A stretch of DNA of 64,000 bases from a virus: positions 2,279 through 66,278 of IMG/VR virus record IMGVR_UViG_3300020157_000004; one strand, 5' to 3'. The notes under the pieces were generated by a model. It had not been told where the DNA came from. It worked only from the letters and a program-made list of their open reading frames with translations, and did not search any database. Every line of letters starts with the position of its first letter. Within the stretch, counting starts at the first letter, position 1. A program made the position numbers and the translations under genes. Positions 1 through 64,000 of this stretch are shown here, piece after piece.

Positions 1-3000
1 GAGAGCAGTTCCACCAATCGGTCCTGCAACTGTTCATAGTCTTGGACACGATCACGGAGCGACGGACCAGACTGGCGCAAGTAGTTGACGATCTTGTTGA
101 GCACGTCCATTGCAAACTTCGCCAGCTTTGCAAAAACAGTTGGGTTCTTCTTGGCCAGCTTCTCAAGCAAGGCCGGGTCTTCAAACGCCTCGCCCAGCAA
201 ATCCCCAACAACCTCCCCTGTGAGTTCTCCCTCCGAGATTGGAACTTTATTTGAGGCGTGGCGTCTCTTTACAGCATCAGTTAGTTTGCCCAGTTCGCCC
301 TCATTCAGTGCGTCCAGCAGCAATTTGCTGATAGCCTTAAATGTCTGTGGGTCGTGAACCTCAATCTCGTGGCCAAGTTCATGGCCAATGAAACGCATCG
401 CTGCGCTACCTTTGTGGTCAGAAACAAAGATGTATCCGGGTAGCTGAACCGCATTAAACAAAATGCTCCTCGGTTGGTTCACTAGCGCAATTCGCAAACC
501 GAATGCCGACTGCAAGGCGTCCTTCAACTCGGGCGTAAAACCTCCAAGGTGAGCCTGAACCAATGGGTCACTCAAGTTTGCCTTGGACGGGAACACCTCC
601 CTGCCTGATTCGAGCAGTGAGTTGAGTCTGGAAATAGCTTCAAGGTCCTCCGTCGTGATCGAAGAAAGCGGATCGCCAAATCGGACTGGATTCTTCGGCT
701 TGTAAACCTCCGGCTTGCCCATGTCGGCAAGGCTGAAACGGATTTCACCCGAACGCATGTTGCCGGTTATACTGTTTGGCAGCTTGCCTTCGATGTCTGG
801 CTGTCTCGGGGCGACCGGGGCGATAGTTTCAGGAGACGGTAAATTGTTTATCTTTCCGAATACATGCTCGTCACGAACACGGATCGGCTTATCCGCATCT
901 TTCGGGTTAATCTCCTTCAGAACCGGGTCGTAACACTCAACCTTGCCCTGATCGTTCACGCCCAAGTTTCGGGCGTTTACATCAATGGCCAGAACGATGT
1001 TGCCGTTGGGCAGACGATTCAAATAAACACTCTGGAAAACATCGCCACCGCCAGGAACCATCTTGGTTGTCTCAAGCCTTGTCCATCCGTTCGGCTTGGC
1101 CCATTCCTCCCATACTCTTTGCTGGGACGATTCCTCCGTCATCGGTTTGCCGCCAACCGACCACGCCTCTGTGGCCTGCTTGCCGGAACTTGGTTGCCGC
1201 ACGATGTATTTACCGTCCTCTGTAATTCCAACAAGCTGGGTCGGGGTCATTCCCGGAAGCTGGTTCATCAGCTTGATCCTCTGAAGGATCGGCATCACCG
1301 AACCACCTTCACCCGTATAGAACGCATCGCGAAGGCTATCATTAAACGTAAGAAGCTTGTAATGATCCTGAAGGGCAATCGGCTGATGGGTCAGCTTATA
1401 CACAAGCCCGTCGGCTAACACGGCCACCGATTCCGACCCTCTTCCAAGCAGCTTATTCTTGGGCGCGTAATCCGGACTGTTGCTCATCCAATCCCGAAAC
1501 GGCTGGCTAAACGTAAAAAGAATTTGGGCTGCTGCGGAATTGTTACCAAACACCTCCTCCATCTCCGGAGACTTACCGTTGTATTTGCCGTCATCAATAT
1601 CCAGATACGCTTGACGGGCTTTGTTTATAGCCTTGGTTATCTCCGATCTCAGATTCAGACCGGACAAGCTGTAATCTATTTTATTGCGGTCAAGGAATCC
1701 AGCCACATCTTCAAGGCTGCCAACCAATTCTACAACGTGTTCTATGAGATCATCTTTTGTGTCTTCTTTCCAAAGGCTCGGCCATGCGGCATCCGAAACT
1801 GCCCATAACAATTCGCCACCCTCCTTAATTATCGGTGAATCAACCGAATGAAGGAACAAGTCCTTAACCTTATTGTCCGGAATCAGCGGTATGTATTTCC
1901 TTAACTCAGCAATTCCAGACCTGATCTCCGGGTCGGATATGTGGTCAAGCGGGCTTGAGATATACCGTGCAATGTAGGCATCGGCCAGTATGGCTCTTGC
2001 GTCTTCCTCCGAGTATCTTCCCCATACGCCACCTTTTACAAGCTTGGCAAGCTTGCTGGTGTAATCCTCTCCAGGAGCGGATGTGCGAGACAAATTGTTT
2101 ACAATGCGAGTAAACGCTTCCTCTGCAATTGCAATCGCTCGTTCATTTGCTTTTCCAAGATTTCTCTTTGCGATGGTTTGGGCGCGTCCGGTGATTCCGG
2201 CCCCGGCATCCATGACCACGGCTGCCCCGGTTTGCCGGTCGATTCCGTTGTCTGTTGTTTTGATGGCTTCAGTTTCATAAGTCTTTGTCCTGATTTTACC
2301 GGTTCCACTTCTGCGGTCAGCATACTCCGCAATCAAAGCGGCCACCTGCGATTTCAGTTTCTCGTAGTCCTTGGCTTTGCCTTCAAGAGTTCCTCCGACC
2401 ACGTTCCGGAACGCATTGATGATCTTGGTGAGAATGCCCATCGCAATATCAGCAAGCTGCTTGAACAGTTCGGGTGACTTCTTGGCCAGCTTCGACCAAA
2501 AGCCCGGATCACGCCCAAGCTTGCGAAGCAATTCCGCAGCGGCTTCCGTTCTCACGTTAATATTATCCGCTGTCGGTTCTACACCGCCTTCAAACTTAAA
2601 CAGGATGCTCGCCTGCTTGGCCAATTCCGCATCCCAAACCCCCTCCTTTAGCCCCTCCTTCAGAACCTTGAACAGCTTCAGCAGCAGATCGGGGTGGTGG
2701 ATTGCCATTTCGTGAGCAACCTCGTGCAGGAACAACGGAAGCGTGTCCTGATTTACAGGCGTGTGGTCCGATATGAAGACGTATCCGGGAATGGAGTGAA
2801 TACCCTCAAACAGGATTCTTCCCTTTTGGTTCACGAAGACGATCCGAACACCCAAAGCCTTCTCTATCGCATCCTTTATTTCAGGCGTAATCCCCAAGCG
2901 CTCCTGCTCGGCGGGGTCATGCAAATTCACCTCGGACGGATCGACCCTGTATCCCTTTAAGTTCTCCGATCCACTTCCGGTGAGAGTGGTCAGATGATCC

Positions 3001-6000
3001 TTTAGTTTGTAGTCGAGATCAACGACAGCACCGAAGTCCTCTTCCGTAATCAACGAAAGGGAATCTCCGACCGGGACTGGATTCTTCGGCGTGTAAACCT
3101 CTGGCTTGCCGGAAGCCAGCGAGAACTTTACAGCCCCTTTGGTCGGCGAAGATTCACCCTTACCTGCGGTTGTTTGAACGGTCGGTTGGACGGCTCCGGA
3201 ATTACCGGGGCGACCGGGGTTTGGCGTGCCGGGCGACCCAGCAGCCTGCCCTCGAACTGGGTCAACCGCTGACCTATTCCCGACGCTATCCGATCCGATA
3301 ACGCCCGATTCTCGGCTTGTGTTCTCATTGTTGTATTCCTGAATTGTTTCTTTGACGAAGTCCACCATCTGCCCAGCAAACACTTTGGCTTCACGCATGG
3401 CTTGCGCGTGGCTCAGGGCCAGCTTCCCCTTGGCTGCTACATGCGCCATGAATTCCATCGCCATCGGCATGATTCGTTCCTGATGGAATGACAGCCAGTC
3501 AGCCGCATCGAGTTCCACTCCGCTTGCGGACTCGGCTTCCAGCCATTTCAAGACCTGATCCCTGATGCTGTGCTGTTCAAGGAATTCTTGGGCGGTCTGT
3601 GAAATGTAAACCCCTTGGTCAACTTCAGCTCCGCCTCCAGAAGTCAGCTTGCTCTGTGGTGCCTCTGAGTTCGGAACTTCGGCCAGCACGTTGTCACCCT
3701 CGCTGGCAACCTTGCTGTCGGCTGCTTCATTAAGCCCCTCCGATTTACTACCGGCCCGATCCTCACGCGCGGATGCGTCGTCAACAATTGTGTCAACGTC
3801 ATCCTGAGACAGCTTGCCTCCCTGTTCGGGAAGGAGTTGCTTGCTGCCTTTGTTCGTGCGGAGGACATACTCCGGAGTCCAATTGCTATTGGTCAGCAAT
3901 ACAGACAACGGGATCGGATTGCTGCCAGGAATCTGAGTCCACGCCGTCCGGCCAGCACCCTTGGCCGGGGTTTTGGCAACCGGCTTCTTGTCGGGAAACG
4001 GTATGACTCCGGTGGGCTTCTCTTTTGCGCCCTTAACACTGGCGGTGGAACCGTAAACCGGGACCACGATGAACTGTTTCTCACCACCCACAACCCGGCT
4101 AAGGATCAAATGCTTTCGGGTTGAGCGACCCATCACCCCGGTCTCGTTGGTGGCTCCAAGCAAAAGCTTCTTGGCCAACTCTGCGTTGGAAATATCCCAC
4201 TCACCCCATGCAGGCTCATCTTGGCCATCGCCAACTTCACCCGCAACCTCCGCCACCCTTTGAACAGCTTTGGCTTTGACGTAGGTGGCCTGCTCTTTGG
4301 TGGCCTTCTCGGCTTTCAGCCCGGCGATCATGGCCTGAACGGACTTGATGTATCCAGCCTGCCCCTTTACAGCGGCCATCTCGGTCCTGTTATTGGCAAT
4401 CAGACGCTTCTGGTGGGGGCTTAGGTCGTGCCCGGCAAATGCCAAAGCCAAAGCCTGTTCCACTTTCTTTGGTCCGGGGCGATCTCCGATTAACTGTTCG
4501 AGCTGGCTGATCCGATCGACAAGCGACCTCGCTTCAGCCTGATTCTCACCGTGATCGAGCAGGCTAATTACAGTGTCCGCTGAAGAATTAACCACCGCAC
4601 CCGGCGTTCCGGTAGGTTCCTGTGGCTTTCGTCCGGTAATAGAAGCCGCAGGCGCGGACCCTACAGAATTCGCTGGAGCCTCCGGGGCTGAACCTGATGC
4701 GGTGGAAACTGGTTTGGATTGGGCTGGCTTCCTCTTCGCCCCTGTCTCGATGGCGGCGGGGGTGGGTTTGGATGGATTCGTCTTTATCGGCTGAACCCTG
4801 TCACGGTAAGCCACTGCTTCGACTCTTGTCGAAAAGTAAGGGGCAAATCCAATCACCCTGAAATACGGTTTCCCAGTTGACTCTTCCTTGTATTCTCTAA
4901 TGGGATGGTGTTCATCACGGATAGATTTTAATGTCTCCTCGGTTTTCGCTTCGGCAGCATCCGCTTCCTCGTTACGTCGCCGCTCGTCTTGCTCTCGCTC
5001 TGCCGCGTGTTTAGCTGCCAGTGCATCTGCCCGCTTTGCCTCGATAGCAAGCATCGCGTCGATGTCGGCCTTGTCAGCACCGTTCTTGGCAAGCCAGTCA
5101 ATCATTTGCCTTCCGCTTCGATACAACTGAGGGCTGATGCCGGACAAATCGTTGATCTTCGATCCTCCAACCGAGGCAAACCAAACTGCAACATTGTGCT
5201 TGGGAATCTCCACACCCTTAGCAATTAGAATCTTGTGAAACTTATCTAGTAATTCAGAATTAGCCGCGAATTCGGCAGGAGTCAGCGATGCTGCCCCTGT
5301 CTCGGCGGTGGGGGGCTTGGCTGGAGCTGGAGCTGACGGAGCAGCCCTGCGAAGCACTGGAGCCTTTACCGAAGTTGTTTCTCCTGGGCGATTCCCGATT
5401 TTTTCACGGGACGGTGTTGATCCAGTCCCCGGAACCGTCGTCGCGGTGGTTTTATTTTCCGGAGAAATTACAGCGGGCTGGCTGCTCGCGGTGGGGGCCG
5501 ATCGTTCGCCTGGATTCTGCTGACTGTTTAGCCACACCTCGGGGTGGATGAGTTCATCCAACTCTTGAGCCGTTGCCGCCGCCTTGTCGTGCGTTTGCTT
5601 GGCCAGCCTCATCTTGTTGGCAAGCTCGGAGACATCAGCTTTGGAAGCTTTAGCCGCCTTGGCGGAAACCGGCTGAGCTGCCACCGGCAAATCTCCTTTC
5701 AGACCACCAAAGTCCAAATCCCGGTTGGAGGCGTGGAGTTCGGCCACCGCTTTGGGATTGCTGATCTTGGCGTTGTTGGCGGCGTCCAGCGATTCCCTCT
5801 CGGACAATCCGCTTTTACCGTAAACAGCGGGGTCTTCCGGAAATTGCTTTGCCTCGTAACCGAACTTCCCGCCGATCCGTTTGAACTCGCTCAGGATGTG
5901 CGCCCGAAGTTGTTCACCGATGGAAACGCCAGCGGGAAGAACAGAGTCCAGTTGCTCTGCAAACCGGGCGGCTGTTAGATCATCAACCCCCTGCGTGGTC

Positions 6001-7361
6001 AGTATCTTTGAGATGCCCCTGGCTCTTCCGGGAAGGCTTTCCGCCGCTGTAAATGGCGTCGTGGTGGGCGGAGGCGTGTCTGACCCCGGCTTGTTCTTGA
6101 AGTCGAAACTTGGACCCTTCCAGTCGGACGGCTTGGTGATCGGCTTGGTGTTGGAGAACAATCCCGGTATCGAGAAACCAAGATTGGAACCAGCAATCTC
6201 AACCAACCGTCGCTTGAACTCGCGAGGGTCTTCCTGTGAAAGCCTGTAAAGTTCCGGCGATTCAGCAACCGCCATCGTCGTGTCAAGCACAGCTTGATTG
6301 ACCCCGAAGTGGATCGCCTTCTGGGCCGACGAACTTTCAAGCTGCGTCACGCCCTCTTCGAGACCGGCTTTAATCAGCTTGGTGGAGAGCACATGCGACA
6401 GCTCACCCACCTTCGGGATGATAGCGCCAACCGCTGCCCCCTTTGGATTGAAGTTGCCATCTTCATCCGCTCCGAAAGTAAGCCCTGTTCCCAAAGCCTC
6501 CGCAACCCTTCCGGGTCCGATCGCTGCGCCCATGCGTTTCGCGACCAGAATCTTTGCAACCGCATCCGCCGCCCCAAGAGACATCTTGGCCAGCGTGCTT
6601 TTCCAGCCAAAATCCCCGTCCTGTTTCTCCTCTTCGGCTGCGCTTTCAATGGCAGCATCAACCGGCATCTTTTCCGTGCCGTGCGCCGACCGCATGTTCC
6701 CGCCACCCTCCGGGTAATCAATCGCGGCAGCCGCAGTGTCAGCCAAAACCGCCTTAGCCCATCGACCGGCTTCATTACCAACTCTACCGGGGATGGCCAG
6801 AGCTTTGGGAACCCACTCCAGCGGCGTGTCATTCAGCCCGCCTTTTATGGCATGATCCACCCGCTTGTTCTCGGTGTCCTGCGCCAGTATCTCAAGGCCC
6901 ACCGGCAACTTCTTGTCCGCAAAGTATGCCGTTGATCCGTCTCCGGTTTCGTTGGGCCTGGCATTTACAGGAACATCACCCTGGCCGAAGTATTCGTCAG
7001 GGAACTGAATCTTTCTGATCTGCTTCTCCGTGTAAGGCAGCGTGTAATTTGGAGTGATGTCACCAGTGTCATACTGCCGAGCCTCTGATGGTGATAATCC
7101 TCCGGGATCACCAGCGCCAAGCGCGTCCGAAATGAAAGCTCTGGTTGCTGAAGGATGGAGGCTGCTGTCGCTTTCCAGTCGCCGGGCCATCTCGCCCTGA
7201 AGCTCACGGCGCTTTGGAAGATTCTCGAAGTCATAGGAAAAGTCCGGGTCTTGCAGGAACTCCGGATAATTTTCCCCGATGTGTTGCGTCAGGTCGTTCT
7301 GACTCATCGAGGAGAACTGATCGCCCTGTCCCCGGAAGTAATCTAAGACCCCGTTCGCCAT
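1..7361 (-). CDS. Giant polyvalent/ejection-type virion protein, N-terminal part (runs off window; 2 zincin HExxH domains plus a kinase-like domain)
   Basis: ATG at 7361 (MANGVLDYFRGQGDQF...). Segments translated by hand in this frame are open down to base 1 (...RDRVQDYEQLQDRLVELL). The track has no ORF ending in this frame, consistent with no stop. Motifs: HEVAH (2726-2712), HELGH (383-369), LGRGSES..VYKL / DVNARN / YDP (about 1450-920). Confidence 0.85.
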   Translation of the reverse strand, partial: MANGVLDYFRGQGDQFSSMSQNDLTQHIGENYPEFLQDPDFSYDFENLPKRRELQGEMARRLESDSSLHPSATRAFISDALGAGDPGGLSPSEARQYDTGDITPNYTLPYTEKQIRKIQFPDEYFGQGDVPVNARPNETGDGSTAYFADKKLPVGLEILAQDTENKRVDHAIKGGLNDTPLEWVPKALAIPGRVGNEAGRWAKAVLADTAAAAIDYPEGGGNMRSAHGTEKMPVDAAIESAAEEEKQDGDFGWKSTLAKMSLGAADAVAKILVAKRMGAAIGPGRVAEALGTGLTFGADEDGNFNPKGAAVGAIIPKVGELSHVLSTKLIKAGLEEGVTQLESSSAQKAIHFGVNQAVLDTTMAVAESPELYRLSQEDPREFKRRLVEIAGSNLGFSIPGLFSNTKPITKPSDWKGPSFDFKNKPGSDTPPPTTTPFTAAESLPGRARGISKILTTQGVDDLTAARFAEQLDSVLPAGVSIGEQLRAHILSEFKRIGGKFGYEAKQFPEDPAVYGKSGLSERESLDAANNAKISNPKAVAELHASNRDLDFGGLKGDLPVAAQPVSAKAAKASKADVSELANKMRLAKQTHDKAAATAQELDELIHPEVWLNSQQNPGERSAPTASSQPAVISPENKTTATTVPGTGSTPSREKIGNRPGETTSVKAPVLRRAAPSAPAPAKPPTAETGAASLTPAEFAANSELLDKFHKILIAKGVEIPKHNVAVWFASVGGSKINDLSGISPQLYRSGRQMIDWLAKNGADKADIDAMLAIEAKRADALAAKHAAEREQDERRRNEEADAAEAKTEETLKSIRDEHHPIREYKEESTGKPYFRVIGFAPYFSTRVEAVAYRDRVQPIKTNPSKPTPAAIETGAKRKPAQSKPVSTASGSAPEAPANSVGSAPAASITGRKPQEPTGTPGAVVNSSADTVISLLDHGENQAEARSLVDRISQLEQLIGDRPGPKKVEQALALAFAGHDLSPHQKRLIANNRTEMAAVKGQAGYIKSVQAMIAGLKAEKATKEQATYVKAKAVQRVAEVAGEVGDGQDEPAWGEWDISNAELAKKLLLGATNETGVMGRSTRKHLILSRVVGGEKQFIVVPVYGSTASVKGAKEKPTGVIPFPDKKPVAKTPAKGAGRTAWTQIPGSNPIPLSVLLTNSNWTPEYVLRTNKGSKQLLPEQGGKLSQDDVDTIVDDASAREDRAGSKSEGLNEAADSKVASEGDNVLAEVPNSEAPQSKLTSGGGAEVDQGVYISQTAQEFLEQHSIRDQVLKWLEAESASGVELDAADWLSFHQERIMPMAMEFMAHVAAKGKLALSHAQAMREAKVFAGQMVDFVKETIQEYNNENTSRESGVIGSDSVGNRSAVDPVRGQAAGSPGTPNPGRPGNSGAVQPTVQTTAGKGESSPTKGAVKFSLASGKPEVYTPKNPVPVGDSLSLITEEDFGAVVDLDYKLKDHLTTLTGSGSENLKGYRVDPSEVNLHDPAEQERLGITPEIKDAIEKALGVRIVFVNQKGRILFEGIHSIPGYVFISDHTPVNQDTLPLFLHEVAHEMAIHHPDLLLKLFKVLKEGLKEGVWDAELAKQASILFKFEGGVEPTADNINVRTEAAAELLRKLGRDPGFWSKLAKKSPELFKQLADIAMGILTKIINAFRNVVGGTLEGKAKDYEKLKSQVAALIAEYADRRSGTGKIRTKTYETEAIKTTDNGIDRQTGAAVVMDAGAGITGRAQTIAKRNLGKANERAIAIAEEAFTRIVNNLSRTSAPGEDYTSKLAKLVKGGVWGRYSEEDARAILADAYIARYISSPLDHISDPEIRSGIAELRKYIPLIPDNKVKDLFLHSVDSPIIKEGGELLWAVSDAAWPSLWKEDTKDDLIEHVVELVGSLEDVAGFLDRNKIDYSLSGLNLRSEITKAINKARQAYLDIDDGKYNGKSPEMEEVFGNNSAAAQILFTFSQPFRDWMSNSPDYAPKNKLLGRGSESVAVLADGLVYKLTHQPIALQDHYKLLTFNDSLRDAFYTGEGGSVMPILQRIKLMNQLPGMTPTQLVGITEDGKYIVRQPSSGKQATEAWSVGGKPMTEESSQQRVWEEWAKPNGWTRLETTKMVPGGGDVFQSVYLNRLPNGNIVLAIDVNARNLGVNDQGKVECYDPVLKEINPKDADKPIRVRDEHVFGKINNLPSPETIAPVAPRQPDIEGKLPNSITGNMRSGEIRFSLADMGKPEVYKPKNPVRFGDPLSSITTEDLEAISRLNSLLESGREVFPSKANLSDPLVQAHLGGFTPELKDALQSAFGLRIALVNQPRSILFNAVQLPGYIFVSDHKGSAAMRFIGHELGHEIEVHDPQTFKAISKLLLDALNEGELGKLTDAVKRRHASNKVPISEGELTGEVVGDLLGEAFEDPALLEKLAKKNPTVFAKLAKFAMDVLNKIVNYLRQSGPSLRDRVQDYEQLQDRLVELL
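683..3110. repeat. 37-bp direct repeat pair (683-719 and 3074-3110) marking an internal domain duplication
   Basis: GGACTGGATTCTTCGGCtTGTAAACCTCcGGCTTGCC vs GGACTGGATTCTTCGGCgTGTAAACCTCtGGCTTGCC: 35/37 identical, offset 2391 nt (in frame), both encoding GKPEVYxPKNPV. Confidence 0.9.
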
Positions 7362-7370
7362 AATTGGTGT

Positions 7371-8390
7371 TCAGTTGTTTTTCTCACTCCAGTTAAGATA
7401 GCCGTCGAAGCTTGGCGGTCTCGGTCCCGCTCCATTTGGGGCGACATTTCGGTTGGCGGCGCGTTCTTGGGCAAGGATTGATTGGATCGGAACTCCCGAG
7501 TCTTGGCTGCCCGTGTTGGACACGCCAAACCGTCTTCCATACTTATAGATCGACCCATCGGGACCGTGATGGAATCCAGACTTGCCGAAGCTCTTTACCA
7601 TATCAGCCTCTTCATCAATGGCCGCCTGTAACTGCCGTGAAAGCTGATTGGATTTATGGGTCGTCGCGTAGATGTCGTCATTGTAACGCCTAGCCGCCAA
7701 GGCGTTCTCCCGGTTTGCGGTGTCTGCGGGACTGCCTTCAAGCGCGAGCTTGTCCTTGATCGGCACATACCCATCAAGCGAATTGGTTTTGTCGTCCCAC
7801 TTCACAGCCCCGTTCGAGTCAGCCTTGGCGTGGATCGAATGAACAAGAGCCGCATGGTCATCAAGGCTGGCTTGCAGTTGCTCTTTGCGAGCTTTCAGGG
7901 CTTGCAGTTGTTGACTGAAAGAATCAGCAATTTCCTGGTCTCCGGAACCATCGTCATACTTGGATGCAGCCCTTTGGTTTTGCCCGGACTGACGAAGCTG
8001 CTCCTGTGATAATCGGCCATCGGAATTGATGCCCGCAACATTTTCGCGCCCCTCAAGCTTCCTCTTCTCGTTGTCAATGAAGTCCTGCTGCTTCCGGTCA
8101 GCCAGGTCAGACTGATAGTCGAAATTGCGTGAGGCCAGATCGTCAGATCTTAGGTTATGGGCGTTGTCATTGTTTATCTTCGCCGCATAGTTGCGGGCGT
8201 TTGCCTCCGCAGCAAGCCGATCGTTATACATCTTGATCGCGTTCTGCTCTGCTCCCTCCGCGCCACCGTAGTCGTTGCCGTAAAACGGAAGGAATACAGT
8301 GCTGCCATCATTATTGGATTGCGGCCTGCTCCCGTAGTAATCGGTAAGCACTGGATTCCATCGGGCCGATTCCTGCGCTTGCGGTGTCAT
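7371..8390 (-). CDS. Putative internal virion (ejection) protein
   Basis: 339 aa, Q/N/A/D-rich helical/coiled-coil character; lies between tail nozzle and giant protein as podovirus ejection genes do. Confidence 0.55.
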   Translation of the reverse strand: MTPQAQESARWNPVLTDYYGSRPQSNNDGSTVFLPFYGNDYGGAEGAEQNAIKMYNDRLAAEANARNYAAKINNDNAHNLRSDDLASRNFDYQSDLADRKQQDFIDNEKRKLEGRENVAGINSDGRLSQEQLRQSGQNQRAASKYDDGSGDQEIADSFSQQLQALKARKEQLQASLDDHAALVHSIHAKADSNGAVKWDDKTNSLDGYVPIKDKLALEGSPADTANRENALAARRYNDDIYATTHKSNQLSRQLQAAIDEEADMVKSFGKSGFHHGPDGSIYKYGRRFGVSNTGSQDSGVPIQSILAQERAANRNVAPNGAGPRPPSFDGYLNWSEKNN

Positions 8391-8408
8391 AAGGTTTGGG
8401 TTGCTGTG

Positions 8409-9317
8409 TTAGTTGGAGCCACCCATGTAATTGGATTGAGTGGTGGCGGATGCCTGATTGTTTTGAACGGTTTGAGTCGGGTCGATGCCGGGGTGTTTTG
8501 CGATCCCGTAGAAGGTGTTGGTGAGATTCTGGCTGCCCAGTTGACCCAGCGATGACGACAATCCGGCCAGCATTTTCTGCCGCTCCGTTACCCCAAGCAG
8601 GTTCGCCTGTGATGGAATGAGGGCTAGGTTCTGCCGCTGACCAACCGATCCGAGTTTCGATTGGGTGATGAAGTTCTGGTCGGCCCGCTCCTGCTCAGCG
8701 TCATCCATAGCCGCCTTGGCGTTGATGTCAGCCGCCTTGCTCAAGGCAAGACCCTGCATGTAGGAACCAGTTCCAAGCGCACGACCACCACCACCCATTG
8801 TAAGCTGGTTGGATGAGAGCATACGCTTTGAGTCCCCCAGCGATCGTTGAACCACTTGACCAAGCGCCTGCGCCCGGTGATTGCGAATCGTGGCAAGCAT
8901 GTCGCTTAACCCGTTGCCGGATACAAAATCAATGTTTCCAGTATCCGATCCCGTGGCACGGTTAATCGCTGGCGTGGCCTCATCCACTGCACCTGAATAC
9001 TTCGCCAGTGAATCTTGGTTGGCCTTCCCAAGTTCGTCGAAGCTCTTAAAGAGTCCTCCCAGCCGGTCGTCAACCGCCTTTGATTTTACGTTGGAGATCG
9101 TCCCGAAAGGGTTGTTTGGTCCGCTGGCCCCTCCGACTGCGGATACCGCATACGGGTCTTCAACTGGTGCCACCGCCTTTTTCTCCCCCCACGGATGCAG
9201 TAATCCGCCAGAGTAGTTACCAGCGAGAGCATCTGATTGTGAAACATGCTCACCCTTTGCGTTTCGATACACCCCAGTATTGGTGTCCCATGTCAGGTAA
9301 GGAGGGGTTTTTGGCAT
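8409..9317 (-). CDS. Putative internal virion (ejection/DNA transfer) protein
   Basis: 302 aa, Gly/Ala/Gln/Ser-rich; synteny with podovirus DNA-transfer genes. Confidence 0.55.
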   Translation of the reverse strand: MPKTPPYLTWDTNTGVYRNAKGEHVSQSDALAGNYSGGLLHPWGEKKAVAPVEDPYAVSAVGGASGPNNPFGTISNVKSKAVDDRLGGLFKSFDELGKANQDSLAKYSGAVDEATPAINRATGSDTGNIDFVSGNGLSDMLATIRNHRAQALGQVVQRSLGDSKRMLSSNQLTMGGGGRALGTGSYMQGLALSKAADINAKAAMDDAEQERADQNFITQSKLGSVGQRQNLALIPSQANLLGVTERQKMLAGLSSSLGQLGSQNLTNTFYGIAKHPGIDPTQTVQNNQASATTQSNYMGGSN

Positions 9318-9392
9318 ATTATCTTAGGTTCGTTTGGGCTAGGCTGTAACGATGTAAAATGGGAGCACCACCATGCCCGTAATGTCAATGGA

Positions 9393-9647
9393 TTAGGTTG
9401 CTGTTCTTGTGGAAGCGTTGGTCACAGCGCCGAGCCGCAGCGAGTTCAGGGTTGATCCAAGGTTGTTCTGAACCTGCACCCGCCACTGCTCCATCTGCTT
9501 GTCGTGCCACTCCCCGTAAGCTGTCAGTGATGGGTAGTTGCTTCTGAACCACTCAGCCGAGCTTGGCATCTGCGGGAGAACCAGCGTGGTTGAGGAGTTT
9601 ACAGTTACGGCTAGCCGGTTGATTGCCTCCAAGCTGTCTCTTGCCAT
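9393..9647 (-). CDS. Hypothetical virion-module protein
   Basis: 84 aa ATG ORF starting 4 nt after the stop of the 672-aa gene. Confidence 0.6.
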   Translation of the reverse strand: MARDSLEAINRLAVTVNSSTTLVLPQMPSSAEWFRSNYPSLTAYGEWHDKQMEQWRVQVQNNLGSTLNSLRLGAVTNASTRTAT

Positions 9648-9650
9648 AGG

Positions 9651-11669
9651 TTACACCTCCGGGCATTTAGCCCTTCCGCCGATTTGTAAATGAATTGCCG
9701 AGAAGGCGGCTCCGCCACCAGTCCCGTTTACACGAAGCTCGAAGTAAAGATTTCTGGCCTGGAACCACATCGGCCAATTTACAGTGCTGGCCGGGGTTGT
9801 CCCAGCGATTCCAGTCAAAGGACAGGCGAGAGACTTGGGGTTCATGTTCCGCCAAACCACTCCGCACCCGGCTCCCCCACTATTGGAGTCAGCCGCCGTT
9901 GCGGAAACCCCGATCCGAAGGTTCAGGTCATTTGGCGTGGTCTGTGTTTCTGCGTAGAATTCCACGTCGAGCTGCTTGATCTCTTTTATGTCGGAGGGAG
10001 CGCGGAAGGCTATCGGGCCGCTCCGCATTATGCTGCTGTATCCATCTCGACGATAGGCTCCGCACGCTGTAAATGCTGTGCAGAACTCCCTGTAATAAAC
10101 TCCGCCATCCTGCTTCAGGCAGTAATCGGAAGCTGAAGCGAAGACGAGCAATGCGTCCACCGAGCACTCGCGGCATTCCGCCTCCAGATCAAGCGAGTTC
10201 AGGTAGGCGCACAGTTCCCCGTCAGGCGAGGTGTCCCAGTAGTTTTCAATCTCCTGACCACCGCTACCCTCCATCCGCTCCGTAGTGAAACTGCTGGTCG
10301 TGTTTGTGGTGCATCCGGAGGCGGCGGGTGAAACGCAGGGGGTTCCTTCCTTGATTGATGGCGATATAAAATCCGCAAGCAACGCCAGATCAGCTTCCGT
10401 GCAGAAGCACTTGCCAAGCACCTCAACGTCAATGTCCGGCCTTAGATCAGGCGCGTGGTTCAAGGCCGCCGTAAAGCCGAAGTCGATGATGTCTGCGTGC
10501 TGGTATTCAAGGTTGAAGGCAATGGTCCGCTGAGGAAGCGCGGATGAGGTCTCCACCCACGAGACCCGGTATTCCTTGGACGGCTGATGGTAGCAGGCAG
10601 TGTGTCCAAGGCAGGTTGTGAAGCTGATGGTGTTGAATATCTCCGAGCTTCCAAGGTGCATCCACGCAACCCGCTCCGGCTTGGGAAGGAACAGGTTGAA
10701 ATTGTAAACCCCGTCACGGCCCAGGAAGTAATGATCCTGACCGCTGGAGGCAAGTGTGTTTGGAAAAGCGAGGCAAGCCTCACCAGACTCGGGCTGCGAG
10801 TATGCCTGACGGAAGTTGAATACTGATGCCCCTCCAATTACAGATACCTGCCAGATCGACTTGTTGGTGTAGATAAGCAGGTAGTCACCCATCTCCATCA
10901 TCTTGATGATCCGCTCCCCATATCCAAGGTCTTGGAAGCCTGCGATTGAATCATTGGCTGGGGTAAAACTGGTTGGCGCATTCAGGTCGGACCACACCAC
11001 CCGATGTGGGATGGACTGGCCATCCATGATTACGTCTCCGAGAAGAATGATCCCCTTCCATGAGTAGATCGTGGAAGCCCGCGTCAAACCGATTTCAGAA
11101 AGGGAGTCGATGTCCGAAATATCAACCGTGGCGCAACCGGTGTTCGGTTGATCCGGCTGGTCAATCAGCCACTTCTTTGGGGCGTCGTGGTTGTTGGTGA
11201 GAATTACAGCGTCATTGACTTGAGCGCACTCCCATCTTCGCTCCGGGAGACCGGACTGGGCATCACCGCCAAACGAATCGGAGATGAGCTTCCAGTTACC
11301 CTTTGTGAATCGTGAGCAATAAACCCGGTTCTGGGTGGCCGCCAGCAATCGCCGGACTCCGGTTGTTGATACAACCTCGAAGAGGGTTGTGATGGGTTGC
11401 CGGACACCGCTGCCGACGTTCACCGACCCAGTGCAACCTTCGGTTGGGCTGACGATGAGCTGGTCGTGTAAATCCTGATTGTTGTAAATGGCTGCCGACG
11501 GGATCAGTTTTTGAAACCCCTTTCTTCGGCTGGCCTTGCCAGAACTGAGCGCGTCCACGTTCTGACGCCAGCGCCAGCTACCAAATGAAACCTCCGATGG
11601 AAGCGATCTGGTATCGAGTGGCCCTGTCAGCGGGGCCAGTGTGATTGTTTTGACGCATTCGGATGGCAT
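9651..11669 (-). CDS. Tail nozzle / head-closure protein (tail tubular B / P22 gp10-like), Cys-rich
   Basis: 672 aa with beta-propeller-like segments typical of this family (RVVWSDLNAP, YLLIYTNKSIW, YFLGRDGVY); size and position fit. Confidence 0.65.
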   Translation of the reverse strand: MPSECVKTITLAPLTGPLDTRSLPSEVSFGSWRWRQNVDALSSGKASRRKGFQKLIPSAAIYNNQDLHDQLIVSPTEGCTGSVNVGSGVRQPITTLFEVVSTTGVRRLLAATQNRVYCSRFTKGNWKLISDSFGGDAQSGLPERRWECAQVNDAVILTNNHDAPKKWLIDQPDQPNTGCATVDISDIDSLSEIGLTRASTIYSWKGIILLGDVIMDGQSIPHRVVWSDLNAPTSFTPANDSIAGFQDLGYGERIIKMMEMGDYLLIYTNKSIWQVSVIGGASVFNFRQAYSQPESGEACLAFPNTLASSGQDHYFLGRDGVYNFNLFLPKPERVAWMHLGSSEIFNTISFTTCLGHTACYHQPSKEYRVSWVETSSALPQRTIAFNLEYQHADIIDFGFTAALNHAPDLRPDIDVEVLGKCFCTEADLALLADFISPSIKEGTPCVSPAASGCTTNTTSSFTTERMEGSGGQEIENYWDTSPDGELCAYLNSLDLEAECRECSVDALLVFASASDYCLKQDGGVYYREFCTAFTACGAYRRDGYSSIMRSGPIAFRAPSDIKEIKQLDVEFYAETQTTPNDLNLRIGVSATAADSNSGGAGCGVVWRNMNPKSLACPLTGIAGTTPASTVNWPMWFQARNLYFELRVNGTGGGAAFSAIHLQIGGRAKCPEV

Positions 11670-11675
11670 ACGGGA

Positions 11676-12758
11676 TTACCAGTTGATTACAACCTTTCCG
11701 CCAAGACCGGCAACACCATTAGTTTTGTCCAGCCAAAACGGACTTGAGCCGCTGTTAGCGCTTCCATGACCACCAGCGCCTCCGGTTCCATAGCCAGATT
11801 CAACCGGGGTTGTAGCTCCACCAGCACCACCATTATATCCAGAGTGGGCAGAGCCAGCAGAGCCAGCGGTAAATACAGCCCCAACTGTTCCGGCAGCATA
11901 AGAGCCTCCGGTTCCACCAGCCCCGCCACCTCCACCAGCCGAGCCTTGTTGGCCATCAGAACCGGCCAGAACCCATAGCAAAGGAGTTGTCCCTCTAAGG
12001 ATTGAGCATGATGCTGCTGTGATCTGGACGGTCAGTGTCTCGCCTGGAGTTACAGTGATGTATTGTCCAGCCAATGTGCATACCACATATTGACCTCCAC
12101 CACCACCACCACCCGCTGTAGCGACTGCAATTGAGGGTATTGCCCACGGAGAGGACGAACCAGGGTTTCCGCCCGTGCCTCCCGGTGCCCACATTTTTAT
12201 CCCGATCTTATTGGATGCTAGAGGATTCGGAACCACAAAGCTTCCACTTGCCGCAAATGATTGGCTAGTTGCGCCTCCTCCACCGGTTTGCGAATAACCT
12301 GAATCGGTCGCGGAAAACCCTGTGGTTGCCGTGGCGTTCAACGCCTTCACCGCGTAGAAGTAAACCTGAGCCAGCGTTGCCGTGGTGTCACTGTAAGTAG
12401 TGGTGGTTGCAGTTCCAATCTGCGTCATGGTTGACGTGTCATTTGTGAGACCTCTCCAGATCGAATAACTCAACGCCGTCCCAACGCTTCCCCATGTCAC
12501 CGTAACCTCAGTGGCAGAGTTTCCATCACTTGCAGAAACTCCAATCGGGGCAGTAAGCCCAGTGGTAGTGAGGCTTAGCCACGCCTTCAGATTGTCCGAT
12601 GCCGTGAGGTCGGTGTTGATGGCCCACGCAATCATCTTCGCCACCATGAACGTCATCCGGCCCGGCAAACCAAGAAGCTTGTCGCACCAGCTAGAGCTGG
12701 CGGTAGGTTGCAAAGCGTTGAAATCGTCCGGCCCGTAAGGAGGTAGTGCGTCAGCCAT
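11676..12758 (-). CDS. Tail fibre-like protein with fibronectin type III and Gly-rich domains
   Basis: FN3-like VTVTW...YSIWR...YSDT...YFYAVKA followed by GGGGG/GAGG-rich C-terminus. Confidence 0.7.
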   Translation of the reverse strand: MADALPPYGPDDFNALQPTASSSWCDKLLGLPGRMTFMVAKMIAWAINTDLTASDNLKAWLSLTTTGLTAPIGVSASDGNSATEVTVTWGSVGTALSYSIWRGLTNDTSTMTQIGTATTTTYSDTTATLAQVYFYAVKALNATATTGFSATDSGYSQTGGGGATSQSFAASGSFVVPNPLASNKIGIKMWAPGGTGGNPGSSSPWAIPSIAVATAGGGGGGGQYVVCTLAGQYITVTPGETLTVQITAASCSILRGTTPLLWVLAGSDGQQGSAGGGGGAGGTGGSYAAGTVGAVFTAGSAGSAHSGYNGGAGGATTPVESGYGTGGAGGHGSANSGSSPFWLDKTNGVAGLGGKVVINW

Positions 12759-12839
12759 AGGTTTTGCAGTTGTGCCGCTGTGTATCGTTACGAGTTTTGG
12801 GCGACTTGCAAGTTAGTTGTGCCACCACAGCGATGGAGT

Positions 12840-14147
12840 TTACTGGAACATCGGGTTGCAGTATTGAAACTTCACCGGCCTGCTTCCCATCTTCTCGCGG
12901 ATCAAAGCTTCGGTCCTTTCAATCGTGTAACCCATTCGCTCAAGAAGGTTGTTCTGGTGAAGCTCCGCCCCGATGCACCCGACGCGATCCCAGCCCGTAA
13001 ATCCAGCCAGAATTGAGTGCTCAGCACCTTCAGTGTCGATCTTTAAGAAGTCGCATTTTCCGCCGTGGCCATTAAGGGCGTCATCCAGCGTTATGCAATC
13101 AACCTCAACGGTGGGAATCTTGCCGTCAATCACAGCCTGAACCCAGCCAGTTGCTCCACCAGTGTTGGATTCGTGCATGGTCATCTCCAACTTTGAGGCA
13201 GAGCCGTCGATAGCCTTCTCGATTGGTATTACATTAAGGCAGGAGTTGCGTTTAAGATTGCCACACAAGCTCGTGTAGTTTTCGGGGTGGGGTTCGTAGG
13301 CAATAATTCGAGCTGTTGGAAACAGACGGGACAGCACCATGCTTGTGATTCCAACATTGGCCCCAACATCGAATATCAATTCCGGGTTCGGGTTGATGTT
13401 TTTGAATCCATAGCAGTCGTTCTCAAGCTCGGCCTTTACGGCTGTCCGGAGAATGGAATCTCCGAAGTCTTCAACTGCAAGTGGGAATCCGCACACAGTC
13501 ATCTGCTCAACGGTTCTCCTGTTGGTTTTTGTAGTCCCAAGAACGAACGTGCGGCTTTTGTCATTGGAATCCCTGTCTGTAATATGCTGGACGAGATTCG
13601 GGTTCGCTGCAAAAAGCATGACCCCGGTTTGCTCAAGGAACCTGGATACCATTGAATCAACATTCGACCAGCCTCCGAAATCCAACTGGTGCTGGATGAA
13701 TTCAGCCATGCTGATCCTGACCTTCTCCGTAAGATAGATCGCCTTGCAGCCATCGAAACTCGCCGGGTTCATCTGCTCCAGAGGGTAATCCTTGTGCAGT
13801 TTGCAGGAGTAAAGTGTAAGCGCGTAATCACGCACCGGAACTCTCTCAACACAGGCAAGCAGCTTGTTCTTGAAGTCCGCTGTCAATAGCAGGTCATCCT
13901 CAAGAATGAGTGACGGTCCCGTTCCATATCGAAGGGCGGCCACATAGTTTCTCGCGCACGAAAGCCAGTGGAAATCCGCAGTGTTCACCCGGTTCAGAAA
14001 CAAGCTTCCAGAAAGGTGGGAATCATCACCGCAGCAGAACACGGTTGCAGACCGCCAGTCGGGCAGCTTTTCAATCAGCTCGATCTCGGTAAGGTGGAAA
14101 AGGTTTCGTTCCGGGAATCGGTTCTTTGTGACAATGTGAATGTTCAT
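12840..14147 (-). CDS. Glycosyltransferase (GT-A-like) fused to FkbM-family methyltransferase
   Basis: N-half LILEDD and NLVQH motifs; C-half IFDVGANVG, AYEP, FLKIDTEGAE (FkbM). ATG 14147 overlaps the upstream stop (ATGA). Confidence 0.85.
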   Translation of the reverse strand: MNIHIVTKNRFPERNLFHLTEIELIEKLPDWRSATVFCCGDDSHLSGSLFLNRVNTADFHWLSCARNYVAALRYGTGPSLILEDDLLLTADFKNKLLACVERVPVRDYALTLYSCKLHKDYPLEQMNPASFDGCKAIYLTEKVRISMAEFIQHQLDFGGWSNVDSMVSRFLEQTGVMLFAANPNLVQHITDRDSNDKSRTFVLGTTKTNRRTVEQMTVCGFPLAVEDFGDSILRTAVKAELENDCYGFKNINPNPELIFDVGANVGITSMVLSRLFPTARIIAYEPHPENYTSLCGNLKRNSCLNVIPIEKAIDGSASKLEMTMHESNTGGATGWVQAVIDGKIPTVEVDCITLDDALNGHGGKCDFLKIDTEGAEHSILAGFTGWDRVGCIGAELHQNNLLERMGYTIERTEALIREKMGSRPVKFQYCNPMFQ

Positions 14148-14839
14148 AAGCCTGGCATGAATACGGTCCCGCCACCGCTGCAATGATAGTTCTTCCGGTT
14201 AAGGATGCAGTTGGGCGTCTCCTGTGAAATCTCGCAGACGATCTCTTTTCCAAGCCCGGAGGCTATCGCTAATGGCGACGACTGGTTCCCGATGAAAAGG
14301 TCAGCCCCGTTTATTACCGCAGCCAGCTTCGCGTAATCCTCTGTAGGGTAATACCGGATAGGCCCGTAGCAGCTCTCGAATTGCGCGTGCTCGGCTGGTG
14401 ATCCCACGAACACGGCGGCTTTCCCATACTTCCGATAGATTTGAATCCACGGGAAGAATCGGTTCCGGTAACGCGGAGTAAGGTTTATGACAACCCGCTC
14501 AACCTTGGTCTTGTCAGCTGTCAACCAAGGCGTTTCAAGCAGTTCAGTGTCCAACCCAAATGCCTTCAGGTGCAGTTTCCCGAGATGTTCAAAAAGAGAG
14601 AACTGCTTCCGGAACAGATCAAGGTTGTATAATACATCCCGTCCGTCATGGACGCATACCCGCTTAACGTAAGGCTGCATCTCAACAAGCGGAGCCACGT
14701 TTCTGTAATGCTTTTCCGTGAACGGAACCCTGACACCGGCATTGTTGGCCAGATGAACCACCCCGCCACCAAGAGCTTTTACGGTGCAGAGAGAATATAC
14801 TACATCCCCGGCGTCTCCTGAATGCTTGAAAGAACTCAT
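14144..14839 (-). CDS. GT9 (heptosyltransferase-like) glycosyltransferase
   Basis: HSGDAGDVV at the N-terminus; LAAVINGADLFIGNQSSPLAIASGLGK matches the GT9 C-terminal signature. Confidence 0.8.
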   Translation of the reverse strand: MSSFKHSGDAGDVVYSLCTVKALGGGVVHLANNAGVRVPFTEKHYRNVAPLVEMQPYVKRVCVHDGRDVLYNLDLFRKQFSLFEHLGKLHLKAFGLDTELLETPWLTADKTKVERVVINLTPRYRNRFFPWIQIYRKYGKAAVFVGSPAEHAQFESCYGPIRYYPTEDYAKLAAVINGADLFIGNQSSPLAIASGLGKEIVCEISQETPNCILNRKNYHCSGGGTVFMPGL

Positions 14840-14848
14840 GAGCGCTTT

Positions 14849-16540
14849 CTATTCATAGTGGTATTTGTCGTTGACCCTGGTTGATTTGCTGTTGCCGGTG
14901 TGCGTTGCAAGTGATGGCGAGCAGACCATGAATTTGACACCGGCATCTCCAAGTGACAGCGCCCACGTCCGGTCCTGAAGTTCATTGGGTGGCGGAAGAG
15001 CTGCATCAGGCAGAACCCCAATCAGGTCTCGATCCAGCGCAATGCACTGCGTCCCCCAGAATACATCCGGGTCAACATGGCCGCCATTTTCCACTCCGTT
15101 CCAGTTCAGGAATGTGGCAGCCTTGGGCCATCCATGATCGGAAAGCCATCGCGTCGCCTTCTCAATGAAGCCGTCACAGACAATCACATCATCTTCGATG
15201 AGGATGACATATCTGGAGGCTATGTTTCCAGCAGCCCTTATTGACCTCAAGGCGTCGGCATACATGCCGCATGATGGGCTGCGTATAACGGTTGCGATCT
15301 TGGATACCTCGTCGATGGTCGCCTCCCTTTCAGTGGAAATAACCGGAAGGTCGGATTCGGATACCGTCAGCAAGCTTCTGTCAATCTGACCCGACAGAAC
15401 CGACAGTGAGTCCAACAGATCGTCTTTAACCGGGCTTGAGAAACCCTTGCTCTTTCTGACCTCACTTCTGTTTATGGAAGGGATGACCACATTGACTGTC
15501 GGCAATGCTGACTTCAGTGCTTCCTCCACATAATCAACCGTTCTGTCCCAAGTGAATTCAGCGGCTCTGGCCGCCGACAGCTCCCCTTTGATTCGGACTT
15601 CATTCCGGTCATAGTAGCAGCGGCGCATCTGCTCGATCAAAGAAGCCTCGTCCATTACCACTTCATGCCCATGATGCCCGCTCCTAGCCGGGCTTAGCTT
15701 TGAGTAAGCGATGTAGCTGCATTCAGGCGTAAGAAACTCCGCGAGGCCACCAAACATGGAACCTATTACAGGAACCCCAACCGCCATAGCCTGATGCGGC
15801 ATCAAGCCCCAGCCCTCGCCACGGGACGCCATCACGAACACATCAAGGCTGCGATACCAATCCACAAGCTTGTGGGTCGGCATATACTCGTTGCTGAACT
15901 CGATTCTCGGATCAGAGCAGTGCGGTATTGCCTCTTCAGCGAACAGCTTGACCTTCAGCTTCACGTTGGCTTCAAACGGAAAGGCCGCAGAAAAGCACTT
16001 AATCGCCACTTCAACACCCTTCCGAATTCCGGACTGGGCGAAAAAACCGCAGCAACCAAATGTAAGAGGACCGTTTGATCTTGGAGCTTTCAACGAACTG
16101 TAAATCTCGGGATCAATACCAAGAGGGGTTTTCTTTATCGGGACGGTTACTCCGGCAACCTCGAACGCTTCCACGTTCATTTGACAGGGGGTGAGTATGG
16201 AATTGTATCCAGCCATTGACGCGGCCACCACGCTGGAGATGCGGGTGTATTCCCACATCGTAAAAAGCACGCTTCGCTTGGTGAGTGGTAGCTGCATCCA
16301 GTCCATCGGGGCAACGACAAGCTCAGCGTCGCATTTCGGGGAACCCCTCTCCGACTCTTCAAGGAAAGCTCTCTTGATTACGTCTGGAACACGATGTCTT
16401 GTGTTGCCGTAGAACTCGGAGAAAAGGATTGGGTTTACGCGAACATCGTGACCACGGGAACGGAGCCGCGCGAACACCTCCATGAACAACTGCCCGTAAC
16501 TGGTGTATGTGTTTACGACAGCACTTATGACGATCTTCAT
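14849..16540 (-). CDS. GT4 glycosyltransferase with C-terminal GT-A-like domain
   Basis: RKG, DVFVMASRGEGWGLMPHQAMAVGVPVI and FTWD (GT4); C-terminal ILIEDD...WGTQC...PSLATH. Confidence 0.85.
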   Translation of the reverse strand: MKIVISAVVNTYTSYGQLFMEVFARLRSRGHDVRVNPILFSEFYGNTRHRVPDVIKRAFLEESERGSPKCDAELVVAPMDWMQLPLTKRSVLFTMWEYTRISSVVAASMAGYNSILTPCQMNVEAFEVAGVTVPIKKTPLGIDPEIYSSLKAPRSNGPLTFGCCGFFAQSGIRKGVEVAIKCFSAAFPFEANVKLKVKLFAEEAIPHCSDPRIEFSNEYMPTHKLVDWYRSLDVFVMASRGEGWGLMPHQAMAVGVPVIGSMFGGLAEFLTPECSYIAYSKLSPARSGHHGHEVVMDEASLIEQMRRCYYDRNEVRIKGELSAARAAEFTWDRTVDYVEEALKSALPTVNVVIPSINRSEVRKSKGFSSPVKDDLLDSLSVLSGQIDRSLLTVSESDLPVISTEREATIDEVSKIATVIRSPSCGMYADALRSIRAAGNIASRYVILIEDDVIVCDGFIEKATRWLSDHGWPKAATFLNWNGVENGGHVDPDVFWGTQCIALDRDLIGVLPDAALPPPNELQDRTWALSLGDAGVKFMVCSPSLATHTGNSKSTRVNDKYHYE

Positions 16541-16564
16541 TGAGTTGATCCGATCAACCCGGCT

Positions 16565-17818
16565 TCAGGTCGGGTAGTAGAAGCAGGCTGCACCGTCTTC
16601 GATCTGACCGCAAATCATTCGACGGATAATCTGGAGCAATCCAAGGATGTCATAGTTGTAGCCCTCCACGTAGTAGGGAGGGTTTACGGTGTCATACGGC
16701 GTGGAGTAGTAGAGCTGGCACGTAGCGATGTCGGAAAAGAACTCGCCAATAGTTGTGGTCAGAGTGTAGGTGCATTGACCTTGCGCCCCGCCATCTCCGA
16801 ATACGGTTGAGGTTCCTGGGTTCCAAGGATAAAGCAGGAACACAATTACAATGAACCCCTCAAGCCGCATCTGCTCCGCCAGAACCCGTGGGTCCGGTGA
16901 GCAAACCTGATCCGCTCCGCTCGCAAAGATGACGACCACCTTCTTGTTTCCGGTTCGGTGACGGATGCTGTTCAGCTCGTCGTAGGAATCGGTCAGCCCC
17001 TTGCCGATGGCGTGAGCGCAGCACCACCGCTTTGATCCGGGAATCGCGTTGTCCGGATAATCAGGATCATTCGCGTCAGTGCAGTGGGCGTAATCCACAG
17101 TCACCGAATTCAGGGCGCTGACCAGTCCGGAGTAGTTGCTCGAAAGGGTGGAGTAGATTGTGTCGTGGCCGGAAGGGATCGAAGTGCGATGGTAGCATCC
17201 ACGGCAGCCAATGATTGCAGCTTGGTCGATGTCGTATTTCAGGCTGTCCAAAAACACCTGTGCGTAATACTTGAGCCACTGTAATACAGTCCAACCGGTG
17301 TGTGCCCCAATGGAAGTTGCAAGCGATTGGGACCGGCTGCCTTCGTCGATCAGGATGGAGAAGTCGATTCCGTCCCCATTGCAGGTGTCGATCGCCGCTA
17401 CCACTGTGATTTGAGCAAACGCAACCAGAGGAGTGGTAAGCGGATACCCGCTCATCCCGGAGTAGGTTGCTGTAACTGTTGACTGACCGGCCACGAGACC
17501 GGTGATAACTCCGGTCGCCACGCTGATGACACCGGAATTCCCGGCCACCCATACGGACGTGTCGGTAACTTCCTTGTCGGTTCCGTTCGAGAACTGAAGG
17601 AATGCCTTGCAGGTAAAGTGACCGCCGACCTCGCACAGCCCCCTGTCCGGAATGATTACCAACCGGCTGATGGCCGATCCGTTCGGGCATTCGGCAAGGT
17701 TGTTGGCTGCATACTCAAGGTCCAAGCAATTGGCCGCTGGTGTCACCCCGTCATCACAGGTGTCCGGAGTGTCCAGCCCACTGAGGACGCAAGCTGCCGT
17801 TGTTGGGTTCGGGATCAT
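16565..17818 (-). CDS. Ig-like (Big_2) plus von Willebrand A domain virion protein, Cys-rich
   Basis: EVTDTSVW..NSGVISV..GVITG..GQSTVTATY (Big_2); degenerate MIDAS SILIDEGSRS and KKVVVIFASG. ATG 17818 overlaps the upstream stop. Confidence 0.7.
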   Translation of the reverse strand: MIPNPTTAACVLSGLDTPDTCDDGVTPAANCLDLEYAANNLAECPNGSAISRLVIIPDRGLCEVGGHFTCKAFLQFSNGTDKEVTDTSVWVAGNSGVISVATGVITGLVAGQSTVTATYSGMSGYPLTTPLVAFAQITVVAAIDTCNGDGIDFSILIDEGSRSQSLATSIGAHTGWTVLQWLKYYAQVFLDSLKYDIDQAAIIGCRGCYHRTSIPSGHDTIYSTLSSNYSGLVSALNSVTVDYAHCTDANDPDYPDNAIPGSKRWCCAHAIGKGLTDSYDELNSIRHRTGNKKVVVIFASGADQVCSPDPRVLAEQMRLEGFIVIVFLLYPWNPGTSTVFGDGGAQGQCTYTLTTTIGEFFSDIATCQLYYSTPYDTVNPPYYVEGYNYDILGLLQIIRRMICGQIEDGAACFYYPT

Positions 17819-19464
17819 TTTGTGAGCGTGACGGTCTTCAGGACGCTTCCCGTGCGCGTGATGAACTCCACTTGGAATGAATCGCACAAGACAGTTACCT
17901 TCAGGGCACCGTAGTCAGCAGAGCTGAAGAAGGTTTCGTCAACATCAACGGTGGCTGATTTCGCCACAAGGCTGTGCCCGCCGTTTCCGCTTATGAAAAG
18001 GGCTGGTTTTCCGGCAGGTTGGATTGCCTCGAAGGAGTGGGCATGACCGCAGAACACCGCATCAACCGGAAGGTCTTCGACCCACGACAACTCTTTGTGG
18101 CCTGGCGCATAGCCACTTCCAGATGTCTTGTATGGATGGTGCATCATTACCACCTTCCACCGGCTAGTGCTTTGAGCCACACGTCGGGCGACCTCAAACG
18201 CCATCGGGCTGTTCTGGTTATTCCCCATGAAACCAACCGCTGTCCCGGCTGTGTTGAACCCGCTGTTTAAGGCGAAGAAGTGGACATTTCCGGAGACGAA
18301 ATCGTAAACGTCCGCATCCATCGCGGAGATGTAGTCTGTCAGCGGTTTACCCGGCAATGAACTGACCACCGTATCGAGGTCGTGGTTGCCCATGACCGGC
18401 CAGAACTGGTTTGTGGTGGCAGCAGTTTCACCGGAAAGAAGCGGATACGACCCGGTATAGGGGTAGATGAACTTCGCGTAATACTGACCGATGTTCGCGT
18501 CAATGGTGGCGGCCTCACCGCTTGGGTAGTTGTTATCACCCAATGCAAGGACAAGGCTCGGACTCCATGACTTGATGAGCGTGGACACATTGAGTTCCGG
18601 GGTTCCCGCTGATCCGAAATCACCCACCGCCGCGAACACAAACGGGGTTGCCGACTCATCATCCGGAACTCCGCTGTCAATAATCCTCCACCGCTTAAAC
18701 CGGACAGAAGCCTCGGACGGGTGAATCTCCTCTTCCGGCTGCTGTCGAAGTTCTTCGCGGCAATCGAACAGAATGTTGCCGTTTGCGTCAGCGAATGCCG
18801 CTGTAAATATCTGTAGCCTTAACTGATCGCAGCCAAAGTCTTTGGCATGGGCCATCTGGACGTATGCCTTTACAGCGTCCTCAAACTGAATGTCATCAAG
18901 CATCAGATCAGTGTCGGCCCAGCTCGTCTTCTTGCCCTGCCACTCAACCACCAGCGACTCATCGCTCTGAATCCAAGGCGCAACCACCAGCCTGCTCTGG
19001 TCAATCGCCCACAACCCACACAGGGATCGGCCAAATGCGGAGTCGGTTGATTGGTTGGGGTATCGGTATCCGAGTGGAAGCGACGGAAGCCCGTCTTCGT
19101 CAGGTTGGTTCACGTAGTTGGACACCAGCCCGTTTGTCCACCCACGAATATCCGCCATCGTTGAAGGGCGAAGCGCGATTGCGAAGCAGTCTGAATCACC
19201 GTCCGACCCAGGCCGAAGCGTGTAAACCCGCTTCACAACACCAACCGGTCGGTCCCCGATAACCGTTGTGCCGCACTTGAAATAAGTCCCGCACTGCTTG
19301 TAAACCGTGACGTTTGCCTGCTTTAGGCAATCGTTGTGCCTGTAAATATCCCCCATCGCCGATTGATACATCTGCGCGATCTGTGCCGTGACGTTCTCCG
19401 GGACGCCGTTGGGCCAGATTCTCTGGTTCAGCTTCGTCTTTAGGGCAAGGAAGGTTTGGCTCAC
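17815..19464 (-). CDS. Putative head-tail adaptor fused to purple-acid-phosphatase-type metallophosphoesterase
   Basis: C-terminal half has GDFG, GDNNY, GNHD, VMMHH, GHAH (all five PAP motifs). The N-terminal ~250 aa have the size, position and pattern of an adaptor/tail tubular A (adaptor call is inference). Confidence 0.75.
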   Translation of the reverse strand: MSQTFLALKTKLNQRIWPNGVPENVTAQIAQMYQSAMGDIYRHNDCLKQANVTVYKQCGTYFKCGTTVIGDRPVGVVKRVYTLRPGSDGDSDCFAIALRPSTMADIRGWTNGLVSNYVNQPDEDGLPSLPLGYRYPNQSTDSAFGRSLCGLWAIDQSRLVVAPWIQSDESLVVEWQGKKTSWADTDLMLDDIQFEDAVKAYVQMAHAKDFGCDQLRLQIFTAAFADANGNILFDCREELRQQPEEEIHPSEASVRFKRWRIIDSGVPDDESATPFVFAAVGDFGSAGTPELNVSTLIKSWSPSLVLALGDNNYPSGEAATIDANIGQYYAKFIYPYTGSYPLLSGETAATTNQFWPVMGNHDLDTVVSSLPGKPLTDYISAMDADVYDFVSGNVHFFALNSGFNTAGTAVGFMGNNQNSPMAFEVARRVAQSTSRWKVVMMHHPYKTSGSGYAPGHKELSWVEDLPVDAVFCGHAHSFEAIQPAGKPALFISGNGGHSLVAKSATVDVDETFFSSADYGALKVTVLCDSFQVEFITRTGSVLKTVTLTK

Positions 19465-19883
19465 GATGTTTTACTGAGGGGTGCCCGGCGACCACGTGTC
19501 GGGGTTGAATCCGCTTCCGCCGCAACTGTAACTTCCGTCTTACTTTCACCGCCTTCCGCCACCACAGGCGCTACACCCTGAAGTTCTTGGACGAGGGGGA
19601 GGCGGGGCTGGCCGGCTTGGGTCAGCGGCACTGTTTCGGAGTTCCGTGAAAACTGCATCAAGGACGGCTTTTTTTTTAACAGTTCGCGGAACTTGGTTTC
19701 CGAAACCGAACCCACCCCCATGATATGCTGCTCAGCCAAACTGTTCAGCTCTGTGATCGTCACCTCGTCAGAGGTTTCAATCGCCCCCAACCCCTGCCCA
19801 ATGTCAATGAACGGGACCATTGATCCGTCAGGAAGCCAGATCGGGTTGGATGGAAGTTCTTTGACGAAAAACGCGACGCTCAT
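19461..19883 (-). CDS. Hypothetical protein downstream of capsid gene; contains A_AAA_AAG slippery site
   Basis: 140 aa ATG ORF whose stop overlaps the next GTG start. Confidence 0.7.
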   Translation of the reverse strand: MSVAFFVKELPSNPIWLPDGSMVPFIDIGQGLGAIETSDEVTITELNSLAEQHIMGVGSVSETKFRELLKKKPSLMQFSRNSETVPLTQAGQPRLPLVQELQGVAPVVAEGGESKTEVTVAAEADSTPTRGRRAPLSKTS

Positions 19884-19894
19884 GGTGGAAGTGA

Positions 19895-19922
19895 CGATAC
19901 AAAAATGAATTGCAGTGGCAAT
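19895..19922 (-). promoter_or_regulatory. Putative sigma70-type promoter re-initiating after the capsid terminator
   Basis: Minus strand TTGCCA-N16-TATCGT ahead of ATG 19883. Confidence 0.35.
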
Positions 19923-19954
19923 AAAAAAGGGTGCCGCCAGTTACGGCGGCACCC
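19921..19954 (-). terminator. Rho-independent terminator after major capsid gene
   Basis: Minus strand GGGTGCCGCC-gtaact-GGCGGCACCC followed by TTTTTT. Confidence 0.85.
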
Positions 19955-19978
19955 CATTGAGACTGGTGCCGGTCGGGA

Positions 19979-21706
19979 TTAAGCTCCGATCGAGCTGAAG
20001 TTCTCGACAATGATCGAGTTCTTGGGGCACTCCACAACCGCTGTAACCGTTTGGCTGTTCAGCGTTTTGATCTGCGTCGGATTCTCCATCACGCAGGAGA
20101 AGGTGCTGTCAATCCGGGCAAGCTGATCCAGCTCACCTGTCTTATACACCTTCCGGTTGGTGGACAGAATGGCTGGGTAAATCGAGCCGCCCTTGCCGAG
20201 GTCGAGAACCATCAGGTAGCGACCACTGGTGGTGTCGGTTCCCGTTGCCAAGTTGACGAACACGTTCCGGAGATCGTCGAACGTCTCCCCGCTGATGATG
20301 TTAAGGACAACGCCGCCCGGCTTGAACAACCGGAAGGAGCGCCAGAGGAATCCAAGCGGGGCCATGTCCGATTTCATGTCCTGCTCGGTGAGTTGCAGGT
20401 TCACGTTGTCGATGCCGTATGTCTTCGCATACGTGATGAACCGCTTCATGAAGTCATTGGCTGTTCCAACGTCCGTGTAAACGTCGATCGACCGGGCAGA
20501 CGGAGAACCCTGACTCTGACGGTTCCGGTAGATGTTGTAGATGTAGGTTTCCAAGAAAGTAACCATCGACAGGGCAGCACCCTGAACGTCGATAGTCTGA
20601 TCGCACGCCTTCAGTTGCTCGTAAACGCCAATCATTCCGGCGCGATAACTGATGAGCTTGCCGCCAGTGCCGGGATCAATCGAGGCACCCGAAACGGATG
20701 TGATCTGCTCCAAAGCACCCCAGCCAGTCAAGGTCTGGTCGGCGCTGATAGATTTGCCAAACAAGAACTGATTGATGAACTGGCGCTGCTCCTCCATCTC
20801 GTCCTGCCGATTCCGCTCCGCAATGGGCAGATCAACGAACTGGGAGAAATACTGGTTGTCCGCCAGAAGTTGCTTCTGGACGGCGAGATACTGGTCATCA
20901 ACACAGCGGGTGCGGCGATAGGTCTGATACCAGAACGGGACCAGCTTGGCCGGGTTGTAGTTGGCCGGGTTTTTGCACCACTGCTCAACGTCACCCACGT
21001 TGTTGATACCAATGACCACAACACCAGTTATGGGTGTGCTATCGTAGGAAGACGGTGAAGCAGCGGTGTTCACTGAACCGGCGTTCTGATCGACCAGCAG
21101 GATGTCAACCGACAGTCCGTCAGTTGAAATCGCACTCTCCTTGATGCGCCATTGACCCTTTTGGGCAGTGCCGCCGCCAGACTTGTTAAGAATGAACAGG
21201 GAGTGGCCTCCGCGACCATTGAGATCACCAAGCAGTTGACCGGCATCAATGTAGGTGCCGTAGCCAGGCGTGACGCGAATCACTCGGTTTCCGCCTGCCA
21301 CACTGGTAAGCGGGCCGGTGGTTCCGGGAGTGTAGGCCGCCGTCGCGTAACCATTGGAAATAACGAAGAAGTCCGTGTTGATAACGGACATCTGGCGACC
21401 CTTGATGAAGGGTTGAACCAAGGATGCGCTGCGATCCCGGCGCTCAATGTTAATGAGCTTGCCCATGCCCGGCTTGTTGCTGGTCATGATCCAGTCGTAG
21501 AAGCCATTGCGGCGGACGCCGCACGCCTTCATCTCGAACTGGTGCTTGAGCAGGCTGTTCAGCTCGTTGTATGTCGAGCCATCAGTGAACAGAGCCTTGA
21601 TCTGTTCCGGGGTCAGCGTGGAAATGCTGGCCTTGGTGAGTGAGCCGCAGGTATCGTAAGTGTTCGTTACTGCGACTGAGCATGTATCGGTAAACGGTGT
21701 TGCCAT
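19979..21706 (-). CDS. Major capsid protein (putative)
   Basis: About 575 aa, follows scaffold, strongly biased codon usage, followed by a strong terminator. Start may be GTG 21721. Confidence 0.7.
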   Translation of the reverse strand: MATPFTDTCSVAVTNTYDTCGSLTKASISTLTPEQIKALFTDGSTYNELNSLLKHQFEMKACGVRRNGFYDWIMTSNKPGMGKLINIERRDRSASLVQPFIKGRQMSVINTDFFVISNGYATAAYTPGTTGPLTSVAGGNRVIRVTPGYGTYIDAGQLLGDLNGRGGHSLFILNKSGGGTAQKGQWRIKESAISTDGLSVDILLVDQNAGSVNTAASPSSYDSTPITGVVVIGINNVGDVEQWCKNPANYNPAKLVPFWYQTYRRTRCVDDQYLAVQKQLLADNQYFSQFVDLPIAERNRQDEMEEQRQFINQFLFGKSISADQTLTGWGALEQITSVSGASIDPGTGGKLISYRAGMIGVYEQLKACDQTIDVQGAALSMVTFLETYIYNIYRNRQSQGSPSARSIDVYTDVGTANDFMKRFITYAKTYGIDNVNLQLTEQDMKSDMAPLGFLWRSFRLFKPGGVVLNIISGETFDDLRNVFVNLATGTDTTSGRYLMVLDLGKGGSIYPAILSTNRKVYKTGELDQLARIDSTFSCVMENPTQIKTLNSQTVTAVVECPKNSIIVENFSSIGA

Positions 21707-21760
21707 ATATGTAATCGGCACTCACCGCGACGCGCGGATTGTGACGTTGCATATAGGCTA

Positions 21761-23095
21761 TCAGCCGTATAAGGCATCCTGAATCAGTTTTGCGTGATCG
21801 CTTGAATCCTTGCTCACTGCATTTGATGCAGACACTTTTTCGTCTCCCATGCTTGCCGGGTTGGAGCGAGTCTTGGCCTTTACAGCAGGCGTTTCCGTGG
21901 CCTTTACTGTTTTTGAGTTGGGCACGGCTTCCTTTCTTTGCCATCCCATCCTCTCCGCCGCTTCATCGAATGATTTCTTCCGCATTGATACGGCTTCTTG
22001 AAGCTTGTTCTTTCCATCCCTAACAAGAAGTGGACGAACAATCTCCGGGTGAAGCCACACGGTATAATGCCCTTCACGATCCTTCTTGGTCATGGAATTC
22101 CACTGGTCAAGGGTGGCAAACTTTCTGGTCACTCCATCGGCCATCTCCCAGTCCATGCTCTCCGATGAACCGCTCATCTCATCCTCGTAACCTTTGACGC
22201 GAAGAAGCAGCTCTGCGTGCATCGGGTTCTCGTGGTTGCTTCGGAATCTGGTGCGCGGGTCCATCAACTGCTCGGCGGTAGCCATTAGGGCCGCCGTCTC
22301 GTTGGCAACCTCAATTACAGTGTCGGCGGATACCGGGTCTCGCTGCCTGATCTCGTCGATGCTTTTGGCCTTGGGGTCGAACGCCTTCATGATCTCCCTC
22401 GCGCCTTCGACGGCGGCCTGGTTGGCGTTTTTTGAGATTATGGCCTTGTGCTCTTTCTGCATCTGGGCTTCGCGCTCTTTGGCAATGATTCTTGCAGCCC
22501 GATCGGACGCAATCATCTCGGTTTCAGACCGTCGAAACTCCTGACCGTCGATCCATTTCGGTGTGGCTTCGTCGTAGAATTCTTCGTGGTCGGAACTGTC
22601 GCCATCGAAGCTTTCGCCGGGGTTGTCCTTCAGCCATTTCGCGACGTAATCCTGCTCCGCTTTCAGGAACCCCCTGTATTCGGATTCCCGACCGGTTTTA
22701 CCACCGTCCTGCTCCATGAATCTGGCCACACGGAGGTTCTGAAGGTCTTCTTCACTGAGGTCTTTGTCGGGGTCCGGCTTCTGTTTAGTGGAGGCGGCGG
22801 CTTCTTCCTGAGATTTACGGGCCGCTTCATCGGAAGACTTATTTTCAAGAAGCTGGCGAGCAACTTCCTTTGAGATTGCGTCAGCTTTGGCTTTGGCCTC
22901 CTGCCGAGCCTTCTCCTCTTCCTTGGGAGGAACAGTCTTAACGACTTCGGTAGGCTCCGTTGTGACTTTAACCGGATTAACCACCTTCTCAACTGGAGCG
23001 GGATTTTTAATGGAGTCGCCATAGCCAAGTCCATCCATGATGAAGTCGATTGATTCGCTGGCGCTCGGGACAGGGGGTTTAATTTCGTCGGGCAT
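21761..23095 (-). CDS. Scaffolding protein (putative)
   Basis: 444 aa, E/K/A-rich charged coiled-coil protein between portal and capsid. Confidence 0.6.
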   Translation of the reverse strand: MPDEIKPPVPSASESIDFIMDGLGYGDSIKNPAPVEKVVNPVKVTTEPTEVVKTVPPKEEEKARQEAKAKADAISKEVARQLLENKSSDEAARKSQEEAAASTKQKPDPDKDLSEEDLQNLRVARFMEQDGGKTGRESEYRGFLKAEQDYVAKWLKDNPGESFDGDSSDHEEFYDEATPKWIDGQEFRRSETEMIASDRAARIIAKEREAQMQKEHKAIISKNANQAAVEGAREIMKAFDPKAKSIDEIRQRDPVSADTVIEVANETAALMATAEQLMDPRTRFRSNHENPMHAELLLRVKGYEDEMSGSSESMDWEMADGVTRKFATLDQWNSMTKKDREGHYTVWLHPEIVRPLLVRDGKNKLQEAVSMRKKSFDEAAERMGWQRKEAVPNSKTVKATETPAVKAKTRSNPASMGDEKVSASNAVSKDSSDHAKLIQDALYG

Positions 23096-23128
23096 ATTAC
23101 AGTGGATGTTTTGGATCGGTGGGCTGAA

Positions 23129-23503
23129 CTAAGGTTTGAAGCTTAACTTCTGAAAAAGGAGTTCAGCATCCGTTCCGGTTGCGGAGGAGAAGAACTCGAT
23201 CATTTTTATCGCGGTCAGGTATCGGGCCGCCTCGTAACCCTCATCGAGAGAGTCCGACTCGGCTCTGGATTGCCCTTTGCCGAGGAGCATGATGTCTTCA
23301 CAGCGAGCAATGCCGCACGCAGAAGACCTGGCTTGATAATGCGCCGATAGCACACTAAGGAATTCACTCCCTTCAGGCCGGTTTAACCAGTCCTGAATCC
23401 GTTTCACTTTCGGGGGGTCAAGCGGGGAGAGGTTGAGCGATTGCAGCCGGGTCTCCGGCTTGAGGATCGGCTCCGACTGCTGGCTGCTCTGGCTGGTTTC
23501 CAT
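23129..23503 (-). CDS. Small protein downstream of portal
   Basis: ATG lies 86 nt inside the 3' end of the portal gene; start uncertain. Confidence 0.55.
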   Translation of the reverse strand: METSQSSQQSEPILKPETRLQSLNLSPLDPPKVKRIQDWLNRPEGSEFLSVLSAHYQARSSACGIARCEDIMLLGKGQSRAESDSLDEGYEAARYLTAIKMIEFFSSATGTDAELLFQKLSFKP

Positions 23504-25751
23504 CTGTGGCCTGAATAATTGCGATCAGTTTGGCGATGACCTCTTGGTTTTGATGCCCAAGGTCGATTGCCTGCTTAACGCCGTTCACGAGAGGGGCGAT
23601 CATTTTGTCGCTCACCGTCTTCATCAGACCCTCGTTGTTCGCTTCAGTGTTTTTCTCAACGAACTCACGAATCTGCTGAACCAGAGCGGTTAATTCCTGC
23701 TGCTTCCCTGCTTCCTGTTCGGCTTTCTGTTGCTCGGACTGTAATGCCACGGTTCCAGATTTCAAGCGATAGTTGCGCGGAAGACCGGACACCTCTGCCC
23801 ATTGATTGAACAGGGCTACAACCTGATCCGGGCCGACCGCCTGAGAAAGTTCTCCGGCAAGGGGTTGCAGCAAGGTCATCATCTGCTGGGCAATCCCCTG
23901 CTGGTTGGCTCGGTTAGCCCCGTCACGGCTGGCTGCGAAGTATTCGATCGGGATGGTGATCTTGGAGCGCTTGCCATTTACAGCAATGTGCCGGTCAGAT
24001 GTCTCACCTTCTTCAACTAAAAGCCCCATCTTTTTAAGCATCTCAGGAGTCACATTTTGATCCGCTGATACATAGCCGTAAACCTCTTCGCTTCCATGCT
24101 CCGTAGAGTAATTGTATATCTGGCGCTTCCACGCCTCGATCGCGCGATCTATTGCCAGCCCGGTGTATTCCAGCCGCGTGCTGGTGCTGGTTGAAATCAA
24201 ATGCACCTCTTCGGCGCTCTGCTCATGACTTGCTGCTCCACCAGCTTCCTGAGAAGACATCACGAGGCACCGCTCCATGATGTTCATGGCCGCTGTAATG
24301 GCCTGCATCACTGAAGTCGTTTCCCGCTGCGGCAATTGAACCGTGTGCAGAGCTTCGTCGATCCTCACTTGCTGCGCCCGGTTTCGGCGACCACTCATCG
24401 GAACCATGCGAAGTGCATTGAACGAGGTGTCATTGATGTCCTTCAGCGACTCGATGATCTTCTCGTCCACCATGTCGGAATCGTAGAAGGTGAGATTCGC
24501 GAAGTTCTGCCGGACGGAAACAACCATCTGCGTCAGCAGGTTGCTGACCAGGTATTCCCACGGGGCAACCTCCTGGACAAGCGAAGGAGAAATAAGCCGG
24601 GAGTCGTCAGGGTCATAACCCCAGTATGTGATACCGCAGGCGACCAGGGGTTCGCAGTAAATTACAGTCGTGTCGGCGGCGACAAGAAACCTGAACCACA
24701 CCGGATACTCGTAATCTCCGATCCCGTAATCCTTCGGGATTATCTGTTCGTGATGCTCGGTTACAACAACCCCGGCGTCCTCAAATGAGGCGTTGTAGGT
24801 GTTGAGGTTGGCCTGCTCGCGATCCAAGCTGGTAAACTCGGGCGTGAACTGGGCTGGCATCAACGTGCATGGATATACAGTGTTGAAGAAGACATCATTT
24901 GTGGATCGCCAGTCGGAGCCGATCGTTATCCGGTCCACATTCCACAGACTCTTGTTCCCAACAATCTGACGATACGGCATGACTCTCCAATACCCGGCAA
25001 AAACGCACCCGGAATCCGTATTGAAGGTTGAGATCGGATGGGACAGGTCGTAGTAGGTTCTCGAAGGATGGGGCAGCCGGTATCGGATTCCCTCTTTTTC
25101 CAAATCATCACCCTGATGCTGCGAAAACCAACTCTCCTGAACGAACTGGAGCTGGTTTGGATACTGACAGCACTTGAGAATAGCCTGCTGTAATGTGTTC
25201 CTGTAATCGAACCACACACCAACCGTTTCCACGTAATCAGTTATCAGTTCGCACTTGGCGATATTCTGAGGAGTTGTTTTACGGGGTTCATACTTGAACA
25301 ACGGATACTGCATCCGGTCGTTCGTAAGCTTGGCCGCCCTTGTTTTCGTGGTGGCTGCGGCCAAAGGGACAACCACATTCAGAAACCGTGGAAGGTTCAG
25401 AACCTTTTCAACCTTCCCCGTCTTCGGGTCTTTCCGGTCGATCAGCAAGTGGCTCATTGCCCACTCTGTAAGTATCTTCTTGTTTCCTTCCTTGGTGAAG
25501 TCCCGGCCTTGGAGTGATCGCATCAAGGCGGCATCGTGCGATCTAAGCGGCGTCTCCCACAGCAAGTCGATGGCGTGGTAAACCTTATAGTTGTCGAAGT
25601 TGAAAGTTCGACCCTGCATTCCACGACCAAAGATTCGCCTCTTCAACGACTTCAGCTCATCACTCTGATCCTTCTCGTCGGCAGTAAAAAGAGCCTTTAG
25701 TGAATCCTCTGTGATTCCAGCCTTTTCCAAGTCTTTGAGTTTTACAGGCAT
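23418..25751 (-). CDS. Portal protein (putative)
   Basis: 777 aa, first gene of head module; SAEEV (TATE-like) motif and Q/A-rich helical C-terminal barrel as in podovirus portals. Confidence 0.7.
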   Translation of the reverse strand: MPVKLKDLEKAGITEDSLKALFTADEKDQSDELKSLKRRIFGRGMQGRTFNFDNYKVYHAIDLLWETPLRSHDAALMRSLQGRDFTKEGNKKILTEWAMSHLLIDRKDPKTGKVEKVLNLPRFLNVVVPLAAATTKTRAAKLTNDRMQYPLFKYEPRKTTPQNIAKCELITDYVETVGVWFDYRNTLQQAILKCCQYPNQLQFVQESWFSQHQGDDLEKEGIRYRLPHPSRTYYDLSHPISTFNTDSGCVFAGYWRVMPYRQIVGNKSLWNVDRITIGSDWRSTNDVFFNTVYPCTLMPAQFTPEFTSLDREQANLNTYNASFEDAGVVVTEHHEQIIPKDYGIGDYEYPVWFRFLVAADTTVIYCEPLVACGITYWGYDPDDSRLISPSLVQEVAPWEYLVSNLLTQMVVSVRQNFANLTFYDSDMVDEKIIESLKDINDTSFNALRMVPMSGRRNRAQQVRIDEALHTVQLPQRETTSVMQAITAAMNIMERCLVMSSQEAGGAASHEQSAEEVHLISTSTSTRLEYTGLAIDRAIEAWKRQIYNYSTEHGSEEVYGYVSADQNVTPEMLKKMGLLVEEGETSDRHIAVNGKRSKITIPIEYFAASRDGANRANQQGIAQQMMTLLQPLAGELSQAVGPDQVVALFNQWAEVSGLPRNYRLKSGTVALQSEQQKAEQEAGKQQELTALVQQIREFVEKNTEANNEGLMKTVSDKMIAPLVNGVKQAIDLGHQNQEVIAKLIAIIQATDGNQPEQPAVGADPQAGDPAAIAQPLPA

Positions 25752-25756
25752 CTGCG

Positions 25757-26020
25757 TTATTCCTGACTGGTATCCTTCATCACGTCAACCTTCATGATGA
25801 GCGCATTCTCCGCCGCGAGCAGATCGCCGATGGTGATGTGTTTCACGTTGCTAAACCCCGCAATAGCATCAGCGATGGCGGGTTCATGCTCCGCGAGACT
25901 GTTCAGCGTTACAGAAGCCAACCCGGCGTAAGGAATCGGTGCAAGCTGGATCAATGCGCCAACGGTTTTCAGAACGATCTGAAGACCGTTCAGTGGCGGC
26001 TTATCGGTGGGTGAGGACAT
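25757..26020 (-). CDS. Hypothetical protein (possible lysis accessory)
   Basis: 87 aa, overlaps the upstream lipoprotein gene. Confidence 0.5.
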   Translation of the reverse strand: MSSPTDKPPLNGLQIVLKTVGALIQLAPIPYAGLASVTLNSLAEHEPAIADAIAGFSNVKHITIGDLLAAENALIMKVDVMKDTSQE

Positions 26021-26381
26021 TTATAAGTTCTCCTTTCAAGGCTAACAATTCAGCGACGTTGATTTCCGTGATGCCTGAGTTGACGGCTGCCTCGGCAGCT
26101 TTGATGGCGGTTCGATGGGCTGACTGGTAGTCCGAGATAAGAACAGCAACCCGATCCCTTTCAGCCAGCAACGCGGGCGAAGAACCTTCGTTGGTGCGCC
26201 TCTGCTTCCATCCCGCAAGCCACGCTTGATAGGCGGCATTCAAAGCGGCGTCTCCTGTGTTTACGGTTGATAACGCAATGCGGTCAGGAGGCGTCTGGCA
26301 GCCGACCGGAAGGAAAGCCAGCGGGAAGCAGACGAAACACAGTGCAGCGGTGGTGATTAAAAAGCTGTATATCTTTTTCAT
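26001..26381 (-). CDS. Lipoprotein (possible spanin-like)
   Basis: MKK + hydrophobic stretch + lipobox LPVG/C. Confidence 0.65.
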   Translation of the reverse strand: MKKIYSFLITTAALCFVCFPLAFLPVGCQTPPDRIALSTVNTGDAALNAAYQAWLAGWKQRRTNEGSSPALLAERDRVAVLISDYQSAHRTAIKAAEAAVNSGITEINVAELLALKGELINVLTHR

Positions 26382-26474
26382 GGTAACTCTTCCAAATGAA
26401 ATCATTCCACACTGAAAATCATTTTCAATGTTTTTCTTGATTCAAGACGGTTGGTGTGTAATTTTGGAAATAGA

Positions 26475-26566
26475 TATGAACGATAAGCTCAGAGATGGCG
26501 CGACAGAGAGGCGTCCATCTTCACTCGAAACGTAATCGCGCCATTCTCTGAAGCGCATGGTTATAC
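26475..26566 (-). other. Integron attC-like recombination site
   Basis: Minus strand GTATAAC-catgc-GCTTCAGAG-A-ATGGCGCGA...TCGCGCCAT-CTCTGAGC-ttatc-GTTCATA: AAC/GTT cores, 5-nt spacers, L boxes with single extrahelical bases. Confidence 0.7.
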
Positions 26567-26572
26567 CGCATC

Positions 26573-26863
26573 ATGAAAGCAATCGAAAATACAACGCCCG
26601 AAGAACTGCTCAAAGAAGCAGCAACGCAACTCATCACCGAACAGAAGCACGCGGCTGTCGCGCAAATCAAAGACACGCTCAAGCGCGTGGCACAACTCAG
26701 CAACGACATCAAGACCATGCAGCAGGCCGTGGAGAAGAAACAGAAGGAACTCGACGGCGCGAATGGGCGGCTGGAAAAGCTGCGCGCCGGTGACTGGTCT
26801 GTGCTCCAAGACCTGAAGGCCGAAAAGACTGACAAACCGCAAGAGGCGTCCGATGCGGTATAA
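26573..26863 (+). CDS. Coiled-coil hypothetical protein in an apparent gene cassette
   Basis: 96 aa; flanked by the perfect 13-bp inverted repeat GTTATACCGCATC (26560-26572) / GATGCGGTATAAC (26852-26864). Confidence 0.75.
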   Translation: MKAIENTTPEELLKEAATQLITEQKHAAVAQIKDTLKRVAQLSNDIKTMQQAVEKKQKELDGANGRLEKLRAGDWSVLQDLKAEKTDKPQEASDAV

Positions 26864-26968
26864 CGTCCGCATGAGCGAAGGCGCGGACAAGTGACGGTCG
26901 AATTTGCGAGAGGCGTGCGACCTGTGGAATAGACGCGAGCAGCCGAACAATCATTAGGCACACCAAGT

Positions 26969-27352
26969 ATGCAATATCAGGTTGATACTTTCCGGCTGTC
27001 AAAAAATAACCTGCTTACGAAAGCTCAAGTTGAATCAATTCTTGAAACTATCGGAGAAAGGCATCGCGATGTGTTATCAAAGTCTAATCACAAAAAGACT
27101 CTGAAAGAAGCATCTAGGAAAAGCGGGTTGTCAATAAACGCCACTGCTAAAATACTTGGAGCGCATTCATTGAAATTGACCGGCAATAAGATAAGCGTCC
27201 AGGGTTTTAGAAGGTCTCAGCTTTTGCATGATATAGCCGACGGATGCGATTGGGTAAATTTAGAAAGAAAATACGGAGCAAGCATGGTAAGAACTGCTTG
27301 CTACGATTTCGTAAGGCGTTTTTCGCCCAAGGTTATTTCTGACAATTTGTGA
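26969..27352 (+). CDS. AT-rich basic hypothetical protein (possible HTH; moron-like)
   Basis: 127 aa, lower GC than neighbours, TLKEASRKSGLSINATAKIL resembles an HTH. Confidence 0.55.
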   Translation: MQYQVDTFRLSKNNLLTKAQVESILETIGERHRDVLSKSNHKKTLKEASRKSGLSINATAKILGAHSLKLTGNKISVQGFRRSQLLHDIADGCDWVNLERKYGASMVRTACYDFVRRFSPKVISDNL

Positions 27353-27574
27353 CTAAGGCTTCGTGATTGTAGCCGTCTGCGCCTTCAGCGTTTCAATCTC
27401 GGCCTTGAGTGCGGCGTCGGTGTTAGTCCCGAACCAGATCGAGTTGATAATCCCTTTCAATCCGCCTCCGTTGCGGACGGAGTGATAGGCGCGCGTGATG
27501 TAAGGAGAAGCCGCGAGCAGGACCAGCGCAGTCCCGCGATACTTCTCCGGGATGATGTGAATGATGTCGTCCAT
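27353..27574 (-). CDS. Small membrane protein (holin-like candidate)
   Basis: ATG 27574; hydrophobic ALVLLAASPYI segment; lysis-type position. Confidence 0.45.
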   Translation of the reverse strand: MDDIIHIIPEKYRGTALVLLAASPYITRAYHSVRNGGGLKGIINSIWFGTNTDAALKAEIETLKAQTATITKP

Positions 27575-27575
27575 G

Positions 27576-27806
27576 TTATTTCTTCCCCAAGTCACGGATT
27601 AGTTTGCGAACTATCAAAATCGCGCCCGCCACAGCGGCGACGGCACCGGCCCCGTGTGCGATGAACAGGAACACTTCGTCAAACCCGTGGACCCATTGGA
27701 CCAGCATTCCTCCGATTAACATTACCGATCCTCCGATTGCGTCGTTGTGTTCTTGCACTTGTTTCAATGTCTTTCTTGGGTTAGGGATTGGCTGCTTCCT
27801 GCGCAT
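27576..27806 (-). CDS. Small two-TM membrane protein (holin candidate; true start probably internal)
   Basis: Two hydrophobic segments followed by basic RKLIRDLGKK. Confidence 0.45.
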   Translation of the reverse strand: MRRKQPIPNPRKTLKQVQEHNDAIGGSVMLIGGMLVQWVHGFDEVFLFIAHGAGAVAAVAGAILIVRKLIRDLGKK

Positions 27807-28056
27807 CGGCCTGCGCGTGGGCGAAGGTGGAGACCAGGGCGTAAAGCTCCGGCGTCACCACCGTCCCAAGTTGCGCGGCATCCACCTTGACCACCGAACT
27901 CTGGACATTCGTAACCGTGCCGTCCGCATAGCGGGTGACGGTCTCGAACACGAACTCACCGGCCAGTTCCCGCGTCAACGGATGGCCCGTGATGTTGATC
28001 TGCGTCAACTTGCGTTGCGCGGATACGATCTGATTAACTACCAAGTCTTTGGGCAT
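27781..28056 (-). CDS. Tail fibre-associated small protein
   Basis: 91 aa immediately after the tail spike, with upstream AGGAG RBS. Confidence 0.55.
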   Translation of the reverse strand: MPKDLVVNQIVSAQRKLTQINITGHPLTRELAGEFVFETVTRYADGTVTNVQSSVVKVDAAQLGTVVTPELYALVSTFAHAQADAQEAANP

Positions 28057-28071
28057 ATTTTGTTCTCCTGA

Positions 28072-31000
28072 TTAACGGACACGGCGAGCGGTGATGGAAC
28101 CGAAGCCGGTCTCGCCAGTGCCCGTGAAAGTGGGTTTGACAACCAGATAGATTGTCTGCGTCCCGCTACTGTTGAAGATTTTTCGCGGGAGCGTGATTGA
28201 GTTCACAGCGGTCAAGGCGGTCGTTTGCAGACCGCTGTAAACCTCCGAGCCATCGGTCGGCGTGGCAACCGATGTGGACAATCCGGCGACACACGCGGTT
28301 TGCGTGGCTGCTGTGAGATTGAGGTTGACGTTGCCTTCGACATCCCAATCGCCTGCCGGAAGGCTGATGCTGGTGACGGCGGTGGCCGTGGCGTTCGTAA
28401 GGGTCACTGCGCTGGCGGAGGCGATGGCCGAGGACACGACTCGCCCGACATAGCTCGCCGCCGCCGCACTTCCGTCGATGACGCCATAGGTGTCGGTCGG
28501 GACGGACGTGATGATCTTCGAGCCGTTCAGCACCATTTGCGTGGCCGCACTGACAGCGCCGATGGGCGTGACTGAGATGGTCATGTCCGCTCCGCCCGCG
28601 CTGCTGGTGAACCCTTCCCGAGCCGTCAACTGAATGAAGCCCGAGTTGTAGTTGTAGCCCGCTGAGCTGTTATATCCAGCCCCGGTGAGCAAGAAAATCT
28701 TGTCCCCGGTCTGGACGGCGGTTTGTGCTCCAGAGGAGCCTCGGGTGCGTTGGAACAGGATTCCGGCGCTGTTTCCCGACGTGTCCGAATACGACTGGTT
28801 TAGTTGAGCAAATGAAGTCGTGGTGCCGTTGAGGATCAGCGGGTATCCGGTCCCGCTGGCGTTCGCCGTGATCGCGGTGACGTTGGTCGCCGCCGTGACG
28901 GTTTCCGAGGTGGACGTGATACCTGCAAATGCCTGCGTTCCGGTGAAGGTCTGCGCCGCGTCGGTGCGCGCAATCGTGGCCGAGGTCGTAGGGAACGTCA
29001 TCGTGGTCGAATCGGTGCCCGTCAGTGACAGGGTTTTGCTTGCCGTAAATGTTTTGCCTGCCGCAATCGTCAGCGTGCCCGTGCCGGTCGTGATCGTGTT
29101 CCCGTTGACCGTCGCCGCCGTGAGCGCGCCGGTAACTCCGAGAGTGGTCCCCACCGTTGCGGCCCCAGCCAGCGTGGCGGTGCCGCCTACATACAGCGTC
29201 GATGAAATTCCTGTGGTCGTGTTAGTGACTCCTGCGAGGGTTGAAACCCCGGCGACACCTAAAGTCCCTGATAAACTCAGGTTCCCACCCAACGTCGTTT
29301 CCAGACTGGACGACCCGTCGATTGTCACCGGAGTCGTAATGATCGAGCCGAACTGGTTTGGATAGAGTTGCAGGCCGGTCGAAGCCACCGCCTGAATTCC
29401 CACCGCTCCGACAGCCGTAGAATGTCCAGCAGTGATCGAGTTTCCGGTGATGAGATTACTGGACGAGTTTTGCAGATACACCGTCGGAGCCGTAGTCTGG
29501 CCGCTCCAGCCGTTGTCGATCAGCGTGTTTCCAACGACTGAGTTATATCTTCCAGAATTCGGATATGACGCATCCGACATCAACCAGATGGACGAGTTGT
29601 AGTTTTGGTCAAACCGGTTTCCACTCACCAGATTCAACTGGCCGTTCCAGATGTTTACCGACTCGCTGTGACCGGGAGCGAGATACCATCCGGGACTTCC
29701 CGTCGTGGTGATATCAACCCCGGTGCCTTGCATCGCGCCCGGCGAATTGCCGCTCGTCTGGTCCATCCGGGTGCCCAGCTTGAACGTGTCGGCACTGACC
29801 CAAATGACGTAATAGAGCGTGTCCTTAACTAGCGGAGCCGGGAGCGTGCCCGACCCGGTGAACGCCCAGACCGGCTGAAGGTTATAGAGACCGTGATTGG
29901 CAATGGTGAACAGGTCGGTCGCCGCTACGACTGTGCCGGTGATCGCCGCATTGGTCGCCGACGTGTTGTAGATGAAATTGTTCTGGATTAACCCGCCATT
30001 GCCATACCAGAACAGGTTGAGCGGCGTGCCACCGTAATCGCACTCGGTGATCTGCGAGTCCGACTGGCCATTGGCCACGATGCCGTATTTTGCGTAATGG
30101 CTCTTGAGGCGGTGGAACTTGCCGAAGTTCGAGAACACCGTGTAGGCCATCGGCCCGGTCGAATCGAGCGTGAGGTCGGAGAGGTCCACCGCGTTGGCAT
30201 AGGCCACATATACAGGTGCGCCACCGGGCGAGGCGTAAGTATTGAGCGTCAGATTCTTGACGCCCGCCGCCATATACCAGTTGGTGTAGCTGCTGCCGTC
30301 ATTGTAGGAGCTGTTGATGAGAGTCGGAGTCGTGCCCGACAGCTTGCCGTTGATCTCGATCAGGTTGTTGGTCGTGCCCGCAATGGAGACGATGGACGAG
30401 CCGCTGCCCGAGATTCCGCTGCCATATGCCGGAACACCTGAGCCGCCATTGAACGTCACCCCGTATTTGCCTTGAATCGTTCCCGACAAGTAGGTTCCCG
30501 GAGGGAAGAATACCTCGCCACCACCCTTTGATGATACATAGTCTACCGCCGCCTGAATGGCCGTGGTTGAGTCCACCATGTCGGTCTGAATGCTGCTCGC
30601 CAGCGACGCCGCATAGCCCGCCGTGGAGAACGGAACTGCTGCCTGCCCGGCTGATAGAACCGATGTCCAGTAACGGCTGTCCGTGATCGGTCGGGTGAAG
30701 ATTTGCGCGGATGAGGTCAGGCCGAGTTGCAAGTCAACCGCCGAGCCGTAGCCGATGGCGTCCGTCCATGCGGTCGGATTGGTGTCGGAGGCGGCGGTTT
30801 GGACCGACCCGTTGAGATAGACAACGCGGTTGGTTCCCGACCGCGTGAACACCATGCTGTAAGAGGTGCCCGTGGTGAGGCTGACCGCGTAGAGTGCCAA
30901 GCCCGCTCCCGGCTGACCACCCGAGGTGGAACTGCCCCCGGTTGTGCTCCGTAAGAGGGTGCTGATGTAGGTCTGCCCGCCGCCACGATACAGATAGATT

Positions 31001-31506
31001 TCGAGGTTGCGGTTGCCGCCCGTGGCCGGATGGAGCTTGAAGATGCCCTGCGAGCTCAGAACCGTCATGTCGGGCGCGATGAACTGCGCGGCGAGCGAGA
31101 ATGTTCCCGAGCCGGGGTTGATCGGCTGGTTGGTCGTGCTGTTCTCGTAGGGGTATCCGGTCCATGAACCAGAATAAGCGGTCGCACCGAACATTTGTGG
31201 AGTCACCGGCTGTGATGCTAACGGAGGTGTAACCTGCGTCCACGCAAACCGGCTCGCCGGACTGGCAATCAGCGTGGTTGTATTAGTGCCAGTCCAACTC
31301 GCGCCCATGTTCGTGATCGAGTAGTTGGCGTTCACGGACTGAACGAAAACTGTGAGGGTGTAGGAACCGTTCGTGCTCAACGCCCCGTAGCTCCTTGGGT
31401 CCATTGCAGCCAGCGTAGCCAGGGAGGTGGTTGAGCGGGAAGTGTTGATCTCAGTCGTAGCCAACAACGTGGACATGAAAAGAAGAGAGGCTAAGAAGTG
31501 TTTCAT
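28072..31506 (-). CDS. Tail spike / receptor-binding protein with LamG-like and right-handed beta-helix domains; N-terminal signal-peptide-like segment
   Basis: 1144 aa; DSTTAIQAAVD...GGGEVFFPPGTY (pectate-lyase-3 start), N-x-I/V-x-G-N beta-helix repeats, VVYLNG...ITDSRYW (LamG-like), C-terminal SISLPAGDWDV...SITARRVR. Confidence 0.8.
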   Translation of the reverse strand: MKHFLASLLFMSTLLATTEINTSRSTTSLATLAAMDPRSYGALSTNGSYTLTVFVQSVNANYSITNMGASWTGTNTTTLIASPASRFAWTQVTPPLASQPVTPQMFGATAYSGSWTGYPYENSTTNQPINPGSGTFSLAAQFIAPDMTVLSSQGIFKLHPATGGNRNLEIYLYRGGGQTYISTLLRSTTGGSSTSGGQPGAGLALYAVSLTTGTSYSMVFTRSGTNRVVYLNGSVQTAASDTNPTAWTDAIGYGSAVDLQLGLTSSAQIFTRPITDSRYWTSVLSAGQAAVPFSTAGYAASLASSIQTDMVDSTTAIQAAVDYVSSKGGGEVFFPPGTYLSGTIQGKYGVTFNGGSGVPAYGSGISGSGSSIVSIAGTTNNLIEINGKLSGTTPTLINSSYNDGSSYTNWYMAAGVKNLTLNTYASPGGAPVYVAYANAVDLSDLTLDSTGPMAYTVFSNFGKFHRLKSHYAKYGIVANGQSDSQITECDYGGTPLNLFWYGNGGLIQNNFIYNTSATNAAITGTVVAATDLFTIANHGLYNLQPVWAFTGSGTLPAPLVKDTLYYVIWVSADTFKLGTRMDQTSGNSPGAMQGTGVDITTTGSPGWYLAPGHSESVNIWNGQLNLVSGNRFDQNYNSSIWLMSDASYPNSGRYNSVVGNTLIDNGWSGQTTAPTVYLQNSSSNLITGNSITAGHSTAVGAVGIQAVASTGLQLYPNQFGSIITTPVTIDGSSSLETTLGGNLSLSGTLGVAGVSTLAGVTNTTTGISSTLYVGGTATLAGAATVGTTLGVTGALTAATVNGNTITTGTGTLTIAAGKTFTASKTLSLTGTDSTTMTFPTTSATIARTDAAQTFTGTQAFAGITSTSETVTAATNVTAITANASGTGYPLILNGTTTSFAQLNQSYSDTSGNSAGILFQRTRGSSGAQTAVQTGDKIFLLTGAGYNSSAGYNYNSGFIQLTAREGFTSSAGGADMTISVTPIGAVSAATQMVLNGSKIITSVPTDTYGVIDGSAAAASYVGRVVSSAIASASAVTLTNATATAVTSISLPAGDWDVEGNVNLNLTAATQTACVAGLSTSVATPTDGSEVYSGLQTTALTAVNSITLPRKIFNSSGTQTIYLVVKPTFTGTGETGFGSITARRVR

Positions 31507-32079
31507 TTAGAATGTAGAGGTCAGGATGAAGCGTCCAGTGGACGGATTCGGGTCTGCAACAACTGTTACGCCATTTACAGCAGCAGTTGAACCGCGAGTC
31601 CAACGCCATAGTTGGCCAGCATTTCCAACATTCTCATTAAAGCACAAATAGTCTGCATAGGCGGGCACAGGTGTAAAGTCCTGCATATTGGAGAATGACC
31701 CAATATAGATCACGGCGTCAGCCGTGGCAGTTTCAAGTGCAGTAACGCGCGCAGTTAGTGCGGCAATCGTTTGGGACAAGTCATAGGCGTAAGGAGCGTT
31801 ATCGTAGTCGGTTATCGAAACAATTTTCCCGCCGCGAACCCATATTCGAGCGAGGTATATTGTGTTGGAGTCACCATACGAATGGATTAGAGCGGCTCCG
31901 GTTGGAACCAGCCCAACATACGTTACAGCAACGTAGTAATCGCTGTTTTCTTCATTCGCATGGACAGTTCCACCGTTGTAGGTAAGAACTCCGGCATGGC
32001 TAACTATGCTGAATGGGTGTATTTCAACCGTCCTGGTCCCGGACACAACATTGACTCGTGACGTTACATCCTGGGACAT
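31507..32079 (-). CDS. Tail-associated protein
   Basis: 190 aa; C-terminal GNAGQLWRW..STAAVNGVTVV...GRF resembles tail-spike attachment domains. Confidence 0.55.
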   Translation of the reverse strand: MSQDVTSRVNVVSGTRTVEIHPFSIVSHAGVLTYNGGTVHANEENSDYYVAVTYVGLVPTGAALIHSYGDSNTIYLARIWVRGGKIVSITDYDNAPYAYDLSQTIAALTARVTALETATADAVIYIGSFSNMQDFTPVPAYADYLCFNENVGNAGQLWRWTRGSTAAVNGVTVVADPNPSTGRFILTSTF

Positions 32080-32135
32080 GGGAAATATGGACGGCTGTTT
32101 ACTAGATAAAAGAACCCGGAATCACTGTCTGAATG

Positions 32136-32768
32136 TTACTTGAGCACCTGAATCCGGAAAGTCTGCGATCCCGCATTAACCGGACTGGCTGTAATGTTCA
32201 TGGCTCGAACAACCACATTGTTGGACGACAGCACGAAGGCTTGGTAAACCAAGCCCGCCGTCGGCGCTGCTGGCAGTCCTAGGATGACGAAGTCGTTGGT
32301 GAGCGCTCCAGTTACAGTGTTTGTCAGGTCGGCAGATGAAACTGCGTTAATGCTCGGGAAGTCGAGATCAAAGCTCCCGTTCAAAGGCGTTGCTCTACAC
32401 GCTTGAGCACTCTTGTAAAGCGGCTTATCCGCCACGATTTTACTCGCCGAAGTCATGTAGTAATCGAGGTAGAACAGCGAGGAGTTGGTCATCGCTGTAA
32501 CCTTCTCAAGAGTGAAGGCTGAAGTGGCCCGATTGATCGCCAGAACACCATTGGTTGAGGCGGCAAGGGTTGTGATCCCGCCACCATATTCATACAGCGT
32601 TCCGTCAGGGCTGGGCGAGGAGAACGGAAGCACCTGAACCTTCAGCCCGCCCGCAATAGGGTAGGAAAGACGCGGGAACGGGTCTTCCTGTGCGGAGATT
32701 TTGGTGAATGCAAGCAACGCGGTTGCCGCAGCGAGGATCGTTAAACGAATGAGTCGGTTTGATTTCAT
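32136..32768 (-). CDS. Secreted-type beta-rich protein with signal peptide
   Basis: MKSNRLIRLTILAAATALLAFTKISA/QE; C-terminal beta-sandwich-like segment. Confidence 0.65.
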   Translation of the reverse strand: MKSNRLIRLTILAAATALLAFTKISAQEDPFPRLSYPIAGGLKVQVLPFSSPSPDGTLYEYGGGITTLAASTNGVLAINRATSAFTLEKVTAMTNSSLFYLDYYMTSASKIVADKPLYKSAQACRATPLNGSFDLDFPSINAVSSADLTNTVTGALTNDFVILGLPAAPTAGLVYQAFVLSSNNVVVRAMNITASPVNAGSQTFRIQVLK

Positions 32769-32797
32769 GGACTTTTTGTGGTGCGATGTGGATTTGT

Positions 32798-33058
32798 TTA
32801 TTCTGCGCTGGAATCAGAGGGCTTGGCCTTGAACATGGATTTCATGCCTGGAGGCAGTGCGGCGGGCTTCTCGGCTTTCTCCTGCTCTGCGCTTTCGCTG
32901 CTCTCATCCTCCATTCGGCAATCGGTCACATTGATGCTTTTGGTCCCGTCCTCGGACACAACAACTTTGCCAGTGATCTCAAGCGTCACCTCCTGCCCCT
33001 CATCCATGTCGGATACGGCTTCGGTTACGGATTGATTTGGCGTTTTAGTTGCATCCAT
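32798..33058 (-). CDS. Acidic hypothetical protein
   Basis: 86 aa ATG ORF at the head of the leftward operon. Confidence 0.6.
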   Translation of the reverse strand: MDATKTPNQSVTEAVSDMDEGQEVTLEITGKVVVSEDGTKSINVTDCRMEDESSESAEQEKAEKPAALPPGMKSMFKAKPSDSSAE

Positions 33059-33127
33059 AAATAGATTCCATTTGCGTGTTGCAGTCGTAAAGATACAAAG
33101 GAAATTACAGCAATCGCAAGATATTAA

Positions 33128-34696
33128 ATGCCAACCAACGAATCCGGACTATGGGAGCCAAATCTGTCTCCCAAGCAGCTTGAGGTGTTCCGATGCACTG
33201 ACAGATATGTTTTGGTGACTGGGCCTCGACTTACAGGCAAGACGGTTCCAACCATGCACCGGATCATCCAGCACGCATGGACTACCCCTGATGCCCGTAT
33301 TGGTATGTTCACCAAGACGATCAAGGCGGGGAAAGGTGGCGTGTGGGCAGATTTGACCGGGTTCGCCATGAAGGAGTGGATGGAGGCCGGACTTGAAACA
33401 CAGGACGGAAAGGAATTTGGATACACCAGAAACAAGTCTGACTCCAAGAACTCGGTGGCCGGTCCACGGATTGATGGAGCCACCCGGATGCACTACCTGA
33501 CCATGCGGAACTACTGGGGTGGTGAATCAAGGATCGAGCTGCATTCACTGGACTTTGACGATGACATTGCCGAGAAGCTTTTAAACACCCGCTTCAGCAT
33601 GATATACTTTGCTGAGCTTCAGAACTTCCAAAGCCGAAGCGTTTTTGATCTGAGCATCCAGCAGCTCCGAAACTACGGTCTTCCCTATGATTGCCACCAG
33701 TGGATCAGCGACACCAATCCACCTGAACAAGGCGTTGACCACTTCGCATACGACATCTGGTTTCGTGAACGGATAATGGAATCGTTTCCGGAATACTGCC
33801 GAACCGACAACGATCGTGAGCGTTTCCGCCGAAGACAGCGCGGCCTGAAACTTTTTGAGTTCGACTTTGATGACAACCCGTTTGTCGATCCACAGCAGAT
33901 CGCAGACCTGAAGGCCACTTACTACGGGAAGGTGGATGAGTATGATCGGTTCGTGCTTGGTAAATGGACTAAGACAGGGCGTTCAGGAAGGTGGTTCCCT
34001 ATGTTCTCCAACCAACACGTAATTGGAAACTGTGAAGGAATTGAACAGGCGGAATGGGAATACCTCAACCCGTCGAAGAAATGCACAACCCTGTATTGCG
34101 GATTCGACACAGGCCAAGTGAACCACGCCGCTGTGATTATGCAGAAGCGGATCGGAAGCGACGGGGAGGTAAACTGGGACATTCTTGACGAGCTGGTAAG
34201 CCTGAAGGAGGACATGCTCCTTTCCGATTTCGCCGAGATATTTGCATCCAAGATGGACGCCATTGAGGCGTTGATCGGAAAGAAGGTTCGCTGGATTAGC
34301 TGGGCCGATTCCTCTCTTGATGCTTTCCGGTCATCATCTCCACAGACTGAGGCTTCTATCGTTGAGAGCTTTGCCGGTGGCCGACTTAGCCTTCAATTCG
34401 CTTTTGAGGCCAAGCTTCCCAACTCAATGCGTAAGCGTCTTCAGTTGGTTGCCGACATGGTGGCCCGTAACCGAATCCATGTTTCCGCCCAATGCACTTA
34501 CGCTATCCAGATGTTCCGGGAATTGTGTCGTCCTAATAACAGGAACAGCAATCTGCTGATCCCGAAAGGGGATGAGAACAAGCACGTCTGGGACGCGATC
34601 AGCTACGTTATCTACTCCGAGATGGCGGAGGAATACAGTGGGGGAAATGAACCCAGTGAGGGTCGAAGAGCCTCAATTGTGGACGTGCAGATTTAG
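33128..34696 (+). CDS. terL: Terminase large subunit
   Basis: PKQ adenine motif, Walker A GPRLTGKT, variant Walker B IYFAE, DTNP coupling motif, DNPF, nuclease GFDTG and HVWDAISY. Confidence 0.85.
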   Translation: MPTNESGLWEPNLSPKQLEVFRCTDRYVLVTGPRLTGKTVPTMHRIIQHAWTTPDARIGMFTKTIKAGKGGVWADLTGFAMKEWMEAGLETQDGKEFGYTRNKSDSKNSVAGPRIDGATRMHYLTMRNYWGGESRIELHSLDFDDDIAEKLLNTRFSMIYFAELQNFQSRSVFDLSIQQLRNYGLPYDCHQWISDTNPPEQGVDHFAYDIWFRERIMESFPEYCRTDNDRERFRRRQRGLKLFEFDFDDNPFVDPQQIADLKATYYGKVDEYDRFVLGKWTKTGRSGRWFPMFSNQHVIGNCEGIEQAEWEYLNPSKKCTTLYCGFDTGQVNHAAVIMQKRIGSDGEVNWDILDELVSLKEDMLLSDFAEIFASKMDAIEALIGKKVRWISWADSSLDAFRSSSPQTEASIVESFAGGRLSLQFAFEAKLPNSMRKRLQLVADMVARNRIHVSAQCTYAIQMFRELCRPNNRNSNLLIPKGDENKHVWDAISYVIYSEMAEEYSGGNEPSEGRRASIVDVQI

Positions 34697-35031
34697 CTTG
34701 AGCCGTCTTTCATGGCTTTCGTTCCAGCGGCAAGCAGGCGATCGAACATCTCCTTGTATGCGGGCGTGTAGCTCCAATGACTCCTGCGCTTGTGCTTCAG
34801 GAACCTGACCGCAGCTCGTGGATGGATCAAGTCAACCCCGCAGGCTTCAGAGAATCTGAAGGCTACTCCAACCTTAACCCCTTTCCACGTTGCCAGCTTT
34901 GAAAGCCGATCAACCATGCGGATGGTTAATCCAGCCTTCGATGCTATCTCCTCCCGAGTCATTGGCCGCTTGCGAACATGCGCGAAGGCTCGGCAAAGGA
35001 ATGGTGGGAACCGGTCGATCGGAGTTTTCAT
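34693..35031 (-). CDS. HTH DNA-binding protein
   Basis: MTREEIASKAGLTIRMVDRL helix-turn-helix pattern. Confidence 0.6.
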   Translation of the reverse strand: MKTPIDRFPPFLCRAFAHVRKRPMTREEIASKAGLTIRMVDRLSKLATWKGVKVGVAFRFSEACGVDLIHPRAAVRFLKHKRRSHWSYTPAYKEMFDRLLAAGTKAMKDGSS

Positions 35032-35540
35032 GGATTATGGCCGCTTACGCGATGAAGCGCCGACGAAATCTCATGAACGGTTGGGGTTTTCCCAGGCAGA
35101 ATTACAGGGTTTCCCGAAGCCATAGAGACTGAAAGCGGGTTGAGGGTTGGAACGAATGAGTTCGCTCTCGACGTAACCTTCTTGGCTCCTCCCATTCCTC
35201 TGACATGCTCAATGATTACACTGCCGAGGGATACCAATTGATCGGAAAGCAGCTTGCGGTGCTCGTCATACTTGATGAGAACTTCCGGCTTTACGTGACA
35301 CCCGTTATCGGTGATCTCCTTCATCCACTTGCTCCACTCCTCGTTTCGGGCTGAGATCAACTCGAACTCGCGAAACCATTTCACAACAATCAACTCCACA
35401 ATCCCCTGCTCTGCAAGGTGGCCTACCAAGTCCTTGGCGTCTGTGGCTTGCTCACCCCTTATATCCAAGCCAAGCTTTTTGGCAACCTCGTCAAACGCTT
35501 TGTTGGTTACGACTTCCACATTTAATGCGGCGTTACTCAT
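35028..35540 (-). CDS. Hypothetical protein (possible terminase small subunit)
   Basis: 170 aa helical protein near terL; function assigned on position only. Confidence 0.4.
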   Translation of the reverse strand: MSNAALNVEVVTNKAFDEVAKKLGLDIRGEQATDAKDLVGHLAEQGIVELIVVKWFREFELISARNEEWSKWMKEITDNGCHVKPEVLIKYDEHRKLLSDQLVSLGSVIIEHVRGMGGAKKVTSRANSFVPTLNPLSVSMASGNPVILPGKTPTVHEISSALHRVSGHNP

Positions 35541-35956
35541 TGAAGTTCCTTTGGCCAGCCTGAATGACCGTTCGTTTTTTCATTCAACCAACACGTCGCC
35601 TCCGGAATTGGAACTTTTGCTGGCATGTAGCAACCGCAACCCGACGGTTCATGGATTCCAAACACGTAGGTTACGGCCCCAAATTGTCCGCAGGTTTTTC
35701 GTGCTGAATCGTAGAACGGGCACCTTTTGGCGCAGTGGCGAATCCGGGCAATGCCAAGCTTCGTTGACCGGCGCTTGGTCGCCAGCAACCTAAAGGTTGA
35801 CAGGGCTGCCCGACACAAAACCAAAAAGCAATTTTCGGTTCCGTAACTGCACTTCGTTATCGCCCCAAGAAACATTGCCCACGATACCATAAATGTCCTC
35901 AGAATCAGCTTTCTGATCCTGAGCCTAACGCGGCTCATCGTCTTGCTTGTGTTCAT
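35537..35956 (-). CDS. Cys-rich zinc-binding protein (DUF6171-like)
   Basis: RIRHCAKRCP...CG...CGCYMPAK...C pattern; start uncertain. Confidence 0.55.
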   Translation of the reverse strand: MNTSKTMSRVRLRIRKLILRTFMVSWAMFLGAITKCSYGTENCFLVLCRAALSTFRLLATKRRSTKLGIARIRHCAKRCPFYDSARKTCGQFGAVTYVFGIHEPSGCGCYMPAKVPIPEATCWLNEKTNGHSGWPKELQ

Positions 35957-36131
35957 TTCTGGGCCGTTTGTAGCTTGAGAACTCACCAAAGACAAGGACT
36001 CATGCGATCCGAAATGCGCCACCGACATGATACGAAACGGGGATTGAATTCCCCTTGTTATCAATCGTTTATGCCAATGTTAAATACTTTTATTTGCTTC
36101 CGATCAACGATTGGTGCTACTTCTTAAAACC

Positions 36132-37322
36132 ATGAATGAAACATTATTGCCGCCAGTAGAGACCGATTTTGCCCACAAGATACCCGTCCTTCTGCGAGGA
36201 AGGGAAAGTTTTGTGAAAGTTACCGACAGTCGAAAGAGGCCGATCAGGGGTCTTTGGATTCGATCCGACCGTTACTACGCTCAAATGAGCTTGATGGACT
36301 ATACGACCGGAACAAAAAGGGTCCGAAAGGTTCCACTGATGGGGGTCAATACTGTCTCCCAAGCCGTAGTCGCAATGAATCAAATGATTGCGGAACGGCG
36401 TGATGGCAAGCTGGTGGTCTCAAAGGTGCAGCCAACATTCCGGGTGGCTGCCGACCACTACCTTGCTCATGAGCGGTCGATGCACGACGGCAAAAGGGTG
36501 AGCACTCTTCGCGGTGAAGCCAAGTGTCTCAGGTCGTTGGCCAAGTCATTCTCGTCAGAGACAATGGACAAAATCAAACCGCTGGATGTTCGCTCCCACA
36601 TATCCAGACGGCAGAGGATTGATCGGGTCTGTGGCCGGACGGTGAACCACGAGCTAGTGGTATTGGCCAACTTGGTGAAACACTGCCGAATCGAATTTGG
36701 TATGACCAACAACCCGTTGGATGGAGTGGTTGCGCTACCCTACAAATCCGATCGCAGACCCCTTCCAACCACCCTGGAGATACAGACCCTCTGTGACTAC
36801 GCAGTTGCCAACATGATGAATGGTCAGCTTCTTTCCGACTTCGTCCGATTCCTGGCCTCCACCGGCGCAAGACGATCGGAGGCGTTGGTTGTAGCTTGGT
36901 CTGACGTGGACACGGCCATGCGGCGGGTTTGCATCGGTGGATACAGGAAGTCAAAGAACGGACTGGAACGATACGTTGATTTTAATCCAGCCCTTGAATC
37001 ACTGATGGCAGAAATGAAGGCCCGCAAAGACCCGGACTCGCTTTGGCTTTTCCCCACACCAAGGGGAGGGGACATCCCGTCAAGCGGAATGGAAGCAAGC
37101 TTTGCCATTGCCCGCAAAGCCACCAAGCCGGAGCGCATCGTCGGCTGGCATTCAATGCGCCATTATTTCGCCAGCCAGTGCGTCATGGCGGGGATTGATT
37201 TCATGACCATCGCCGCATGGCTTGGCCACCGGGACGGAGGGATTCTTCTCGGCAAAGTTTACGGACACCTGAACGACTCCCACCGTCAGAGCATGGCGGC
37301 GAAGCTGCTTCTTGCCGCATGA
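36132..37322 (+). CDS. int: Tyrosine recombinase / phage integrase
   Basis: STGARRSE (R), KSKN (K), HSMRH (HxxR), LGH, VYGH (Y). Lacks the IntI-specific insertion before patch III. Confidence 0.9.
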   Translation: MNETLLPPVETDFAHKIPVLLRGRESFVKVTDSRKRPIRGLWIRSDRYYAQMSLMDYTTGTKRVRKVPLMGVNTVSQAVVAMNQMIAERRDGKLVVSKVQPTFRVAADHYLAHERSMHDGKRVSTLRGEAKCLRSLAKSFSSETMDKIKPLDVRSHISRRQRIDRVCGRTVNHELVVLANLVKHCRIEFGMTNNPLDGVVALPYKSDRRPLPTTLEIQTLCDYAVANMMNGQLLSDFVRFLASTGARRSEALVVAWSDVDTAMRRVCIGGYRKSKNGLERYVDFNPALESLMAEMKARKDPDSLWLFPTPRGGDIPSSGMEASFAIARKATKPERIVGWHSMRHYFASQCVMAGIDFMTIAAWLGHRDGGILLGKVYGHLNDSHRQSMAAKLLLAA

Positions 37323-37404
37323 TTGGGTTAAATCTGTTTAACAAAGTAAACAATTTGTTCTGGACAGTCATGTTTATGGCTGTATTCTGACAACCACAAC
37401 ATCA

Positions 37405-37611
37405 ATGTCACCCAAGAAAACCACCACCACTGCTCAGAAGAAAAAAACCTTTTGGGGTCTGAAGCCTGAACCGTCCGTTGAAAGATTGGTTCAGAAGGAG
37501 ATCACATCACGGCGTCTTCGGACGGACAGCGGGGAGGCTTGCAGGGGTGCCATCAAGATCGTTCTGGAGGACTGCATAGTGGGACACCTCGGAAGAAAGG
37601 CGAAACGATGA
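37405..37611 (+). CDS. Small basic protein (possible regulator/excisionase)
   Basis: 68 aa, K/R-rich, after an AT-rich spacer containing TGGACA-N16-TATTCT. Confidence 0.45.
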   Translation: MSPKKTTTTAQKKKTFWGLKPEPSVERLVQKEITSRRLRTDSGEACRGAIKIVLEDCIVGHLGRKAKR

Positions 37612-37780
37612 AGTCTTATGGAATCGCTCGGATATTTTTTCTCACACCATAATGAATGGCTAGCCGTGGGGTCATCAGGGATAGATGCGAGTGGAGTTGT
37701 GAGACGCGGTTGGTTTATACAGGTAGTCCACAATCATTCCGACCACGGCAATAAATTGTAACGGCAAACAAAATAACACC

Positions 37781-38914
37781 ATGTCAACTAACGCAACATC
37801 AACAGCAGTCGCAACAACAAACGACCCGGCACTTCCACGCAAACGCACACTCAGGGATCACCTTGAGAATCCAAAGTTTTTAGCAGAGATCGCCAAAGCT
37901 TTGCCGAAGCACATGAAGGCTGAGCGGATGGCCCGAGTCGCCATCACGGCAATGACCAAGACTCCCGCACTGGCGGACTGCGAGCCGGAATCATTCTTCA
38001 AATGCCTTCTCGATCTTTCCGCCTTGGGTCTGGAACCGGATGGCCGACGGGCGCACTTGATTCCGTTCAAGGATAACCGTCGCGGGGTCACTGTCTGCAC
38101 CCTGATCGTCGATTACAAAGGCATCGCCGAACTCGCCTACAACAGCGGCGTGGTGTCCTACCTGCACGCTGATGTTGTCCGTGAAGGCGACTTGTTCAAG
38201 TATTCAAAGGGTGCGCTCCTTGAACACATTCCCTGGTTCCTCCGGCGCGACGACGAGAAGCCAGCCGAAGCTGGAATCATTTTCGCGGTGTATGCGATGG
38301 CGAAGCTCAAGGACGGAGGCGAGAAGGTTGACGTGATGAGCGTGAGCGAGATCGAAGACGTGATGAATGGAAGTCAGGGATACAAGGCTGCGGTCAAGTA
38401 TGGCAAAGACCACCCTTGGCTTACCAACTGGAACGAGATGGCGAAGAAAACCGCCTTCCGCCGCATGAGCAAATGGCTGCCGCTAAGCCCGGAAGTTCGC
38501 GACCAGATGTCCAAAGAGGACGAGGAAGAGGAACGGTTCTCCACAGCCAAGAAGGCCAAGGTTGAGCAGGAAGTTCAAGTGCCCGCTATGGCTTTCATCG
38601 CCCCTCCACCTGAAGAAATTATTACAGCACCCACAGCGCAGGCCGAGCCTGTAATGGCGACTCCAATCACACGAACTGAAACAGCAGCCACCACCACCCT
38701 ACCGGCGACGGACAACACTCTGCAAAAGCTGGCCTCGCTGATGGCCCGTGATTCTGTTTCTGAGGATGTGGTAATGGTTTATGTTCAAGCCACCTTCGTT
38801 GATTGTGATTCGCTTGGCTCAATCGGTGAAGTGAATGACATCAAGCCGTCCGCAATTTCCAGCCTTGTTCGGAATTGGGACAAGAACTTGAAGGCGATTA
38901 AGGAAGGAAAGTAA
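37781..38914 (+). CDS. recT: RecT family single-strand annealing protein
   Basis: LGLEPD..AHLIPF, IVDYKG, VVREGD, W..NWNEMAKKTAFRRMSKWLPLS. Confidence 0.93.
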   Translation: MSTNATSTAVATTNDPALPRKRTLRDHLENPKFLAEIAKALPKHMKAERMARVAITAMTKTPALADCEPESFFKCLLDLSALGLEPDGRRAHLIPFKDNRRGVTVCTLIVDYKGIAELAYNSGVVSYLHADVVREGDLFKYSKGALLEHIPWFLRRDDEKPAEAGIIFAVYAMAKLKDGGEKVDVMSVSEIEDVMNGSQGYKAAVKYGKDHPWLTNWNEMAKKTAFRRMSKWLPLSPEVRDQMSKEDEEEERFSTAKKAKVEQEVQVPAMAFIAPPPEEIITAPTAQAEPVMATPITRTETAATTTLPATDNTLQKLASLMARDSVSEDVVMVYVQATFVDCDSLGSIGEVNDIKPSAISSLVRNWDKNLKAIKEGK

Positions 38915-39831
38915 TGACACCCTTGCTTTTTGAGAGCGGTCAGACCGGAGTGTTTTTCGACCTTCCATCTGCCGCCTATTTCAAGGAAACGGCGCTGAGC
39001 CATTCCCTGATGAAGGAACTCCATCCCACCCCTGCTCATGGTCTGTCCTATCTGTCAGCGGTTCGGGAGCCGTCGATCGCCATGATTATCGGAACACTGG
39101 TGCATCACATGATACTCCAGCCGGAGGTTCCGCCACTGGAGGTCGCTGTGATTCCAGACACATACCCGGCCATGAAGGGTAATGCGTTGGTAAAGAGCGG
39201 CGAGATCAGGGAAGGCGATCCGATTCCGTGGAACGGCAACTCATCCTACTGTAAGGCGTGGAGGAAGGGTCAGGAATCGGAAGGCCGGTTTGTGCTTCAA
39301 CGCACCGGCAAAGACGGCTACGAGTCGGTCATGGCGATGGTTAAATCAGCAGCCAGCAATCCATCGGTTCGGGAGTTGATAATGGAGGGCGACAGCGAGG
39401 TGTCGTTGTTCGCCGAGATAAACACGGTTCACGGTCCCATCCGAGGCAAGGCTCGGCTTGATTTCGTCCCGAAGATTCCCTGGCTTATTGATTTCAAGAC
39501 CACGCAGGATGCCAGCCCTGATTCGTTCGCCAAAGATTTGGTCAACTTGAGATACGCCTCTCAGGCGGCATGGTATCTCGAAACATGGAACCGTCTCTGC
39601 GATATGGAGAACCGAAAGCAGGGGTTCATCTTTTTCGCCATCGAGAAGAACCCACCCTACTTGGTTGCGTGCTACAAGCTCGACAAGGAGGCATTACAGT
39701 GGGGTTCAGAGAGGTGTCAGGAAGATGTGGACACTTACGCGCGTTGCTTTCACACCGGGGAATGGCCGGGGTATAGCAACAAGATCATACCATTAAGTCT
39801 GCCATCATTTATCAAAAGGAGCACACATTGA
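38914..39831 (+). CDS. RecE-like PD-(D/E)XK exonuclease (DUF3799-type)
   Basis: LSHS, GTLVH, EVS, KARLD, IDFKTT, YASQAAWY, FFAIEKNPPY. Confidence 0.88.
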   Translation: MTPLLFESGQTGVFFDLPSAAYFKETALSHSLMKELHPTPAHGLSYLSAVREPSIAMIIGTLVHHMILQPEVPPLEVAVIPDTYPAMKGNALVKSGEIREGDPIPWNGNSSYCKAWRKGQESEGRFVLQRTGKDGYESVMAMVKSAASNPSVRELIMEGDSEVSLFAEINTVHGPIRGKARLDFVPKIPWLIDFKTTQDASPDSFAKDLVNLRYASQAAWYLETWNRLCDMENRKQGFIFFAIEKNPPYLVACYKLDKEALQWGSERCQEDVDTYARCFHTGEWPGYSNKIIPLSLPSFIKRSTH

Positions 39832-40259
39832 AAAAAGCACTCTGCATGTTTGTCGGTGTCGTCCATGAGACGGCAAAAATTATCAGCCCGGATTTTGGTG
39901 GAAAGCCGTTCGTCGCATTCGCCCTTACGGGTGATCCGACCAGCTACGGAAACGAGGGCAAACAATTCACTGAACGGGTGAATGTGAAGCTATACCCACG
40001 AGACATTGAGGGGGCCGTATCGGAGATCAAGGCTGGCCGTTTGATCTCAGTTTTCGGAGAGGCTTCTGCTCGCGCAGTAGAATCCAAGCGCGATGGCGGT
40101 AAGCCTTTTGCAAACCTTGAGATAGTAACCTTCAACTACACCCTTGAGGGGATTGTTCCGACCGAGAAAAAATCCACCCCGCCTCAAGCTGAACTTCCGC
40201 GTGCGAAATCTTCCACCGTCAAAGCTCCGCCACCGGATGAAGATGATGTTCCGTTTTGA
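39828..40259 (+). CDS. ssb: Single-stranded DNA-binding protein
   Basis: OB-fold-like body and C-terminal DEDDVPF. Confidence 0.8.
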   Translation: MKKALCMFVGVVHETAKIISPDFGGKPFVAFALTGDPTSYGNEGKQFTERVNVKLYPRDIEGAVSEIKAGRLISVFGEASARAVESKRDGGKPFANLEIVTFNYTLEGIVPTEKKSTPPQAELPRAKSSTVKAPPPDEDDVPF

Positions 40260-40265
40260 AAAACC

Positions 40266-40655
40266 ATGAACCCGCTTGTGCCAGCAACTTCCTACAACGA
40301 ACTGAAGAAAAGGTTTCCCAATGCCAGTGATTATTTCCTGCGGAAAAACTCCTATCCGTTATCCCATCCGGCTGGTGGTGTTCCGAAAGATACCCAGCCT
40401 GAACCGGCTGTTCGCGATGAACCCTTGGGGAAGGCTAAGGGAAAAGAAGCAAACTCAGAGCGCTTTCGCGTCAGCGTTACGAGCTATCGAACACGGCTCA
40501 TCGACCCCGACAACCTGACGCCGAAGTATTTCATTGATGCGTGCCGATACGCAGGACTGATCCCGTCGGACGATCCGAAGACCATCGACCTGTTAGTTAA
40601 ACAGGTTCTCTGTAAATCAAATCCAAGAACTGAAATCGTAATCGAAAAAATATGA
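40266..40655 (+). CDS. RusA-like Holliday junction resolvase
   Basis: DPDNL..K.F.D...GLI.DD...PRTEI motif. Confidence 0.75.
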   Translation: MNPLVPATSYNELKKRFPNASDYFLRKNSYPLSHPAGGVPKDTQPEPAVRDEPLGKAKGKEANSERFRVSVTSYRTRLIDPDNLTPKYFIDACRYAGLIPSDDPKTIDLLVKQVLCKSNPRTEIVIEKI

Positions 40656-42139
40656 CTGGCTTCAATCATGTTTACCTACCAGTGCCCGATCTGAAAAAGC
40701 CGCTGCGGCAAAAGACCGCCTCTGTTGACCTGTCCAAGCTTGACCGTCTTCCGCCTCATTCCATAGAGGCCGAGCAGGGAGTTCTTGGCTGCATTCTGCT
40801 TTCCCCTTCCGAGTGCATTAACCTTTGCTTGGAGAAGGTAAAGCCGCATGACGATGTGTTCTACGACTTGCGGCATCAGGAATTGTTTTCCACTCTGGTA
40901 AGGATGCAGGAGTCGCGTAAGCCGATTGACCTAATTACAGTGCAGCAAGAACTGCATAACTGTGGAAAGCTGGAGGGAATTGGTGGTCTTTCTTACCTAT
41001 CCGGCCTGATGGACGCGGTTCCAAGCGCGGCAAACCTCGCCTACTACCTCGACATAATCCGGGAGAAACACGTTCTTCGGAGGATGCTTCAGACCTGCAC
41101 GGGCGTTTTAGGCAGGGTTCATGACCATGAAGGTGAGGTTGACGCCCTGATGGAGTCGGTTGAGAAGGAGATAATGGCCATCCGCGATCTCCGGATAACG
41201 AACGGCAAGGAGTCCAGAAAGCAGTCACTTATCCGGGTTACTGATGCCATAATCAACAACTCCAAGAACAAGGGGGCCACGATCGGTCTGGCCACCGGCA
41301 TACCAAAGCTCGACGGGATGATTAACGGATGGCGGCCCGGCAGGCTCTACGTTCTTGCAGCCCTGTCCAAGTGGGGTAAATCGAGCCTGGCCTTGCAGAC
41401 TGCCGACTACTGCGCGGCAGCCACCGACAGCAAGGGGAACCATACCTGCCCGGTTGCCTACTTCTCCCTTGAAATGCCACGAGATGAACTAAATGAGCGG
41501 TCACTTGGCAGGGAGTCGGATGTTCCATCCCACGAGATTCAGAACCCATCCTGCCTCAACCCTGACGACGCCATCAATGAATCTGACAAGCGCCGAAGAA
41601 CATTGAAGATTCAGCGACTCAGAGATACCAACGGGGCAATCTCAAAGTGGCCGCTGCTTATCGTCGATGAACCAGGCATCCCCATATCCAAGATGCGGGC
41701 CGCCGCTCGCCGAATGGTGGTTGAGGACGGAGTGAAGCTGATCGTGGTGGACTACCTGCAACTCATGGAGGGAACCACCGAGTCCCGAGGCAAGAACAGT
41801 TCCCGCGAGCGGGAGATCAGCTCGATCAGCAAAGGCTTAAAGGACATGGCGATGGAGTTGAAGGTTCCTGTAATTGCTCTGGCGCAGCTCAACCGGGAGT
41901 TTGAGAAGTCAACTGGTCGCAAGCCAAAGCTGTCCGACCTGCGGGAATCAGGGTCGATCGGTCAGGACGCCGACTGCGTGATCTTCCTCTACGGGAACGA
42001 GGATCAGATCGAGCTTCCGATCGCAGCGACCAAATGCCTTGTCGCGGCCCAACGCGGCGGGGCCACCGGAGAGTTCATGTTGACCTTCAACAAGCCGCTG
42101 TTTCGCTTTGAAGCCCACACCCACAAGCCGCTTCCGTAA
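40652..42139 (+). CDS. dnaB: Replicative DNA helicase DnaB-like
   Basis: PPHSIEAEQGVLG, Walker A ALSKWGKS, FSLEM, IVVDYLQLM, AQLNR, DLRESGSIGQDAD. Confidence 0.95.
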   Translation: MTGFNHVYLPVPDLKKPLRQKTASVDLSKLDRLPPHSIEAEQGVLGCILLSPSECINLCLEKVKPHDDVFYDLRHQELFSTLVRMQESRKPIDLITVQQELHNCGKLEGIGGLSYLSGLMDAVPSAANLAYYLDIIREKHVLRRMLQTCTGVLGRVHDHEGEVDALMESVEKEIMAIRDLRITNGKESRKQSLIRVTDAIINNSKNKGATIGLATGIPKLDGMINGWRPGRLYVLAALSKWGKSSLALQTADYCAAATDSKGNHTCPVAYFSLEMPRDELNERSLGRESDVPSHEIQNPSCLNPDDAINESDKRRRTLKIQRLRDTNGAISKWPLLIVDEPGIPISKMRAAARRMVVEDGVKLIVVDYLQLMEGTTESRGKNSSREREISSISKGLKDMAMELKVPVIALAQLNREFEKSTGRKPKLSDLRESGSIGQDADCVIFLYGNEDQIELPIAATKCLVAAQRGGATGEFMLTFNKPLFRFEAHTHKPLP

Positions 42140-42195
42140 CTTTCCCATTGACTGTCGTAAGTATAAGTGTGAGCGTAAGTGTAAATTAAATCCGG

Positions 42196-42420
42196 ATGAA
42201 AAAGCCTTTGAAAATGAACCTTGAGGTGGGCATTGAACCCCCTCCTGATCGCGGTTGGAAACGCCGGACTCAGGGTTTGGACACCATCAATCCCGGTCAA
42301 AGCGTGGTGGTAAACCTGGCCGAGGCCAACGCCATCGTGCAGATGGGCAGGCGCAAGGGATGGAGGATGGCGCAAGTCAAGACGGGTGCCAACGAAGCCC
42401 GAGTATGGAGGCGGGCTTGA
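42196..42420 (+). CDS. Small DNA-binding-type protein
   Basis: 74 aa, GIEPP...INPGQSV...RVWR; preceded by short (CG)TAAGT repeats at 42156-42183. Confidence 0.6.
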   Translation: MKKPLKMNLEVGIEPPPDRGWKRRTQGLDTINPGQSVVVNLAEANAIVQMGRRKGWRMAQVKTGANEARVWRRA

Positions 42421-42428
42421 GTTCTCTT

Positions 42429-42623
42429 ATGCCAAGGGTTCCAGAGCGCGATTACGAGGAGCCGGTCAACGGTGAACCGTGGCCGGAATGCTGCGGAGAG
42501 CTGATGCAAGGCAGGCTTAACGGAAGCTTTATCTGCCTCGAATGCGAGTCGATCTACACCATCCCAAGATACAAGGGCGAAGAGCCTGACATAGAGGACA
42601 CATTTGAAGATGAAACCAGCTAA
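42429..42623 (+). CDS. Small zinc-ribbon protein
   Basis: CCG...CLEC; ATG 42429. Confidence 0.5.
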   Translation: MPRVPERDYEEPVNGEPWPECCGELMQGRLNGSFICLECESIYTIPRYKGEEPDIEDTFEDETS

Positions 42624-42930
42624 GACAATTACCCGCCGTTCGCAGCAGCGCATGGTTAGGCCGAGGACGAACAACCTCGCAGCAACCGTCTTTGTATTTG
42701 AAAGCACGCGGAAGCCGTATCAAACACACGTCGTCTATCTCGACCAAGCAAGCTGCTATGTGGATCACCCAGGATGGAAACACACCGCCACGCTTGAACC
42801 CGCAGTGTGGATAGAACACCTGATGAACAATCCCGCTGAACGCGAGAAGCATATCGAAAGCATCTGCTATCGGCCTAACAACAAAGCTCTGCCGCAGGGT
42901 GGGGCGAAGAAAGGCAACGATGAACACTGA
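42610..42930 (+). CDS. Hypothetical protein in apparent gene cassette (both termini encoded by attC-like sequence)
   Basis: Bracketed by the inverted repeat GTTAGGCCGA (42655-42664) / TCGGCCTAAC (42870-42879). Confidence 0.65.
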   Translation: MKPAKTITRRSQQRMVRPRTNNLAATVFVFESTRKPYQTHVVYLDQASCYVDHPGWKHTATLEPAVWIEHLMNNPAEREKHIESICYRPNNKALPQGGAKKGNDEH

Positions 42931-42973
42931 GACTCAATCGCCCCACCCTGTTGGCAGCAGCGCATGGTTAGAC
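42873..42973 (-). other. Integron attC-like recombination site (complete)
   Basis: Minus strand GTCTAAC-catgc-GCTGCTGCCAAC-AGGGTGGGGCGA...TCGCCCCACCCT-GCGGCAGAGC-tttgtt-GTTAGGC; exact RYYYAAC and GTTRRRY cores, extrahelical base in the L box, 101 bp. Confidence 0.8.
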
Positions 42974-43219
42974 CCATTGCGTGACCAAGTGCGCGCCGAA
43001 CTTGAACGTGAACGCGCCAGAAACATCGACGCACAAGTAAACGGAACGGGCGGTAAGTATCTAGCCGAACTCCGCGCCGAGAACGAGAAGCTTCGCGTAG
43101 TAGCTGACAACTTCTGCGCCCTGATCTTGGTTAGAAGCAGTGATAGCACGCAGTTTGAAAAAGATTTGTTACACATCTACAACCAACTCCCTCACGTCAA
43201 GGAAAGGAACAAACAATGA
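42920..43219 (+). CDS. Coiled-coil hypothetical protein starting inside the attC loop
   Basis: RBS AAGAAAGG and ATG 42920 lie within the attC variable loop. Confidence 0.65.
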   Translation: MNTETQSPHPVGSSAWLDPLRDQVRAELERERARNIDAQVNGTGGKYLAELRAENEKLRVVADNFCALILVRSSDSTQFEKDLLHIYNQLPHVKERNKQ

Positions 43220-43338
43220 CACCTACACTTCTAGGCGAATACATTATCTACGCAGGCGCAGCTCTATGGTGGGTGTTTATGACATTCATCGTCACTCTCT
43301 ACTTAATGGGCGTGTTTGATAAGGAGAACAAACAATGA
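43216..43338 (+). CDS. Small membrane peptide (40 aa)
   Basis: RBS GAAAGGA, ATGA overlaps at both ends, one hydrophobic helix. Confidence 0.5.
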   Translation: MTPTLLGEYIIYAGAALWWVFMTFIVTLYLMGVFDKENKQ

Positions 43339-43706
43339 CCACCACCGAACACCTCGAAAAGATCAAGGCCAAGTGCCTTGCAAACCTCGCGCTCGCGGAG
43401 AATAGGACGCAGGGAACGTGGGAATGGAAAGCTGGAAAGGAAATTGAATACGATCCGTATATTGATCTCATGTGCGGTTACAAGGTTGTGCTCGGGCCGC
43501 GCCATGATGGAAACTTCGGTAGCCAACTCATCAGCACGCCGTCAGACCGAACCTACATCGCCGCCTGTGCCGGTGCCGCCGAATCGGGATGGAAGTCCAC
43601 CATCGCGGCGATTGAAACAGCGCAACTGCTAGAATCTGTGAATAGCGACATCACCAACGCCATTGTGGACGCCATCATCGCCGCTTGGCCGGAGGAACTT
43701 CTGTGA
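43335..43706 (+). CDS. Ead/Ea22-like phage protein
   Basis: AENRTQGTW...DRTYIAA pattern resembles the Ead/Ea22 N-domain; AAGGAG RBS. Confidence 0.5.
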   Translation: MTTTEHLEKIKAKCLANLALAENRTQGTWEWKAGKEIEYDPYIDLMCGYKVVLGPRHDGNFGSQLISTPSDRTYIAACAGAAESGWKSTIAAIETAQLLESVNSDITNAIVDAIIAAWPEELL

Positions 43707-43946
43707 AACGCCACCGTAACCGCCGCCGCCGTTGCAGATGGTATAGGTGCATGTTGGCGCAGGAGCGCATTTTCTTTTACGCTCTAGCTTTCGCGCTGGG
43801 TGCAACGGTCAAGGAATGGCTCGCCCGCTAATTTCCCCTCTATGAAAAAACAACATGGCCACCATCCCGTGCGACGACATGGGCAACCTTACCGTGCCGT
43901 GGAACTGGACGGGGCAAGCGCAAAAAAAGTAGCCATGAGGATCGTA

Positions 43947-44189
43947 ATGAAGACCAGATTAAAACAGGCTGTGATGCTGGAGATTGCCCCGCCGAAAGTC
44001 CGGGCAGTCCGGGTGTGGAGGATGCACGCGATCGACTTGGGGCACAACCCGTGCGTTGGCCCGTCGTATATGGCCCTCTACAAATGTAACTTCTGCGGAA
44101 CCAGATCAGAATGGAAGACGGCTTCAACCTACACAGAGATCAGGCGGGGCATACCGTGCCCAAAGTGCAACAACCTGAAAGCGTCTTGA
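43947..44189 (+). CDS. Zinc-finger protein
   Basis: CNFC...CPKC; start uncertain. Confidence 0.5.
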   Translation: MKTRLKQAVMLEIAPPKVRAVRVWRMHAIDLGHNPCVGPSYMALYKCNFCGTRSEWKTASTYTEIRRGIPCPKCNNLKAS

Positions 44190-44229
44190 CAAAGTTTGAC
44201 ATTTGATTATTGTCAAACAATGTCAAAAC
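44183..44229. promoter_or_regulatory. Array of TTGACA/TGTCAA boxes (operator/iteron-like)
   Basis: TTGACA at 44186 and 44196, TGTCAA at 44211 and 44221 (10-bp phasing, inverted pairs). Confidence 0.6.
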
Positions 44230-44453
44230 GAAGATGGAAAGTGGTGGAGTCAGGCGAAGCTCCCGGCGAGCTAAAGGACACTGAATATATGTGCTTGGAG
44301 TGTATGAATGAGAGTCTTCTCGGCGTGGTGGGAATCCCCTTGGCCCAGCTTGGCTGCGGGATTGTGTTCAACAATCACAAGCATTGGATGCCCAAAACCA
44401 TCCGGTGCCCCCACTGCAAGGCGACGTTGACCATGAAAGGGGGTTCCAAGTGA
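44220..44453 (+). CDS. Zinc-finger protein
   Basis: CLEC...CPHC; stop overlaps the next GTG. Confidence 0.55.
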   Translation: MSKRRWKVVESGEAPGELKDTEYMCLECMNESLLGVVGIPLAQLGCGIVFNNHKHWMPKTIRCPHCKATLTMKGGSK

Positions 44454-45547
44454 GCTACGGAAAGATTTTCTCAAGCTGTTTTAACGGCTCGATGGTTGGC
44501 GCAGGCCCGGATGTGTTTGCGGTGTGGGCTTACGTGATCGCCAACACGGTGCAAGAACAGGTGGAATTAAACCCGACAATCCTGGCCGCCGTGATCGGTT
44601 GCGACAAATCCAGAATGGTGGAGGCGATTGACCGGCTCTGCCAACCCGATCCTTCGAGTCGAAATAAAGACGAAGATGGTCGAAGACTTGTCAAAGAAGG
44701 TCAATTTGCATACCGCGTTGTCTCTCATTTTATCTATCGAAGCATGAAAGATGAGGACGAAAGAAGGGAATACAACCGTATAAAACAGCGGGAACATCGT
44801 GCAAAGCAAGCAGTTACAGAAGATGTCAAAACTGGTAAAGATTTGTCAAGACAAGCAGAAGCAGAAGCAGAAGCAGAAAAGAAGAAGAGAGCGACCCTTA
44901 AAACTTTTAACTCCGAACCGAAGAAAAAGGAGGAAACCGTCTCAAAGTTAGAAGTCGTGGTAACGGATAAACCGGATTGGAGTTTCCAAGGCGTAGAACT
45001 TCCCGAGTGCTTTCGCACCCACAACTGCGTTCAGGCCATCACTCAATGGTTGGAACACAAGCGGGAGATGAAAACTCCCTACACCACCCAAGGATTGAAA
45101 AACACCTTCAGTCGATGGTCCAAGCAGTTTACCGCCGCGAACCTTCCATCAACCATCGAGTATTGCATCAGCAACGGATGGAAGGGGCTTTACAAAGAAC
45201 GCACCGAGATCATCAGCGCCACCAATACGCGGTTGTCGCAAGAACGAAGGATCATTGAAAACCTCAATGATGTCCACGGACCTGCAAAAATCAGCCGCGA
45301 CACCCTTTCTTTGATGTGTCAGGACGCAGGACAATATCGCGGAACAATGGAATTCATGCTAAAATGCCAGGTTTGCTACGATAATGGAGCCATCTTTGGA
45401 GGTGAAAGGCATGGCTGGATTCCTGTGGTGCCCAAGGAGCCGCTTCCGGAGGGCTTTGTGCCCGTGGTGGCCGAAGAGGCAATCAAACAGCAGGACGACT
45501 ACCTGGACGCGCAGGAAGAGGCCATCCTGAAAAAGAGCAGGAAGTGA
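44450..45547 (+). CDS. Phage replication initiator protein (lambda O-like organisation)
   Basis: YGKIFSS..GSM N-terminal wHTH-like region, REYNRIKQREHR, EAEAEAE linker, C-terminal W..HKRE...SNGWKGL domain. Confidence 0.75.
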   Translation: MSYGKIFSSCFNGSMVGAGPDVFAVWAYVIANTVQEQVELNPTILAAVIGCDKSRMVEAIDRLCQPDPSSRNKDEDGRRLVKEGQFAYRVVSHFIYRSMKDEDERREYNRIKQREHRAKQAVTEDVKTGKDLSRQAEAEAEAEKKKRATLKTFNSEPKKKEETVSKLEVVVTDKPDWSFQGVELPECFRTHNCVQAITQWLEHKREMKTPYTTQGLKNTFSRWSKQFTAANLPSTIEYCISNGWKGLYKERTEIISATNTRLSQERRIIENLNDVHGPAKISRDTLSLMCQDAGQYRGTMEFMLKCQVCYDNGAIFGGERHGWIPVVPKEPLPEGFVPVVAEEAIKQQDDYLDAQEEAILKKSRK

Positions 45548-45574
45548 ATTTTACGGTCAATCCAATAAAACAAA

Positions 45575-45892
45575 ATGAATCCATCCACCGAAACCCCCAC
45601 CCGCGAAGAACTGCTGGCCAATAACGCCGCCCTCCATTCATCCCTGATGACCGCCTACGGCGTGATCGCCCGTCAAGCGATGCAAGTGATAGCCCCACCC
45701 GAAGAACGCAAGGTGTTCATCACTGAAGCCGACATGAACTACACGTTCATGGTCATGGATTCGTGGCTGGAGAACGAAAAGCTCAAGGGCAACAACCCAA
45801 TGGATCAGGCTCAAAACCTCGATGATCTCATGGCTAAAGCCTTAAAATACGAGGAGGAGATGAAAGCGAAAGAAGCGAAACATGAAAATTAA
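45575..45892 (+). CDS. Hypothetical protein
   Basis: 105 aa ATG ORF in operon context. Confidence 0.6.
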   Translation: MNPSTETPTREELLANNAALHSSLMTAYGVIARQAMQVIAPPEERKVFITEADMNYTFMVMDSWLENEKLKGNNPMDQAQNLDDLMAKALKYEEEMKAKEAKHEN

Positions 45893-46139
45893 ACCCCTCG
45901 CTGAAAAAGCACTTCAACTTGTAAACGCTGTAATTCAATTGACCGCCACTGTAATTGCTTTGTTGGCCAGTATTTGCGTTATCGTTAATCTCATCGACAT
46001 ATCCCTGGCCATAGTCGAAGGCTCAAAGTCGTCCCATTCCATGATCTCAAAGTTCATCGTAGTAGCCCAATGGTATGCGGTGGCCCTAATCGCCAAAGCC
46101 GTTAAAAATCAACCCCACCCCAGTCAAACCCTCAAATGA
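45882..46139 (+). CDS. Small membrane protein
   Basis: Two hydrophobic segments; overlaps both neighbours. Confidence 0.5.
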   Translation: MKIKPLAEKALQLVNAVIQLTATVIALLASICVIVNLIDISLAIVEGSKSSHSMISKFIVVAQWYAVALIAKAVKNQPHPSQTLK

Positions 46140-46537
46140 TTAAAGACCTAACCCACGCTAAACTCGTCGCCGCCCTCTCCAAAAACGGAGCCACCATCAA
46201 AGACGAGATGACCGGAACCCAAGCCCACATCCTTCACATGGCCGTAGGCATCTCAGGTGAAGCCGGTGAACTCCTCGACGCCATCAAAAAACACGTCATC
46301 TACCAAAAACCCATCGACCTCGAAAATGTCGTCGAAGAACTCGGTGATCTCGAATTCTACATCGAAGGTCTCAGGCAATCCCTCGCCATCACCCGTCAGG
46401 AAACCATCGACCACAACATCGCCAAACTCTCCGTCCGCTACTCCAAAGGCTCCTACTCCGATCAACAGGCCCATCAACGCGCCGACAAAACCATTGACCC
46501 AACCGCTGATGGTCTGAAGATGTATAAAAAGGGGTAA
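46136..46537 (+). CDS. MazG-like nucleotide pyrophosphohydrolase
   Basis: GISGEAGELLDAIKK, EELGDLEFY, NIAKL..RY. Confidence 0.9.
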   Translation: MIKDLTHAKLVAALSKNGATIKDEMTGTQAHILHMAVGISGEAGELLDAIKKHVIYQKPIDLENVVEELGDLEFYIEGLRQSLAITRQETIDHNIAKLSVRYSKGSYSDQQAHQRADKTIDPTADGLKMYKKG

Positions 46538-46618
46538 GGGGCAGGGGGCTTGAGTCGCGCAGAGGGGCATACCTATTGATACGAGCGCACCCGCGCCCAC
46601 CCCCGCGCCCCCCGCGTC

Positions 46619-47035
46619 TTAAACGCCCGGACAGGCAGGCGATCTAACGCGCTTCACGCTCGCGCATTTTTTTGCGGTCAGGTCCGTGCCGCAAGCAGGA
46701 CACCTGCACAGTGTGAGTTCCAGAGGGGATACCCTATCCCCTATTGCACGCTTTGATATGCCCGTAAACATTGGCGTTTCATCATGTTTGCTCGCGTCCG
46801 AGTAAGAAATGGGCGCGTTACCGAGTGCGTTTCCAAGCGGGTCAATCCACCCCTTCTCTAAGGCTAGGAAGTAAAGCCTCAAACGTGGACTCCCGTTTCG
46901 CGCGTGTCGCTCTGCTAAGCGAATCGAGCTTGGGTGGACGCCTACGACGCCAGCTAAAGCTTCACACGTTAAACCAAGCTTCAGGCGCGCGGTTCTGAAG
47001 TCGAAGTGAACGTCGGAAAGGAAACACCGAGCCAT
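46619..47035 (-). CDS. XRE-type HTH regulator with C-terminal CxxC (repressor candidate)
   Basis: RTARLKLGLTCEALAGVVGVHPSSIRLAE; divergent from the early region. Confidence 0.55.
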   Translation of the reverse strand: MARCFLSDVHFDFRTARLKLGLTCEALAGVVGVHPSSIRLAERHARNGSPRLRLYFLALEKGWIDPLGNALGNAPISYSDASKHDETPMFTGISKRAIGDRVSPLELTLCRCPACGTDLTAKKCASVKRVRSPACPGV

Positions 47036-47242
47036 TTACAGTAAGTTAACGCTAAACATTGGCCTTTTCTCCCTCTTTCCCCTTCCCTTTTCAAGTCTTT
47101 TTTCCCTCTTTCTTTCCCTCTCCCCTTCATTGAGGGGAAGAACGGGCGCGTCATAGCGCGCGGCGACTACGTCGCCAAAAAGTCCGCCGTGACAGATTTC
47201 AAAACAGGGTGCCGGTCGATGAAAATTGAATCGGTGGTCGCC

Positions 47243-47875
47243 GCCAGTCGGTCGGCCCGCTCTTCGCAAGTTTATCGGATAGCACTGCTCGGATCACAGT
47301 TGCGGCCCTCATGGCTAACGCTAAAACATCCGGCTAGGCTGACAGCCAACCCACCTTATGGGTCGCTTGGAAACGTCGGGGCAAAATGACCACGGAAAAC
47401 GACTATGGGTCGGATACGTGGTGAGAAAGGTCAGACGTTCAAATGTCAGCGGAGGCCGGTCACTGAATAATCAGCGTGACGCAAAACTGCACCGTTCAGG
47501 AAGGCGAAAGGAATCGCTTGTGGCTATCACGAATCTAGGGAATCACCTCCACGGACAATAGGAATCCCGTGGTTAAATAAAGGAGCTTGGCTTATGGCCC
47601 GCAAGGGTCACAAGTGCGCCGACTTACAACCGGGCAACAGGCAGGCGTTGGCTAAAGCGCATCGTTGGGGCAATTTGCTTCTAAGGTGCTAGTCCTTCCA
47701 ACGTCCGAAAGTGGCTCATCCTACCTAACTAGACAGCACGGAAAGACGTGCGCCGCGCAACGACGCGAGGCGAGGGGACGGGTTTGCCTGTCCGTTTGCT
47801 CACTCCACCGTCCTCACGAAGGGCGACTGGTTTAGGAAGTTTTCCGCCCCCTAGCGGGTTCGCCTGCTGGGGGGT
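47243..47875 (+). ncRNA. Candidate large structured non-coding RNA
   Basis: No credible ORF; more than 10 helices including nested ones, GCAA/UUCG/UUUG loops, and 5'/3' closing helix GCCAGTCG (47243-50) / CGACTGGT (47824-31). Confidence 0.65.
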
Positions 47876-47986
47876 TCCCTCTCAAGAAAAACGCGCCTCA
47901 TCGTGGCGAGAGGGTGAACATGGGTTTCCGTGGCATTTCATGCAACGGTTGTCCGTGGCCAAGCGTAGTCGTCGGTAAGTTTCCCC

Positions 47987-48436
47987 ATGAATACCTGCAC
48001 CTCCGTGTCCATCTTCGGCTCCACGTTCACCGGCGTCGCAACGGTCTCCGCCAGCGGCAATCAGAAGGTCTCCATCCCCACTCGCAAGCAGTGGAAAGAG
48101 GCCACGGGCTGCACCTTGGCTTACGCCAAACAGCACTATGGTGCCTTCCATCGGGAACAGTCGGGCAAACTCGCCGGTCCGACCGCCGCCATTCTGGCCA
48201 ACGGCACCATGCTTGTCAGATCGGTGAGTTGCTCTCCTAGCGGGACCGTCACCTGTGTCCTCATCCCCTCGAACAGCAAGACTCTCGCTGTGACACTGCC
48301 CAAGCCGAAGGCGGCTCCTGCGGTTGACTACACGAAGTTGTCCACCACGGAGTTGATGGCCTTGCTCGCCGCCCGTCAGGCGGCGGAAGCGGCGAAGGAT
48401 GAGGCTGCCATCGCCACGGCTCTCAGCGGTATCTGA
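47987..48436 (+). CDS. Early hypothetical protein
   Basis: 149 aa, biased codon usage, Ala-rich C-terminus. Confidence 0.65.
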   Translation: MNTCTSVSIFGSTFTGVATVSASGNQKVSIPTRKQWKEATGCTLAYAKQHYGAFHREQSGKLAGPTAAILANGTMLVRSVSCSPSGTVTCVLIPSNSKTLAVTLPKPKAAPAVDYTKLSTTELMALLAARQAAEAAKDEAAIATALSGI

Positions 48437-48529
48437 GCGTCGGTAGGTCGGCCACATGGGGTCGGGAAGGTTCCCGGTCTCGTGTGGCCACACCTGCTTG
48501 CGGTCAACGTCCAACAGAAAGGAATCACA

Positions 48530-48973
48530 GTGAAAGTCGAAGTGAATCAGAAGGTGTTGAAGCTCACAACGGGTGAGAAAGTTCGGTATTTCGTCATGTC
48601 TGGTGCAATTCGGGAGTGCCGCGTGTTGAATCTGACGCATGATGGCCTCTCGGTTTACACCGACTCCGGGGTTTTTCTCCCGGTGGCCGAGTTCGGAGAC
48701 ACGTGGTGGCTCGCCGACGGCAAGTCCGACTACGCCGCCAAGCTGGCAGCCGATGACTTCGATGCGGAGGAGTCGTTCGATAAGAACGTGATGACCACCA
48801 CCAAGCACACGATGTTCGCCGCCTTGGCGAATGGGTCTGGATTGGTAGCGGCCCGCCTTCGGCAGGTCAACGGGGTCGAGCGCGAGGATGGGTCGGGACG
48901 GTGCTGGCTCGTAGTCGGGGTCTGTTCGCAGAGCGACAACATCGTGACCCGGTTCGTGAAGACCACGGACTAG
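48530..48973 (+). CDS. Early hypothetical protein
   Basis: GAAAGGA RBS then GTG 48530. Confidence 0.6.
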   Translation: MKVEVNQKVLKLTTGEKVRYFVMSGAIRECRVLNLTHDGLSVYTDSGVFLPVAEFGDTWWLADGKSDYAAKLAADDFDAEESFDKNVMTTTKHTMFAALANGSGLVAARLRQVNGVEREDGSGRCWLVVGVCSQSDNIVTRFVKTTD

Positions 48974-49071
48974 TCGCGCAACGGCCCGGCGCAAGCCTCA
49001 TTGCGCCCTCTGGACATAGGGCATGGGTGAAAGACTCCCGTGCCTTATGCAACAGGGTTGAAAGGAACAGG

Positions 49072-49476
49072 ATGAAAACAAAAAAAGCACATTCAAAAAC
49101 AGGGATTCGGGTTGGCAAATTGAAAATCGGCGGCAAGTGTCTGTCCGTTTTTGTTTACCAGTTCCACACCCCGGAAGACAGGGAAACCTTCCCGGCGGAG
49201 ATTCACGCAAACCAAGCCGTTCAAGTCATGGACTTCATCCGCTCAGGAAGAGCGGGTAACATTGTTACCACTCAGGAAATCCATGTGCTTAGGCTTCTAA
49301 GACTGATACGCGAAGAGGTTGACGGATTGCGCCTAAGCACGGCGAGCGTCCGATTTTACTTCGATGTCCCCGGCAAGCCGGGTGAACTCATGAAAATTGA
49401 CCCTACAGAAGACGGAGACTTGTCTGCAAGGGTTCCGGGCGGATTCTTTACCGCGCGATCAGTTGAGCTTTTTTAA
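49072..49476 (+). CDS. Early hypothetical protein
   Basis: GAAAGGA RBS then ATG 49072. Confidence 0.6.
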   Translation: MKTKKAHSKTGIRVGKLKIGGKCLSVFVYQFHTPEDRETFPAEIHANQAVQVMDFIRSGRAGNIVTTQEIHVLRLLRLIREEVDGLRLSTASVRFYFDVPGKPGELMKIDPTEDGDLSARVPGGFFTARSVELF

Positions 49477-49525
49477 TTCCCCGTCCTGCCACCTCGGGAA
49501 ACATGCCAACTGAAAGGATACAATT

Positions 49526-49687
49526 ATGACTGACAGTTACAGAAAAAAGCTGGGGCGGGCCATCGACCGGCTCGCCTCGCAGATACACAGGAGCAAGAGC
49601 ACAGGCCGCCTGACGGGCCGACGACTGGCGAAGCAGCAGGCAAAGTTGGAAGCGATGGCCGACCGCATGGCGGCCACAACGCAGTAG
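49526..49687 (+). CDS. Small basic early protein (53 aa; below track cut-off)
   Basis: GAAAGGA RBS; MTDSYRKKLGRAIDRLASQ... Confidence 0.55.
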   Translation: MTDSYRKKLGRAIDRLASQIHRSKSTGRLTGRRLAKQQAKLEAMADRMAATTQ

Positions 49688-49779
49688 CAGAGCGTCTGTA
49701 AATCGAGGGGGTGGGGGAAAGCCTCCGCCCCTTCGGACTTGCTGACGGTCAACCTCAACGAAGAAAGGACAGCGGATAT

Positions 49780-50103
49780 ATGGGTTACTACCTGGAGACA
49801 GACAACACCCGCCTCAAGGCGGACTGGTTGATTAAGACTGCGGGTGCAGTCGAAGTGAAGACGCAGCCCTTGTGGACTGACATCCCAAAGGGCAAGACGC
49901 TGATTGCGGTGGTGGACAACGGCCACTTCGAGGCGGCAATGATCGCCTCGCCGGAGGATCAGTTCGACCGCATCAAACGGGCCGAGCAGATGGGCGACCG
50001 GCGTCCGAAGCGGTTCCTCCTGATGGACACCGACACCGTGAAGGCGATGTGCCCGAACTGGTGGGGCGACACTCAGGAACGAATGCGGGGGTCAACAGCA
50101 TGA
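49780..50103 (+). CDS. Early hypothetical protein
   Basis: RBS then ATG 49780; MGYYLET...VVDNGHFEAA...DRRPK. Confidence 0.65.
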   Translation: MGYYLETDNTRLKADWLIKTAGAVEVKTQPLWTDIPKGKTLIAVVDNGHFEAAMIASPEDQFDRIKRAEQMGDRRPKRFLLMDTDTVKAMCPNWWGDTQERMRGSTA

Positions 50104-50288
50104 GTGCCCACACCTCAACAAAGGTGCGGAAGCGGGCCAAGTTCGTTGACCCCCTCAGCAGGGCAGCGGTCAGTGAAATGCGGCGAATCGCCAAGGCTCA
50201 TGTGGTAAAAGGGGAGCCGGTCAAGCTGACGCAGCGTCAGGCCCACCACGTAGCGGTTCGCAAGACCAAGACGGGAGGTGGAAAGTGA
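50100..50288 (+). CDS. Small basic protein
   Basis: ATGA overlap with the upstream gene. Confidence 0.5.
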   Translation: MSAHTSTKVRKRAKFVDPLSRAAVSEMRRIAKAHVVKGEPVKLTQRQAHHVAVRKTKTGGGK

Positions 50289-50488
50289 TTCACAAAAGCG
50301 TGCCCCACTACTACCGATTCCTAATCCTTCGGAAGGCGGGACTGCCAATGAGTGTGGCCCACCGGCAGGCTACGTTCTGGAAGGACAGCCGTGTAATGGC
50401 CCTGCTCAAGGCCCACGGTTCCATGTTCTTCAGAAGCAGGAAGACCAACCGGGAAGCGCAGGGGAAAATGGTCCGGGCAAACGAGTGA
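50285..50488 (+). CDS. Small basic protein
   Basis: GGAGG RBS, GTGA overlap. Confidence 0.5.
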   Translation: MIHKSVPHYYRFLILRKAGLPMSVAHRQATFWKDSRVMALLKAHGSMFFRSRKTNREAQGKMVRANE

Positions 50489-50619
50489 CTAAGCACGGCA
50501 CTGTAATTGCGGGTTGAATTACAGTGCCCTCTTTGTTCCTTGTTGGAATGAACCGCAGTTGTTTACGCCCTATAAACAAATGGCGGTCGGTTAATCAGGG
50601 CATGTTAGAAGGCTACACA

Positions 50620-50850
50620 GTGAATCCTACTACTACGTCTCCCTCACCGGCAACCGCAACCCCGTCCACTGGCAAGGTGGCGTCGCTCGTCCTCGTCTTT
50701 CAGAAGGACAAGGAGACTCCCGGCACCACCCGGTTCAAGGAGTTCGTGCCGTCCGGCAACGACAAAGATGCGGTCGTCGGGACGCTCTACATCAAGAAGA
50801 GCAACCCCCTCCACGCTCAGCCGGTGCTGACCATCACCATCGGCACCTAA
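50620..50850 (+). CDS. Small beta-rich protein
   Basis: KETPGT.RF.E...VGTLYIKK; followed by a terminator; start uncertain. Confidence 0.6.
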   Translation: MNPTTTSPSPATATPSTGKVASLVLVFQKDKETPGTTRFKEFVPSGNDKDAVVGTLYIKKSNPLHAQPVLTITIGT

Positions 50851-50871
50851 GCGCAGGGTTGAAACGAAACC

Positions 50872-50902
50872 GGGGCGGCTCAGCAATGGGCCGCCCCTTT
50901 CT
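50872..50902 (+). terminator. Rho-independent terminator
   Basis: GGGGCGGCTCA-GCAA-TGGGCCGCCCC-TTTCT. Confidence 0.7.
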
Positions 50903-50916
50903 GACGATACAATTAT

Positions 50917-51216
50917 ATGATTGATGAACCTGAGAAACCCGTCTGGAACCCCGAAGGCGGAGAAGATTGCAACGGGTTGAAAAACAAGGAGCGCGCCGAG
51001 AATGGCGAGCTGCTGCTCCGTCAAAGCCGGAGCATGAACGTGAGTCCTGATATTGGGATGCCCAACTCCGGCGACTTCGAGCTGGCCATGATCGACGTGC
51101 TTCACTACTTCAACCGTGAAGGATACGACATGGGACCAGGCAGCGAGGACATTGTTGACAACCTGATGAATGCACACGCCGAGTTCCTTGAGCAGTCGGG
51201 CTGTCCACCAGTATGA
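50917..51216 (+). CDS. Acidic hypothetical protein
   Basis: 99 aa ATG ORF. Confidence 0.55.
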   Translation: MIDEPEKPVWNPEGGEDCNGLKNKERAENGELLLRQSRSMNVSPDIGMPNSGDFELAMIDVLHYFNREGYDMGPGSEDIVDNLMNAHAEFLEQSGCPPV

Positions 51217-51397
51217 AAAGCCACCGCATCACACTCGGTCTGGGCGTGCGGCTCTTCCAGTTAGGCTGGTCGATTGGCAAGGGTGCCTTCAACCGGGAGT
51301 ATATCATCAGCCCCAAGGGTTCAATCTGGACGCTGGTTAAAATCGGACGCGCCTTCTGGGCCGAACCGTTCACAGTGCATGACCGTTACTAACAACT

Positions 51398-51565
51398 ATG
51401 AAAGATCGCATTGACCGCATTGAGTATCTGAAGCTCAACGCCAAGAAGAACAACGCAGACTACACCACGATCGCGATAGTGGCGGTCGTGTTCGTCATCG
51501 CCCTTGTGTTCACATTCCTGCTGGGCTTTGTGTCCGGCATGGAGCATCTGCAAGGACTGCCGTGA
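51398..51565 (+). CDS. Small membrane protein (55 aa)
   Basis: ATG 51398; IAIVAVVFVIALVFTFLLGFV transmembrane helix. Confidence 0.5.
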   Translation: MKDRIDRIEYLKLNAKKNNADYTTIAIVAVVFVIALVFTFLLGFVSGMEHLQGLP

Positions 51566-51676
51566 GCACCACCAACCGGCACATCCGACGGTTCAAGCCA
51601 AGCTCCAAAGGCAATGGAGTTCTGGTCATGTCGGTGAAACCGGGCAACCCAAAACCGAAAGGAAAGGATGGAGACA

Positions 51677-52042
51677 ATGAGAACCAAGGCGAGATCAACC
51701 GAGGTGGTGGACTGGCTGACAAAGCATGGCATTGCACACAAGGTTGAAGGGACTTGGGTTTGGTTGCTCTGGACAGACCTGAGAAATGATAAGATGCTGA
51801 GGGATGCTGGCTTCCGGTTTGCCAAGAGTCGTAACAGTTACTTCCATGTGTCAGACCGGTTCCTGCCGGGGCAGTTTGCTTCATGGCTGCACACCGAACC
51901 GGTTCCCTACCCTCCCGGAAAGTCCTACAACAAACCGGGGCGCAAGCCGGGCAGCAAACCCAAGGCAGCCGTCGTGGCATCGGCGGTCAGCGACCGTGAG
52001 TATGAGGTTGTGAATGATATGCCACCACCACCGCCTCCTTGA
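51677..52042 (+). CDS. Hypothetical protein
   Basis: GTWVW...LRDAGFRF motif; RBS GGAG. Confidence 0.6.
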   Translation: MRTKARSTEVVDWLTKHGIAHKVEGTWVWLLWTDLRNDKMLRDAGFRFAKSRNSYFHVSDRFLPGQFASWLHTEPVPYPPGKSYNKPGRKPGSKPKAAVVASAVSDREYEVVNDMPPPPPP

Positions 52043-52060
52043 AAGGTAGGGGGACAACAC

Positions 52061-52094
52061 GAAGGGCGGGCTGATTAACACCGGCCCGCCCTTC
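52061..52094 (+). terminator. GC-rich hairpin, terminator-like
   Basis: GAAGGGCGGGCTG-N8-CGGCCCGCCCTTC; U-tract weak. Confidence 0.45.
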
Positions 52095-52217
52095 ACTTCA
52101 ATGCGGCATCGGATTCGGCAGCGGACAGGTTGGTTTTAGCGGTGCGCTTGCACTGCCCAGCCTGCGCCGCTGCCGAACTACGAATCCCGTAGTGCAGAAA
52201 CACAAAGGAACATCACT

Positions 52218-53687
52218 ATGAGTTCAATCACCGCAGCACCGTCTCCCCTCCAGTCGTGGATCGAAGCTATCTGCTCCGATTTCTCCACCAAACTTCCCGC
52301 CACCGGGGAAGTCTTTCAGGCCATCGAGGCATTCCTTGGCTTCCCCATCGCTGATTATCCCACGGTATCCGTGCCGACCTCCGAGAAGCGCGACAAGCTG
52401 GTGAAGGCAGCGGACGCCGTGAAGAAGCGCGACCTCACATTGATCGGCTGGAAGGTTGGGGCACCGGCACCGGTGCCCACCCGCCGCACGGTGGTTGTCG
52501 CCACACTACCACCGGCTGAACTGCCGGTCTCCACGGGCGACCCGTTGATGGACGCACTGCTGGCCAGGCGGCGGGAGGAAGCGTCGGCTCCGAAGGGGCT
52601 GACTGAAGAGCAGGTCCGAAAGATCGTCAACGAAGTCGTCGGTAAGCTGCCGAAGGCGGTCAACCGGAAGGAGGTGGACGACATTGTATCGTCTGTAATT
52701 GGTTCGATCACTCCGCCCAAGGCACGCATCGACAAGGAGGATGCGGATGAAGTCATCACCGCCTTGCTCGGTGCGAAGTTTGGTGATGTGTTCAGCGGGT
52801 TCGCCATCGGTCGGTCGAAGTCGGACGCAACAACGGTGGAGGCACCCGCCTTGGTGGCAGCCTACACCCCGAAGGTGGACAAGACCTTCGTGATCGACAC
52901 CGACAGCAAGGCGGTGATGAACATGGTGGTGGCCAACGCCAAGAAAAAGGGTGCGGAGAACATCATGCTCACCGGTCCTGCCGGGTGTGGCAAGTCGGAG
53001 TGGGTGGCACAGATGGCGGCTCACGCCGGGCTGCCAATGCTAAAGCTGGATTGCCCCAACATCCGTGAGTCCTCGCAGTGGTTTGGAAGCCGGGGCGCAA
53101 GCAACGGTTCAACCCACTGGACCCGCAGTCAGTTTGAGCTGGCCGTGAGTGGCGGCAACATCGTCATCCTGCTGGATGAGTTCAATCGTGTCAGCGACTA
53201 CGTTCGCAACCCGCTCATGACCTTGCTGGACAACCACCGCTGCACGTTGGTTCAAGAGCTTGGCGCTGTGATTCGGGTCGGCCACAACACGATCTTCGCA
53301 TCGACGATGAACAAAGGTGGCGCCTACACAGGCGTCCACAACGTGGACAAGGCGATGGATGATCGCTTCCCCATATTGCAAGAGCTAACATACCTTCCTG
53401 AAGCGGAGGAGGCCGCACTGCTGGTTGCCCGAACCGGGGTGGCTCTGGCTGACGCCAAGCGGTTGGCGGCTCTGGCCAACGCCATCCGGGCCAAGGCTTC
53501 AAGTCTTGCCGGTGGTATCAGCACCGGCATCGGAACACGGCAGTTGCTCGCCGCGACGGAGGCGTTCCAAGCCATCGGCAAGAACGGCTTGCTCATCACC
53601 ATCGCCAATCATTACACCGCAGAGGGCGGCACCGATTCGGAGCGGGCACAGGTGCGCCTCATGATCGAGGGCAAGTTCCCCCGCTGA
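52218..53687 (+). CDS. MoxR/CbbQ/CobS-like AAA+ ATPase
   Basis: Walker A GPAGCGKS, Walker B ILLDEFNR, STMN, DKAMDDRF, GTRQL. Confidence 0.9.
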   Translation: MSSITAAPSPLQSWIEAICSDFSTKLPATGEVFQAIEAFLGFPIADYPTVSVPTSEKRDKLVKAADAVKKRDLTLIGWKVGAPAPVPTRRTVVVATLPPAELPVSTGDPLMDALLARRREEASAPKGLTEEQVRKIVNEVVGKLPKAVNRKEVDDIVSSVIGSITPPKARIDKEDADEVITALLGAKFGDVFSGFAIGRSKSDATTVEAPALVAAYTPKVDKTFVIDTDSKAVMNMVVANAKKKGAENIMLTGPAGCGKSEWVAQMAAHAGLPMLKLDCPNIRESSQWFGSRGASNGSTHWTRSQFELAVSGGNIVILLDEFNRVSDYVRNPLMTLLDNHRCTLVQELGAVIRVGHNTIFASTMNKGGAYTGVHNVDKAMDDRFPILQELTYLPEAEEAALLVARTGVALADAKRLAALANAIRAKASSLAGGISTGIGTRQLLAATEAFQAIGKNGLLITIANHYTAEGGTDSERAQVRLMIEGKFPR

Positions 53688-53726
53688 ACCAACCCACATC
53701 AACGAAACAGCAAACGCAATCGCATT

Positions 53727-55910
53727 ATGCCATACGAACATAACTACAACCCAACTCGCCAGAGCGACTTCAGCATGGACGTGCAAGACACGGACTACAC
53801 ACCATACCACATCACGCCCGACCGTGAAGGTCAGCGCACAATGAAGTGGTGGGAGTATGAACAGGAGGAAGTCAACCAAGGCCGACGCCGCCAACCCATG
53901 TCGGAACGCTGGGGCGGTCAGGGCTTCGGCCTCAACACGAGCTGGTGGAAGGAGAGCGGGGTTGCCTCCGGACAGGCTCTTGAGACTCGCCGTCTTGAGA
54001 AGGCGGGGGCACTGGTGGTCCGACTCAGCAACACGGTGCTCAACGCCCAAGATGGCGGCTCCGAGAAGAAGGAGAACCATCTGAAATTCAACTGGGCGAA
54101 GCCCGGCGTGGAGATCAACACCGGGCCGCACACGAAATACATTGTCTGCGACCCCAAGTGGATACTCGACGGCAAGGTGGCGGACGATGCTGCTGCCTCT
54201 GACGCGGTGGGCGGGCTGGTCCTGATGCAGTCCACCCTCAAGCGGACCATGAGCAAGGCGCAGTTCTTTAAGGCGAAGAAGGCCGACGAGGTTGAAGCGG
54301 AAGCGGAAGCCAAGAATATTGCAGCGCTGCCGCCAACCCATCCGCTGCGAGTGAACCAAGAAAGGATGAAGCGGAACCTTGAGGAAACCAAATGCTATGT
54401 GGAAGCATTGGTTGAATACAGCAAGCGACCGGGGGCGGCGGGGTCGGTGAGGAAAGGGCTTCCACCTGCGGAGCCGGTAATGGAGGTGATGGAGGTGATA
54501 CCGCCCGGCTCCAACCCACTGCCGGTGCCCTTGTCGAAGTTCTCAATCCCGCTTTGGGAGTCGGTGGAAATCACAGCAGCCCGTGAGGACTTGCTGGAAA
54601 CGTGGCCGGGGTTTGCCGGTTACATGATCGCTTACTCGGACAAGACCAGTGCGAGCAAGAAGGAGGTTCAGGAGTTCATCGACAAGTGCTTGGAAGACAC
54701 CTCGAAAACCGGAAGCCTTTACAGTGCCGCGATGGCGGCGGCCCGGTGGTCGGTGGCCAACCCGCACAACCCGGTCACGATCAGCGACTCCGATGTGCAA
54801 CGTGAGGCTGCCATCATCGCAAAGGCGATGCGGAAATCAATCGCCACTCCGAATGAACGCTTCGATGTGGCGCAACAGGAAGCCGACCGTCTGGCCACCG
54901 TGTTCTCCCGCCCCGAAGGGGACGGTGATACCGGACCCTCCGATAAAGGCGGGGTTGGTCTTGACGCAATCAAGACGGACAAGGATCACAAGCTGGAGCA
55001 GTCTGACATCAACGGGAAAGACCCGGAGACAAGGCCGGACATTCCGGATGGCGTTGGGTCCAGCCCGAAATGCCGTGTCATTAAGGTGAAGGAGTCATCG
55101 GCCTGCCCGGCTTCTTACAGCAAGCAGGCCAACATCGTGAGGCAGTTGACCGAGGCGGTGAAGAAGGCGCTCCGCTTCCGCATGGACAGTGCGGAGACCG
55201 ACTTGGTTGGCCTCAAGTCGGGAGAGCTGGACGAGGTGGCCCTTTCAGACCTCGTCATGAGGGAGGCGCAGCCCAGGATATTCCTCCGCAAGGAGGTCGA
55301 GACCCGGCCTGACGTGGCCATCTACATCCTGCTGGACCAGTCGGGTTCAATGGGGTCTTGCGGTTATAACGCAACCGGCCCCACACAACCGAGAGTGGTG
55401 AGCGCGAGGCAGGTTTGCATCGCCCTGTATGAAGCCATCAAGGACATCAAGGGTATCTCAATCGGTATATTCGGACACACTTCACACAGTGGTGATGACT
55501 GCGCCATCTACGAATACATCTCCAAGGCCCACCCCGGACAGCATCGGTCGGTGGCAGAGGCCGAGGCGCACAGCTCGAATCTGGACGGGTTCGCCATTGA
55601 GTATGTGGTGAAGCGCATCGCTGATGAGAACCCGGAGACGAAGCAGAAGTTCGTCTTCGTCCTCTCGGACGGACAGCCAGCCGGAGACGGCTACGGCGGA
55701 GCATCAGCGTTCAAACACATGCTCAATGTATGTGAATGGGCCAAGAAAACGAAGGGCGTCAGGGTGTATGGACTCGGCATGGACGGCAGCCCTTCCGATG
55801 CCGATGGAAAGAAGATGTATGGAGAAGGTAAGTTCGCCTGTCTCCCGAATGTGACTGGTGCCGTGCCTGTCATATCGTCGTTCCTGTCACGGACACTCGG
55901 TTCTATATAA
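53727..55910 (+). CDS. von Willebrand A domain protein (CobT/NorD-like AAA partner)
   Basis: SGELD, MIDAS LLDQSGSM, NLDGFAI, VLSDGQP, VYGLGM. Confidence 0.88.
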   Translation: MPYEHNYNPTRQSDFSMDVQDTDYTPYHITPDREGQRTMKWWEYEQEEVNQGRRRQPMSERWGGQGFGLNTSWWKESGVASGQALETRRLEKAGALVVRLSNTVLNAQDGGSEKKENHLKFNWAKPGVEINTGPHTKYIVCDPKWILDGKVADDAAASDAVGGLVLMQSTLKRTMSKAQFFKAKKADEVEAEAEAKNIAALPPTHPLRVNQERMKRNLEETKCYVEALVEYSKRPGAAGSVRKGLPPAEPVMEVMEVIPPGSNPLPVPLSKFSIPLWESVEITAAREDLLETWPGFAGYMIAYSDKTSASKKEVQEFIDKCLEDTSKTGSLYSAAMAAARWSVANPHNPVTISDSDVQREAAIIAKAMRKSIATPNERFDVAQQEADRLATVFSRPEGDGDTGPSDKGGVGLDAIKTDKDHKLEQSDINGKDPETRPDIPDGVGSSPKCRVIKVKESSACPASYSKQANIVRQLTEAVKKALRFRMDSAETDLVGLKSGELDEVALSDLVMREAQPRIFLRKEVETRPDVAIYILLDQSGSMGSCGYNATGPTQPRVVSARQVCIALYEAIKDIKGISIGIFGHTSHSGDDCAIYEYISKAHPGQHRSVAEAEAHSSNLDGFAIEYVVKRIADENPETKQKFVFVLSDGQPAGDGYGGASAFKHMLNVCEWAKKTKGVRVYGLGMDGSPSDADGKKMYGEGKFACLPNVTGAVPVISSFLSRTLGSI

Positions 55911-55917
55911 GGAAATT

Positions 55918-56622
55918 ATGAAATACAAATTGGTAAACCTAACACTTGGGCAGTTCATCGCCCCGGAAATGTTCGGATCGGAGCCGGTCCCGCAGGCGTT
56001 CACCGCCGCCATGCTGATGCTGATTGGCAACAGCAAGGAGCGCGGGGCTGACGTTGGTATAGATGGAAGCTGGGCGGGGTGCCGCATCGTGATGGCCAGC
56101 GATGAAGCCCTGTGCAATTCAGCAGGCGAGCCGAACATCCGGATGCCGGATGCAACGTATGTGAACCTCTACAACCGGTGCGTGCATGAGCATGGCCCCA
56201 TGATTGAGGAGTCCGATCTGCCAACGGGAATTCGGATCACCGACATCGGCGTGAAGGTTATCACAGCGATGCGAGGCGGGGCGCTGAGCGGAATGCTGGA
56301 CGGTATCGGCGGCATCGCGAGAACATACACTGACGCGGCGGACTGGATGATCGAACAGATGAGCGTGCCGCTCACTGAAGAACCCCCGCCTGAACCGGAA
56401 GAACCCAATGTGGAATTGATTGAGGCCGACCCGATGGCGTTGCCCGTCCTGCCTCCACCACCACCCGAGGAAGCCGACTTGGAACTGCCGCCACCGCCCG
56501 TCATGGAAGTGGAGGATGCGCCGCCTGAAGCCGGGCTGCTCGAACTGCCGCCGCCACCAGATGAGGAACCCGCCCCGAAAAAGAAACGGGCAGGGCGGGC
56601 TGTAAGTTCTGTAACCGTATGA
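55918..56622 (+). CDS. Hypothetical protein with Pro/Glu-rich C-terminus
   Basis: AAGGA RBS, ATG 55918; repeated LELPPPP motifs. Confidence 0.6.
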   Translation: MKYKLVNLTLGQFIAPEMFGSEPVPQAFTAAMLMLIGNSKERGADVGIDGSWAGCRIVMASDEALCNSAGEPNIRMPDATYVNLYNRCVHEHGPMIEESDLPTGIRITDIGVKVITAMRGGALSGMLDGIGGIARTYTDAADWMIEQMSVPLTEEPPPEPEEPNVELIEADPMALPVLPPPPPEEADLELPPPPVMEVEDAPPEAGLLELPPPPDEEPAPKKKRAGRAVSSVTV

Positions 56623-56659
56623 GTATTAAGCAACATAACTGCAACTGAATAACACAAAT

Positions 56660-57106
56660 ATGAAACCAATTGATACGCAGATAATGCAGACGGATAAACG
56701 GATTGTAATGTCGGTTGACCCCACTCTGGGGCATGATCGTCTCCGGGATATTCTTCGGGTGCTTCCCGAGAATGCGGTCACAGTCCTCGGATTTATGTTG
56801 ACGCACAACACCAGGATTCAGATTGCCCTCAATCATGGGGTGACGGCGCAGGACATATTCAAAATATGCCAAGCACCAGAAGGTGAAATCACCAAAGGGG
56901 AGTTTGATAAGAAGGTCTCCCTTATGATGGAGGCGATGGAATACATGGACTCGTGCCTCCTGATTACAAACCTGATCCTTGGCGCTGTGATTAAATCGTG
57001 TGCAGAACCGGACAAGGACGCCGGGCTGGAGGCGGCGAAGCGGTTCATGGAATCAATAGTGGGGGGGGAAGACCCGGACAGTAAGGAGGGGCAAAGTGAG
57101 CAATGA
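56660..57106 (+). CDS. Hypothetical protein
   Basis: 148 aa ATG ORF in operon context. Confidence 0.6.
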   Translation: MKPIDTQIMQTDKRIVMSVDPTLGHDRLRDILRVLPENAVTVLGFMLTHNTRIQIALNHGVTAQDIFKICQAPEGEITKGEFDKKVSLMMEAMEYMDSCLLITNLILGAVIKSCAEPDKDAGLEAAKRFMESIVGGEDPDSKEGQSEQ

Positions 57107-57530
57107 ACTTCCCACGGAAAACGTGGTGTATAGTTACACCCGCAAGCAGGCCATTGAGGACGGTGTTCTCATTGAGCTTAGGGACGACCACGAGTTCAAC
57201 AAGATGCTGATCTACCTTGGCCTGTCACTCCCATCGGTGGTGGTGACAGCGGGTGTGTATGCCGCCGCCGTCGAGCCTTCAGGCAGACCCCTGCCACCGG
57301 AGGTGACACGGGACAAACGGATGCGAGACCTGCTGGTGACAATGCGGGTCCGGATCAACCTCAAGATCGAGGAGTGCAAAAAGAACGGCGAGGAACCACC
57401 CAGCATGGTGGACTTCTCTGTAATGGTGGACGAGGGCACCGACACAAGGAAGGTGGATATGTGGGTGATGGTGGGTCCGGGCGATGACGCCTCACCTGTA
57501 ATGACCATCATGCTGAAAGGGGAGGACTGA
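57096..57530 (+). CDS. DUF6573-like protein
   Basis: YSYTRKQAIEDGVLI and GPGDD..PV.TIML..ED; AAGGAGG RBS. Confidence 0.7.
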   Translation: MSNELPTENVVYSYTRKQAIEDGVLIELRDDHEFNKMLIYLGLSLPSVVVTAGVYAAAVEPSGRPLPPEVTRDKRMRDLLVTMRVRINLKIEECKKNGEEPPSMVDFSVMVDEGTDTRKVDMWVMVGPGDDASPVMTIMLKGED

Positions 57531-57533
57531 GCC

Positions 57534-57971
57534 ATGAGTGAACACAAGACCTGTTCAACCTGCCCGTTCAACCGTTCGGTTGAGCGCGGAGCGTTGGGCG
57601 GAGGAAACGTAATGCAATTCATTGGCCAGGCCAACGGCCCCTTCTACCTGCCCTGTCATGACGTTCCCGGCTACACACCGGAAAACGGAAGGCGCGGGGA
57701 CATGAGGGGCAAGCAGTGCGTCGGGGCTGCAAAGTTCCGGGCCAACCTCGACAAGCAGCAGGACACGGCTGGCATCATGCGGCTGCCCAAAGATACCGAG
57801 ACTGTGTTCGGAACCTTTGCGGAGTTCCTGTCCCATCACGAGAGCGTCGAACTGGAGAAGTGCGAGGCGTTCATGAACAATGTCAAGCCAGACATGATGA
57901 CACAGGTTGAGATGTATCGGGCCGGACGAGGCGGCAGCATCGTGGCAGTCCCGCGAAAGGAGTCGCCATGA
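57534..57971 (+). CDS. Cys/His zinc-binding protein (DUF6283-like)
   Basis: CSTCPF...PCH...CVGA. Confidence 0.55.
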   Translation: MSEHKTCSTCPFNRSVERGALGGGNVMQFIGQANGPFYLPCHDVPGYTPENGRRGDMRGKQCVGAAKFRANLDKQQDTAGIMRLPKDTETVFGTFAEFLSHHESVELEKCEAFMNNVKPDMMTQVEMYRAGRGGSIVAVPRKESP

Positions 57972-58216
57972 CACCCGAGCAGAACGACGCCTTGGTTAAG
58001 AGGGCGGCGGAGGATGCGGAGAAGCTGATGGAGTCCGTGCAATCAACCATCACCAAGTCAGGGGACAGCCTGCCGCTGCTTGAATCACAGATGAAGATAG
58101 TCACCCGGTCTTACGCCGGTCTGTTCGAGGGCATGTATGGGTGCCGGTCTGAATGGGAGATCGTGCAACCACAACCGCAGGAACCACCCTCTGACGAGGA
58201 ACCACCGGAAAGGTAA
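57968..58216 (+). CDS. Hypothetical protein
   Basis: AAGGAG RBS, ATGA overlap. Confidence 0.55.
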   Translation: MTPEQNDALVKRAAEDAEKLMESVQSTITKSGDSLPLLESQMKIVTRSYAGLFEGMYGCRSEWEIVQPQPQEPPSDEEPPER

Positions 58217-58220
58217 ACGC

Positions 58221-58394
58221 ATGGCCAACTCATCACGAACCCCATCCACAAAATCAATGTCGTGCCCGGTCTGCCGGACGCGCACATCACTGACACTGGA
58301 CACCCGGCCATACCCGTCCTGCATTGTCAGACGCAAGAAGTGTGGCAACGGCCACCGCTTCACCACCAGAGAACTAATCACCTCCTTCAAATAG
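58221..58394 (+). CDS. NrdR-like zinc-ribbon protein
   Basis: CPVC..LDTR...RRKKC..GHRFTTRE; no ATP-cone. Confidence 0.7.
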   Translation: MANSSRTPSTKSMSCPVCRTRTSLTLDTRPYPSCIVRRKKCGNGHRFTTRELITSFK

Positions 58395-58416
58395 GAGGGC
58401 AACCACGACTGTAATT

Positions 58417-58704
58417 ATGGACAGCGAAATTCCAATCATGACCTGCATACCAAGGGTGTTCATCAACCTTGGCAATGATGGCTACTGTTTTCGGGACGAG
58501 AACGGAGTTCCTGAATACTTCATTGATAAGGGGGAAGCCATCAGGGAGGCGTTCAACTGGTGGGATGAGTGGTATGAAGCAGAACATCATGAAGGAGAAG
58601 ACAGCAGGGAACTAGACGAAACATACGAGGGCGAGTTGCAGCCGGACGGCTCAATCGTGCTGCTCGACGGAACGGTTATCGCAGTGGACAAAGACCCTCT
58701 GTGA
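58417..58704 (+). CDS. Acidic hypothetical protein
   Basis: 95 aa, very D/E-rich. Confidence 0.5.
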   Translation: MDSEIPIMTCIPRVFINLGNDGYCFRDENGVPEYFIDKGEAIREAFNWWDEWYEAEHHEGEDSRELDETYEGELQPDGSIVLLDGTVIAVDKDPL

Positions 58705-58737
58705 TTGGCAAACAACAAAACAAACATCACTGTAAAT

Positions 58738-58965
58738 ATGAACGAACAACCAGAATCCGGTGCGGGTGCCGCAAGCAATCCAACCGAAGTTAAACCAGTC
58801 AATGAATGTATGTGCCGACATTGCATTGCACACAGGCCGAAGGTGCTTGTCGGGATGATCGTGTGTGAAACCTGCGGAAACAAGCGGTGCCCACACGCCA
58901 CCCACCACCGGCACAAATGCACCAACAGCAATGAAACCGGACAACCCGGAAGCATATACGTATAA
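58738..58965 (+). CDS. Cys/His-rich zinc-finger protein
   Basis: CMCRHC...CETCGNKRCPHATHH..C. Confidence 0.6.
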   Translation: MNEQPESGAGAASNPTEVKPVNECMCRHCIAHRPKVLVGMIVCETCGNKRCPHATHHRHKCTNSNETGQPGSIYV

Positions 58966-58978
58966 GGCGAACAACATT

Positions 58979-59260
58979 ATGAAATGCAACTGTGAAACCT
59001 GCAAAGGAAACGGAAACATCCCGTGCCCGGATTGCAACGGACAGGGAGAATATGATGGAAACATAGAGAGGATAGTCCTTGTTAAAACTATGAAGAATTA
59101 CAGTGAACTGCTGGAGCTTCAACAGGACGCCATCAGGGTTAGAGTCCAAGCCGAGCGGCTGATGGAATTAAACCCATCACGAAAGGACTCCTACTCAGAG
59201 CAACTGGATGGCTGTCTGTCGGTCATCAACAAACAGGCTGACAAGGTGGCCAAGCGTTGA
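58979..59260 (+). CDS. DnaJ-type CxxCxGxG zinc-finger protein
   Basis: CETCKGNG..CPDCNGQG. Confidence 0.6.
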   Translation: MKCNCETCKGNGNIPCPDCNGQGEYDGNIERIVLVKTMKNYSELLELQQDAIRVRVQAERLMELNPSRKDSYSEQLDGCLSVINKQADKVAKR

Positions 59261-59294
59261 CGAATGGCTTCATCCCGTCGCAGCCAAGCTGAAG

Positions 59295-62200
59295 TCAGCG
59301 GCGGCTGCGACGGCTGCGGCTGCGTGATCTGGAGCTTCCGCGACGCACGCTGACTCTTGGGGTGGTGGAACCACCAGTCCGGCGTCTCGAACTACCGGCC
59401 CGGCGTCGCAACCTGCTGACCCGACCGGAACCCGTGTCGGCCAGTTGTTCCACGTCACTGCTTTCAGAGACACCGTCAGGGGACTGAACCTGATTGCGGC
59501 TGCGGCCACCACCGCTCCCTCTTGAGCGAAGCTTCACTCCACCTGTTTGGGTGGAGGACTCTGAATCTAATTCCTCGCCAGCGTCGCGGGTGCGCGCGCG
59601 CGTAGTTCTGGAAGATGATCCACCACCCTCACTCCTTGGCGTCCGGCTTGGTGATGTGTTAATTACAGAGCCGGACGAGTCGGAGAAAAAGGACTCACCC
59701 ATCTGCCATCCACCCAAAGTCTTGCCCCATGCCACCCGCTGTGAAGGGGACAACGCGGCAAGGCGCTGCTCATACTCGGAGTCGGTCAGCGTCTTGCCTC
59801 CGTTAGACCTCGTGGCCGGATTCATTGCCGAGTAGTCGCGACGAACTGCGGCCTCCGCCTTCTTCTCGTCCATCCCACGGTCATGGATGTAGTAGTCGGT
59901 CAACCGCTGCATCTGACGCTTGGCTTCCCTCATGTGCTCCGCTGCCCCGGCGCTGTCGCCCGCAAGCATGGACTCGTGGGCCTGGTAGAGTGCGTCAGCC
60001 CACTTGGTCTTGATGCCGGTGGTGGGTCCGACTGCATACGGGATTGCCTTGGAGGCGTTGCTCTTTGGGTCAACAATCTTTCCCGCCTCCGTCATGGCCG
60101 ACTGTCCAGATACTCTTGACTTATACCCAAGCATCGACCTCAAGTCAGACGCAAGCGGGGCGAACCTGTCCGCGAGACCTTTTATCACAATGTCCCAATC
60201 CTCGGGCGGAAGGACAAAGAATGCGGTCATTGATTTTACAGCATCCGTTATGAGCGTGAGAGGAAGAAGTTTGGACCCAATGTCGAACCCCTTTCCGCCC
60301 TGCTGAATGTTCAGTGCTGTGAGCACGACATCCCCAACCTGACCAAGGTTTGACAACATTGCCGACGCACTGCGAAGCGTGAGTCCGTTACCGTTCCAGA
60401 AGGAGGCATCGCTGGGGATTATCTTTCCGAACTGGTGAAGAACCTTCCGGTCATATTGACCGGGCACTTCAAGGCTCGCGATTCCAAACAGGAAGGCGGC
60501 CAGCCCAAGCATCATTGCAGTGGATAGCGCGTGCGTGAAACGGGATGGATTCGACCGGCCCGCCACAGACCGGAACTCACCGAACAGCTTGCCGGTGTAG
60601 TCAAAGATGTAGCCCCTCAATGAGACGGCAGCCGACAGCATACGGTCGGACTTGATTGCCTGCGCGCGGTTGATTCCGTTCGGTGAATTGATAAGCCCGA
60701 TAATCAATCGCTTGAGGCTGTCCATCTGCGCGTCCGTAAACAACGGAACATCGGCGGTCCCGCCGCCGCTTCTCTGATGGTAGTCAAGCAGGACGTGCTC
60801 CAGCGGTATGCCTGCCATCTGAAGCATTTCCCGGATGTCGGCAGTGTGCTGTAATTTGTCACTGCTAAGGAACCTGCGGGACATATCTTCCGAATTTACA
60901 AGCGTGTCCCTGGTTACTCCCGGACGAGCGCCGTGCAGCAGTGCGGCCCGCTTCAACACCTTGACCAGATTATCAACGATGCCTTTGACCTGTGTGTTGA
61001 GAACGAGGTCCGAATTAGTAAGCCCGAACTTTGACTCTATGCCTTTGGTGGTTCCGGAGAACGCCGCCCCGGCCACCCGCAATGCTTTTCGAGTCTTCGG
61101 GAACGGTGAAAGGAATGAGCGGGAGAGGTCTTGGTCGTCTTGGAACTCGGCAGCTTCACGCAAAGCCTGCCTCACGGTTTCCATAAACGAACCCTTGCGA
61201 CCAAAGCCAAGGCCGCGCACATCCTCGATGCCGTCCTGAATGTATTTGCGATAGAGCGATTCAGCCCACTGAAACACGCTGGCATAGGTTGCCGGATGCT
61301 TGCTCTTCAGATAGCGAAGCGAGCTTTGCAGGCCGGGAACCGAGGCTGCAATTCTGGTGGCATACTTTGAAATCACAGCAGCGGAACCCGCCAGTGATTT
61401 GATGAGGGCAACCGTGCGCCCGAACTCGTTGAGCTTCGAGCTGACCAGATACACCGCTGTCATGCCCTGCGTAATGTTTCGGAGGGCAACCTTCGGACTC
61501 ATCAATAGCGATCTCACAGCAAGTCCGATACCGCCACGAATGACTTTGCCCAGCGGTGAAGGCGTGGTGTCCCGGCGCAGCAACACTTCATTCAGCCTGC
61601 GGACAGCGAAGTGCAACAGCTCCAGTTGAGATAGGCTCCATCCGGTCGGCAGACCAATCGGATTGCCGGGCCTTGTTCCCGGTTCAACCACTGTGATTCT
61701 TGATTGTAGTTCGTGCTCGGCCTGAATCAAAGCCTTGGCCAGTTCCAGAAGCGAAGAGGCCGCTGCCCTCGCTTCCATGCTTCTCGCGTCCTGATCGGTC
61801 AGTGTTCCGTGATCGTAGAACACGCTGGGGAGTTCAAGCAGGCCAGCCTGATTGCTGAATTCGCTGTTCTTATTTACAGTGTCAACGGCTCCAAGGATGT
61901 CCTGCTTCGACTCCACTGCTGGCTGAATTCGCTTGTCTGCCAGCTTCATATACTGGGTCAGCTCGGAGGACACCTCGTTGATGACGGTATCCCTCACCGA
62001 CCTTCCAGTGCCAGTCGGGTATGCGGCCACGAGTGCATCGACCAGCTCACCAACCGTTGCAAACTTCATGCCCCCACCGCTGGCTTCCACCAGTGCGGCC
62101 ACCGATCGCAAGGCAGTCCTCATGTTGCCTGACCGGATGATGGCGAGATCGTCGCGGGTGGAGTCGAGGACGTGCGAGGTGAGCACGTCGAACTTACCGG

Positions 62201-64000
62201 CCAACCCATTCCAACCCTTCACCACCGGGTCGGTTGAAGTCGCCGTCAGGTCGGTGGCAGGCGTGAACGCTGGCAGCTTCAGGAGGTCGGCCAACTGGCT
62301 GGACACTTCCACGCCGTCGGGGTTGATGATGCGCGTGAACTCAAACTTGCCAACACTCGCGGCAAACCGGCTTAGCTGTCGGCCAGCCACTTCCACTCCG
62401 GTTGCCTGATCTCCCCGCTTCTGGTTTACAGTAAGCAGTGCCCTCGTGTATTCGAGCATCCGTTTGAACCACGCCATGTCCTCGGCTGTAATCACATGGC
62501 CGCTTGGCAGGACACTGCCTGCCGCCAATAACGATCCGGCCCGGCGGCCAATGTTACCGGCTTCGTTCTGCATCCGCCGATACAAGTCCATGTTCCCGTT
62601 GAATTCAGGATGGGACTTCAGTGCGGCACTTCGCAGCGCTGGAAGATCGCGTGCCCAGAATCTATCCCGGTTGGATACGGCTGCGATTTCACCCACTGTG
62701 TTTGAGTAGTCGGCGGCCATCGCCTTTGCGCGACCACCCAGAACGCCACCAAGGTTCGATGCCACCTGATGAATCTGCGTCACGAACTCAATGGAGTTCC
62801 ACTTGAGCTGGAGTCGGGAAGGGGAAAGGCTGGTCGAGCTGTCGAAGTTCGACGGGTTGAGCAGCACCGGCAAGTCGTGCTCAAGCACCAGCTTTATCCC
62901 GCGATAGGTGGGCGTGTCGTAGCCAAGTGAGCTTGGCGTGTTGGGGCTTATCCCGCTGACGTAATCTGATTCCGCAGCCTCGTAGCCGGTGACATACCTC
63001 TCCGCGCTGTCACGCCATTGCTCAATGCTTCGCTGAACCTTGTCGGGGAAGCTCTGGAAATTGAAGTCGCTGACTGTGATTGAAACCTCGGGTTGGTCGA
63101 GGCTTCCAATCGAGAACGGTTCGAGTCGAACGCGATCCGCCGCTGATGCCGAGTTGGCAGTTGAGGCGTGGCTGTTCAGCATCCGTTTGTAGTATCCGTT
63201 CAACGCGCTTTCGGACAACTGGCGCAGCCGCCTGAACTCGGGAGATGCCCGCAGCGATTCAAACACACCCACCGCAATGGAGTAGGCGTCGAGGTCGGCC
63301 TTTAGTTTGGCCGCTTCGCGCCCGCTCGCATTCGCCTGTGCCGCCAGCTTTGCCCGCTCCTTGCTCTTCATCCTCACCAAGGAATCGAACATGGTCTTGG
63401 CCGCCTTCTTGTCACCGTTTGAAACGCGCAAGGCAATCTCCGCCAGCTTGTCCATCGGAACGTCACCGCGCTCCTGTTCCACCAAGGTTGTCACGGCATC
63501 CCGGAAAACATCAGAGGATGCCATCATCTTGAAGAGGGTATCGAGCGTGTTCTCCGCCACCCCAAACTCGCCTGAGTGGCCTTGCAGCGGCAGCAACGGT
63601 GCATCGCCAACCGGATCACGCATCCATTCCAGTATCCGCTTGCCCGCCTCAATTGCGGCATCAGGGCTTGGTTCACCCGCCGCCCGGTAGGAGGCGTTGT
63701 CCACGACCGACGCAAGCCTGGAGGCAAACACAGCCACGGCAGACTGGTTCAACCTCAGCCACTCAACCATCTGCGAGTTTATGACATCACCGGTCAGCCC
63801 GCCTTCTCCGGCCATTGCCAGCACAGCATCGGACAGAACCAGCTCTGCAAGGCTGGCGTCTTCCGAAGCTTCGCGTGAACCCGCCATCAGCTTGTTTACC
63901 TTGTCCCGTTTGGCCTTCTCTTCAGCCGTCTGCCGGTCCTTCAGCATCGAGAACGAAAGGTCGATTTGCTGTAATACAGCATTCACCGCGAGGGTGAAGG
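59295..64000 (-). CDS. Giant virion protein, C-terminal part (5'-truncated by window edge), ending in an Arg/Ser-rich tail
   Basis: The frame stays open upstream of the called GTG 63986 to the window edge (..FTLAVNAVL..); helical Ala/Leu-rich body; tail RRGSSRSRSRSRRSRR. Confidence 0.8.
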   Translation of the reverse strand, partial: FTLAVNAVLQQIDLSFSMLKDRQTAEEKAKRDKVNKLMAGSREASEDASLAELVLSDAVLAMAGEGGLTGDVINSQMVEWLRLNQSAVAVFASRLASVVDNASYRAAGEPSPDAAIEAGKRILEWMRDPVGDAPLLPLQGHSGEFGVAENTLDTLFKMMASSDVFRDAVTTLVEQERGDVPMDKLAEIALRVSNGDKKAAKTMFDSLVRMKSKERAKLAAQANASGREAAKLKADLDAYSIAVGVFESLRASPEFRRLRQLSESALNGYYKRMLNSHASTANSASAADRVRLEPFSIGSLDQPEVSITVSDFNFQSFPDKVQRSIEQWRDSAERYVTGYEAAESDYVSGISPNTPSSLGYDTPTYRGIKLVLEHDLPVLLNPSNFDSSTSLSPSRLQLKWNSIEFVTQIHQVASNLGGVLGGRAKAMAADYSNTVGEIAAVSNRDRFWARDLPALRSAALKSHPEFNGNMDLYRRMQNEAGNIGRRAGSLLAAGSVLPSGHVITAEDMAWFKRMLEYTRALLTVNQKRGDQATGVEVAGRQLSRFAASVGKFEFTRIINPDGVEVSSQLADLLKLPAFTPATDLTATSTDPVVKGWNGLAGKFDVLTSHVLDSTRDDLAIIRSGNMRTALRSVAALVEASGGGMKFATVGELVDALVAAYPTGTGRSVRDTVINEVSSELTQYMKLADKRIQPAVESKQDILGAVDTVNKNSEFSNQAGLLELPSVFYDHGTLTDQDARSMEARAAASSLLELAKALIQAEHELQSRITVVEPGTRPGNPIGLPTGWSLSQLELLHFAVRRLNEVLLRRDTTPSPLGKVIRGGIGLAVRSLLMSPKVALRNITQGMTAVYLVSSKLNEFGRTVALIKSLAGSAAVISKYATRIAASVPGLQSSLRYLKSKHPATYASVFQWAESLYRKYIQDGIEDVRGLGFGRKGSFMETVRQALREAAEFQDDQDLSRSFLSPFPKTRKALRVAGAAFSGTTKGIESKFGLTNSDLVLNTQVKGIVDNLVKVLKRAALLHGARPGVTRDTLVNSEDMSRRFLSSDKLQHTADIREMLQMAGIPLEHVLLDYHQRSGGGTADVPLFTDAQMDSLKRLIIGLINSPNGINRAQAIKSDRMLSAAVSLRGYIFDYTGKLFGEFRSVAGRSNPSRFTHALSTAMMLGLAAFLFGIASLEVPGQYDRKVLHQFGKIIPSDASFWNGNGLTLRSASAMLSNLGQVGDVVLTALNIQQGGKGFDIGSKLLPLTLITDAVKSMTAFFVLPPEDWDIVIKGLADRFAPLASDLRSMLGYKSRVSGQSAMTEAGKIVDPKSNASKAIPYAVGPTTGIKTKWADALYQAHESMLAGDSAGAAEHMREAKRQMQRLTDYYIHDRGMDEKKAEAAVRRDYSAMNPATRSNGGKTLTDSEYEQRLAALSPSQRVAWGKTLGGWQMGESFFSDSSGSVINTSPSRTPRSEGGGSSSRTTRARTRDAGEELDSESSTQTGGVKLRSRGSGGGRSRNQVQSPDGVSESSDVEQLADTGSGRVSRLRRRAGSSRRRTGGSTTPRVSVRRGSSRSRSRSRRSRR

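Follow-up and report, generated by a model that had tools for sequence, protein, structure and literature searches.

Integrons are known as bacterial gene-capture platforms. In classical cassettes the gene lies on the attC's top strand and is expressed from Pc. Sedentary chromosomal integrons, such as those with the Vibrio repeats, hold many cassettes with different small ORFs and similar attC sites. Crossover at G/TT predicts that the R'' box of a site matches the R' in front of its cassette and not the site's own R'. The PeSL (promoter-early stem-loops) of T4-type phages, reportedly described by Arbiol and colleagues in 2010, are said to be promoter-terminator repeats which are shuffled by homologous recombination.

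Integron elements have also been found in phages. Three complete integrons, one In0 and 17 CALINs were reported in 10,705 NCBI phage genomes, and IntI1 recombined five of the six phage attCs tested (Qi et al., 2023; PMC9892861). As phage-borne integrons and CALINs are in print in that article, the kind of element described below is known. A first-pass annotation of the DNA studied here, made from the sequence alone, had regarded cassettes as rare in phage genomes. Their rarity stands and the correction is that they have already been published (PMC9892861). Under the rule of IntegronFinder a CALIN needs two or more attC sites that share a strand and lie within 4 kb (PMC4889954).

The DNA studied here, referred to as the window, is a 64 kb stretch of an uncultivated phage record in IMG/VR. 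The full record is linear, 66,278 bp in length and 83% complete by CheckV. The segment 26481-26863 is probably an integron-type gene cassette. Together with the truncated attC of a neighbour it would form a fragment of a cassette array placed between late genes, its own attC coming from a family which is linked to intI. Like the phages of PMC9892861 these are phage genomes with attC-type sites and small cassettes, mostly without IntI, and that article also reports sites separated by several ORFs, and mosaic boundaries that carry GTTRRRY motifs. Unlike the phages listed there, the present family comes from contigs of uncultivated phages in IMG/VR, of lake and other environmental origin.

Setting of the locus in the phage record

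A hairpin and a 96-aa ORF lie within the phage late region, inside a run of minus strand genes. The run includes a tail-fibre protein (28072-31506; phrog_11393, E 1.6e-19) and a 777-aa protein which is common to other viral contigs and to which neither Pfam nor PHROGs gave a family name. It is interrupted by two plus strand ORFs at 26573-26863 and 26969-27352. The second of these (127 aa) adjoins a truncated attC. It had no Pfam or PHROGs family and no relative among the fetched loci.

The closest relatives found were three contigs (L002-L004) with 68% identity in the 777-aa protein. At the corresponding place they had co-directional genes only, none of which was related to the window's genes there. 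Their gene content was too different at this place for an empty site to be defined. Positions 23000-31000 were identical in three lake-water runs, with no variant, indel, joint, empty site or circle junction among the contigs, from which rare forms are dropped. One of these runs is possibly the source, and the comparison weighs in neither direction. No match was found by blastn and tblastn against GenBank phages. No Rfam family was found in 25500-28200. A scan for promoters and terminators gave counts close to the shuffle expectation. Promoter-like sites were seen on the minus strand at 27002-26973 and 26428-26401.

Two attC-type loci in the window

The 92-bp hairpin of the first-pass annotation was found again at 26474-26566 on the minus strand and is referred to as site A. 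Read on this strand it starts with R'' GTATAAC (26566-26560), a 5-nt spacer CATGC and an L'' arm with one extrahelical A. A 32-nt loop, the L' arm, a 6-nt spacer CTTATC and R' GTTCATA (26481-26475) follow. The hairpin arms are located at 26488-26503 and 26536-26553 and form a stem of about 16 bp with one bulged base. In the model alignments the 5-nt and 6-nt spacers are unpaired and the bulged A is canonically placed on the minus strand. Both covariance models described below place site A on this strand, with the extra base on its AAC arm. Compared to the consensus RYYYAAC / GTTRRRY, R'' has one mismatch and R' has three mismatches in its four degenerate positions. The AAC and GTT triplets are both present. 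Instead of two or three extrahelical bases, site A has a single one. The DNA fold was modestly better than that of shuffles, with z-scores of -2.7 for the plus strand and -2.0 for the minus strand.

A perfect 13-bp inverted repeat around the 96-aa ORF had also been annotated and is present at 26560-26572 / 26852-26864. The left arm, GTTATACCGCATC, consists of the complement of R'' and 6 further nt and lies flush with the ATG at 26573. The right arm, GATGCGGTATAAC, contains the last codons and the stop TAA (26861-26863) of the ORF. On the minus strand the right arm is R' GTTATAC of the truncated upstream site followed by the first cassette bases. The repeat is not rare alone, with 13-bp inverted repeats within 400 nt at three loci in the window and at least one in 32 of 100 first-order Markov shuffles. 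Six thirteen-mer matches were observed in the window compared to a mean of 0.48 per first-order Markov shuffle. The weight of the repeat is in its position. The fold z-scores and the inverted-repeat statistics alone would be a weak case.

The cassette extends for 383 bp between two G/TT points (26481-26863, minus strand), with the ORF read antisense and then site A. The R''/R' complementarity claimed for its circle was exact, as GTATAAC (26858-26864) is the complement of GTTATAC (26560-26566) in 7 of 7 positions. This complementarity extends to 13 bp.

The cassette cargo is a 96-aa protein encoded on the plus strand (26573-26863). Fourteen homologues were found, of 70-96% identity and with conservative substitutions, and to judge by these the predicted product is a real protein. 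AlphaFold2 (mean pLDDT 82) predicted a single long helix over residues 9-71, in addition to a short helix and a tail without order. Against Pfam and PHROGs the protein gave coiled-coil matches, all sub-threshold, and against the Atlas all scores were 0.83 or less and so under 0.9. No relatives were present in the viral contig collection searched. In genome contigs there were two 25-residue chance matches only, in Planktomarina MAGs. A homologue of the gene (78% identity) was found in the JGI metagenome contigs L007 and L008, where it is part of an ordinary co-directional operon, 25 nt after a 415-aa ORF and overlapped by the next ORF. No attC, hairpin or inverted repeat was found around the homologue in these two contigs. 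The gene therefore occurs without the hairpin and the inverted repeat, which indicates that the gene and its flanks have separate histories. Other copies of the protein have N-terminal extensions, implying different upstream DNA. As read from the protein N-termini, these copies appear to differ in upstream DNA but to have kept TTATAC.

Next to the cassette is a truncated attC, A-prime (26858-26922, minus strand). It is comprised of a partial loop, L' GTCCGCGCCTTCGCTCAT, a spacer GCGGAC and R' GTTATAC, and the R''-L'' half is missing. A gene remnant with a Lar-like end had been described at this point. The peptide RSNLREACDLWNRREQPNNH is present, but it had no Pfam family at E up to 1 and the Lar-like assignment was not upheld. 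Part of the peptide overlaps the truncated attC.

A second locus is located at 42.6-43.0 kb. Site C (42873-42973, minus strand) is an attC-type site and is better preserved than site A. On the minus strand it has R'' GTCTAAC, a spacer CATGC, a bulged stem (about 21 bp), a loop (about 30 nt), a spacer TTTGTT and R' GTTAGGC. Read on the plus strand this gives GCCTAAC, 6 nt, the stem-loop, GCATG and GTTAGAC, which is the same plan as site A. R'' and R' fit RYYYAAC / GTTRRRY perfectly. The stem has two irregularities and a 13-bp core. Half site B (42638-42662, minus strand) has R'' GCCTAAC, a spacer CATGC and the L'' half only, and is a 25-nt direct repeat (92%) of part of site C. Taken as a whole site, B was not significant with the family model (13.3 bits, E 0.31). 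Between B and C lies ORF X (42652-42930, plus strand), which encodes 92 aa, starts with MVRP and has no Pfam family. A 10-bp inverted repeat without mismatch (42655-42664 / 42870-42879) bounds this ORF, so that the layout around ORF X is the layout around the 96-aa ORF with its 13-bp repeat. The complementarity of GCCTAAC and GTTAGGC obeys the cassette rule, as does that of GTATAAC and GTTATAC at the first locus. The motif AGCGCATGGTTA is present at 26552, 42647 and 42959.

An attC family in other phage contigs

Two covariance models were purpose-built and are distinct from the model of IntegronFinder. R1, a class-1 attC model, was made from 19 attC sites of plasmid class-1 arrays (R100 and records found via its intI1-attI1 region). 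The pairs were set as 7 bp for R''/R' and as 3 bp, an extrahelical base and 6 bp for L''/L'. The dfrA12 site was kept outside the final training set as a control and the OXA-10 and aadA10 sites were left out. On real attCs outside the final training set R1 gave 31.9 bits for dfrA17, 38.3 bits for aadA5, 43.1 bits for dfrA12 and 62 bits for aadA22. Run without filters on the whole window, R1 found site A at the coordinates first annotated and on the minus strand, with 8.0 bits, an E of 6.9 and rank 10. This score is noise. The best R1 match in the window was site C (20.8 bits, E 0.0024). Fewer sites were listed when R1 was run over whole records with a loose first pass than with cmsearch without filters.

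R2, the family model, was made from 18 sites of other contigs and the window's sites were excluded. It descends from R1-selected matches and so carries the shape of R1. In the window R2 gave 49.8 bits for site C (E 7e-10), a score which is partly circular because the matches used for training came from contigs found by a 17-mer of sites B and C. Site A scored 39.5 bits (E 2e-7) and the next match 18.3 bits. A match to an attC model had been proposed as a check in the first-pass annotation; for site A it failed with the class-1 model and was significant with R2. In 93 kb of control phage loci nothing but three further sites scored above 14 bits with R2, and a second set of 152 kb yielded a single match, the genuine aadA1 attC of plasmid R100, with 50.5 bits and on the right strand. 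R1 recognises sites of the family and R2 recognises a real aadA1 attC, so recognition runs in both directions.

The 17-mer is common to the sites at 42.6-43.0 kb, and an exact scan of IMG/VR with it gave six contigs. By a rough estimate about as many matches are expected by chance, yet the flanks show the same architecture. Without filters R1 gave 38.6, 31.0, 17.8, 15.8 and 14.4 bits and further matches on contig L032, eight matches of 11.8-22.5 bits on L028, 24.4 bits on L029 and about 10-15 bits on L030. The matches were all on one strand per contig. The arrays had 17 sites in L035 (also referred to as G001), nine in L032 and nine in L030. Judged by sequence, site A is a member of an attC family which is present in same-strand arrays of several otherwise unrelated uncultivated phage contigs. 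In 18 family sites compensatory changes were seen in 8 of 9 L''/L' pairs and 95% of cells pair, in an alignment fitted to the model, which favours pairing. None of 500 shuffles reached this level and slid registers were 23-35% paired. The AAC/GTT triplets were invariant in 18 of 18 family sites. In the sites inspected by eye, the bottom-strand extrahelical base nearest the R box was C. Classical attC sites have G at this position.

G001 has a length of 66,085 bp and is 100% complete by CheckV. It encodes an integron integrase, which matched TIGR02249 over its full length with 312.4 bits (cut-off 265) compared to about 107 bits for XerC/XerD models. A GTTAGGC core is located 33 nt before the intI start codon and is complementary at every position to the first site's R'', GCCTAAC. 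The 17 sites are on the opposite strand and lead away from intI. This layout is the canonical integron geometry and is an independent confirmation of the strand called by the models. G001 had a weak portal match and helicases, and a DnaB-like gene is the sole gene it has in common with the window.

No IntI was found in the four other related records searched, leaving one of five with the gene, several of the records being fragments. Most related records are incomplete (CheckV 17-83%) and a missing IntI is therefore weak evidence. IntI is likewise absent from the window's 66-kb record (83% complete), in line with the earlier statement that a host or other IntI must act. The tyrosine recombinase of the window (36111-37322) was again judged not to be an IntI, as it gave 24.9-30.2 bits with TIGR02249 (cut-off 265). 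It has XerC/XerD-like similarity (61.5 bits).

In the arrays of L035, L032 and L030, R'' matched R' of the previous site in 7 of 7 positions in 18 of 31 cassettes and matched its own R' in 4 of 31. Some of the R'' mismatches among the 31 cassettes are imprecise match ends or skipped sites.

One of these arrays, that of L032, has two blocks in common with the window. Window 26861-26922 aligned to L032 4867-4806 with 95% identity over 62 nt (blastn). L032 4777-4870 is a full-length site (14.4 bits with R1 and 57.5 bits with R2) and this first block corresponds to its loop, L', spacer and R'. What had been called a half attC is thus a truncated attC, as the window matches the 3' half of the L032 site with 95% identity and is without its R''-L'' half. 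Window 26485-26582 aligned to L032 5584-5488 with 82% identity over 98 nt, which is site A against the last site of the L032 array. The L032 homologue of site A was also below the R1 listing threshold. The limits of the identity are GTTA (26861) and CGTT (about 26481-26485). The stretch separating the shared blocks is 278 nt in the window, where it carries the 96-aa ORF. In L032 it measures 620 nt and includes other ORFs and one more full site, scored at 38.6 bits by R1. The window and L032 have attC parts only in common. Boundaries at the GTT cores had been predicted and in this one relative the homology ends inside both cores. The blocks were taken from blastn and direct reading, as a global MAFFT alignment misplaced the first block.

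Orientation, origin and significance of the probable cassette

The attC had been assigned to the minus strand and the gene to the plus strand, which was borne out by the minus strand, whose AAC arm bears the extra base and whose spacers measure 5 and then 6 nt. Under the top-strand pattern rule for attC (PMC5027507) the minus strand shows the top-strand pattern, and the gene-bearing plus strand is thus the recombinogenic bottom strand. The 96-aa ORF lies on the bottom strand, with its start 6 nt beyond the complement of R'', and is not in the classical top-strand placement. In 24 of 31 family cassettes the longer ORF was on the bottom strand by a crude longest-ORF count. In G001 the cassette ORFs are co-directional with intI. 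Since the genes lie on the recombinogenic strand with attC upstream, they would be read from promoters of the phage or of the array and not from a Pc-type promoter. No description of arrays with genes on the recombinogenic strand was found in the literature searched. This placement, which is family-wide here, has no mention in the text of PMC9892861.

By the established attC mechanism the plus strand, as the bottom strand, would fold into the hairpin when single-stranded. IntI would then cut in the AAC triplet (G/TT on the other strand) and exchange strands with attI, with another attC or with a genomic site. Seen from the gene, the attC lies upstream of the start codon. The structure, the membership of the family, the boundary logic and the family's link to an intI are shown here; IntI action on the sites, the route of arrival and the present inactivity are what we infer for this locus. 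Excision of a 383-bp circle is now unlikely, as there is no IntI in the record and the partner site, without its R''-L'' half, cannot fold. The cassette is probably an array fossil and at most half-active. Site A alone might still recombine with attI. The earlier term decayed array is apt for a locus with one whole cassette and the truncated stump of a neighbour's attC. Its upstream junction is inside an attC loop and the fragment therefore probably did not arrive as one circle at a genomic site.

As in sedentary arrays, the family combines many cassettes of different small ORFs with attC sites of similar sequence, and R'' matches the first bases of the cassette itself. Unlike in sedentary arrays, the carriers are phage-like and the ORFs lie antisense to the top strand of attC and, in G001, point the same way as intI. 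A likeness to the PeSL, as these are said to be, is seen in repeated stem-loops flanking small accessory ORFs in plastic phage regions. The attC geometry, the AAC/GTT cores and the adjacent IntI in one record are points of difference from the PeSL.

Each of the two window loci has one complete and one truncated site, compared to the at least two attCs within 4 kb on one strand of the CALIN rule, and the two complete window sites A and C are 16 kb apart. In this the window locus is unlike the phage CALINs of PMC9892861, being under the two-attC rule. The closest label for it is SALIN-like. Like a SALIN (preprint 10.1101/2022.09.11.507474) it is an isolated cassette with one intact attC, not part of an integron and far from IntI, and as in SALIN/attG insertion the junction is at a G/TT-type point beside unrelated DNA (window 26481). 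Unlike in SALIN/attG insertion, the upstream junction is a truncated attC half and not a genomic GWT site, which indicates that a piece of an array arrived and not that one circle inserted into the phage.

The interpretation as an integron cassette, first made from the sequence alone, is supported by the R2 score, the family arrays, the intI of G001, the boundaries and the R''/R' rule. Counting against it are the R1 scores of site A and its L032 homologue, the R' mismatches and single extrahelical base of site A, the record without IntI, the antisense gene and the copies of the gene without attC in L007 and L008. The hairpins could instead be regulatory or boundary stem-loops of the phage which, with a gene-start motif GCGCATGGTTAGRCC (ATG GTT AGR CC, giving MVRP), flank small accessory genes and are shuffled, as the PeSL are said to be, by homologous recombination without IntI. 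We consider this improbable. The attC geometry is exact, with AAC/GTT invariant in 18 of 18 sites, a model made only from class-1 sites recognises the elements with up to 38.6 bits, the sole R2 match in 152 kb is the genuine attC and a true intI lies 33 nt from the start of one array. The match of R'' to the previous R' (18 of 31) over its own R' (4 of 31) is predicted by G/TT crossover and not by homologous recombination. To be set against these points are the conserved motif of 12-25 nt at 26552, 42647 and 42959, which overlaps or immediately precedes the start codons of plus strand genes, the one homologue of the 96-aa protein which starts MVRPHI-MKAIENT with the motif in frame, the single direction of the genes relative to the hairpins (longer ORF, 24 of 31 cassettes) and the window's record without IntI.

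An attC-like folded substrate of another recombinase, such as a phage tyrosine integrase or a host Xer-type enzyme, would make the integron likeness convergent or ancestral. This is a less probable explanation again. Four of the five related records searched and the window's record are without IntI, the window encodes the XerC/XerD-like recombinase at 36111-37322 (61.5 bits), and C is found in place of the classical G at the extrahelical base nearest the R box. However, the sole record with the complete layout has a bona fide IntI in canonical placement, most records are incomplete (CheckV 17-83%), and real attCs without IntI, in the form of CALINs, are common (PMC4889954; preprint 10.1101/2022.09.11.507474). 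Chance, meaning an ordinary 5'-leader or terminator-like stem with a coincidental 13-bp repeat, has very little probability left and is all but refuted by the R2 E of 2e-7 on site A, by the 82% identity of site A and the 95% identity of its neighbour to array members in an unrelated contig and by the same layout at 42.6-43.0 kb. What fits chance is the modest fold z of -2.7 and -2.0, the 13-bp inverted repeat within 400 nt in 32 of 100 shuffled windows and the R1 score of site A at the level of noise.

Beyond the integron cassette itself, we would tentatively propose, and with some doubt, a phage-borne integron system which crosses lineages and has its own IntI and long arrays (17 sites in G001). 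Its genes would all lie on the recombinogenic strand and be read towards intI as one operon. Cassettes with shared attCs would move between unrelated phages and supply small accessory genes with a possible role in counter-defence or superinfection exclusion, and the two loci of the window would be products of this system.

Three points appear to go beyond PMC9892861. The first is a sequence-related attC family which would be common to unrelated uncultivated phages. The second is a predicted complete 17-site integron on one phage contig and the third is the consistent placement of genes on what would be the recombinogenic strand. With the R2 family model viromes can be scanned for further sites of this kind. 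The window itself shows a cassette in the structural-gene region of an uncultivated phage. If IntI acts on the sites of this family, it would offer a natural test of uncoupling attC strand choice from gene orientation. Phages would then both carry and use integron cassettes, and genes would have a path from phage to phage and from host to host.

An integron in another phage record and family sites elsewhere

A complete integron was found in G001, an IMG/VR phage record rated 100% complete, at positions 49478-60397 (3479-14398 of stretch L035). Its integrase gene, intI, occupies L035:13442-14398 (TIGR02249, 312 bits) and is preceded, at a distance of 33 nt, by a GTTAGGC core. From intI outward there are 17 attC-type sites, running away from the gene. 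Most cassette ORFs are on the intI strand, so the cassette genes and intI could form one transcription unit.

Further family sites were predicted with R2, a covariance model built from 18 attC-type sites of other contigs with the window sites left out. Two plus-strand sites (L039:10772-10833 and 11274-11379, within G001:1-15000) scored 36.5 and 44.9 bits. This pair is distant from the main G001 array, on the opposite strand to it, and adjoins a helicase gene. A single minus-strand site was predicted at L006:2057-2160 (25.4 bits; E 6e-4 and 1.2e-3 in two scans). Contig L006 is from a distant relative of the window phage, sharing a 777-aa protein at 34% identity.

Surroundings of site A and other repeats in the window

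The attC-type site A (26474-26566, minus strand) adjoins a minus-strand ORF at 26001-26383. This ORF begins MKKIYSFLITTAALCFVCFPLAFLPVGC, which, read by eye, looks like a lipoprotein signal. A small protein with a signal peptide is likewise encoded by the cassette adjoining the site-A homologue in contig L032; its gene is on the other strand, and the two sequences are unrelated.

On the plus strand, opposite to site A and to the second attC-type site, site C (42873-42973), there is a short hairpin of 47 nt at 57553-57599, GTTCAAC...GTTGGGC. It lies at the beginning of ORF 57534-57971, and R2 gave it 18.3 bits (E 0.02). Among the close inverted repeats of the window, the longest is a perfect 16-bp pair (52753-52768 and 52905-52920). 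Its arms are separated by 136 nt and lie inside a 489-aa ORF (52218-53687).

Two settings of the 96-aa gene

Upstream of the 96-aa gene (26573-26863, plus strand), the putative cassette cargo adjoining site A, is the motif ATG GTT AKA CCx (26557-26575). The motif is in frame in one homologue (MVRPHI-MKAIENT) and 2 nt out of frame in the window. N-terminal extensions were compared among homologues P0003, P0001, P0026 and P0028. The others were quite unlike the MVRPHI type, and one back-translated to a GC-rich palindrome-like stretch. These differences hint that different attC sites may precede the same gene in different copies.

Copies with 78% identity were found at L007:553-798 and L008:2155-2400. 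In both contigs the gene follows a 415-aa ORF rich in Ala and Pro within an operon of co-directional genes, and no attC-type site was present at either copy. The same small gene is therefore known in two settings: in one it is the cargo of a cassette, in the other an ordinary gene of the phage.

Follow-up and report, generated by a model that had tools for sequence, protein, structure and literature searches.

Do the short repeats at the borders of small genes in this phage genome constitute recombination sites of the integron attC type and, if so, which integrase would act upon them? According to the original prediction, a complete attC-like site, a half site and a related site near 26.5 kb belong to a system in which antisense cassettes are shuffled by the integron integrase (IntI) of the host. 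The window analysed here (64,000 nt) is part of a virus record of 66,278 nt, the completeness of which is estimated at 83%, and all positions are those of the window (Table 1). The sites are identified as attC-type with high confidence, and the explanation that best accounts for the findings overall, regarded as quite likely, is that of an IntI-less phage that carries captured cassettes bounded by integron-type attC sites and needs IntI in trans. This explanation draws its support from site structure, family membership, orientation, cassette-type boundaries, and the association of the sites with IntI in related phages.

Pfam and PHROG scans of the window detected genes for RecT, an exonuclease, a RusA-like protein, a virion structural protein and a tail-fibre protein. 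The tyrosine integrase of the phage itself is not an integron integrase, its score with TIGR02249 being 24.9-30.2 bits where the cut-off is 265; throughout the 66,278-nt record this model matches the phage integrase only (24.9 bits), and no IntI was found. The cluster of sites near 42.9 kb is located within a run of small genes on the + strand, just downstream of a DnaB-type gene. No similar cultured phage was found, the only matches being short DnaB matches in 5 of 50,697 records that cover at most 7% of the query, and a search via DnaB revealed no close relatives among viral contigs.

Table 1. Sites, putative cassettes and neighbouring genes in the window (positions in nt).
Feature	Positions	Strand	Remarks
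Complete attC-type site (26.5-kb site)	26473-26568	+	Heads an island of +-strand genes; AAC 26479-26481, GTT 26558-26560
Putative cassette	26481-26863	+	attC plus ORF 26573-26863 (96 aa, coiled-coil-like)
Left arm of a second attC sequence type (..CCGCATGAGCGAA..)	26864-26900	+	Without matching right arm
Tyrosine integrase, the phage's own	36111-37322	+	PF00589 and phrog_1
DnaB-type ORF	40652-42139		Named via short matches to annotated phage helicases
Decayed attC	42513-42663	+	Right arm intact from about 42636; R box GTTAGGC 42655-42661
Gene A (106 aa)	42610-42930 (ORF start 42604/42610)	+	Conserved core 42655-42879
Complete attC-type site (42.9-kb site)	42871-42975	+ (= attC bottom strand)	Model matches, fold, inverted repeats
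Loop of the 42.9-kb site (30 nt)	42908-42937	+	AAAGG 42910-42914 (RBS-like); gene B ATG 42920-42922; gene A TGA 42928-42930
Gene B (99 aa)	42920-43219	+	Start in attC loop; ..GSSAWLD.. encoded by attC right arm

The repeat that first drew attention to the locus, the 18-mer GCAGCAGCGCATGGTTAG, was predicted to occur identically at two places and does so exactly twice in the window (42642-42659 and 42954-42971), where 0.08 matches are expected and 1 of 100 shuffles reached two. It is part of a longer direct repeat of 25 nt, in which 23 positions are identical, and its 12-nt core, AGCGCATGGTTA, is also present in the 26.5-kb site at 26552, as had been stated, giving three matches where 0.17 would be expected, a number that none of 100 shuffles attained. 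The two copies of the 18-mer are translated in different frames, as SQQRMVR and GSSAWLD, and the repeat is therefore a feature of the DNA and not a protein repeat. The complete attC-like site predicted at 42873-42973 is confirmed by its fold, its inverted repeats and the covariance models described below: the left R box (GCCTAAC, 42873-42879) and the right R box (GTTAGAC, 42967-42973) have inverse-complementary AAC/GTT ends, the inner stem is a perfect 13-nt pairing of 42895-42907 with 42938-42950, and the segment 42866-42980 folds better than shuffled sequence on both strands (z -4.3 and -4.9, with 0 of 200 shuffles as good in each case).

Both reading frames that had been proposed to run through the arms of this site do so. 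The ORF of gene A reads ..RPNNKALPQGGAKK.. across the left arm and stops in the loop, the ORF of gene B reads ..PVGSSAWLD.. across the right arm, and the loop contains, as predicted, the stop codon of the upstream gene together with an RBS-like motif and the start codon of the next. The resulting 11-nt start/stop overlap is the one feature that suggests translational coupling of genes A and B. Gene A is a real gene on the + strand: of its 13 differences from an independent contig, 11 are located at third codon positions of that frame. The conserved core of gene A extends from V-R-P (GTTAGGCC) to R-P-N (GGCCTAAC), the codons of the two R boxes; the upstream attC arm contributes the codons of the N-terminus, and those of the C-terminal tail come from the attC that follows. 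Pfam and PHROG scans provided no match that would indicate a function for gene A; the AlphaFold model of its product (mean pLDDT 62) is ordered only at about residues 22-85, its attC-encoded ends fall below 50, and a Foldseek search of the PDB with this model returned no match at E<=0.001. Gene B has one relative locus only, where the match is confined to the attC-encoded residues 1-24 and where a site of the same family lies at the same place, and no R box is recognisable downstream of gene B.

The gene between the two 18-mer copies is, as predicted, bounded by complementary cores: GTTAGGCCGA (42655-42664) and TCGGCCTAAC (42870-42879) are 10-nt perfect complements. The sequence reported as a half site at about 42636-42664 is present, but its description as a half site does not hold, as it constitutes the right arm, still intact, of a decayed site at 42513-42663. 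The inner stem of that site has been lost, its positions being unpaired in the alignment; possible remnants of the left R and L boxes lie at 42515-42531, and the interior is taken up by the 3' part of an ORF at 42429-42623. Its right arm matches the right arm of the site that lies upstream of the same core, hereafter core A, at locus L063. The decayed site and the 42.9-kb site are about 210 nt apart, while the 26.5-kb site stands alone; CALINs, clusters of attC sites that lack an integrase, are defined as at least two attC sites close together, within a few kb, without intI nearby.

At the 26.5-kb site the start (from 26558) and the end (to 26864) of the putative cassette are 13-nt perfect complements, and the TAA stop codon of the cassette ORF sits within the terminal TATAAC box. 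The L box of this site carries compensatory changes relative to that of the 42.9-kb site, its in-situ R-box stem is of 3 bp only, and the site alone folds less markedly than the 42.9-kb site (z -2.0, with 9 of 200 shuffles as good). No relatives of the 96-aa protein were retrieved. The left arm that follows the cassette belongs to a second type of attC sequence and is probably a relic; the same left arm makes a full hairpin upstream of core A at locus L062, and the right arm that matches it forms the loose end of a contig from run X4, before core A.

A wider family of such sites was assembled by several routes. A scan of viral contigs with the 18-mer led to four loci; three of them share the hairpin architecture, and the fourth (L007), without a hairpin, was dismissed as a chance match. 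Homologues of gene A led to further loci. A generic scan for AAC...GTT hairpins placed the 42.9-kb site first but was not discriminating enough to be of use. A first covariance model (R1) was built from nine sites, the search pattern for these seeds having included AAC and GTT, whereas some 35 non-seed matches were chosen with no AAC/GTT requirement; a second model (R2) was built from all 49 matches that R1 returned at E<=1 across 79 sources (673,315 nt). Within the window R1 matches the 26.5-kb site (78.8 bits, an R1 seed), the 42.9-kb site (62.2 bits, likewise a seed) and the decayed site, which was not a seed (29.2 bits, E 5e-6), and nothing else better than E 0.4. The same three sites are recovered by R2, with 67.3 bits, 61.0 bits and, for the decayed site, which is itself included in the R2 alignment, 37.2 bits; no other match is better than E 0.095. 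The segment 47570-47672 (E about 0.1 with R2) lacks the AAC box and was not counted as a site.

In the R1 alignment 85.2% of cells are paired, as compared to 60.6% in shuffles and 29-40% with slid partners, and double changes occupy 215 cells against 75 (0 of 500 shuffles reached 215); the alignment was fitted to the model, which favours structure, yet the inner stems differ in sequence at nearly every site. Changes on both sides were observed in 21 of 23 pairs, and helices 2-4 are paired at 83-97%. The family holds more than 40 relatives with strong covariation, in arrays between small accessory genes, and all matches in gene-oriented loci are on the gene strand. Site lengths range from 59 to 151 nt; attC sites in general are imperfect palindromes with free stem sequence and a variable terminal part, and typically measure about 57-141 nt. 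On the gene strand, a box ending in AAC is followed by a 5-nt spacer, 3 bp, 5 bp, one unpaired purine and a variable stem; after a loop of about 29 nt come the variable stem, a bulged TT, 5 bp, an extra C, 3 bp, a 5-nt spacer and the GTT box. Over 43 distinct sites the AAC is conserved at 98/84/86% and the GTT at 98/95/100%, while the bulged TT (100/95%) and the extra C (81%) are always on the GTT-side arm of the gene strand. Most loops measure 27-31 nt and are partly conserved in sequence, and are not a truly variable terminal part; this uniformity is probably due to their carrying an RBS and first codons. Described features of attC sites include a central spacer that is unpaired and L boxes whose extrahelical bases are confined to one arm; an excess of G:T mispairs on the bottom strands of mobile-integron attC sites relative to their top strands is described as well (Nivina et al., 2016, PMC5027507). 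With 26 G:T and 34 A:C cells on the gene strand, the published bottom-strand bias is absent from the phage family.

The polarity of the phage sites was determined by comparison with bacterial ones. The class 1 attC read from plasmid L085, located behind aac(6')-IIc, has 7-bp R boxes with AAC/GTT and spacers of about 5 nt; on its top strand, a box ending in AAC is followed by 5 nt, 3 bp, an extra base, 5 bp, an extra base and the stem, the return arm having no extra bases. The phage sites follow this class 1 plan in mirror image, and the gene strand is therefore the attC bottom strand. Model R2 also finds class 1 attC sites directly (L085:3029-3102, 35.8 bits; L084:2615-2690, 24.3 bits), in both cases on the intI1 strand and opposite to the resistance cassettes. 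Moreover, R2 matches 27 of 151 sampled genomes of Ramlibacter's order (Burkholiales), one 8-kb stretch holding about 20 sites, and all five R2-positive genomes tested encode an IntI at 471-499 bits, above the curated cut-off. In the four genomes with matches and intI on one contig (G065, G074, G054, G163) the clusters lie upstream of intI on the same strand, and in the three arrays viewed, namely L104, L105 and the class 1 locus L085, the cassette ORFs run opposite to the R2 matches. At the phage loci, site matches, ORFs and intI all share one strand, such that the usual cassette layout, with the ORF on the attC top strand and its expression driven by a promoter at the integrase end, is replaced by ORFs on the bottom (model) strand. 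The claims that the sites are of attC type and that the cassettes are antisense to the usual arrangement are both borne out, the former by structure, by covariation and by a model that recognises textbook and chromosomal attC sites as well, the latter by matches that lie on the gene strand in phages and opposite the cassette ORFs in bacterial arrays. As a pointer to the host, the matches in 27 of 151 genomes were rejected because class 1 sites are matched as well, and they show only that bacterial attC sites are recognised; the Ramlibacter genome that encodes a distant relative of gene A has no model match.

The part of the original prediction that named a host integrase as the agent was not borne out: the record itself has no IntI, and three related phage contigs carry one of their own. 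IntI is present in 1 of 17 searched viral records with these sites (G001) and is missing from four site-bearing records estimated to be 98-100% complete. The IntI protein of G001 scores 228 bits with TIGR02249 (cut-off 265) as opposed to 76 bits with XerC, is 36% identical to IntI1, and has VchIntIA as its best PDB match (2a3v, E 1e-35). The ungapped part of this alignment spans the segment that we take to be the IntI-specific insert, and the conserved R, K, H-R, H and Y positions presumably correspond to the catalytic residues. Record G001, which also encodes a terminase, a portal protein and methyltransferases, carries seven to eight sites at 51-59.6 kb and one at 171-266, together with a tandemly duplicated small cassette, and its intI begins 38 nt past the last AAC box. 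The two ends of the record share an overlap of 142 nt, in which 2 positions are mismatched, and the array therefore runs into intI. Sites matched by R1 lie directly upstream of intI, on the same strand, in all three members of the clade at 51% identity or above: L090 of G001, L091 (seven sites) and L092 (one site), the latter two being viral contigs with an IntI 51% identical to the G001 protein. An intI that has the IntI-specific extra segment and adjoins an array, by which a complete integron is recognised, is thus found in G001/L090, L091 and L092 and is lacking in the window. No R1 sites were found at four IntI-like loci with 31-36% identity, nor at L097, which has a partial match of 42%. 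Relatives of the G001 protein listed comprise 69 protein clusters at 45-94% identity, none named integron integrase, and proteins that do bear that name are at most 38% identical to it and are set off by a gap.

A record without IntI raises the alternative that the attC sites are fossils, inserted once by an integrase and now inherited as linkers with translation signals that no longer recombine. Such a history is clearly less likely than not to be the correct one, but it is the most serious of the alternatives: the site ending at 42663 has no inner stem, the second-type site at 26864 has no right arm, gene B has no recognisable box downstream, and the 26.5-kb site has an in-situ R stem of just 3 bp, all as decay would have it. 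Against it, the two intact sites score 61-79 bits as compared to 24-62 bits for sites in the IntI-bearing arrays L091 and L092, and keep all conserved unpaired positions. In addition, the 42.9-kb attC occurs in another context in an independent metagenome (X4), a contig of which carries 42873-42963 behind unrelated upstream sequence with 3 differences in 91 nt (97% identity), the similarity starting at 42873.

Sites that act as cassette boundaries should leave their mark on the genes between them. Gene A has 23 database relatives including itself, conserved only from VRP to RPN; outside these bounds the homologues are hypervariable, even at about 90% core identity, and a DNA alignment of five loci has the same boundaries as the protein alignment. 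The original prediction is supported in that the family of gene A is conserved only between its two R boxes. One set of homologues has a single type of N-terminal linker (MKNTETQS..QRMVRP and diverged forms) with C-terminal tails that are all different, a pattern that would fit a unit composed of attC followed by core; other homologues have unrelated upstream sites, so that the linkage of attC and core is not strict. At loci L008 and L091, ORF ends and starts likewise fall inside sites, several stop codons being the TAA of a ..TAAC box, and the right-arm peptide GSSAWLD also begins an unrelated methyltransferase ORF in L008.

A second mark is found in the ends of the cores. For 10 of 16 adjacent pairs of sites, defined as those less than 900 nt apart with the near-duplicates L064, L037, L021, L072 and L032 left out, the start of a core (after GTT) and its end (before AAC) are perfectly complementary over 8 nt or more, as compared to 13 of 1387 non-adjacent pairs; the R stems within single sites measure 3-8 nt. 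This complementarity is what an excised circular cassette needs to rebuild its own attC, and it is predicted neither by an RNA hairpin nor by a homology linker. Core A is found with several different upstream attC sites and with different downstream ones; on a contig of run X4, for example, it lies behind a different attC arm, with similarity beginning at 42653. A single crossover point per site does not by itself explain these varied flanks, and homologous exchange within the conserved attC ends may occur in addition to integrase action. Contigs of four runs, three of them possibly from the source sample, contained no joint across a cassette, a result that is uninformative with respect to rare excision.

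The varied flanks of core A are also what would be expected if the sites were homology linkers, at which RecT and exonuclease or general recombination swap modules, the hairpin serving translation or mRNA processing with no part for IntI. The phage does encode RecT and an exonuclease, and 12-25 nt of identical sequence are common to the sites. This explanation is nevertheless improbable, as it leaves unpredicted the complementarity between core start and end, the asymmetric extra bases in exact class 1 geometry, the fact that one model detects textbook and chromosomal attC sites too, and the arrays that end at IntI in all three clade members.

A role chiefly as RNA structure in the operon mRNA, namely a processing or translation-control hairpin whose likeness to attC is convergent, is very improbable: the + strand RNA does fold strongly (-51.6 kcal/mol, z -4.9), with RBS, start and stop in a loop of about 27-31 nt at most sites, but the L-box and inner stems comprise 593 Watson-Crick, 9 G:T and 17 A:C pairs, such that G:U is rare with no bias toward the transcribed strand, no Rfam family matches anywhere in the window, the same model detects bacterial integron sites antisense to cassette genes, and the cassette boundaries are unexplained by RNA, which may have a role beside that of the DNA.

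Returning to integron-type sites in a carrier phage, the proposed mechanism is as follows. The sites would be imperfect hairpins that IntI recombines as folded single strands, belonging to a family which, in freshwater and soil phage contigs, forms one-directional arrays between small accessory genes and, in three contigs, arrays that end at an IntI gene of a distinct clade. Each phage cassette would consist of attC followed by the gene core, with its ORF on the attC bottom strand. The attC would supply the RBS, the start codon and the first 10-25 or so codons of its own gene, and would provide the preceding gene with its C-terminal tail and stop codon, unless that gene ends in the TAA of a ..TAAC box. 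Beyond this arrangement, we infer the crossover point, any present-day activity and the source of the integrase: crossover would take place at AA|C of the left box (42878|42879), and new exchange in the window phage would need IntI in trans, from the host or from a co-infecting phage. With two intact sites, one decayed site and no IntI, the window phage would be a carrier of captured cassettes, although the fact that the window holds just two intact sites, 16 kb apart, weighs against this view, as do the scarcity of IntI among the site-bearing records, the lack of a G:T bias and the varied flanks of core A.

Several properties of the phage sites are those of bacterial integrons, including R boxes with AAC/GTT, spacers of about 5 nt, extra bases in the L box and a variable terminal part, as well as arrays that run in one direction, lie upstream of intI and share its strand, and a cassette start that is complementary to the cassette's own far box. 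Other properties set them apart. Firstly, phage ORFs are on the bottom strand and point toward intI, whereas the bacterial arrays that were checked have theirs on the opposite strand, pointing away from it. Secondly, the attC loop, near-constant in length at about 29 nt, contains the phage RBS and start codon, and the reading frames continue across the arms. Lastly, the window itself, unlike a complete integron, has no intI.

Integrons in phages are not without precedent. In a survey of mostly cultured, sequenced phages, 21 phages and 17 CALINs were reported, with integrons, attC clusters and methyltransferase cassettes among them, cassettes in the same direction were given as the typical structure, and IntI1 recombined 5 of 6 phage attC sites tested (Qi et al., 2023, PMC9892861). 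The phages analysed here resemble those in having attC sites with and without IntI, and in carrying a DNA methyltransferase cassette at L008. In its text that study describes neither bottom-strand coding, nor translation signals in the loop, nor the present IntI clade, and makes no mention of antisense or opposite orientation, of Burkholderia or of Betaproteobacteria, though its supplementary tables might list related cases (Qi et al., 2023, PMC9892861). A search of the main texts of the literature revealed no paper on bottom-strand-coded phage cassettes or on a phage IntI clade, and the phrases "phage integron" and "viral integron" appear in no paper of the literature searched. It follows that phage integrons and attC clusters are already known, while bottom-strand, translation-embedded cassettes and the IntI clade are apparently new, having not been found in print.

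Repeats at gene borders that are tied to modular shuffling are also known from other phages, as the PeSLs of T4-type phages, regulatory stem-loop cassettes on either side of small genes, and the "boundary sequences" of lambdoid phage mosaics, which act via homology and via promoter or terminator function. The phage attC sites are similar to these in being short repeats at phage gene borders; neither PeSLs nor boundary sequences are known to have R/L-box geometry or a dedicated tyrosine recombinase.

Integrons have been known chiefly from bacteria, in which they serve as platforms for resistance and defence genes, and the orientation of their cassettes is deemed to be fixed by strand-selective recombination. 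It is tentatively suggested, with somewhat less than even confidence, that the present arrays represent a phage-specific class of integron, with an IntI clade of its own, cassettes coded on the bottom strand, and sites that belong to one sequence family with those of chromosomal integrons of the Burkholiales order. If so, attC would be a translation-initiation module that also encodes disordered N- and C-terminal tails, and cassettes would slot in frame into operons that run into intI; host IntI could then act on phage cassettes, including those of IntI-less carriers, and phage IntI on host cassettes. Should the arrays be active, phages would possess a means of their own of exchanging accessory genes one at a time, among them those for methyltransferases and small unknown proteins, and a DNA recombination site would be seen to tolerate being translated. 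Direct traffic of cassettes between phage and host would likewise be plausible, because the site family is common to bacterial chromosomal integrons. The two intact sites of the IntI-less window phage would, in that event, constitute ready-made substrates with which to test cassette exchange.

A second attC sequence type is represented in the window by a left arm (..CCGCATGAGCGAA..) that follows the 26.5-kb cassette, composed of an attC-type site and a 96-aa ORF, and for which no right-arm partner was found ahead of the next gene (ATG at 26969). A complete hairpin of this type is present in the fetched locus L062, where it is positioned upstream of core A, the conserved part of gene A, and the loose end of a contig from metagenome run X4 consists of the right arm. 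Within the 26.5-kb site itself, the ATG of a putative 19-codon mini-ORF overlaps the AAC box, and this reading frame terminates inside the loop.

The decayed site, an attC remnant at 42513-42663 (+), has its interior taken up by an ORF whose two Cys pairs give it a zinc-ribbon-like look. Because the AAC-box remnant (42519-42521) lies between these Cys pairs, the C-terminal half of the ORF may stem from former attC sequence. A further decayed site may be represented by a weak match (E 0.1-0.6) to both site models, the covariance models R1 (nine phage sites) and R2 (49 R1 matches); this match ends on the right in AGCGCAT..GTTGG, with an RBS and ATG within, and lacks an AAC box.

Features of the window and of viral record G001
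Feature	Location	Strand	Remark
Region with left arm, second attC type	26864-26968		Immediately 3' of 26.5-kb cassette
Putative mini-ORF	26477-26536	+	
64-aa ORF, two Cys pairs	42429-42623	+	Fills interior of decayed site
Weak model match	47570-47672	+	
Very long ORF, 2453 aa	3-7361	-	Runs off window end
Very long ORF, at least 1567 aa	59295-63998	-	Runs off window end
Small membrane-protein cassette copies, G001	L083 1-460; L008 14553-14694		

In G001, a viral record with an attC array and an integron integrase gene (intI), one small membrane-protein cassette occurs in tandem duplicate beside intI and recurs at the opposite contig end, with compensatory changes between the attC sites of the copies. 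Both ends of the contig share a 142-nt stretch that differs at 2 positions, so G001 is probably circular or circularly permuted despite its linear classification.

Among bacteria, the chromosomal array L105 (G065:C1:283500-291500) contains approximately 20 model matches in 8 kb, spaced by about 400 nt, with an IntI gene roughly 7 kb away; this array is a dense integron, and its sites are near the phage family in sequence.

Follow-up and report, generated by a model that had tools for sequence, protein, structure and literature searches.

Results

Genes and signals around the gap

The locus is a gene-free stretch of roughly 0.9 kb in the genome of an uncultured temperate lake phage, analysed as part of a window of 64,000 nucleotides (64 kb), and according to folding models it probably carries stable RNA domains on its + strand (Table 1). 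The gap separates a small divergent helix-turn-helix (HTH) gene from the first + strand gene that follows. The ORF list contains zero ORFs of at least 90 aa in 47036–47881, the larger of only two such ORF-free gaps of at least 450 nt in the 64 kb, and the longest ORF inside the gap reaches 77 aa. In windows that start at 47180–47810 all six frames have a negative codon log-likelihood, and no frame scores positive across 47180–47900, with the 22 training genes scoring 0.09–0.24: by codon statistics, the gap 47036–47986 is non-coding, and the statement of the initial annotation that no credible ORF covers the stretch holds. Recoding of 47243–47875 (TAG read as Q, or translation table 4) still left it without a long ORF, and origin of the gap by tandem duplication was rejected on the inconsistent offsets of its direct repeats. 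A CsrA-type GGA sponge was also rejected, with 15 GGA against 11.9 ± 2.5 expected (p 0.15) and 7 against 4.5 in the core 47449–47643 (p 0.07).

The + strand genes upstream in the same block encode an integrase, RecT, DnaB and MazG, and it is from the integrase that the phage is taken as temperate. Placement of the candidate at the head of the early region proved loose, as the gap sits in the middle of the + strand block, directly after the single divergent HTH gene. The HTH_31 match of this gene falls under the Pfam cut-off, its codon score is −0.05 and its word search returned nothing, self-match included; its atlas neighbours are HTH clusters (scores 0.83–0.88), which serve as leads only. 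The protein is likely the regulator of the locus. In case of the 149-aa protein encoded downstream, no family was matched, the word search returned only the self-match (P0001) and the confidence of the structural model is too low (pLDDT 61.8) for structure searches; HMMER against 1.84 billion representatives retrieved 2 remote relatives for this protein and 2 for the C-terminal 60 aa of the ORF that follows, whilst no protein spanning an in-frame readthrough of TGA 48437 was found in the same search.

A sigma-70 scan of the gap returned one weak + site (47443–47471), and a terminator scan called zero sites on the + strand, the hairpin at 47846–47875 included. TAnnTTTG, the Bacteroidota-type promoter consensus, occurs 13 times in the window against ~22 expected, and by eye none of these adjoins a gene start. 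No tRNA or tmRNA genes were found on scanning the 64-kb window, and no RNA run is listed as holding this DNA.

Table 1. Features of the locus, in positions of the 64-kb window
Feature	Position	Strand	Basis or score
Small Xre/Cro-type helix-turn-helix gene, 138 aa	46619..47035	−	HTH_31 E 0.0037
Gene-free gap between divergent HTH gene and first + strand gene	47036..47986	+	ORF list
Predicted long-range closing helix 1	47243–47249 / 47825–47831	+	mean pair probability 0.88
Predicted long-range closing helix 2	47250–47256 / 47618–47624	+	mean pair probability 0.81
Domain 1, multi-branch nested helices	47326..47463	+	fold z −4.30
Core, sequence-conserved, weakly structured	47449..47643	+	X4 contig alignment; fold z −0.65
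32-codon mini-ORF	47594..47692	+	AAAGGAG from 47579, ATG 8 nt later
3' domain	47640..47835	+	MFE helices; z over 47640–47880
13-bp hairpin, UUCG loop	47846..47875	+	pair probability 0.99; three G-U pairs
HDV-like ribozyme match RF02682, sub-threshold	47877..47942	+	predicted cleavage 47876/47877
Predicted helix CAUGGG 47919–47924 / CCCAUG 47984–47989	47919..47989	+	MFE of 47842–47990
First downstream gene, 149 aa	47987..48436	+	codon score 0.154

Predicted structure and folding against shuffled sequence

The initial annotation had put 47243–47875 forward as a candidate large, ornate non-coding RNA. The five helix pairs that it located by coordinates consist of exactly the letters given and are complementary (the end helix with one G-U pair), its five hairpins given by range are all present, and all of the claimed helices reappear in the minimum free energy (MFE) fold of 47243–47875 with mean pair probabilities of 0.8–1.0. 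The long-range closing helix and the architecture of a single ornate molecule are nonetheless predictions only. Domain 1 comprises the helices CCGGCU/GGCCGG, GCUGACA/UGUCAGC, AACGUC/GACGUU, ACCACG/CGUGGU and CGACU/GGUCG together with a side hairpin ACCCA/UGGGU; almost all of its pairs are Watson-Crick, so that the domain does not distinguish the two strands. The core holds only small hairpins (47502–47519, 47549–47572 and 47595–47610). In the 3' domain, an outer helix GGCGUUGG/CCAACGUC encloses two hairpins and is followed by GCACG/CGUGC, CGCG/CGCG, GGCGAG/UUUGCU with GGACGGG/CCUGUCC, and GUCCU/AGGGC, with G-U pairs being numerous throughout. The three G-U pairs of the adjacent 13-bp hairpin mean that it would be possible solely as + strand RNA; no U-run lies 3' of it. 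Further downstream, the predicted helix 47919–47924/47984–47989 includes the start codon at 47987 among its paired bases, with the hairpins 47928–47948 and 47949–47978 inside it.

As a control for comparison with shuffled sequence we used 162 coding-DNA windows of 200 nt from positions 1–8200 (mean z −0.17, sd 0.95, minimum −3.24). The complete 633 nt of 47243–47875 gave z −2.48 on the + strand (2/120 shuffles as good) and −1.63 on the − strand (7/120). Individual segments differ widely: domain 1 was matched by none of 200 shuffles on the + strand and by 1/200 on the − strand, where z was −3.38; 47640–47880 reached −2.97 on the + strand (1/200) versus −0.98 on the − strand (33/200); 47842–47990 reached −3.18 (0/200); and the core, with 43/200 shuffles as good, is at chance level. 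Folding beyond chance is patchy and confined to parts of the stretch. Taken as a whole the 633 nt stand out modestly from their shuffles and the conserved core does not, observations that count against a leader. The structure claimed earlier is supported, as folding beyond chance, for 47326–47463 and 47640–47880 but not for the middle third, 47449–47643; similarly, the preference for the + strand that had been deduced from G-U pairs fits the asymmetry of 47640–47880, whereas domain 1 is strand-neutral.

Known RNA families and searches for homologues

At the gathering score, Rfam returned 0 matches in the 64-kb window, and cmscan confirmed the suspicion that the stretch matches no named RNA family at threshold. 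GOLLD and ROOL, two large phage RNAs of this size class, were absent among the Rfam matches to E 10 in 46900–48100 and to E 1 in 44000–52000; judged by the Rfam models, the stretch is not a member of either family. That it falls outside every Rfam family is in itself a useful negative.

The phage is almost without sequenced relatives. Blastn of the region gave no match in 50,697 phage records or 72,556 plasmids, and exact 22–23-mers from the core occurred 0 times in IMG/VR, in JGI metagenome contigs and in genome contigs. With neighbouring proteins as anchors (149-aa ORF, HTH, DnaB, AAA ATPase) no relative was found in IMG/VR; tblastn against phages returned none for the 149-aa ORF and 747 records for DnaB, all at <60% identity. 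The remote relatives retrieved by HMMER derive from contigs in JGI, ENA and Logan, the longest of about 30 and 32.6 kb, and their alignments yielded no loci in IMG/VR or JGI contigs. The replication protein did lead, through its N-terminal domain, to 46 IMG/VR loci and 13 genome loci. Blastn and nhmmer of the region against those 46 found nothing (best E 1.3), a covariance model of domain 1 gave a best non-self E of 0.61 over all 59 loci plus the window, and Rfam found 3 tRNAs only in the 11 of the 59 loci that have long gaps. The RNA sequence matched none of the 5 genomes behind five loci; matches in 10/401 genomes from the phylum of G001 and 5/401 from that of G002 span 21–47 nt (E 0.0009–0.01), six of them on the GC-rich 47734–47784, and were rejected as homologues and read as chance or composition. 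The 21-nt identity, in L069, lies inside a gene that we take to be that of ribosomal protein L15.

A relative in a freshwater metagenome

All comparative data come from one related phage, present as three short contigs in a freshwater run (X4). A 197-nt contig differs from 47449–47643 at 5 positions with 1 gap in 195 nt, and another differs from 47861–47979 at 10 positions with 1 gap, beyond which its sequence departs from that of the window as it enters the coding region, with an ATG-led ORF start still present. The non-coding DNA is more conserved than the adjoining coding DNA in this one relative. Seven of the 10 differences of the latter contig are not itemised, nor are 2 of those 5 in the core: a single relative, three short contigs and mostly non-itemised differences in 47861–47979 are points to be counted against a leader. 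Four differences are listed for the core, three of which fall at unpaired positions whilst one turns a C-G pair (47497 with 47287) into U-G. The four listed for 47932–47935 convert a G-A mismatch to U-A, a C-G pair to U-G and an A-U pair to G-U, and lengthen the loop; with these changes the hairpin 47928–47948 has an unbroken 9-bp stem at −9.7 versus −8.1 kcal/mol, and all 4 of the listed differences in this hairpin preserve or improve its structure. The start-codon helix has an altered 3' arm in X4: at its loose end the contig reads, by eye, CCC, five further letters and ATG, so that the helix is kept at best with a bulge. This, too, counts against a leader.

A sub-threshold match to HDV-like ribozymes

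Directly downstream of the 13-bp hairpin, beginning 2 nt past it, lies a full-length match to RF02682 (model 1–74). With 29.2 bits it stays below the gathering score of 44, at E 0.0038 for a search of 1.2 kb and E 0.025 for one of 8 kb; at the gathering threshold the family is absent from the whole window. P1 (7 bp), P3 (3 bp) and P4 (5 bp) are nested in the MFE of 47877–47945 as in the cmscan alignment. By inspection, a P1.1 of 2 bp would be possible (C47899-G47916, A47900-U47915), while P2 consists of GAAA 47886–47889 / UUUC 47936–47939 only, lies 5 nt from P3 and competes with a hairpin at 47933–47943. C47934, at the first J4/2 position, would be the catalytic C: here, X4 reads T and has no C in the junction.

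Discussion

Our findings tentatively point to a long, structured + strand leader beside a divergent HTH regulator that acts in cis on the downstream genes, a reading that we regard as quite possible, if somewhat short of an even chance. The gap would presumably be transcribed on the + strand as an untranslated leader of roughly 0.75–0.9 kb, with presumed ends, and would belong to the operon of small genes starting at 47987. This leader would carry independently folding domains at 47326–47463 and 47640–47875, and at its 3' end the fold 47919–47989 would base-pair the first gene's AUG. In concert with the HTH regulator (46619–47035) it may set the timing of downstream expression, most likely by blocking translation initiation, by attenuation at strong hairpins or by both. 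We favour such a leader because the gap is non-coding and the largest ORF-free stretch in 64 kb, because the + strand folding of 47640–47880 and 47842–47990 adjoins + strand genes and the MFE of the latter pairs the start codon, and because X4 keeps the gap sequence while the adjoining coding DNA differs, with the listed differences either keeping pairs or falling at unpaired positions. The combination of an integrase with a divergently transcribed HTH gene provides a switch context that fits this reading. Against it, a leader of 0.9 kb would be unusually long.

An explanation at the level of DNA, with a lysis-lysogeny-type switch in which promoters and HTH operators are spread over a long spacer and the RNA folds are incidental to inverted repeats, appears rather unlikely, albeit with several observations in its favour: the divergent HTH gene abuts the gap, the conserved core is unstructured, and the nested perfect inverted repeats of domain 1 fold almost equally well on the − strand and so could be a DNA palindrome. 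The 7-mer CCACGGA/TCCGTGG also occurs four times within 47390–47958 and 13 times in the whole window, but four copies of some 7-mer were reached in 14% of 500 shuffles, and a role of its copies as operators or as antisense partners was rejected (p 0.14). Moreover, DNA sites do not explain a 3' half that folds on the + strand only and is rich in G-U pairs, the changes in X4 at 47932–47935 are of wobble type and keep the RNA hairpin, and 950 bp far exceeds the usual operator region. Small proteins encoded in the gap, such as that of the mini-ORF, with the gene and its ribosome site accounting for conservation of the core, are an improbable alternative. The AAAGGAG is a strong Shine-Dalgarno-like site of a kind found by eye at ~5/43 gene starts of the phage, and X4 carries the same site and an unchanged ORF sequence over its first 50 nt; however, the codon score is −0.13, no family was matched, short DNA matches of this region in other genomes are at chance level, and by our estimate AGGAG with a start codon arises by chance about once per four such regions. 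As X4 shows no difference here, it offers no comparison of synonymous with non-synonymous changes, and one 99-nt ORF cannot account for 950 nt.

A free-standing, trans-acting non-coding RNA of ~630 nt (47243–47875), with its own promoter and an end at the 13-bp hairpin, would belong to the size class of ROOL and GOLLD with a sequence unrelated to either, and would be new given that no Rfam family was matched; we consider this unlikely. The predicted closing helices, the two domains that fold beyond chance, the very stable terminal hairpin and a core that is 97% identical in a relative with diverged coding DNA all argue for such a molecule, against which stand the middle third at chance level, the missing U-tract and terminator call at its hairpin and the lack of nearby tRNA genes, which accompany many ROOL and GOLLD loci (PMC12286853). 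Structure and conservation also run past 47875 to the start codon, which suits a leader better, and the differences in X4 likewise fit a leader whose fold pairs that codon. A genuine self-cleaving HDV-like ribozyme at 47877–47942 could provide the RNA with a 3' end at 47876/47877, whereby the upstream RNA would be freed with a cyclic phosphate end and the downstream mRNA would keep a 5'-OH. The full-length match, an MFE composed of P1, P3 and P4, the possible P1.1, the placement of C47934 and the adjoining hairpin make this tempting, and HDV-like ribozymes are indeed described from phages, next to tRNAs (PMC10879173). With a sub-threshold score and a P2 limited to GAAA/UUUC, the ribozyme would nonetheless be a surprise, and the sole comparative data appear to contradict it: a C-to-U change of the catalytic base inactivates HDV-like ribozymes, with no rescue known (PMC10879173), and the changes in X4 that place T at 47934 also improve the competing hairpin 47928–47948. 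Highly improbable, finally, is the composite of all these elements, namely an undescribed ~630-nt phage RNA class that forms one closed molecule (47243–47831 plus the terminal hairpin), is cut at 47876/47877 by a divergent HDV-like ribozyme and couples its release to translation through alternation of the ribozyme and start-codon folds.

If real, this would be a structured RNA element of unusual length and outside the known classes, situated at a regulatory junction in the genome of a freshwater phage of temperate lifestyle. Structured RNA elements are a means by which some phages set immunity and the timing of early genes. The case is built on thermodynamic folding and three short contigs of one relative, which makes the stretch a reasonable candidate, and no discovery.

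In comparison with known systems, the stretch shares with ROOL and GOLLD a size class of ~600–800 nt, its occurrence in a phage, a large number of hairpins and the lack of an obvious protein partner. To our knowledge, the function of these large phage RNAs is still not known. Lake metagenomes were where GOLLD first came to light, as its name records (PMC12286853), and the present stretch likewise comes from lake water. ROOL and GOLLD often, although not obligatorily, lie near tRNA islands (PMC12286853), whereas there are 0 tRNA genes in the 64 kb here; the stretch further differs from them in having no Rfam match, an architecture that is predicted and one third of the candidate at chance folding. 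With HDV-like ribozymes, including the phage 'theta' ribozymes, the downstream match has in common the nested P1/P3/P4, a possible P1.1, the C at the first J4/2 position, a place directly 3' of structured RNA and occurrence in a phage, and it departs from the family in its sub-threshold score, very weak P2, short J1/4 and J4/2, a would-be catalytic C that is not kept in X4 and absence of a tRNA partner.

Control of downstream genes by long, structured leaders is known from phages, examples being the immunity leaders P4 CI RNA and P1 c4 and start-codon-occluding 5' UTRs. The gap is several-fold longer than leaders of the P4 CI/P1 c4 type and matches no antisense or leader family in Rfam, the scanned library of which presumably includes the C4 family; its complementary repeats (two upstream copies of CCACGGA and two of UCCGUGG close to the start codon) are not beyond chance (14% of shuffles), so that the stretch is not assigned to this type. 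What it does have in common with them is an untranslated + strand region before an operon, an adjoining repressor-type gene, internal complementary repeats as such, and a start codon that is paired in the predicted fold.

Genomic setting and coding potential

The window covers bases 2279–66278 of a linear IMG/VR virus record of 66,278 bases with an estimated completeness of 83%; the stretch is present complete in three lake-water runs, from which it may derive, and no close relative of the phage was found among 50,697 deposited phages. Since an integrase gene is present, we read the phage as temperate. RecT, DnaB, MazG and a lambda-O-like replication protein are encoded on the + strand upstream of the gap; downstream of it are genes for an AAA ATPase and a protein of vWA type. 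The 64 kb window has neither tRNA nor tmRNA genes. Sequences resembling a Shine-Dalgarno site were seen by eye at only ~5 of 43 gene starts, with A-rich upstream regions at most of them; the TAnnTTTG motif, a Bacteroidota-type consensus, is not enriched in the window.

Features of the window and matching contigs of the X4 relative (X4: freshwater metagenome run from a different study)
Feature	Positions	Strand	Remarks
Large ORF	3–7361	−	2453 aa, open at window end
Integrase gene	36111–37322		
HTH gene	46619–47035	−	small Xre/Cro-like helix-turn-helix protein; sole − strand gene flanking the gap
Gene-free gap	47036–47986		
Candidate structured RNA	47243–47875	+	
Domain 1	47326–47463		
X4 197-nt contig (core)	47449–47643		5 differences, 1 gap
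X4 206-nt contig	47861–47979		10 differences, 1 gap
149-aa ORF	47987–48436	+	other flank of the gap
X4 293-nt contig	48463–48523		only this part matches, largely intergenic; 6 differences, 1 gap
Large ORF	59295–63986	−	1563 aa

By three measures the gap is non-coding. Its longest internal ORF has 77 aa, and a codon log-likelihood, for which 22 long genes of this phage served as the training set (they score 0.09–0.24 per codon), stays below zero in each of the six frames in all windows that start at 47180–47810, so that the earlier statement that no credible ORF covers the candidate holds. Within the 64 kb, 47036–47881 is the larger of two gaps of at least 450 nt lacking an ORF of at least 90 aa; the other, 37323–37780 between the integrase and RecT genes, is a plausible site of attP or an early promoter. 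A recoded gene across the region was rejected, as reading TAG as Gln or applying table 4 gives no long ORF.

The HTH gene product matches Pfam HTH_31 under the cut-off (E 0.0037), and its Atlas neighbours, taken as leads only, are HTH clusters. Its codon score of −0.05 is atypical against the training genes, and a word search with this ORF gave no self-hit, in which the neighbouring 149-aa ORF differs; the gene may have been acquired recently, or its true start may lie elsewhere. Immediately upstream of the HTH gene start is a C/T-rich tract of ~75 nt (47060–47135, purine-rich on the − strand), and after it come two short GC hairpins (47144–47175); the tract region may serve this gene as leader or promoter. 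The G+C content of 0.56–0.63 at 47600–49100, versus roughly 0.44–0.55 in the upstream replication genes (44000–46400), suggests a mosaic module to which the first small genes and the 3′ half of the gap would belong.

On the other flank, the 149-aa ORF and the next ORF (48482–48973) share a frame with one TGA (48437) between them; HMMER found no protein spanning this junction, and thus the two look like separate genes rather than a read-through or recoded one. The latter, apparently 163-aa ORF is probably two genes. The first likely starts at GTG 48531 behind AAAGGA, and a loose end in X4 shows a similar GTGAAAGT start; the second encodes a conserved ~60-aa protein from ATG 48791, whose invariant REDGSGRCW motif is common to two 68–70-aa proteins (54% identity).

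Folding of the gap compared with chance

The helices that the initial annotation gave with coordinates have the letters described and are complementary, and all of its listed helices were recovered in the minimum free energy fold of the candidate, mostly with pair probabilities of 0.8–1.0. The folding of the region exceeds chance in part. For the whole 633 nt we obtained z −2.48 on the + strand (2 of 120 shuffles equally stable) and −1.63 on the − strand (7 of 120), with z −2.64 and −2.33 in a separate set of 20 shuffles; as a control, 162 windows of 200 nt of coding DNA (1–8200) gave a mean z of −0.17 (sd 0.95, minimum −3.24). Domain 1 forms a multi-branch fold with z −4.30 on the + and −3.38 on the − strand: the nested inverted repeats are real, but they do not distinguish the strands. 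The proposal that G-U pairs favour the + strand fits 47640–47880 (z −2.97 on +, −0.98 on −), where the strand-specific signal is due to many G-U pairs, three of them in the 13-bp hairpin at 47846–47875. Stability is also seen at 47842–47990 (z −3.18), and the middle (47449–47643) is at chance level (z −0.65, 43 of 200 shuffles equally good).

Comparison with a related phage

The sole comparative data are three short contigs of a single relative in X4. Their matches show that in this relative conservation is higher in the non-coding stretches than in the adjoining coding DNA, which argues for a function at the nucleotide level. Beyond 47979 the 206-nt contig is unlike the window, yet still holds an ATG-led ORF start. 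The conserved 60-nt patch matched by the 293-nt contig, with both flanks unlike the window, shows by eye a GGCCACA/UGUGGCC stem enclosing a small hairpin and may be a further conserved non-coding element of the same module.

Among the four individually placed differences in the core, three fall at unpaired positions and the fourth, C-to-T, would still pair with the predicted partner G47287, as G-U; 2 of the 5 differences in this contig and 7 of the 10 in the 206-nt contig lie outside the placed sets, close to where the aligned pieces end. Most informative are the four at 47932–47935. Hairpin 47928–47948 has 4+4 pairs around a G-A mismatch in the window, and the X4 changes (U-A for G-A, U-G for C-G, G-U for A-U, one additional loop base) convert it into an unbroken 9-bp stem, with the energy moving from −8.1 to −9.7 kcal/mol. 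A predicted helix, CAUGGG 47919–47924 with CCCAUG 47984–47989, would enclose this hairpin and pair the start codon of the 149-aa gene; its 3′ arm is altered in X4, where the loose end reads, by eye, CCC, five letters and ATG.

RNA families and homologues

No match in Rfam 15 reached gathering score anywhere in the window, and GOLLD, ROOL, HEARO, OLE, raiA, introns and phage antisense families were absent even with permissive filters over 1.2 kb (46900–48100) and 8 kb (44000–52000). The earlier view that no named family can be assigned is thus borne out and, by the available sequence tests, the candidate RNA would lie outside every described RNA family. A weak match to the DUF2800 RNA motif at 45860–46011 (−; 23.2 bits versus 60.2, E 0.83), inside a coding region, is most likely chance.

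The only notable permissive-filter match was to the HDV-like ribozyme model RF02682 at 47877–47942 on the + strand (E 0.0038 in 1.2 kb, 0.025 in 8 kb). Its position is attractive, but we consider a ribozyme here very unlikely: the score of 29.2 bits is under the gathering score of 44, P2 is very weak, and the X4 relative has T in place of the would-be catalytic C, the first J4/2 position. PMC10879173 describes this C as catalytic in HDV-like ribozymes and its change to U as inactivating, with no rescue known.

Collection of homologues, envisaged in the initial annotation and carried out by sequence and covariance model, found none of the RNA. Exact 22–23-mers of the core were absent from IMG/VR, JGI metagenome contigs and genome contigs; six protein or alignment anchors revealed no loci encoding relatives of the immediate neighbours; 59 loci of phages with a shared replication-protein domain contained nothing that matched the RNA by sequence or covariance model, and 802 sampled genomes from two phyla gave only short matches at chance level. 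Among 1.84 billion representatives, HMMER found only two relatives of the 149-aa protein, both remote.

Interpretation

We tentatively prefer to see the gap as a long leader on the + strand that would stay untranslated and whose domains would fold independently of one another. Its 3′ end would occlude the start codon at 47987, where the first gene downstream (149 aa) begins, and with the divergently transcribed HTH regulator the leader may form a control module of the temperate phage. The analysis shows a lack of coding signal, folding better than chance in places and biased to the + strand, conservation at the nucleotide level in one relative, and differences that keep the structure of one hairpin; transcription, the transcript ends and any regulatory effect are what we infer in proposing such a leader. 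That the gap is instead purely a DNA-level operator or promoter spacer is somewhat unlikely; this would account for domain 1 and for the neighbouring HTH gene, but leaves the + strand asymmetry and the wobble-type changes unexplained. The single free-standing ornate RNA of ~630 nt initially proposed is doubtful: its long-range closing helices have good probability but are predicted only, the middle third is unstructured, and structure and conservation continue beyond the proposed 3′ end. A small protein encoded in the gap is improbable, as one good Shine-Dalgarno site precedes a 32-codon ORF but the codon score of that ORF is negative. A GGA sponge and CCACGGA repeats as a motif were rejected, neither being beyond chance.

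It is a long shot that the gap encodes a large phage RNA of a new kind, set free by a divergent HDV-like ribozyme which would toggle with the start-codon-occluding fold; this would be highly interesting if true. According to a published account (PMC12286853), ROOL and GOLLD are encoded in phages and prophages, often close to tRNA islands, unlike the tRNA-free window here. In kind, the putative leader RNA of the gap most closely resembles the regulatory RNAs and long structured leaders that temperate phages are known to have.
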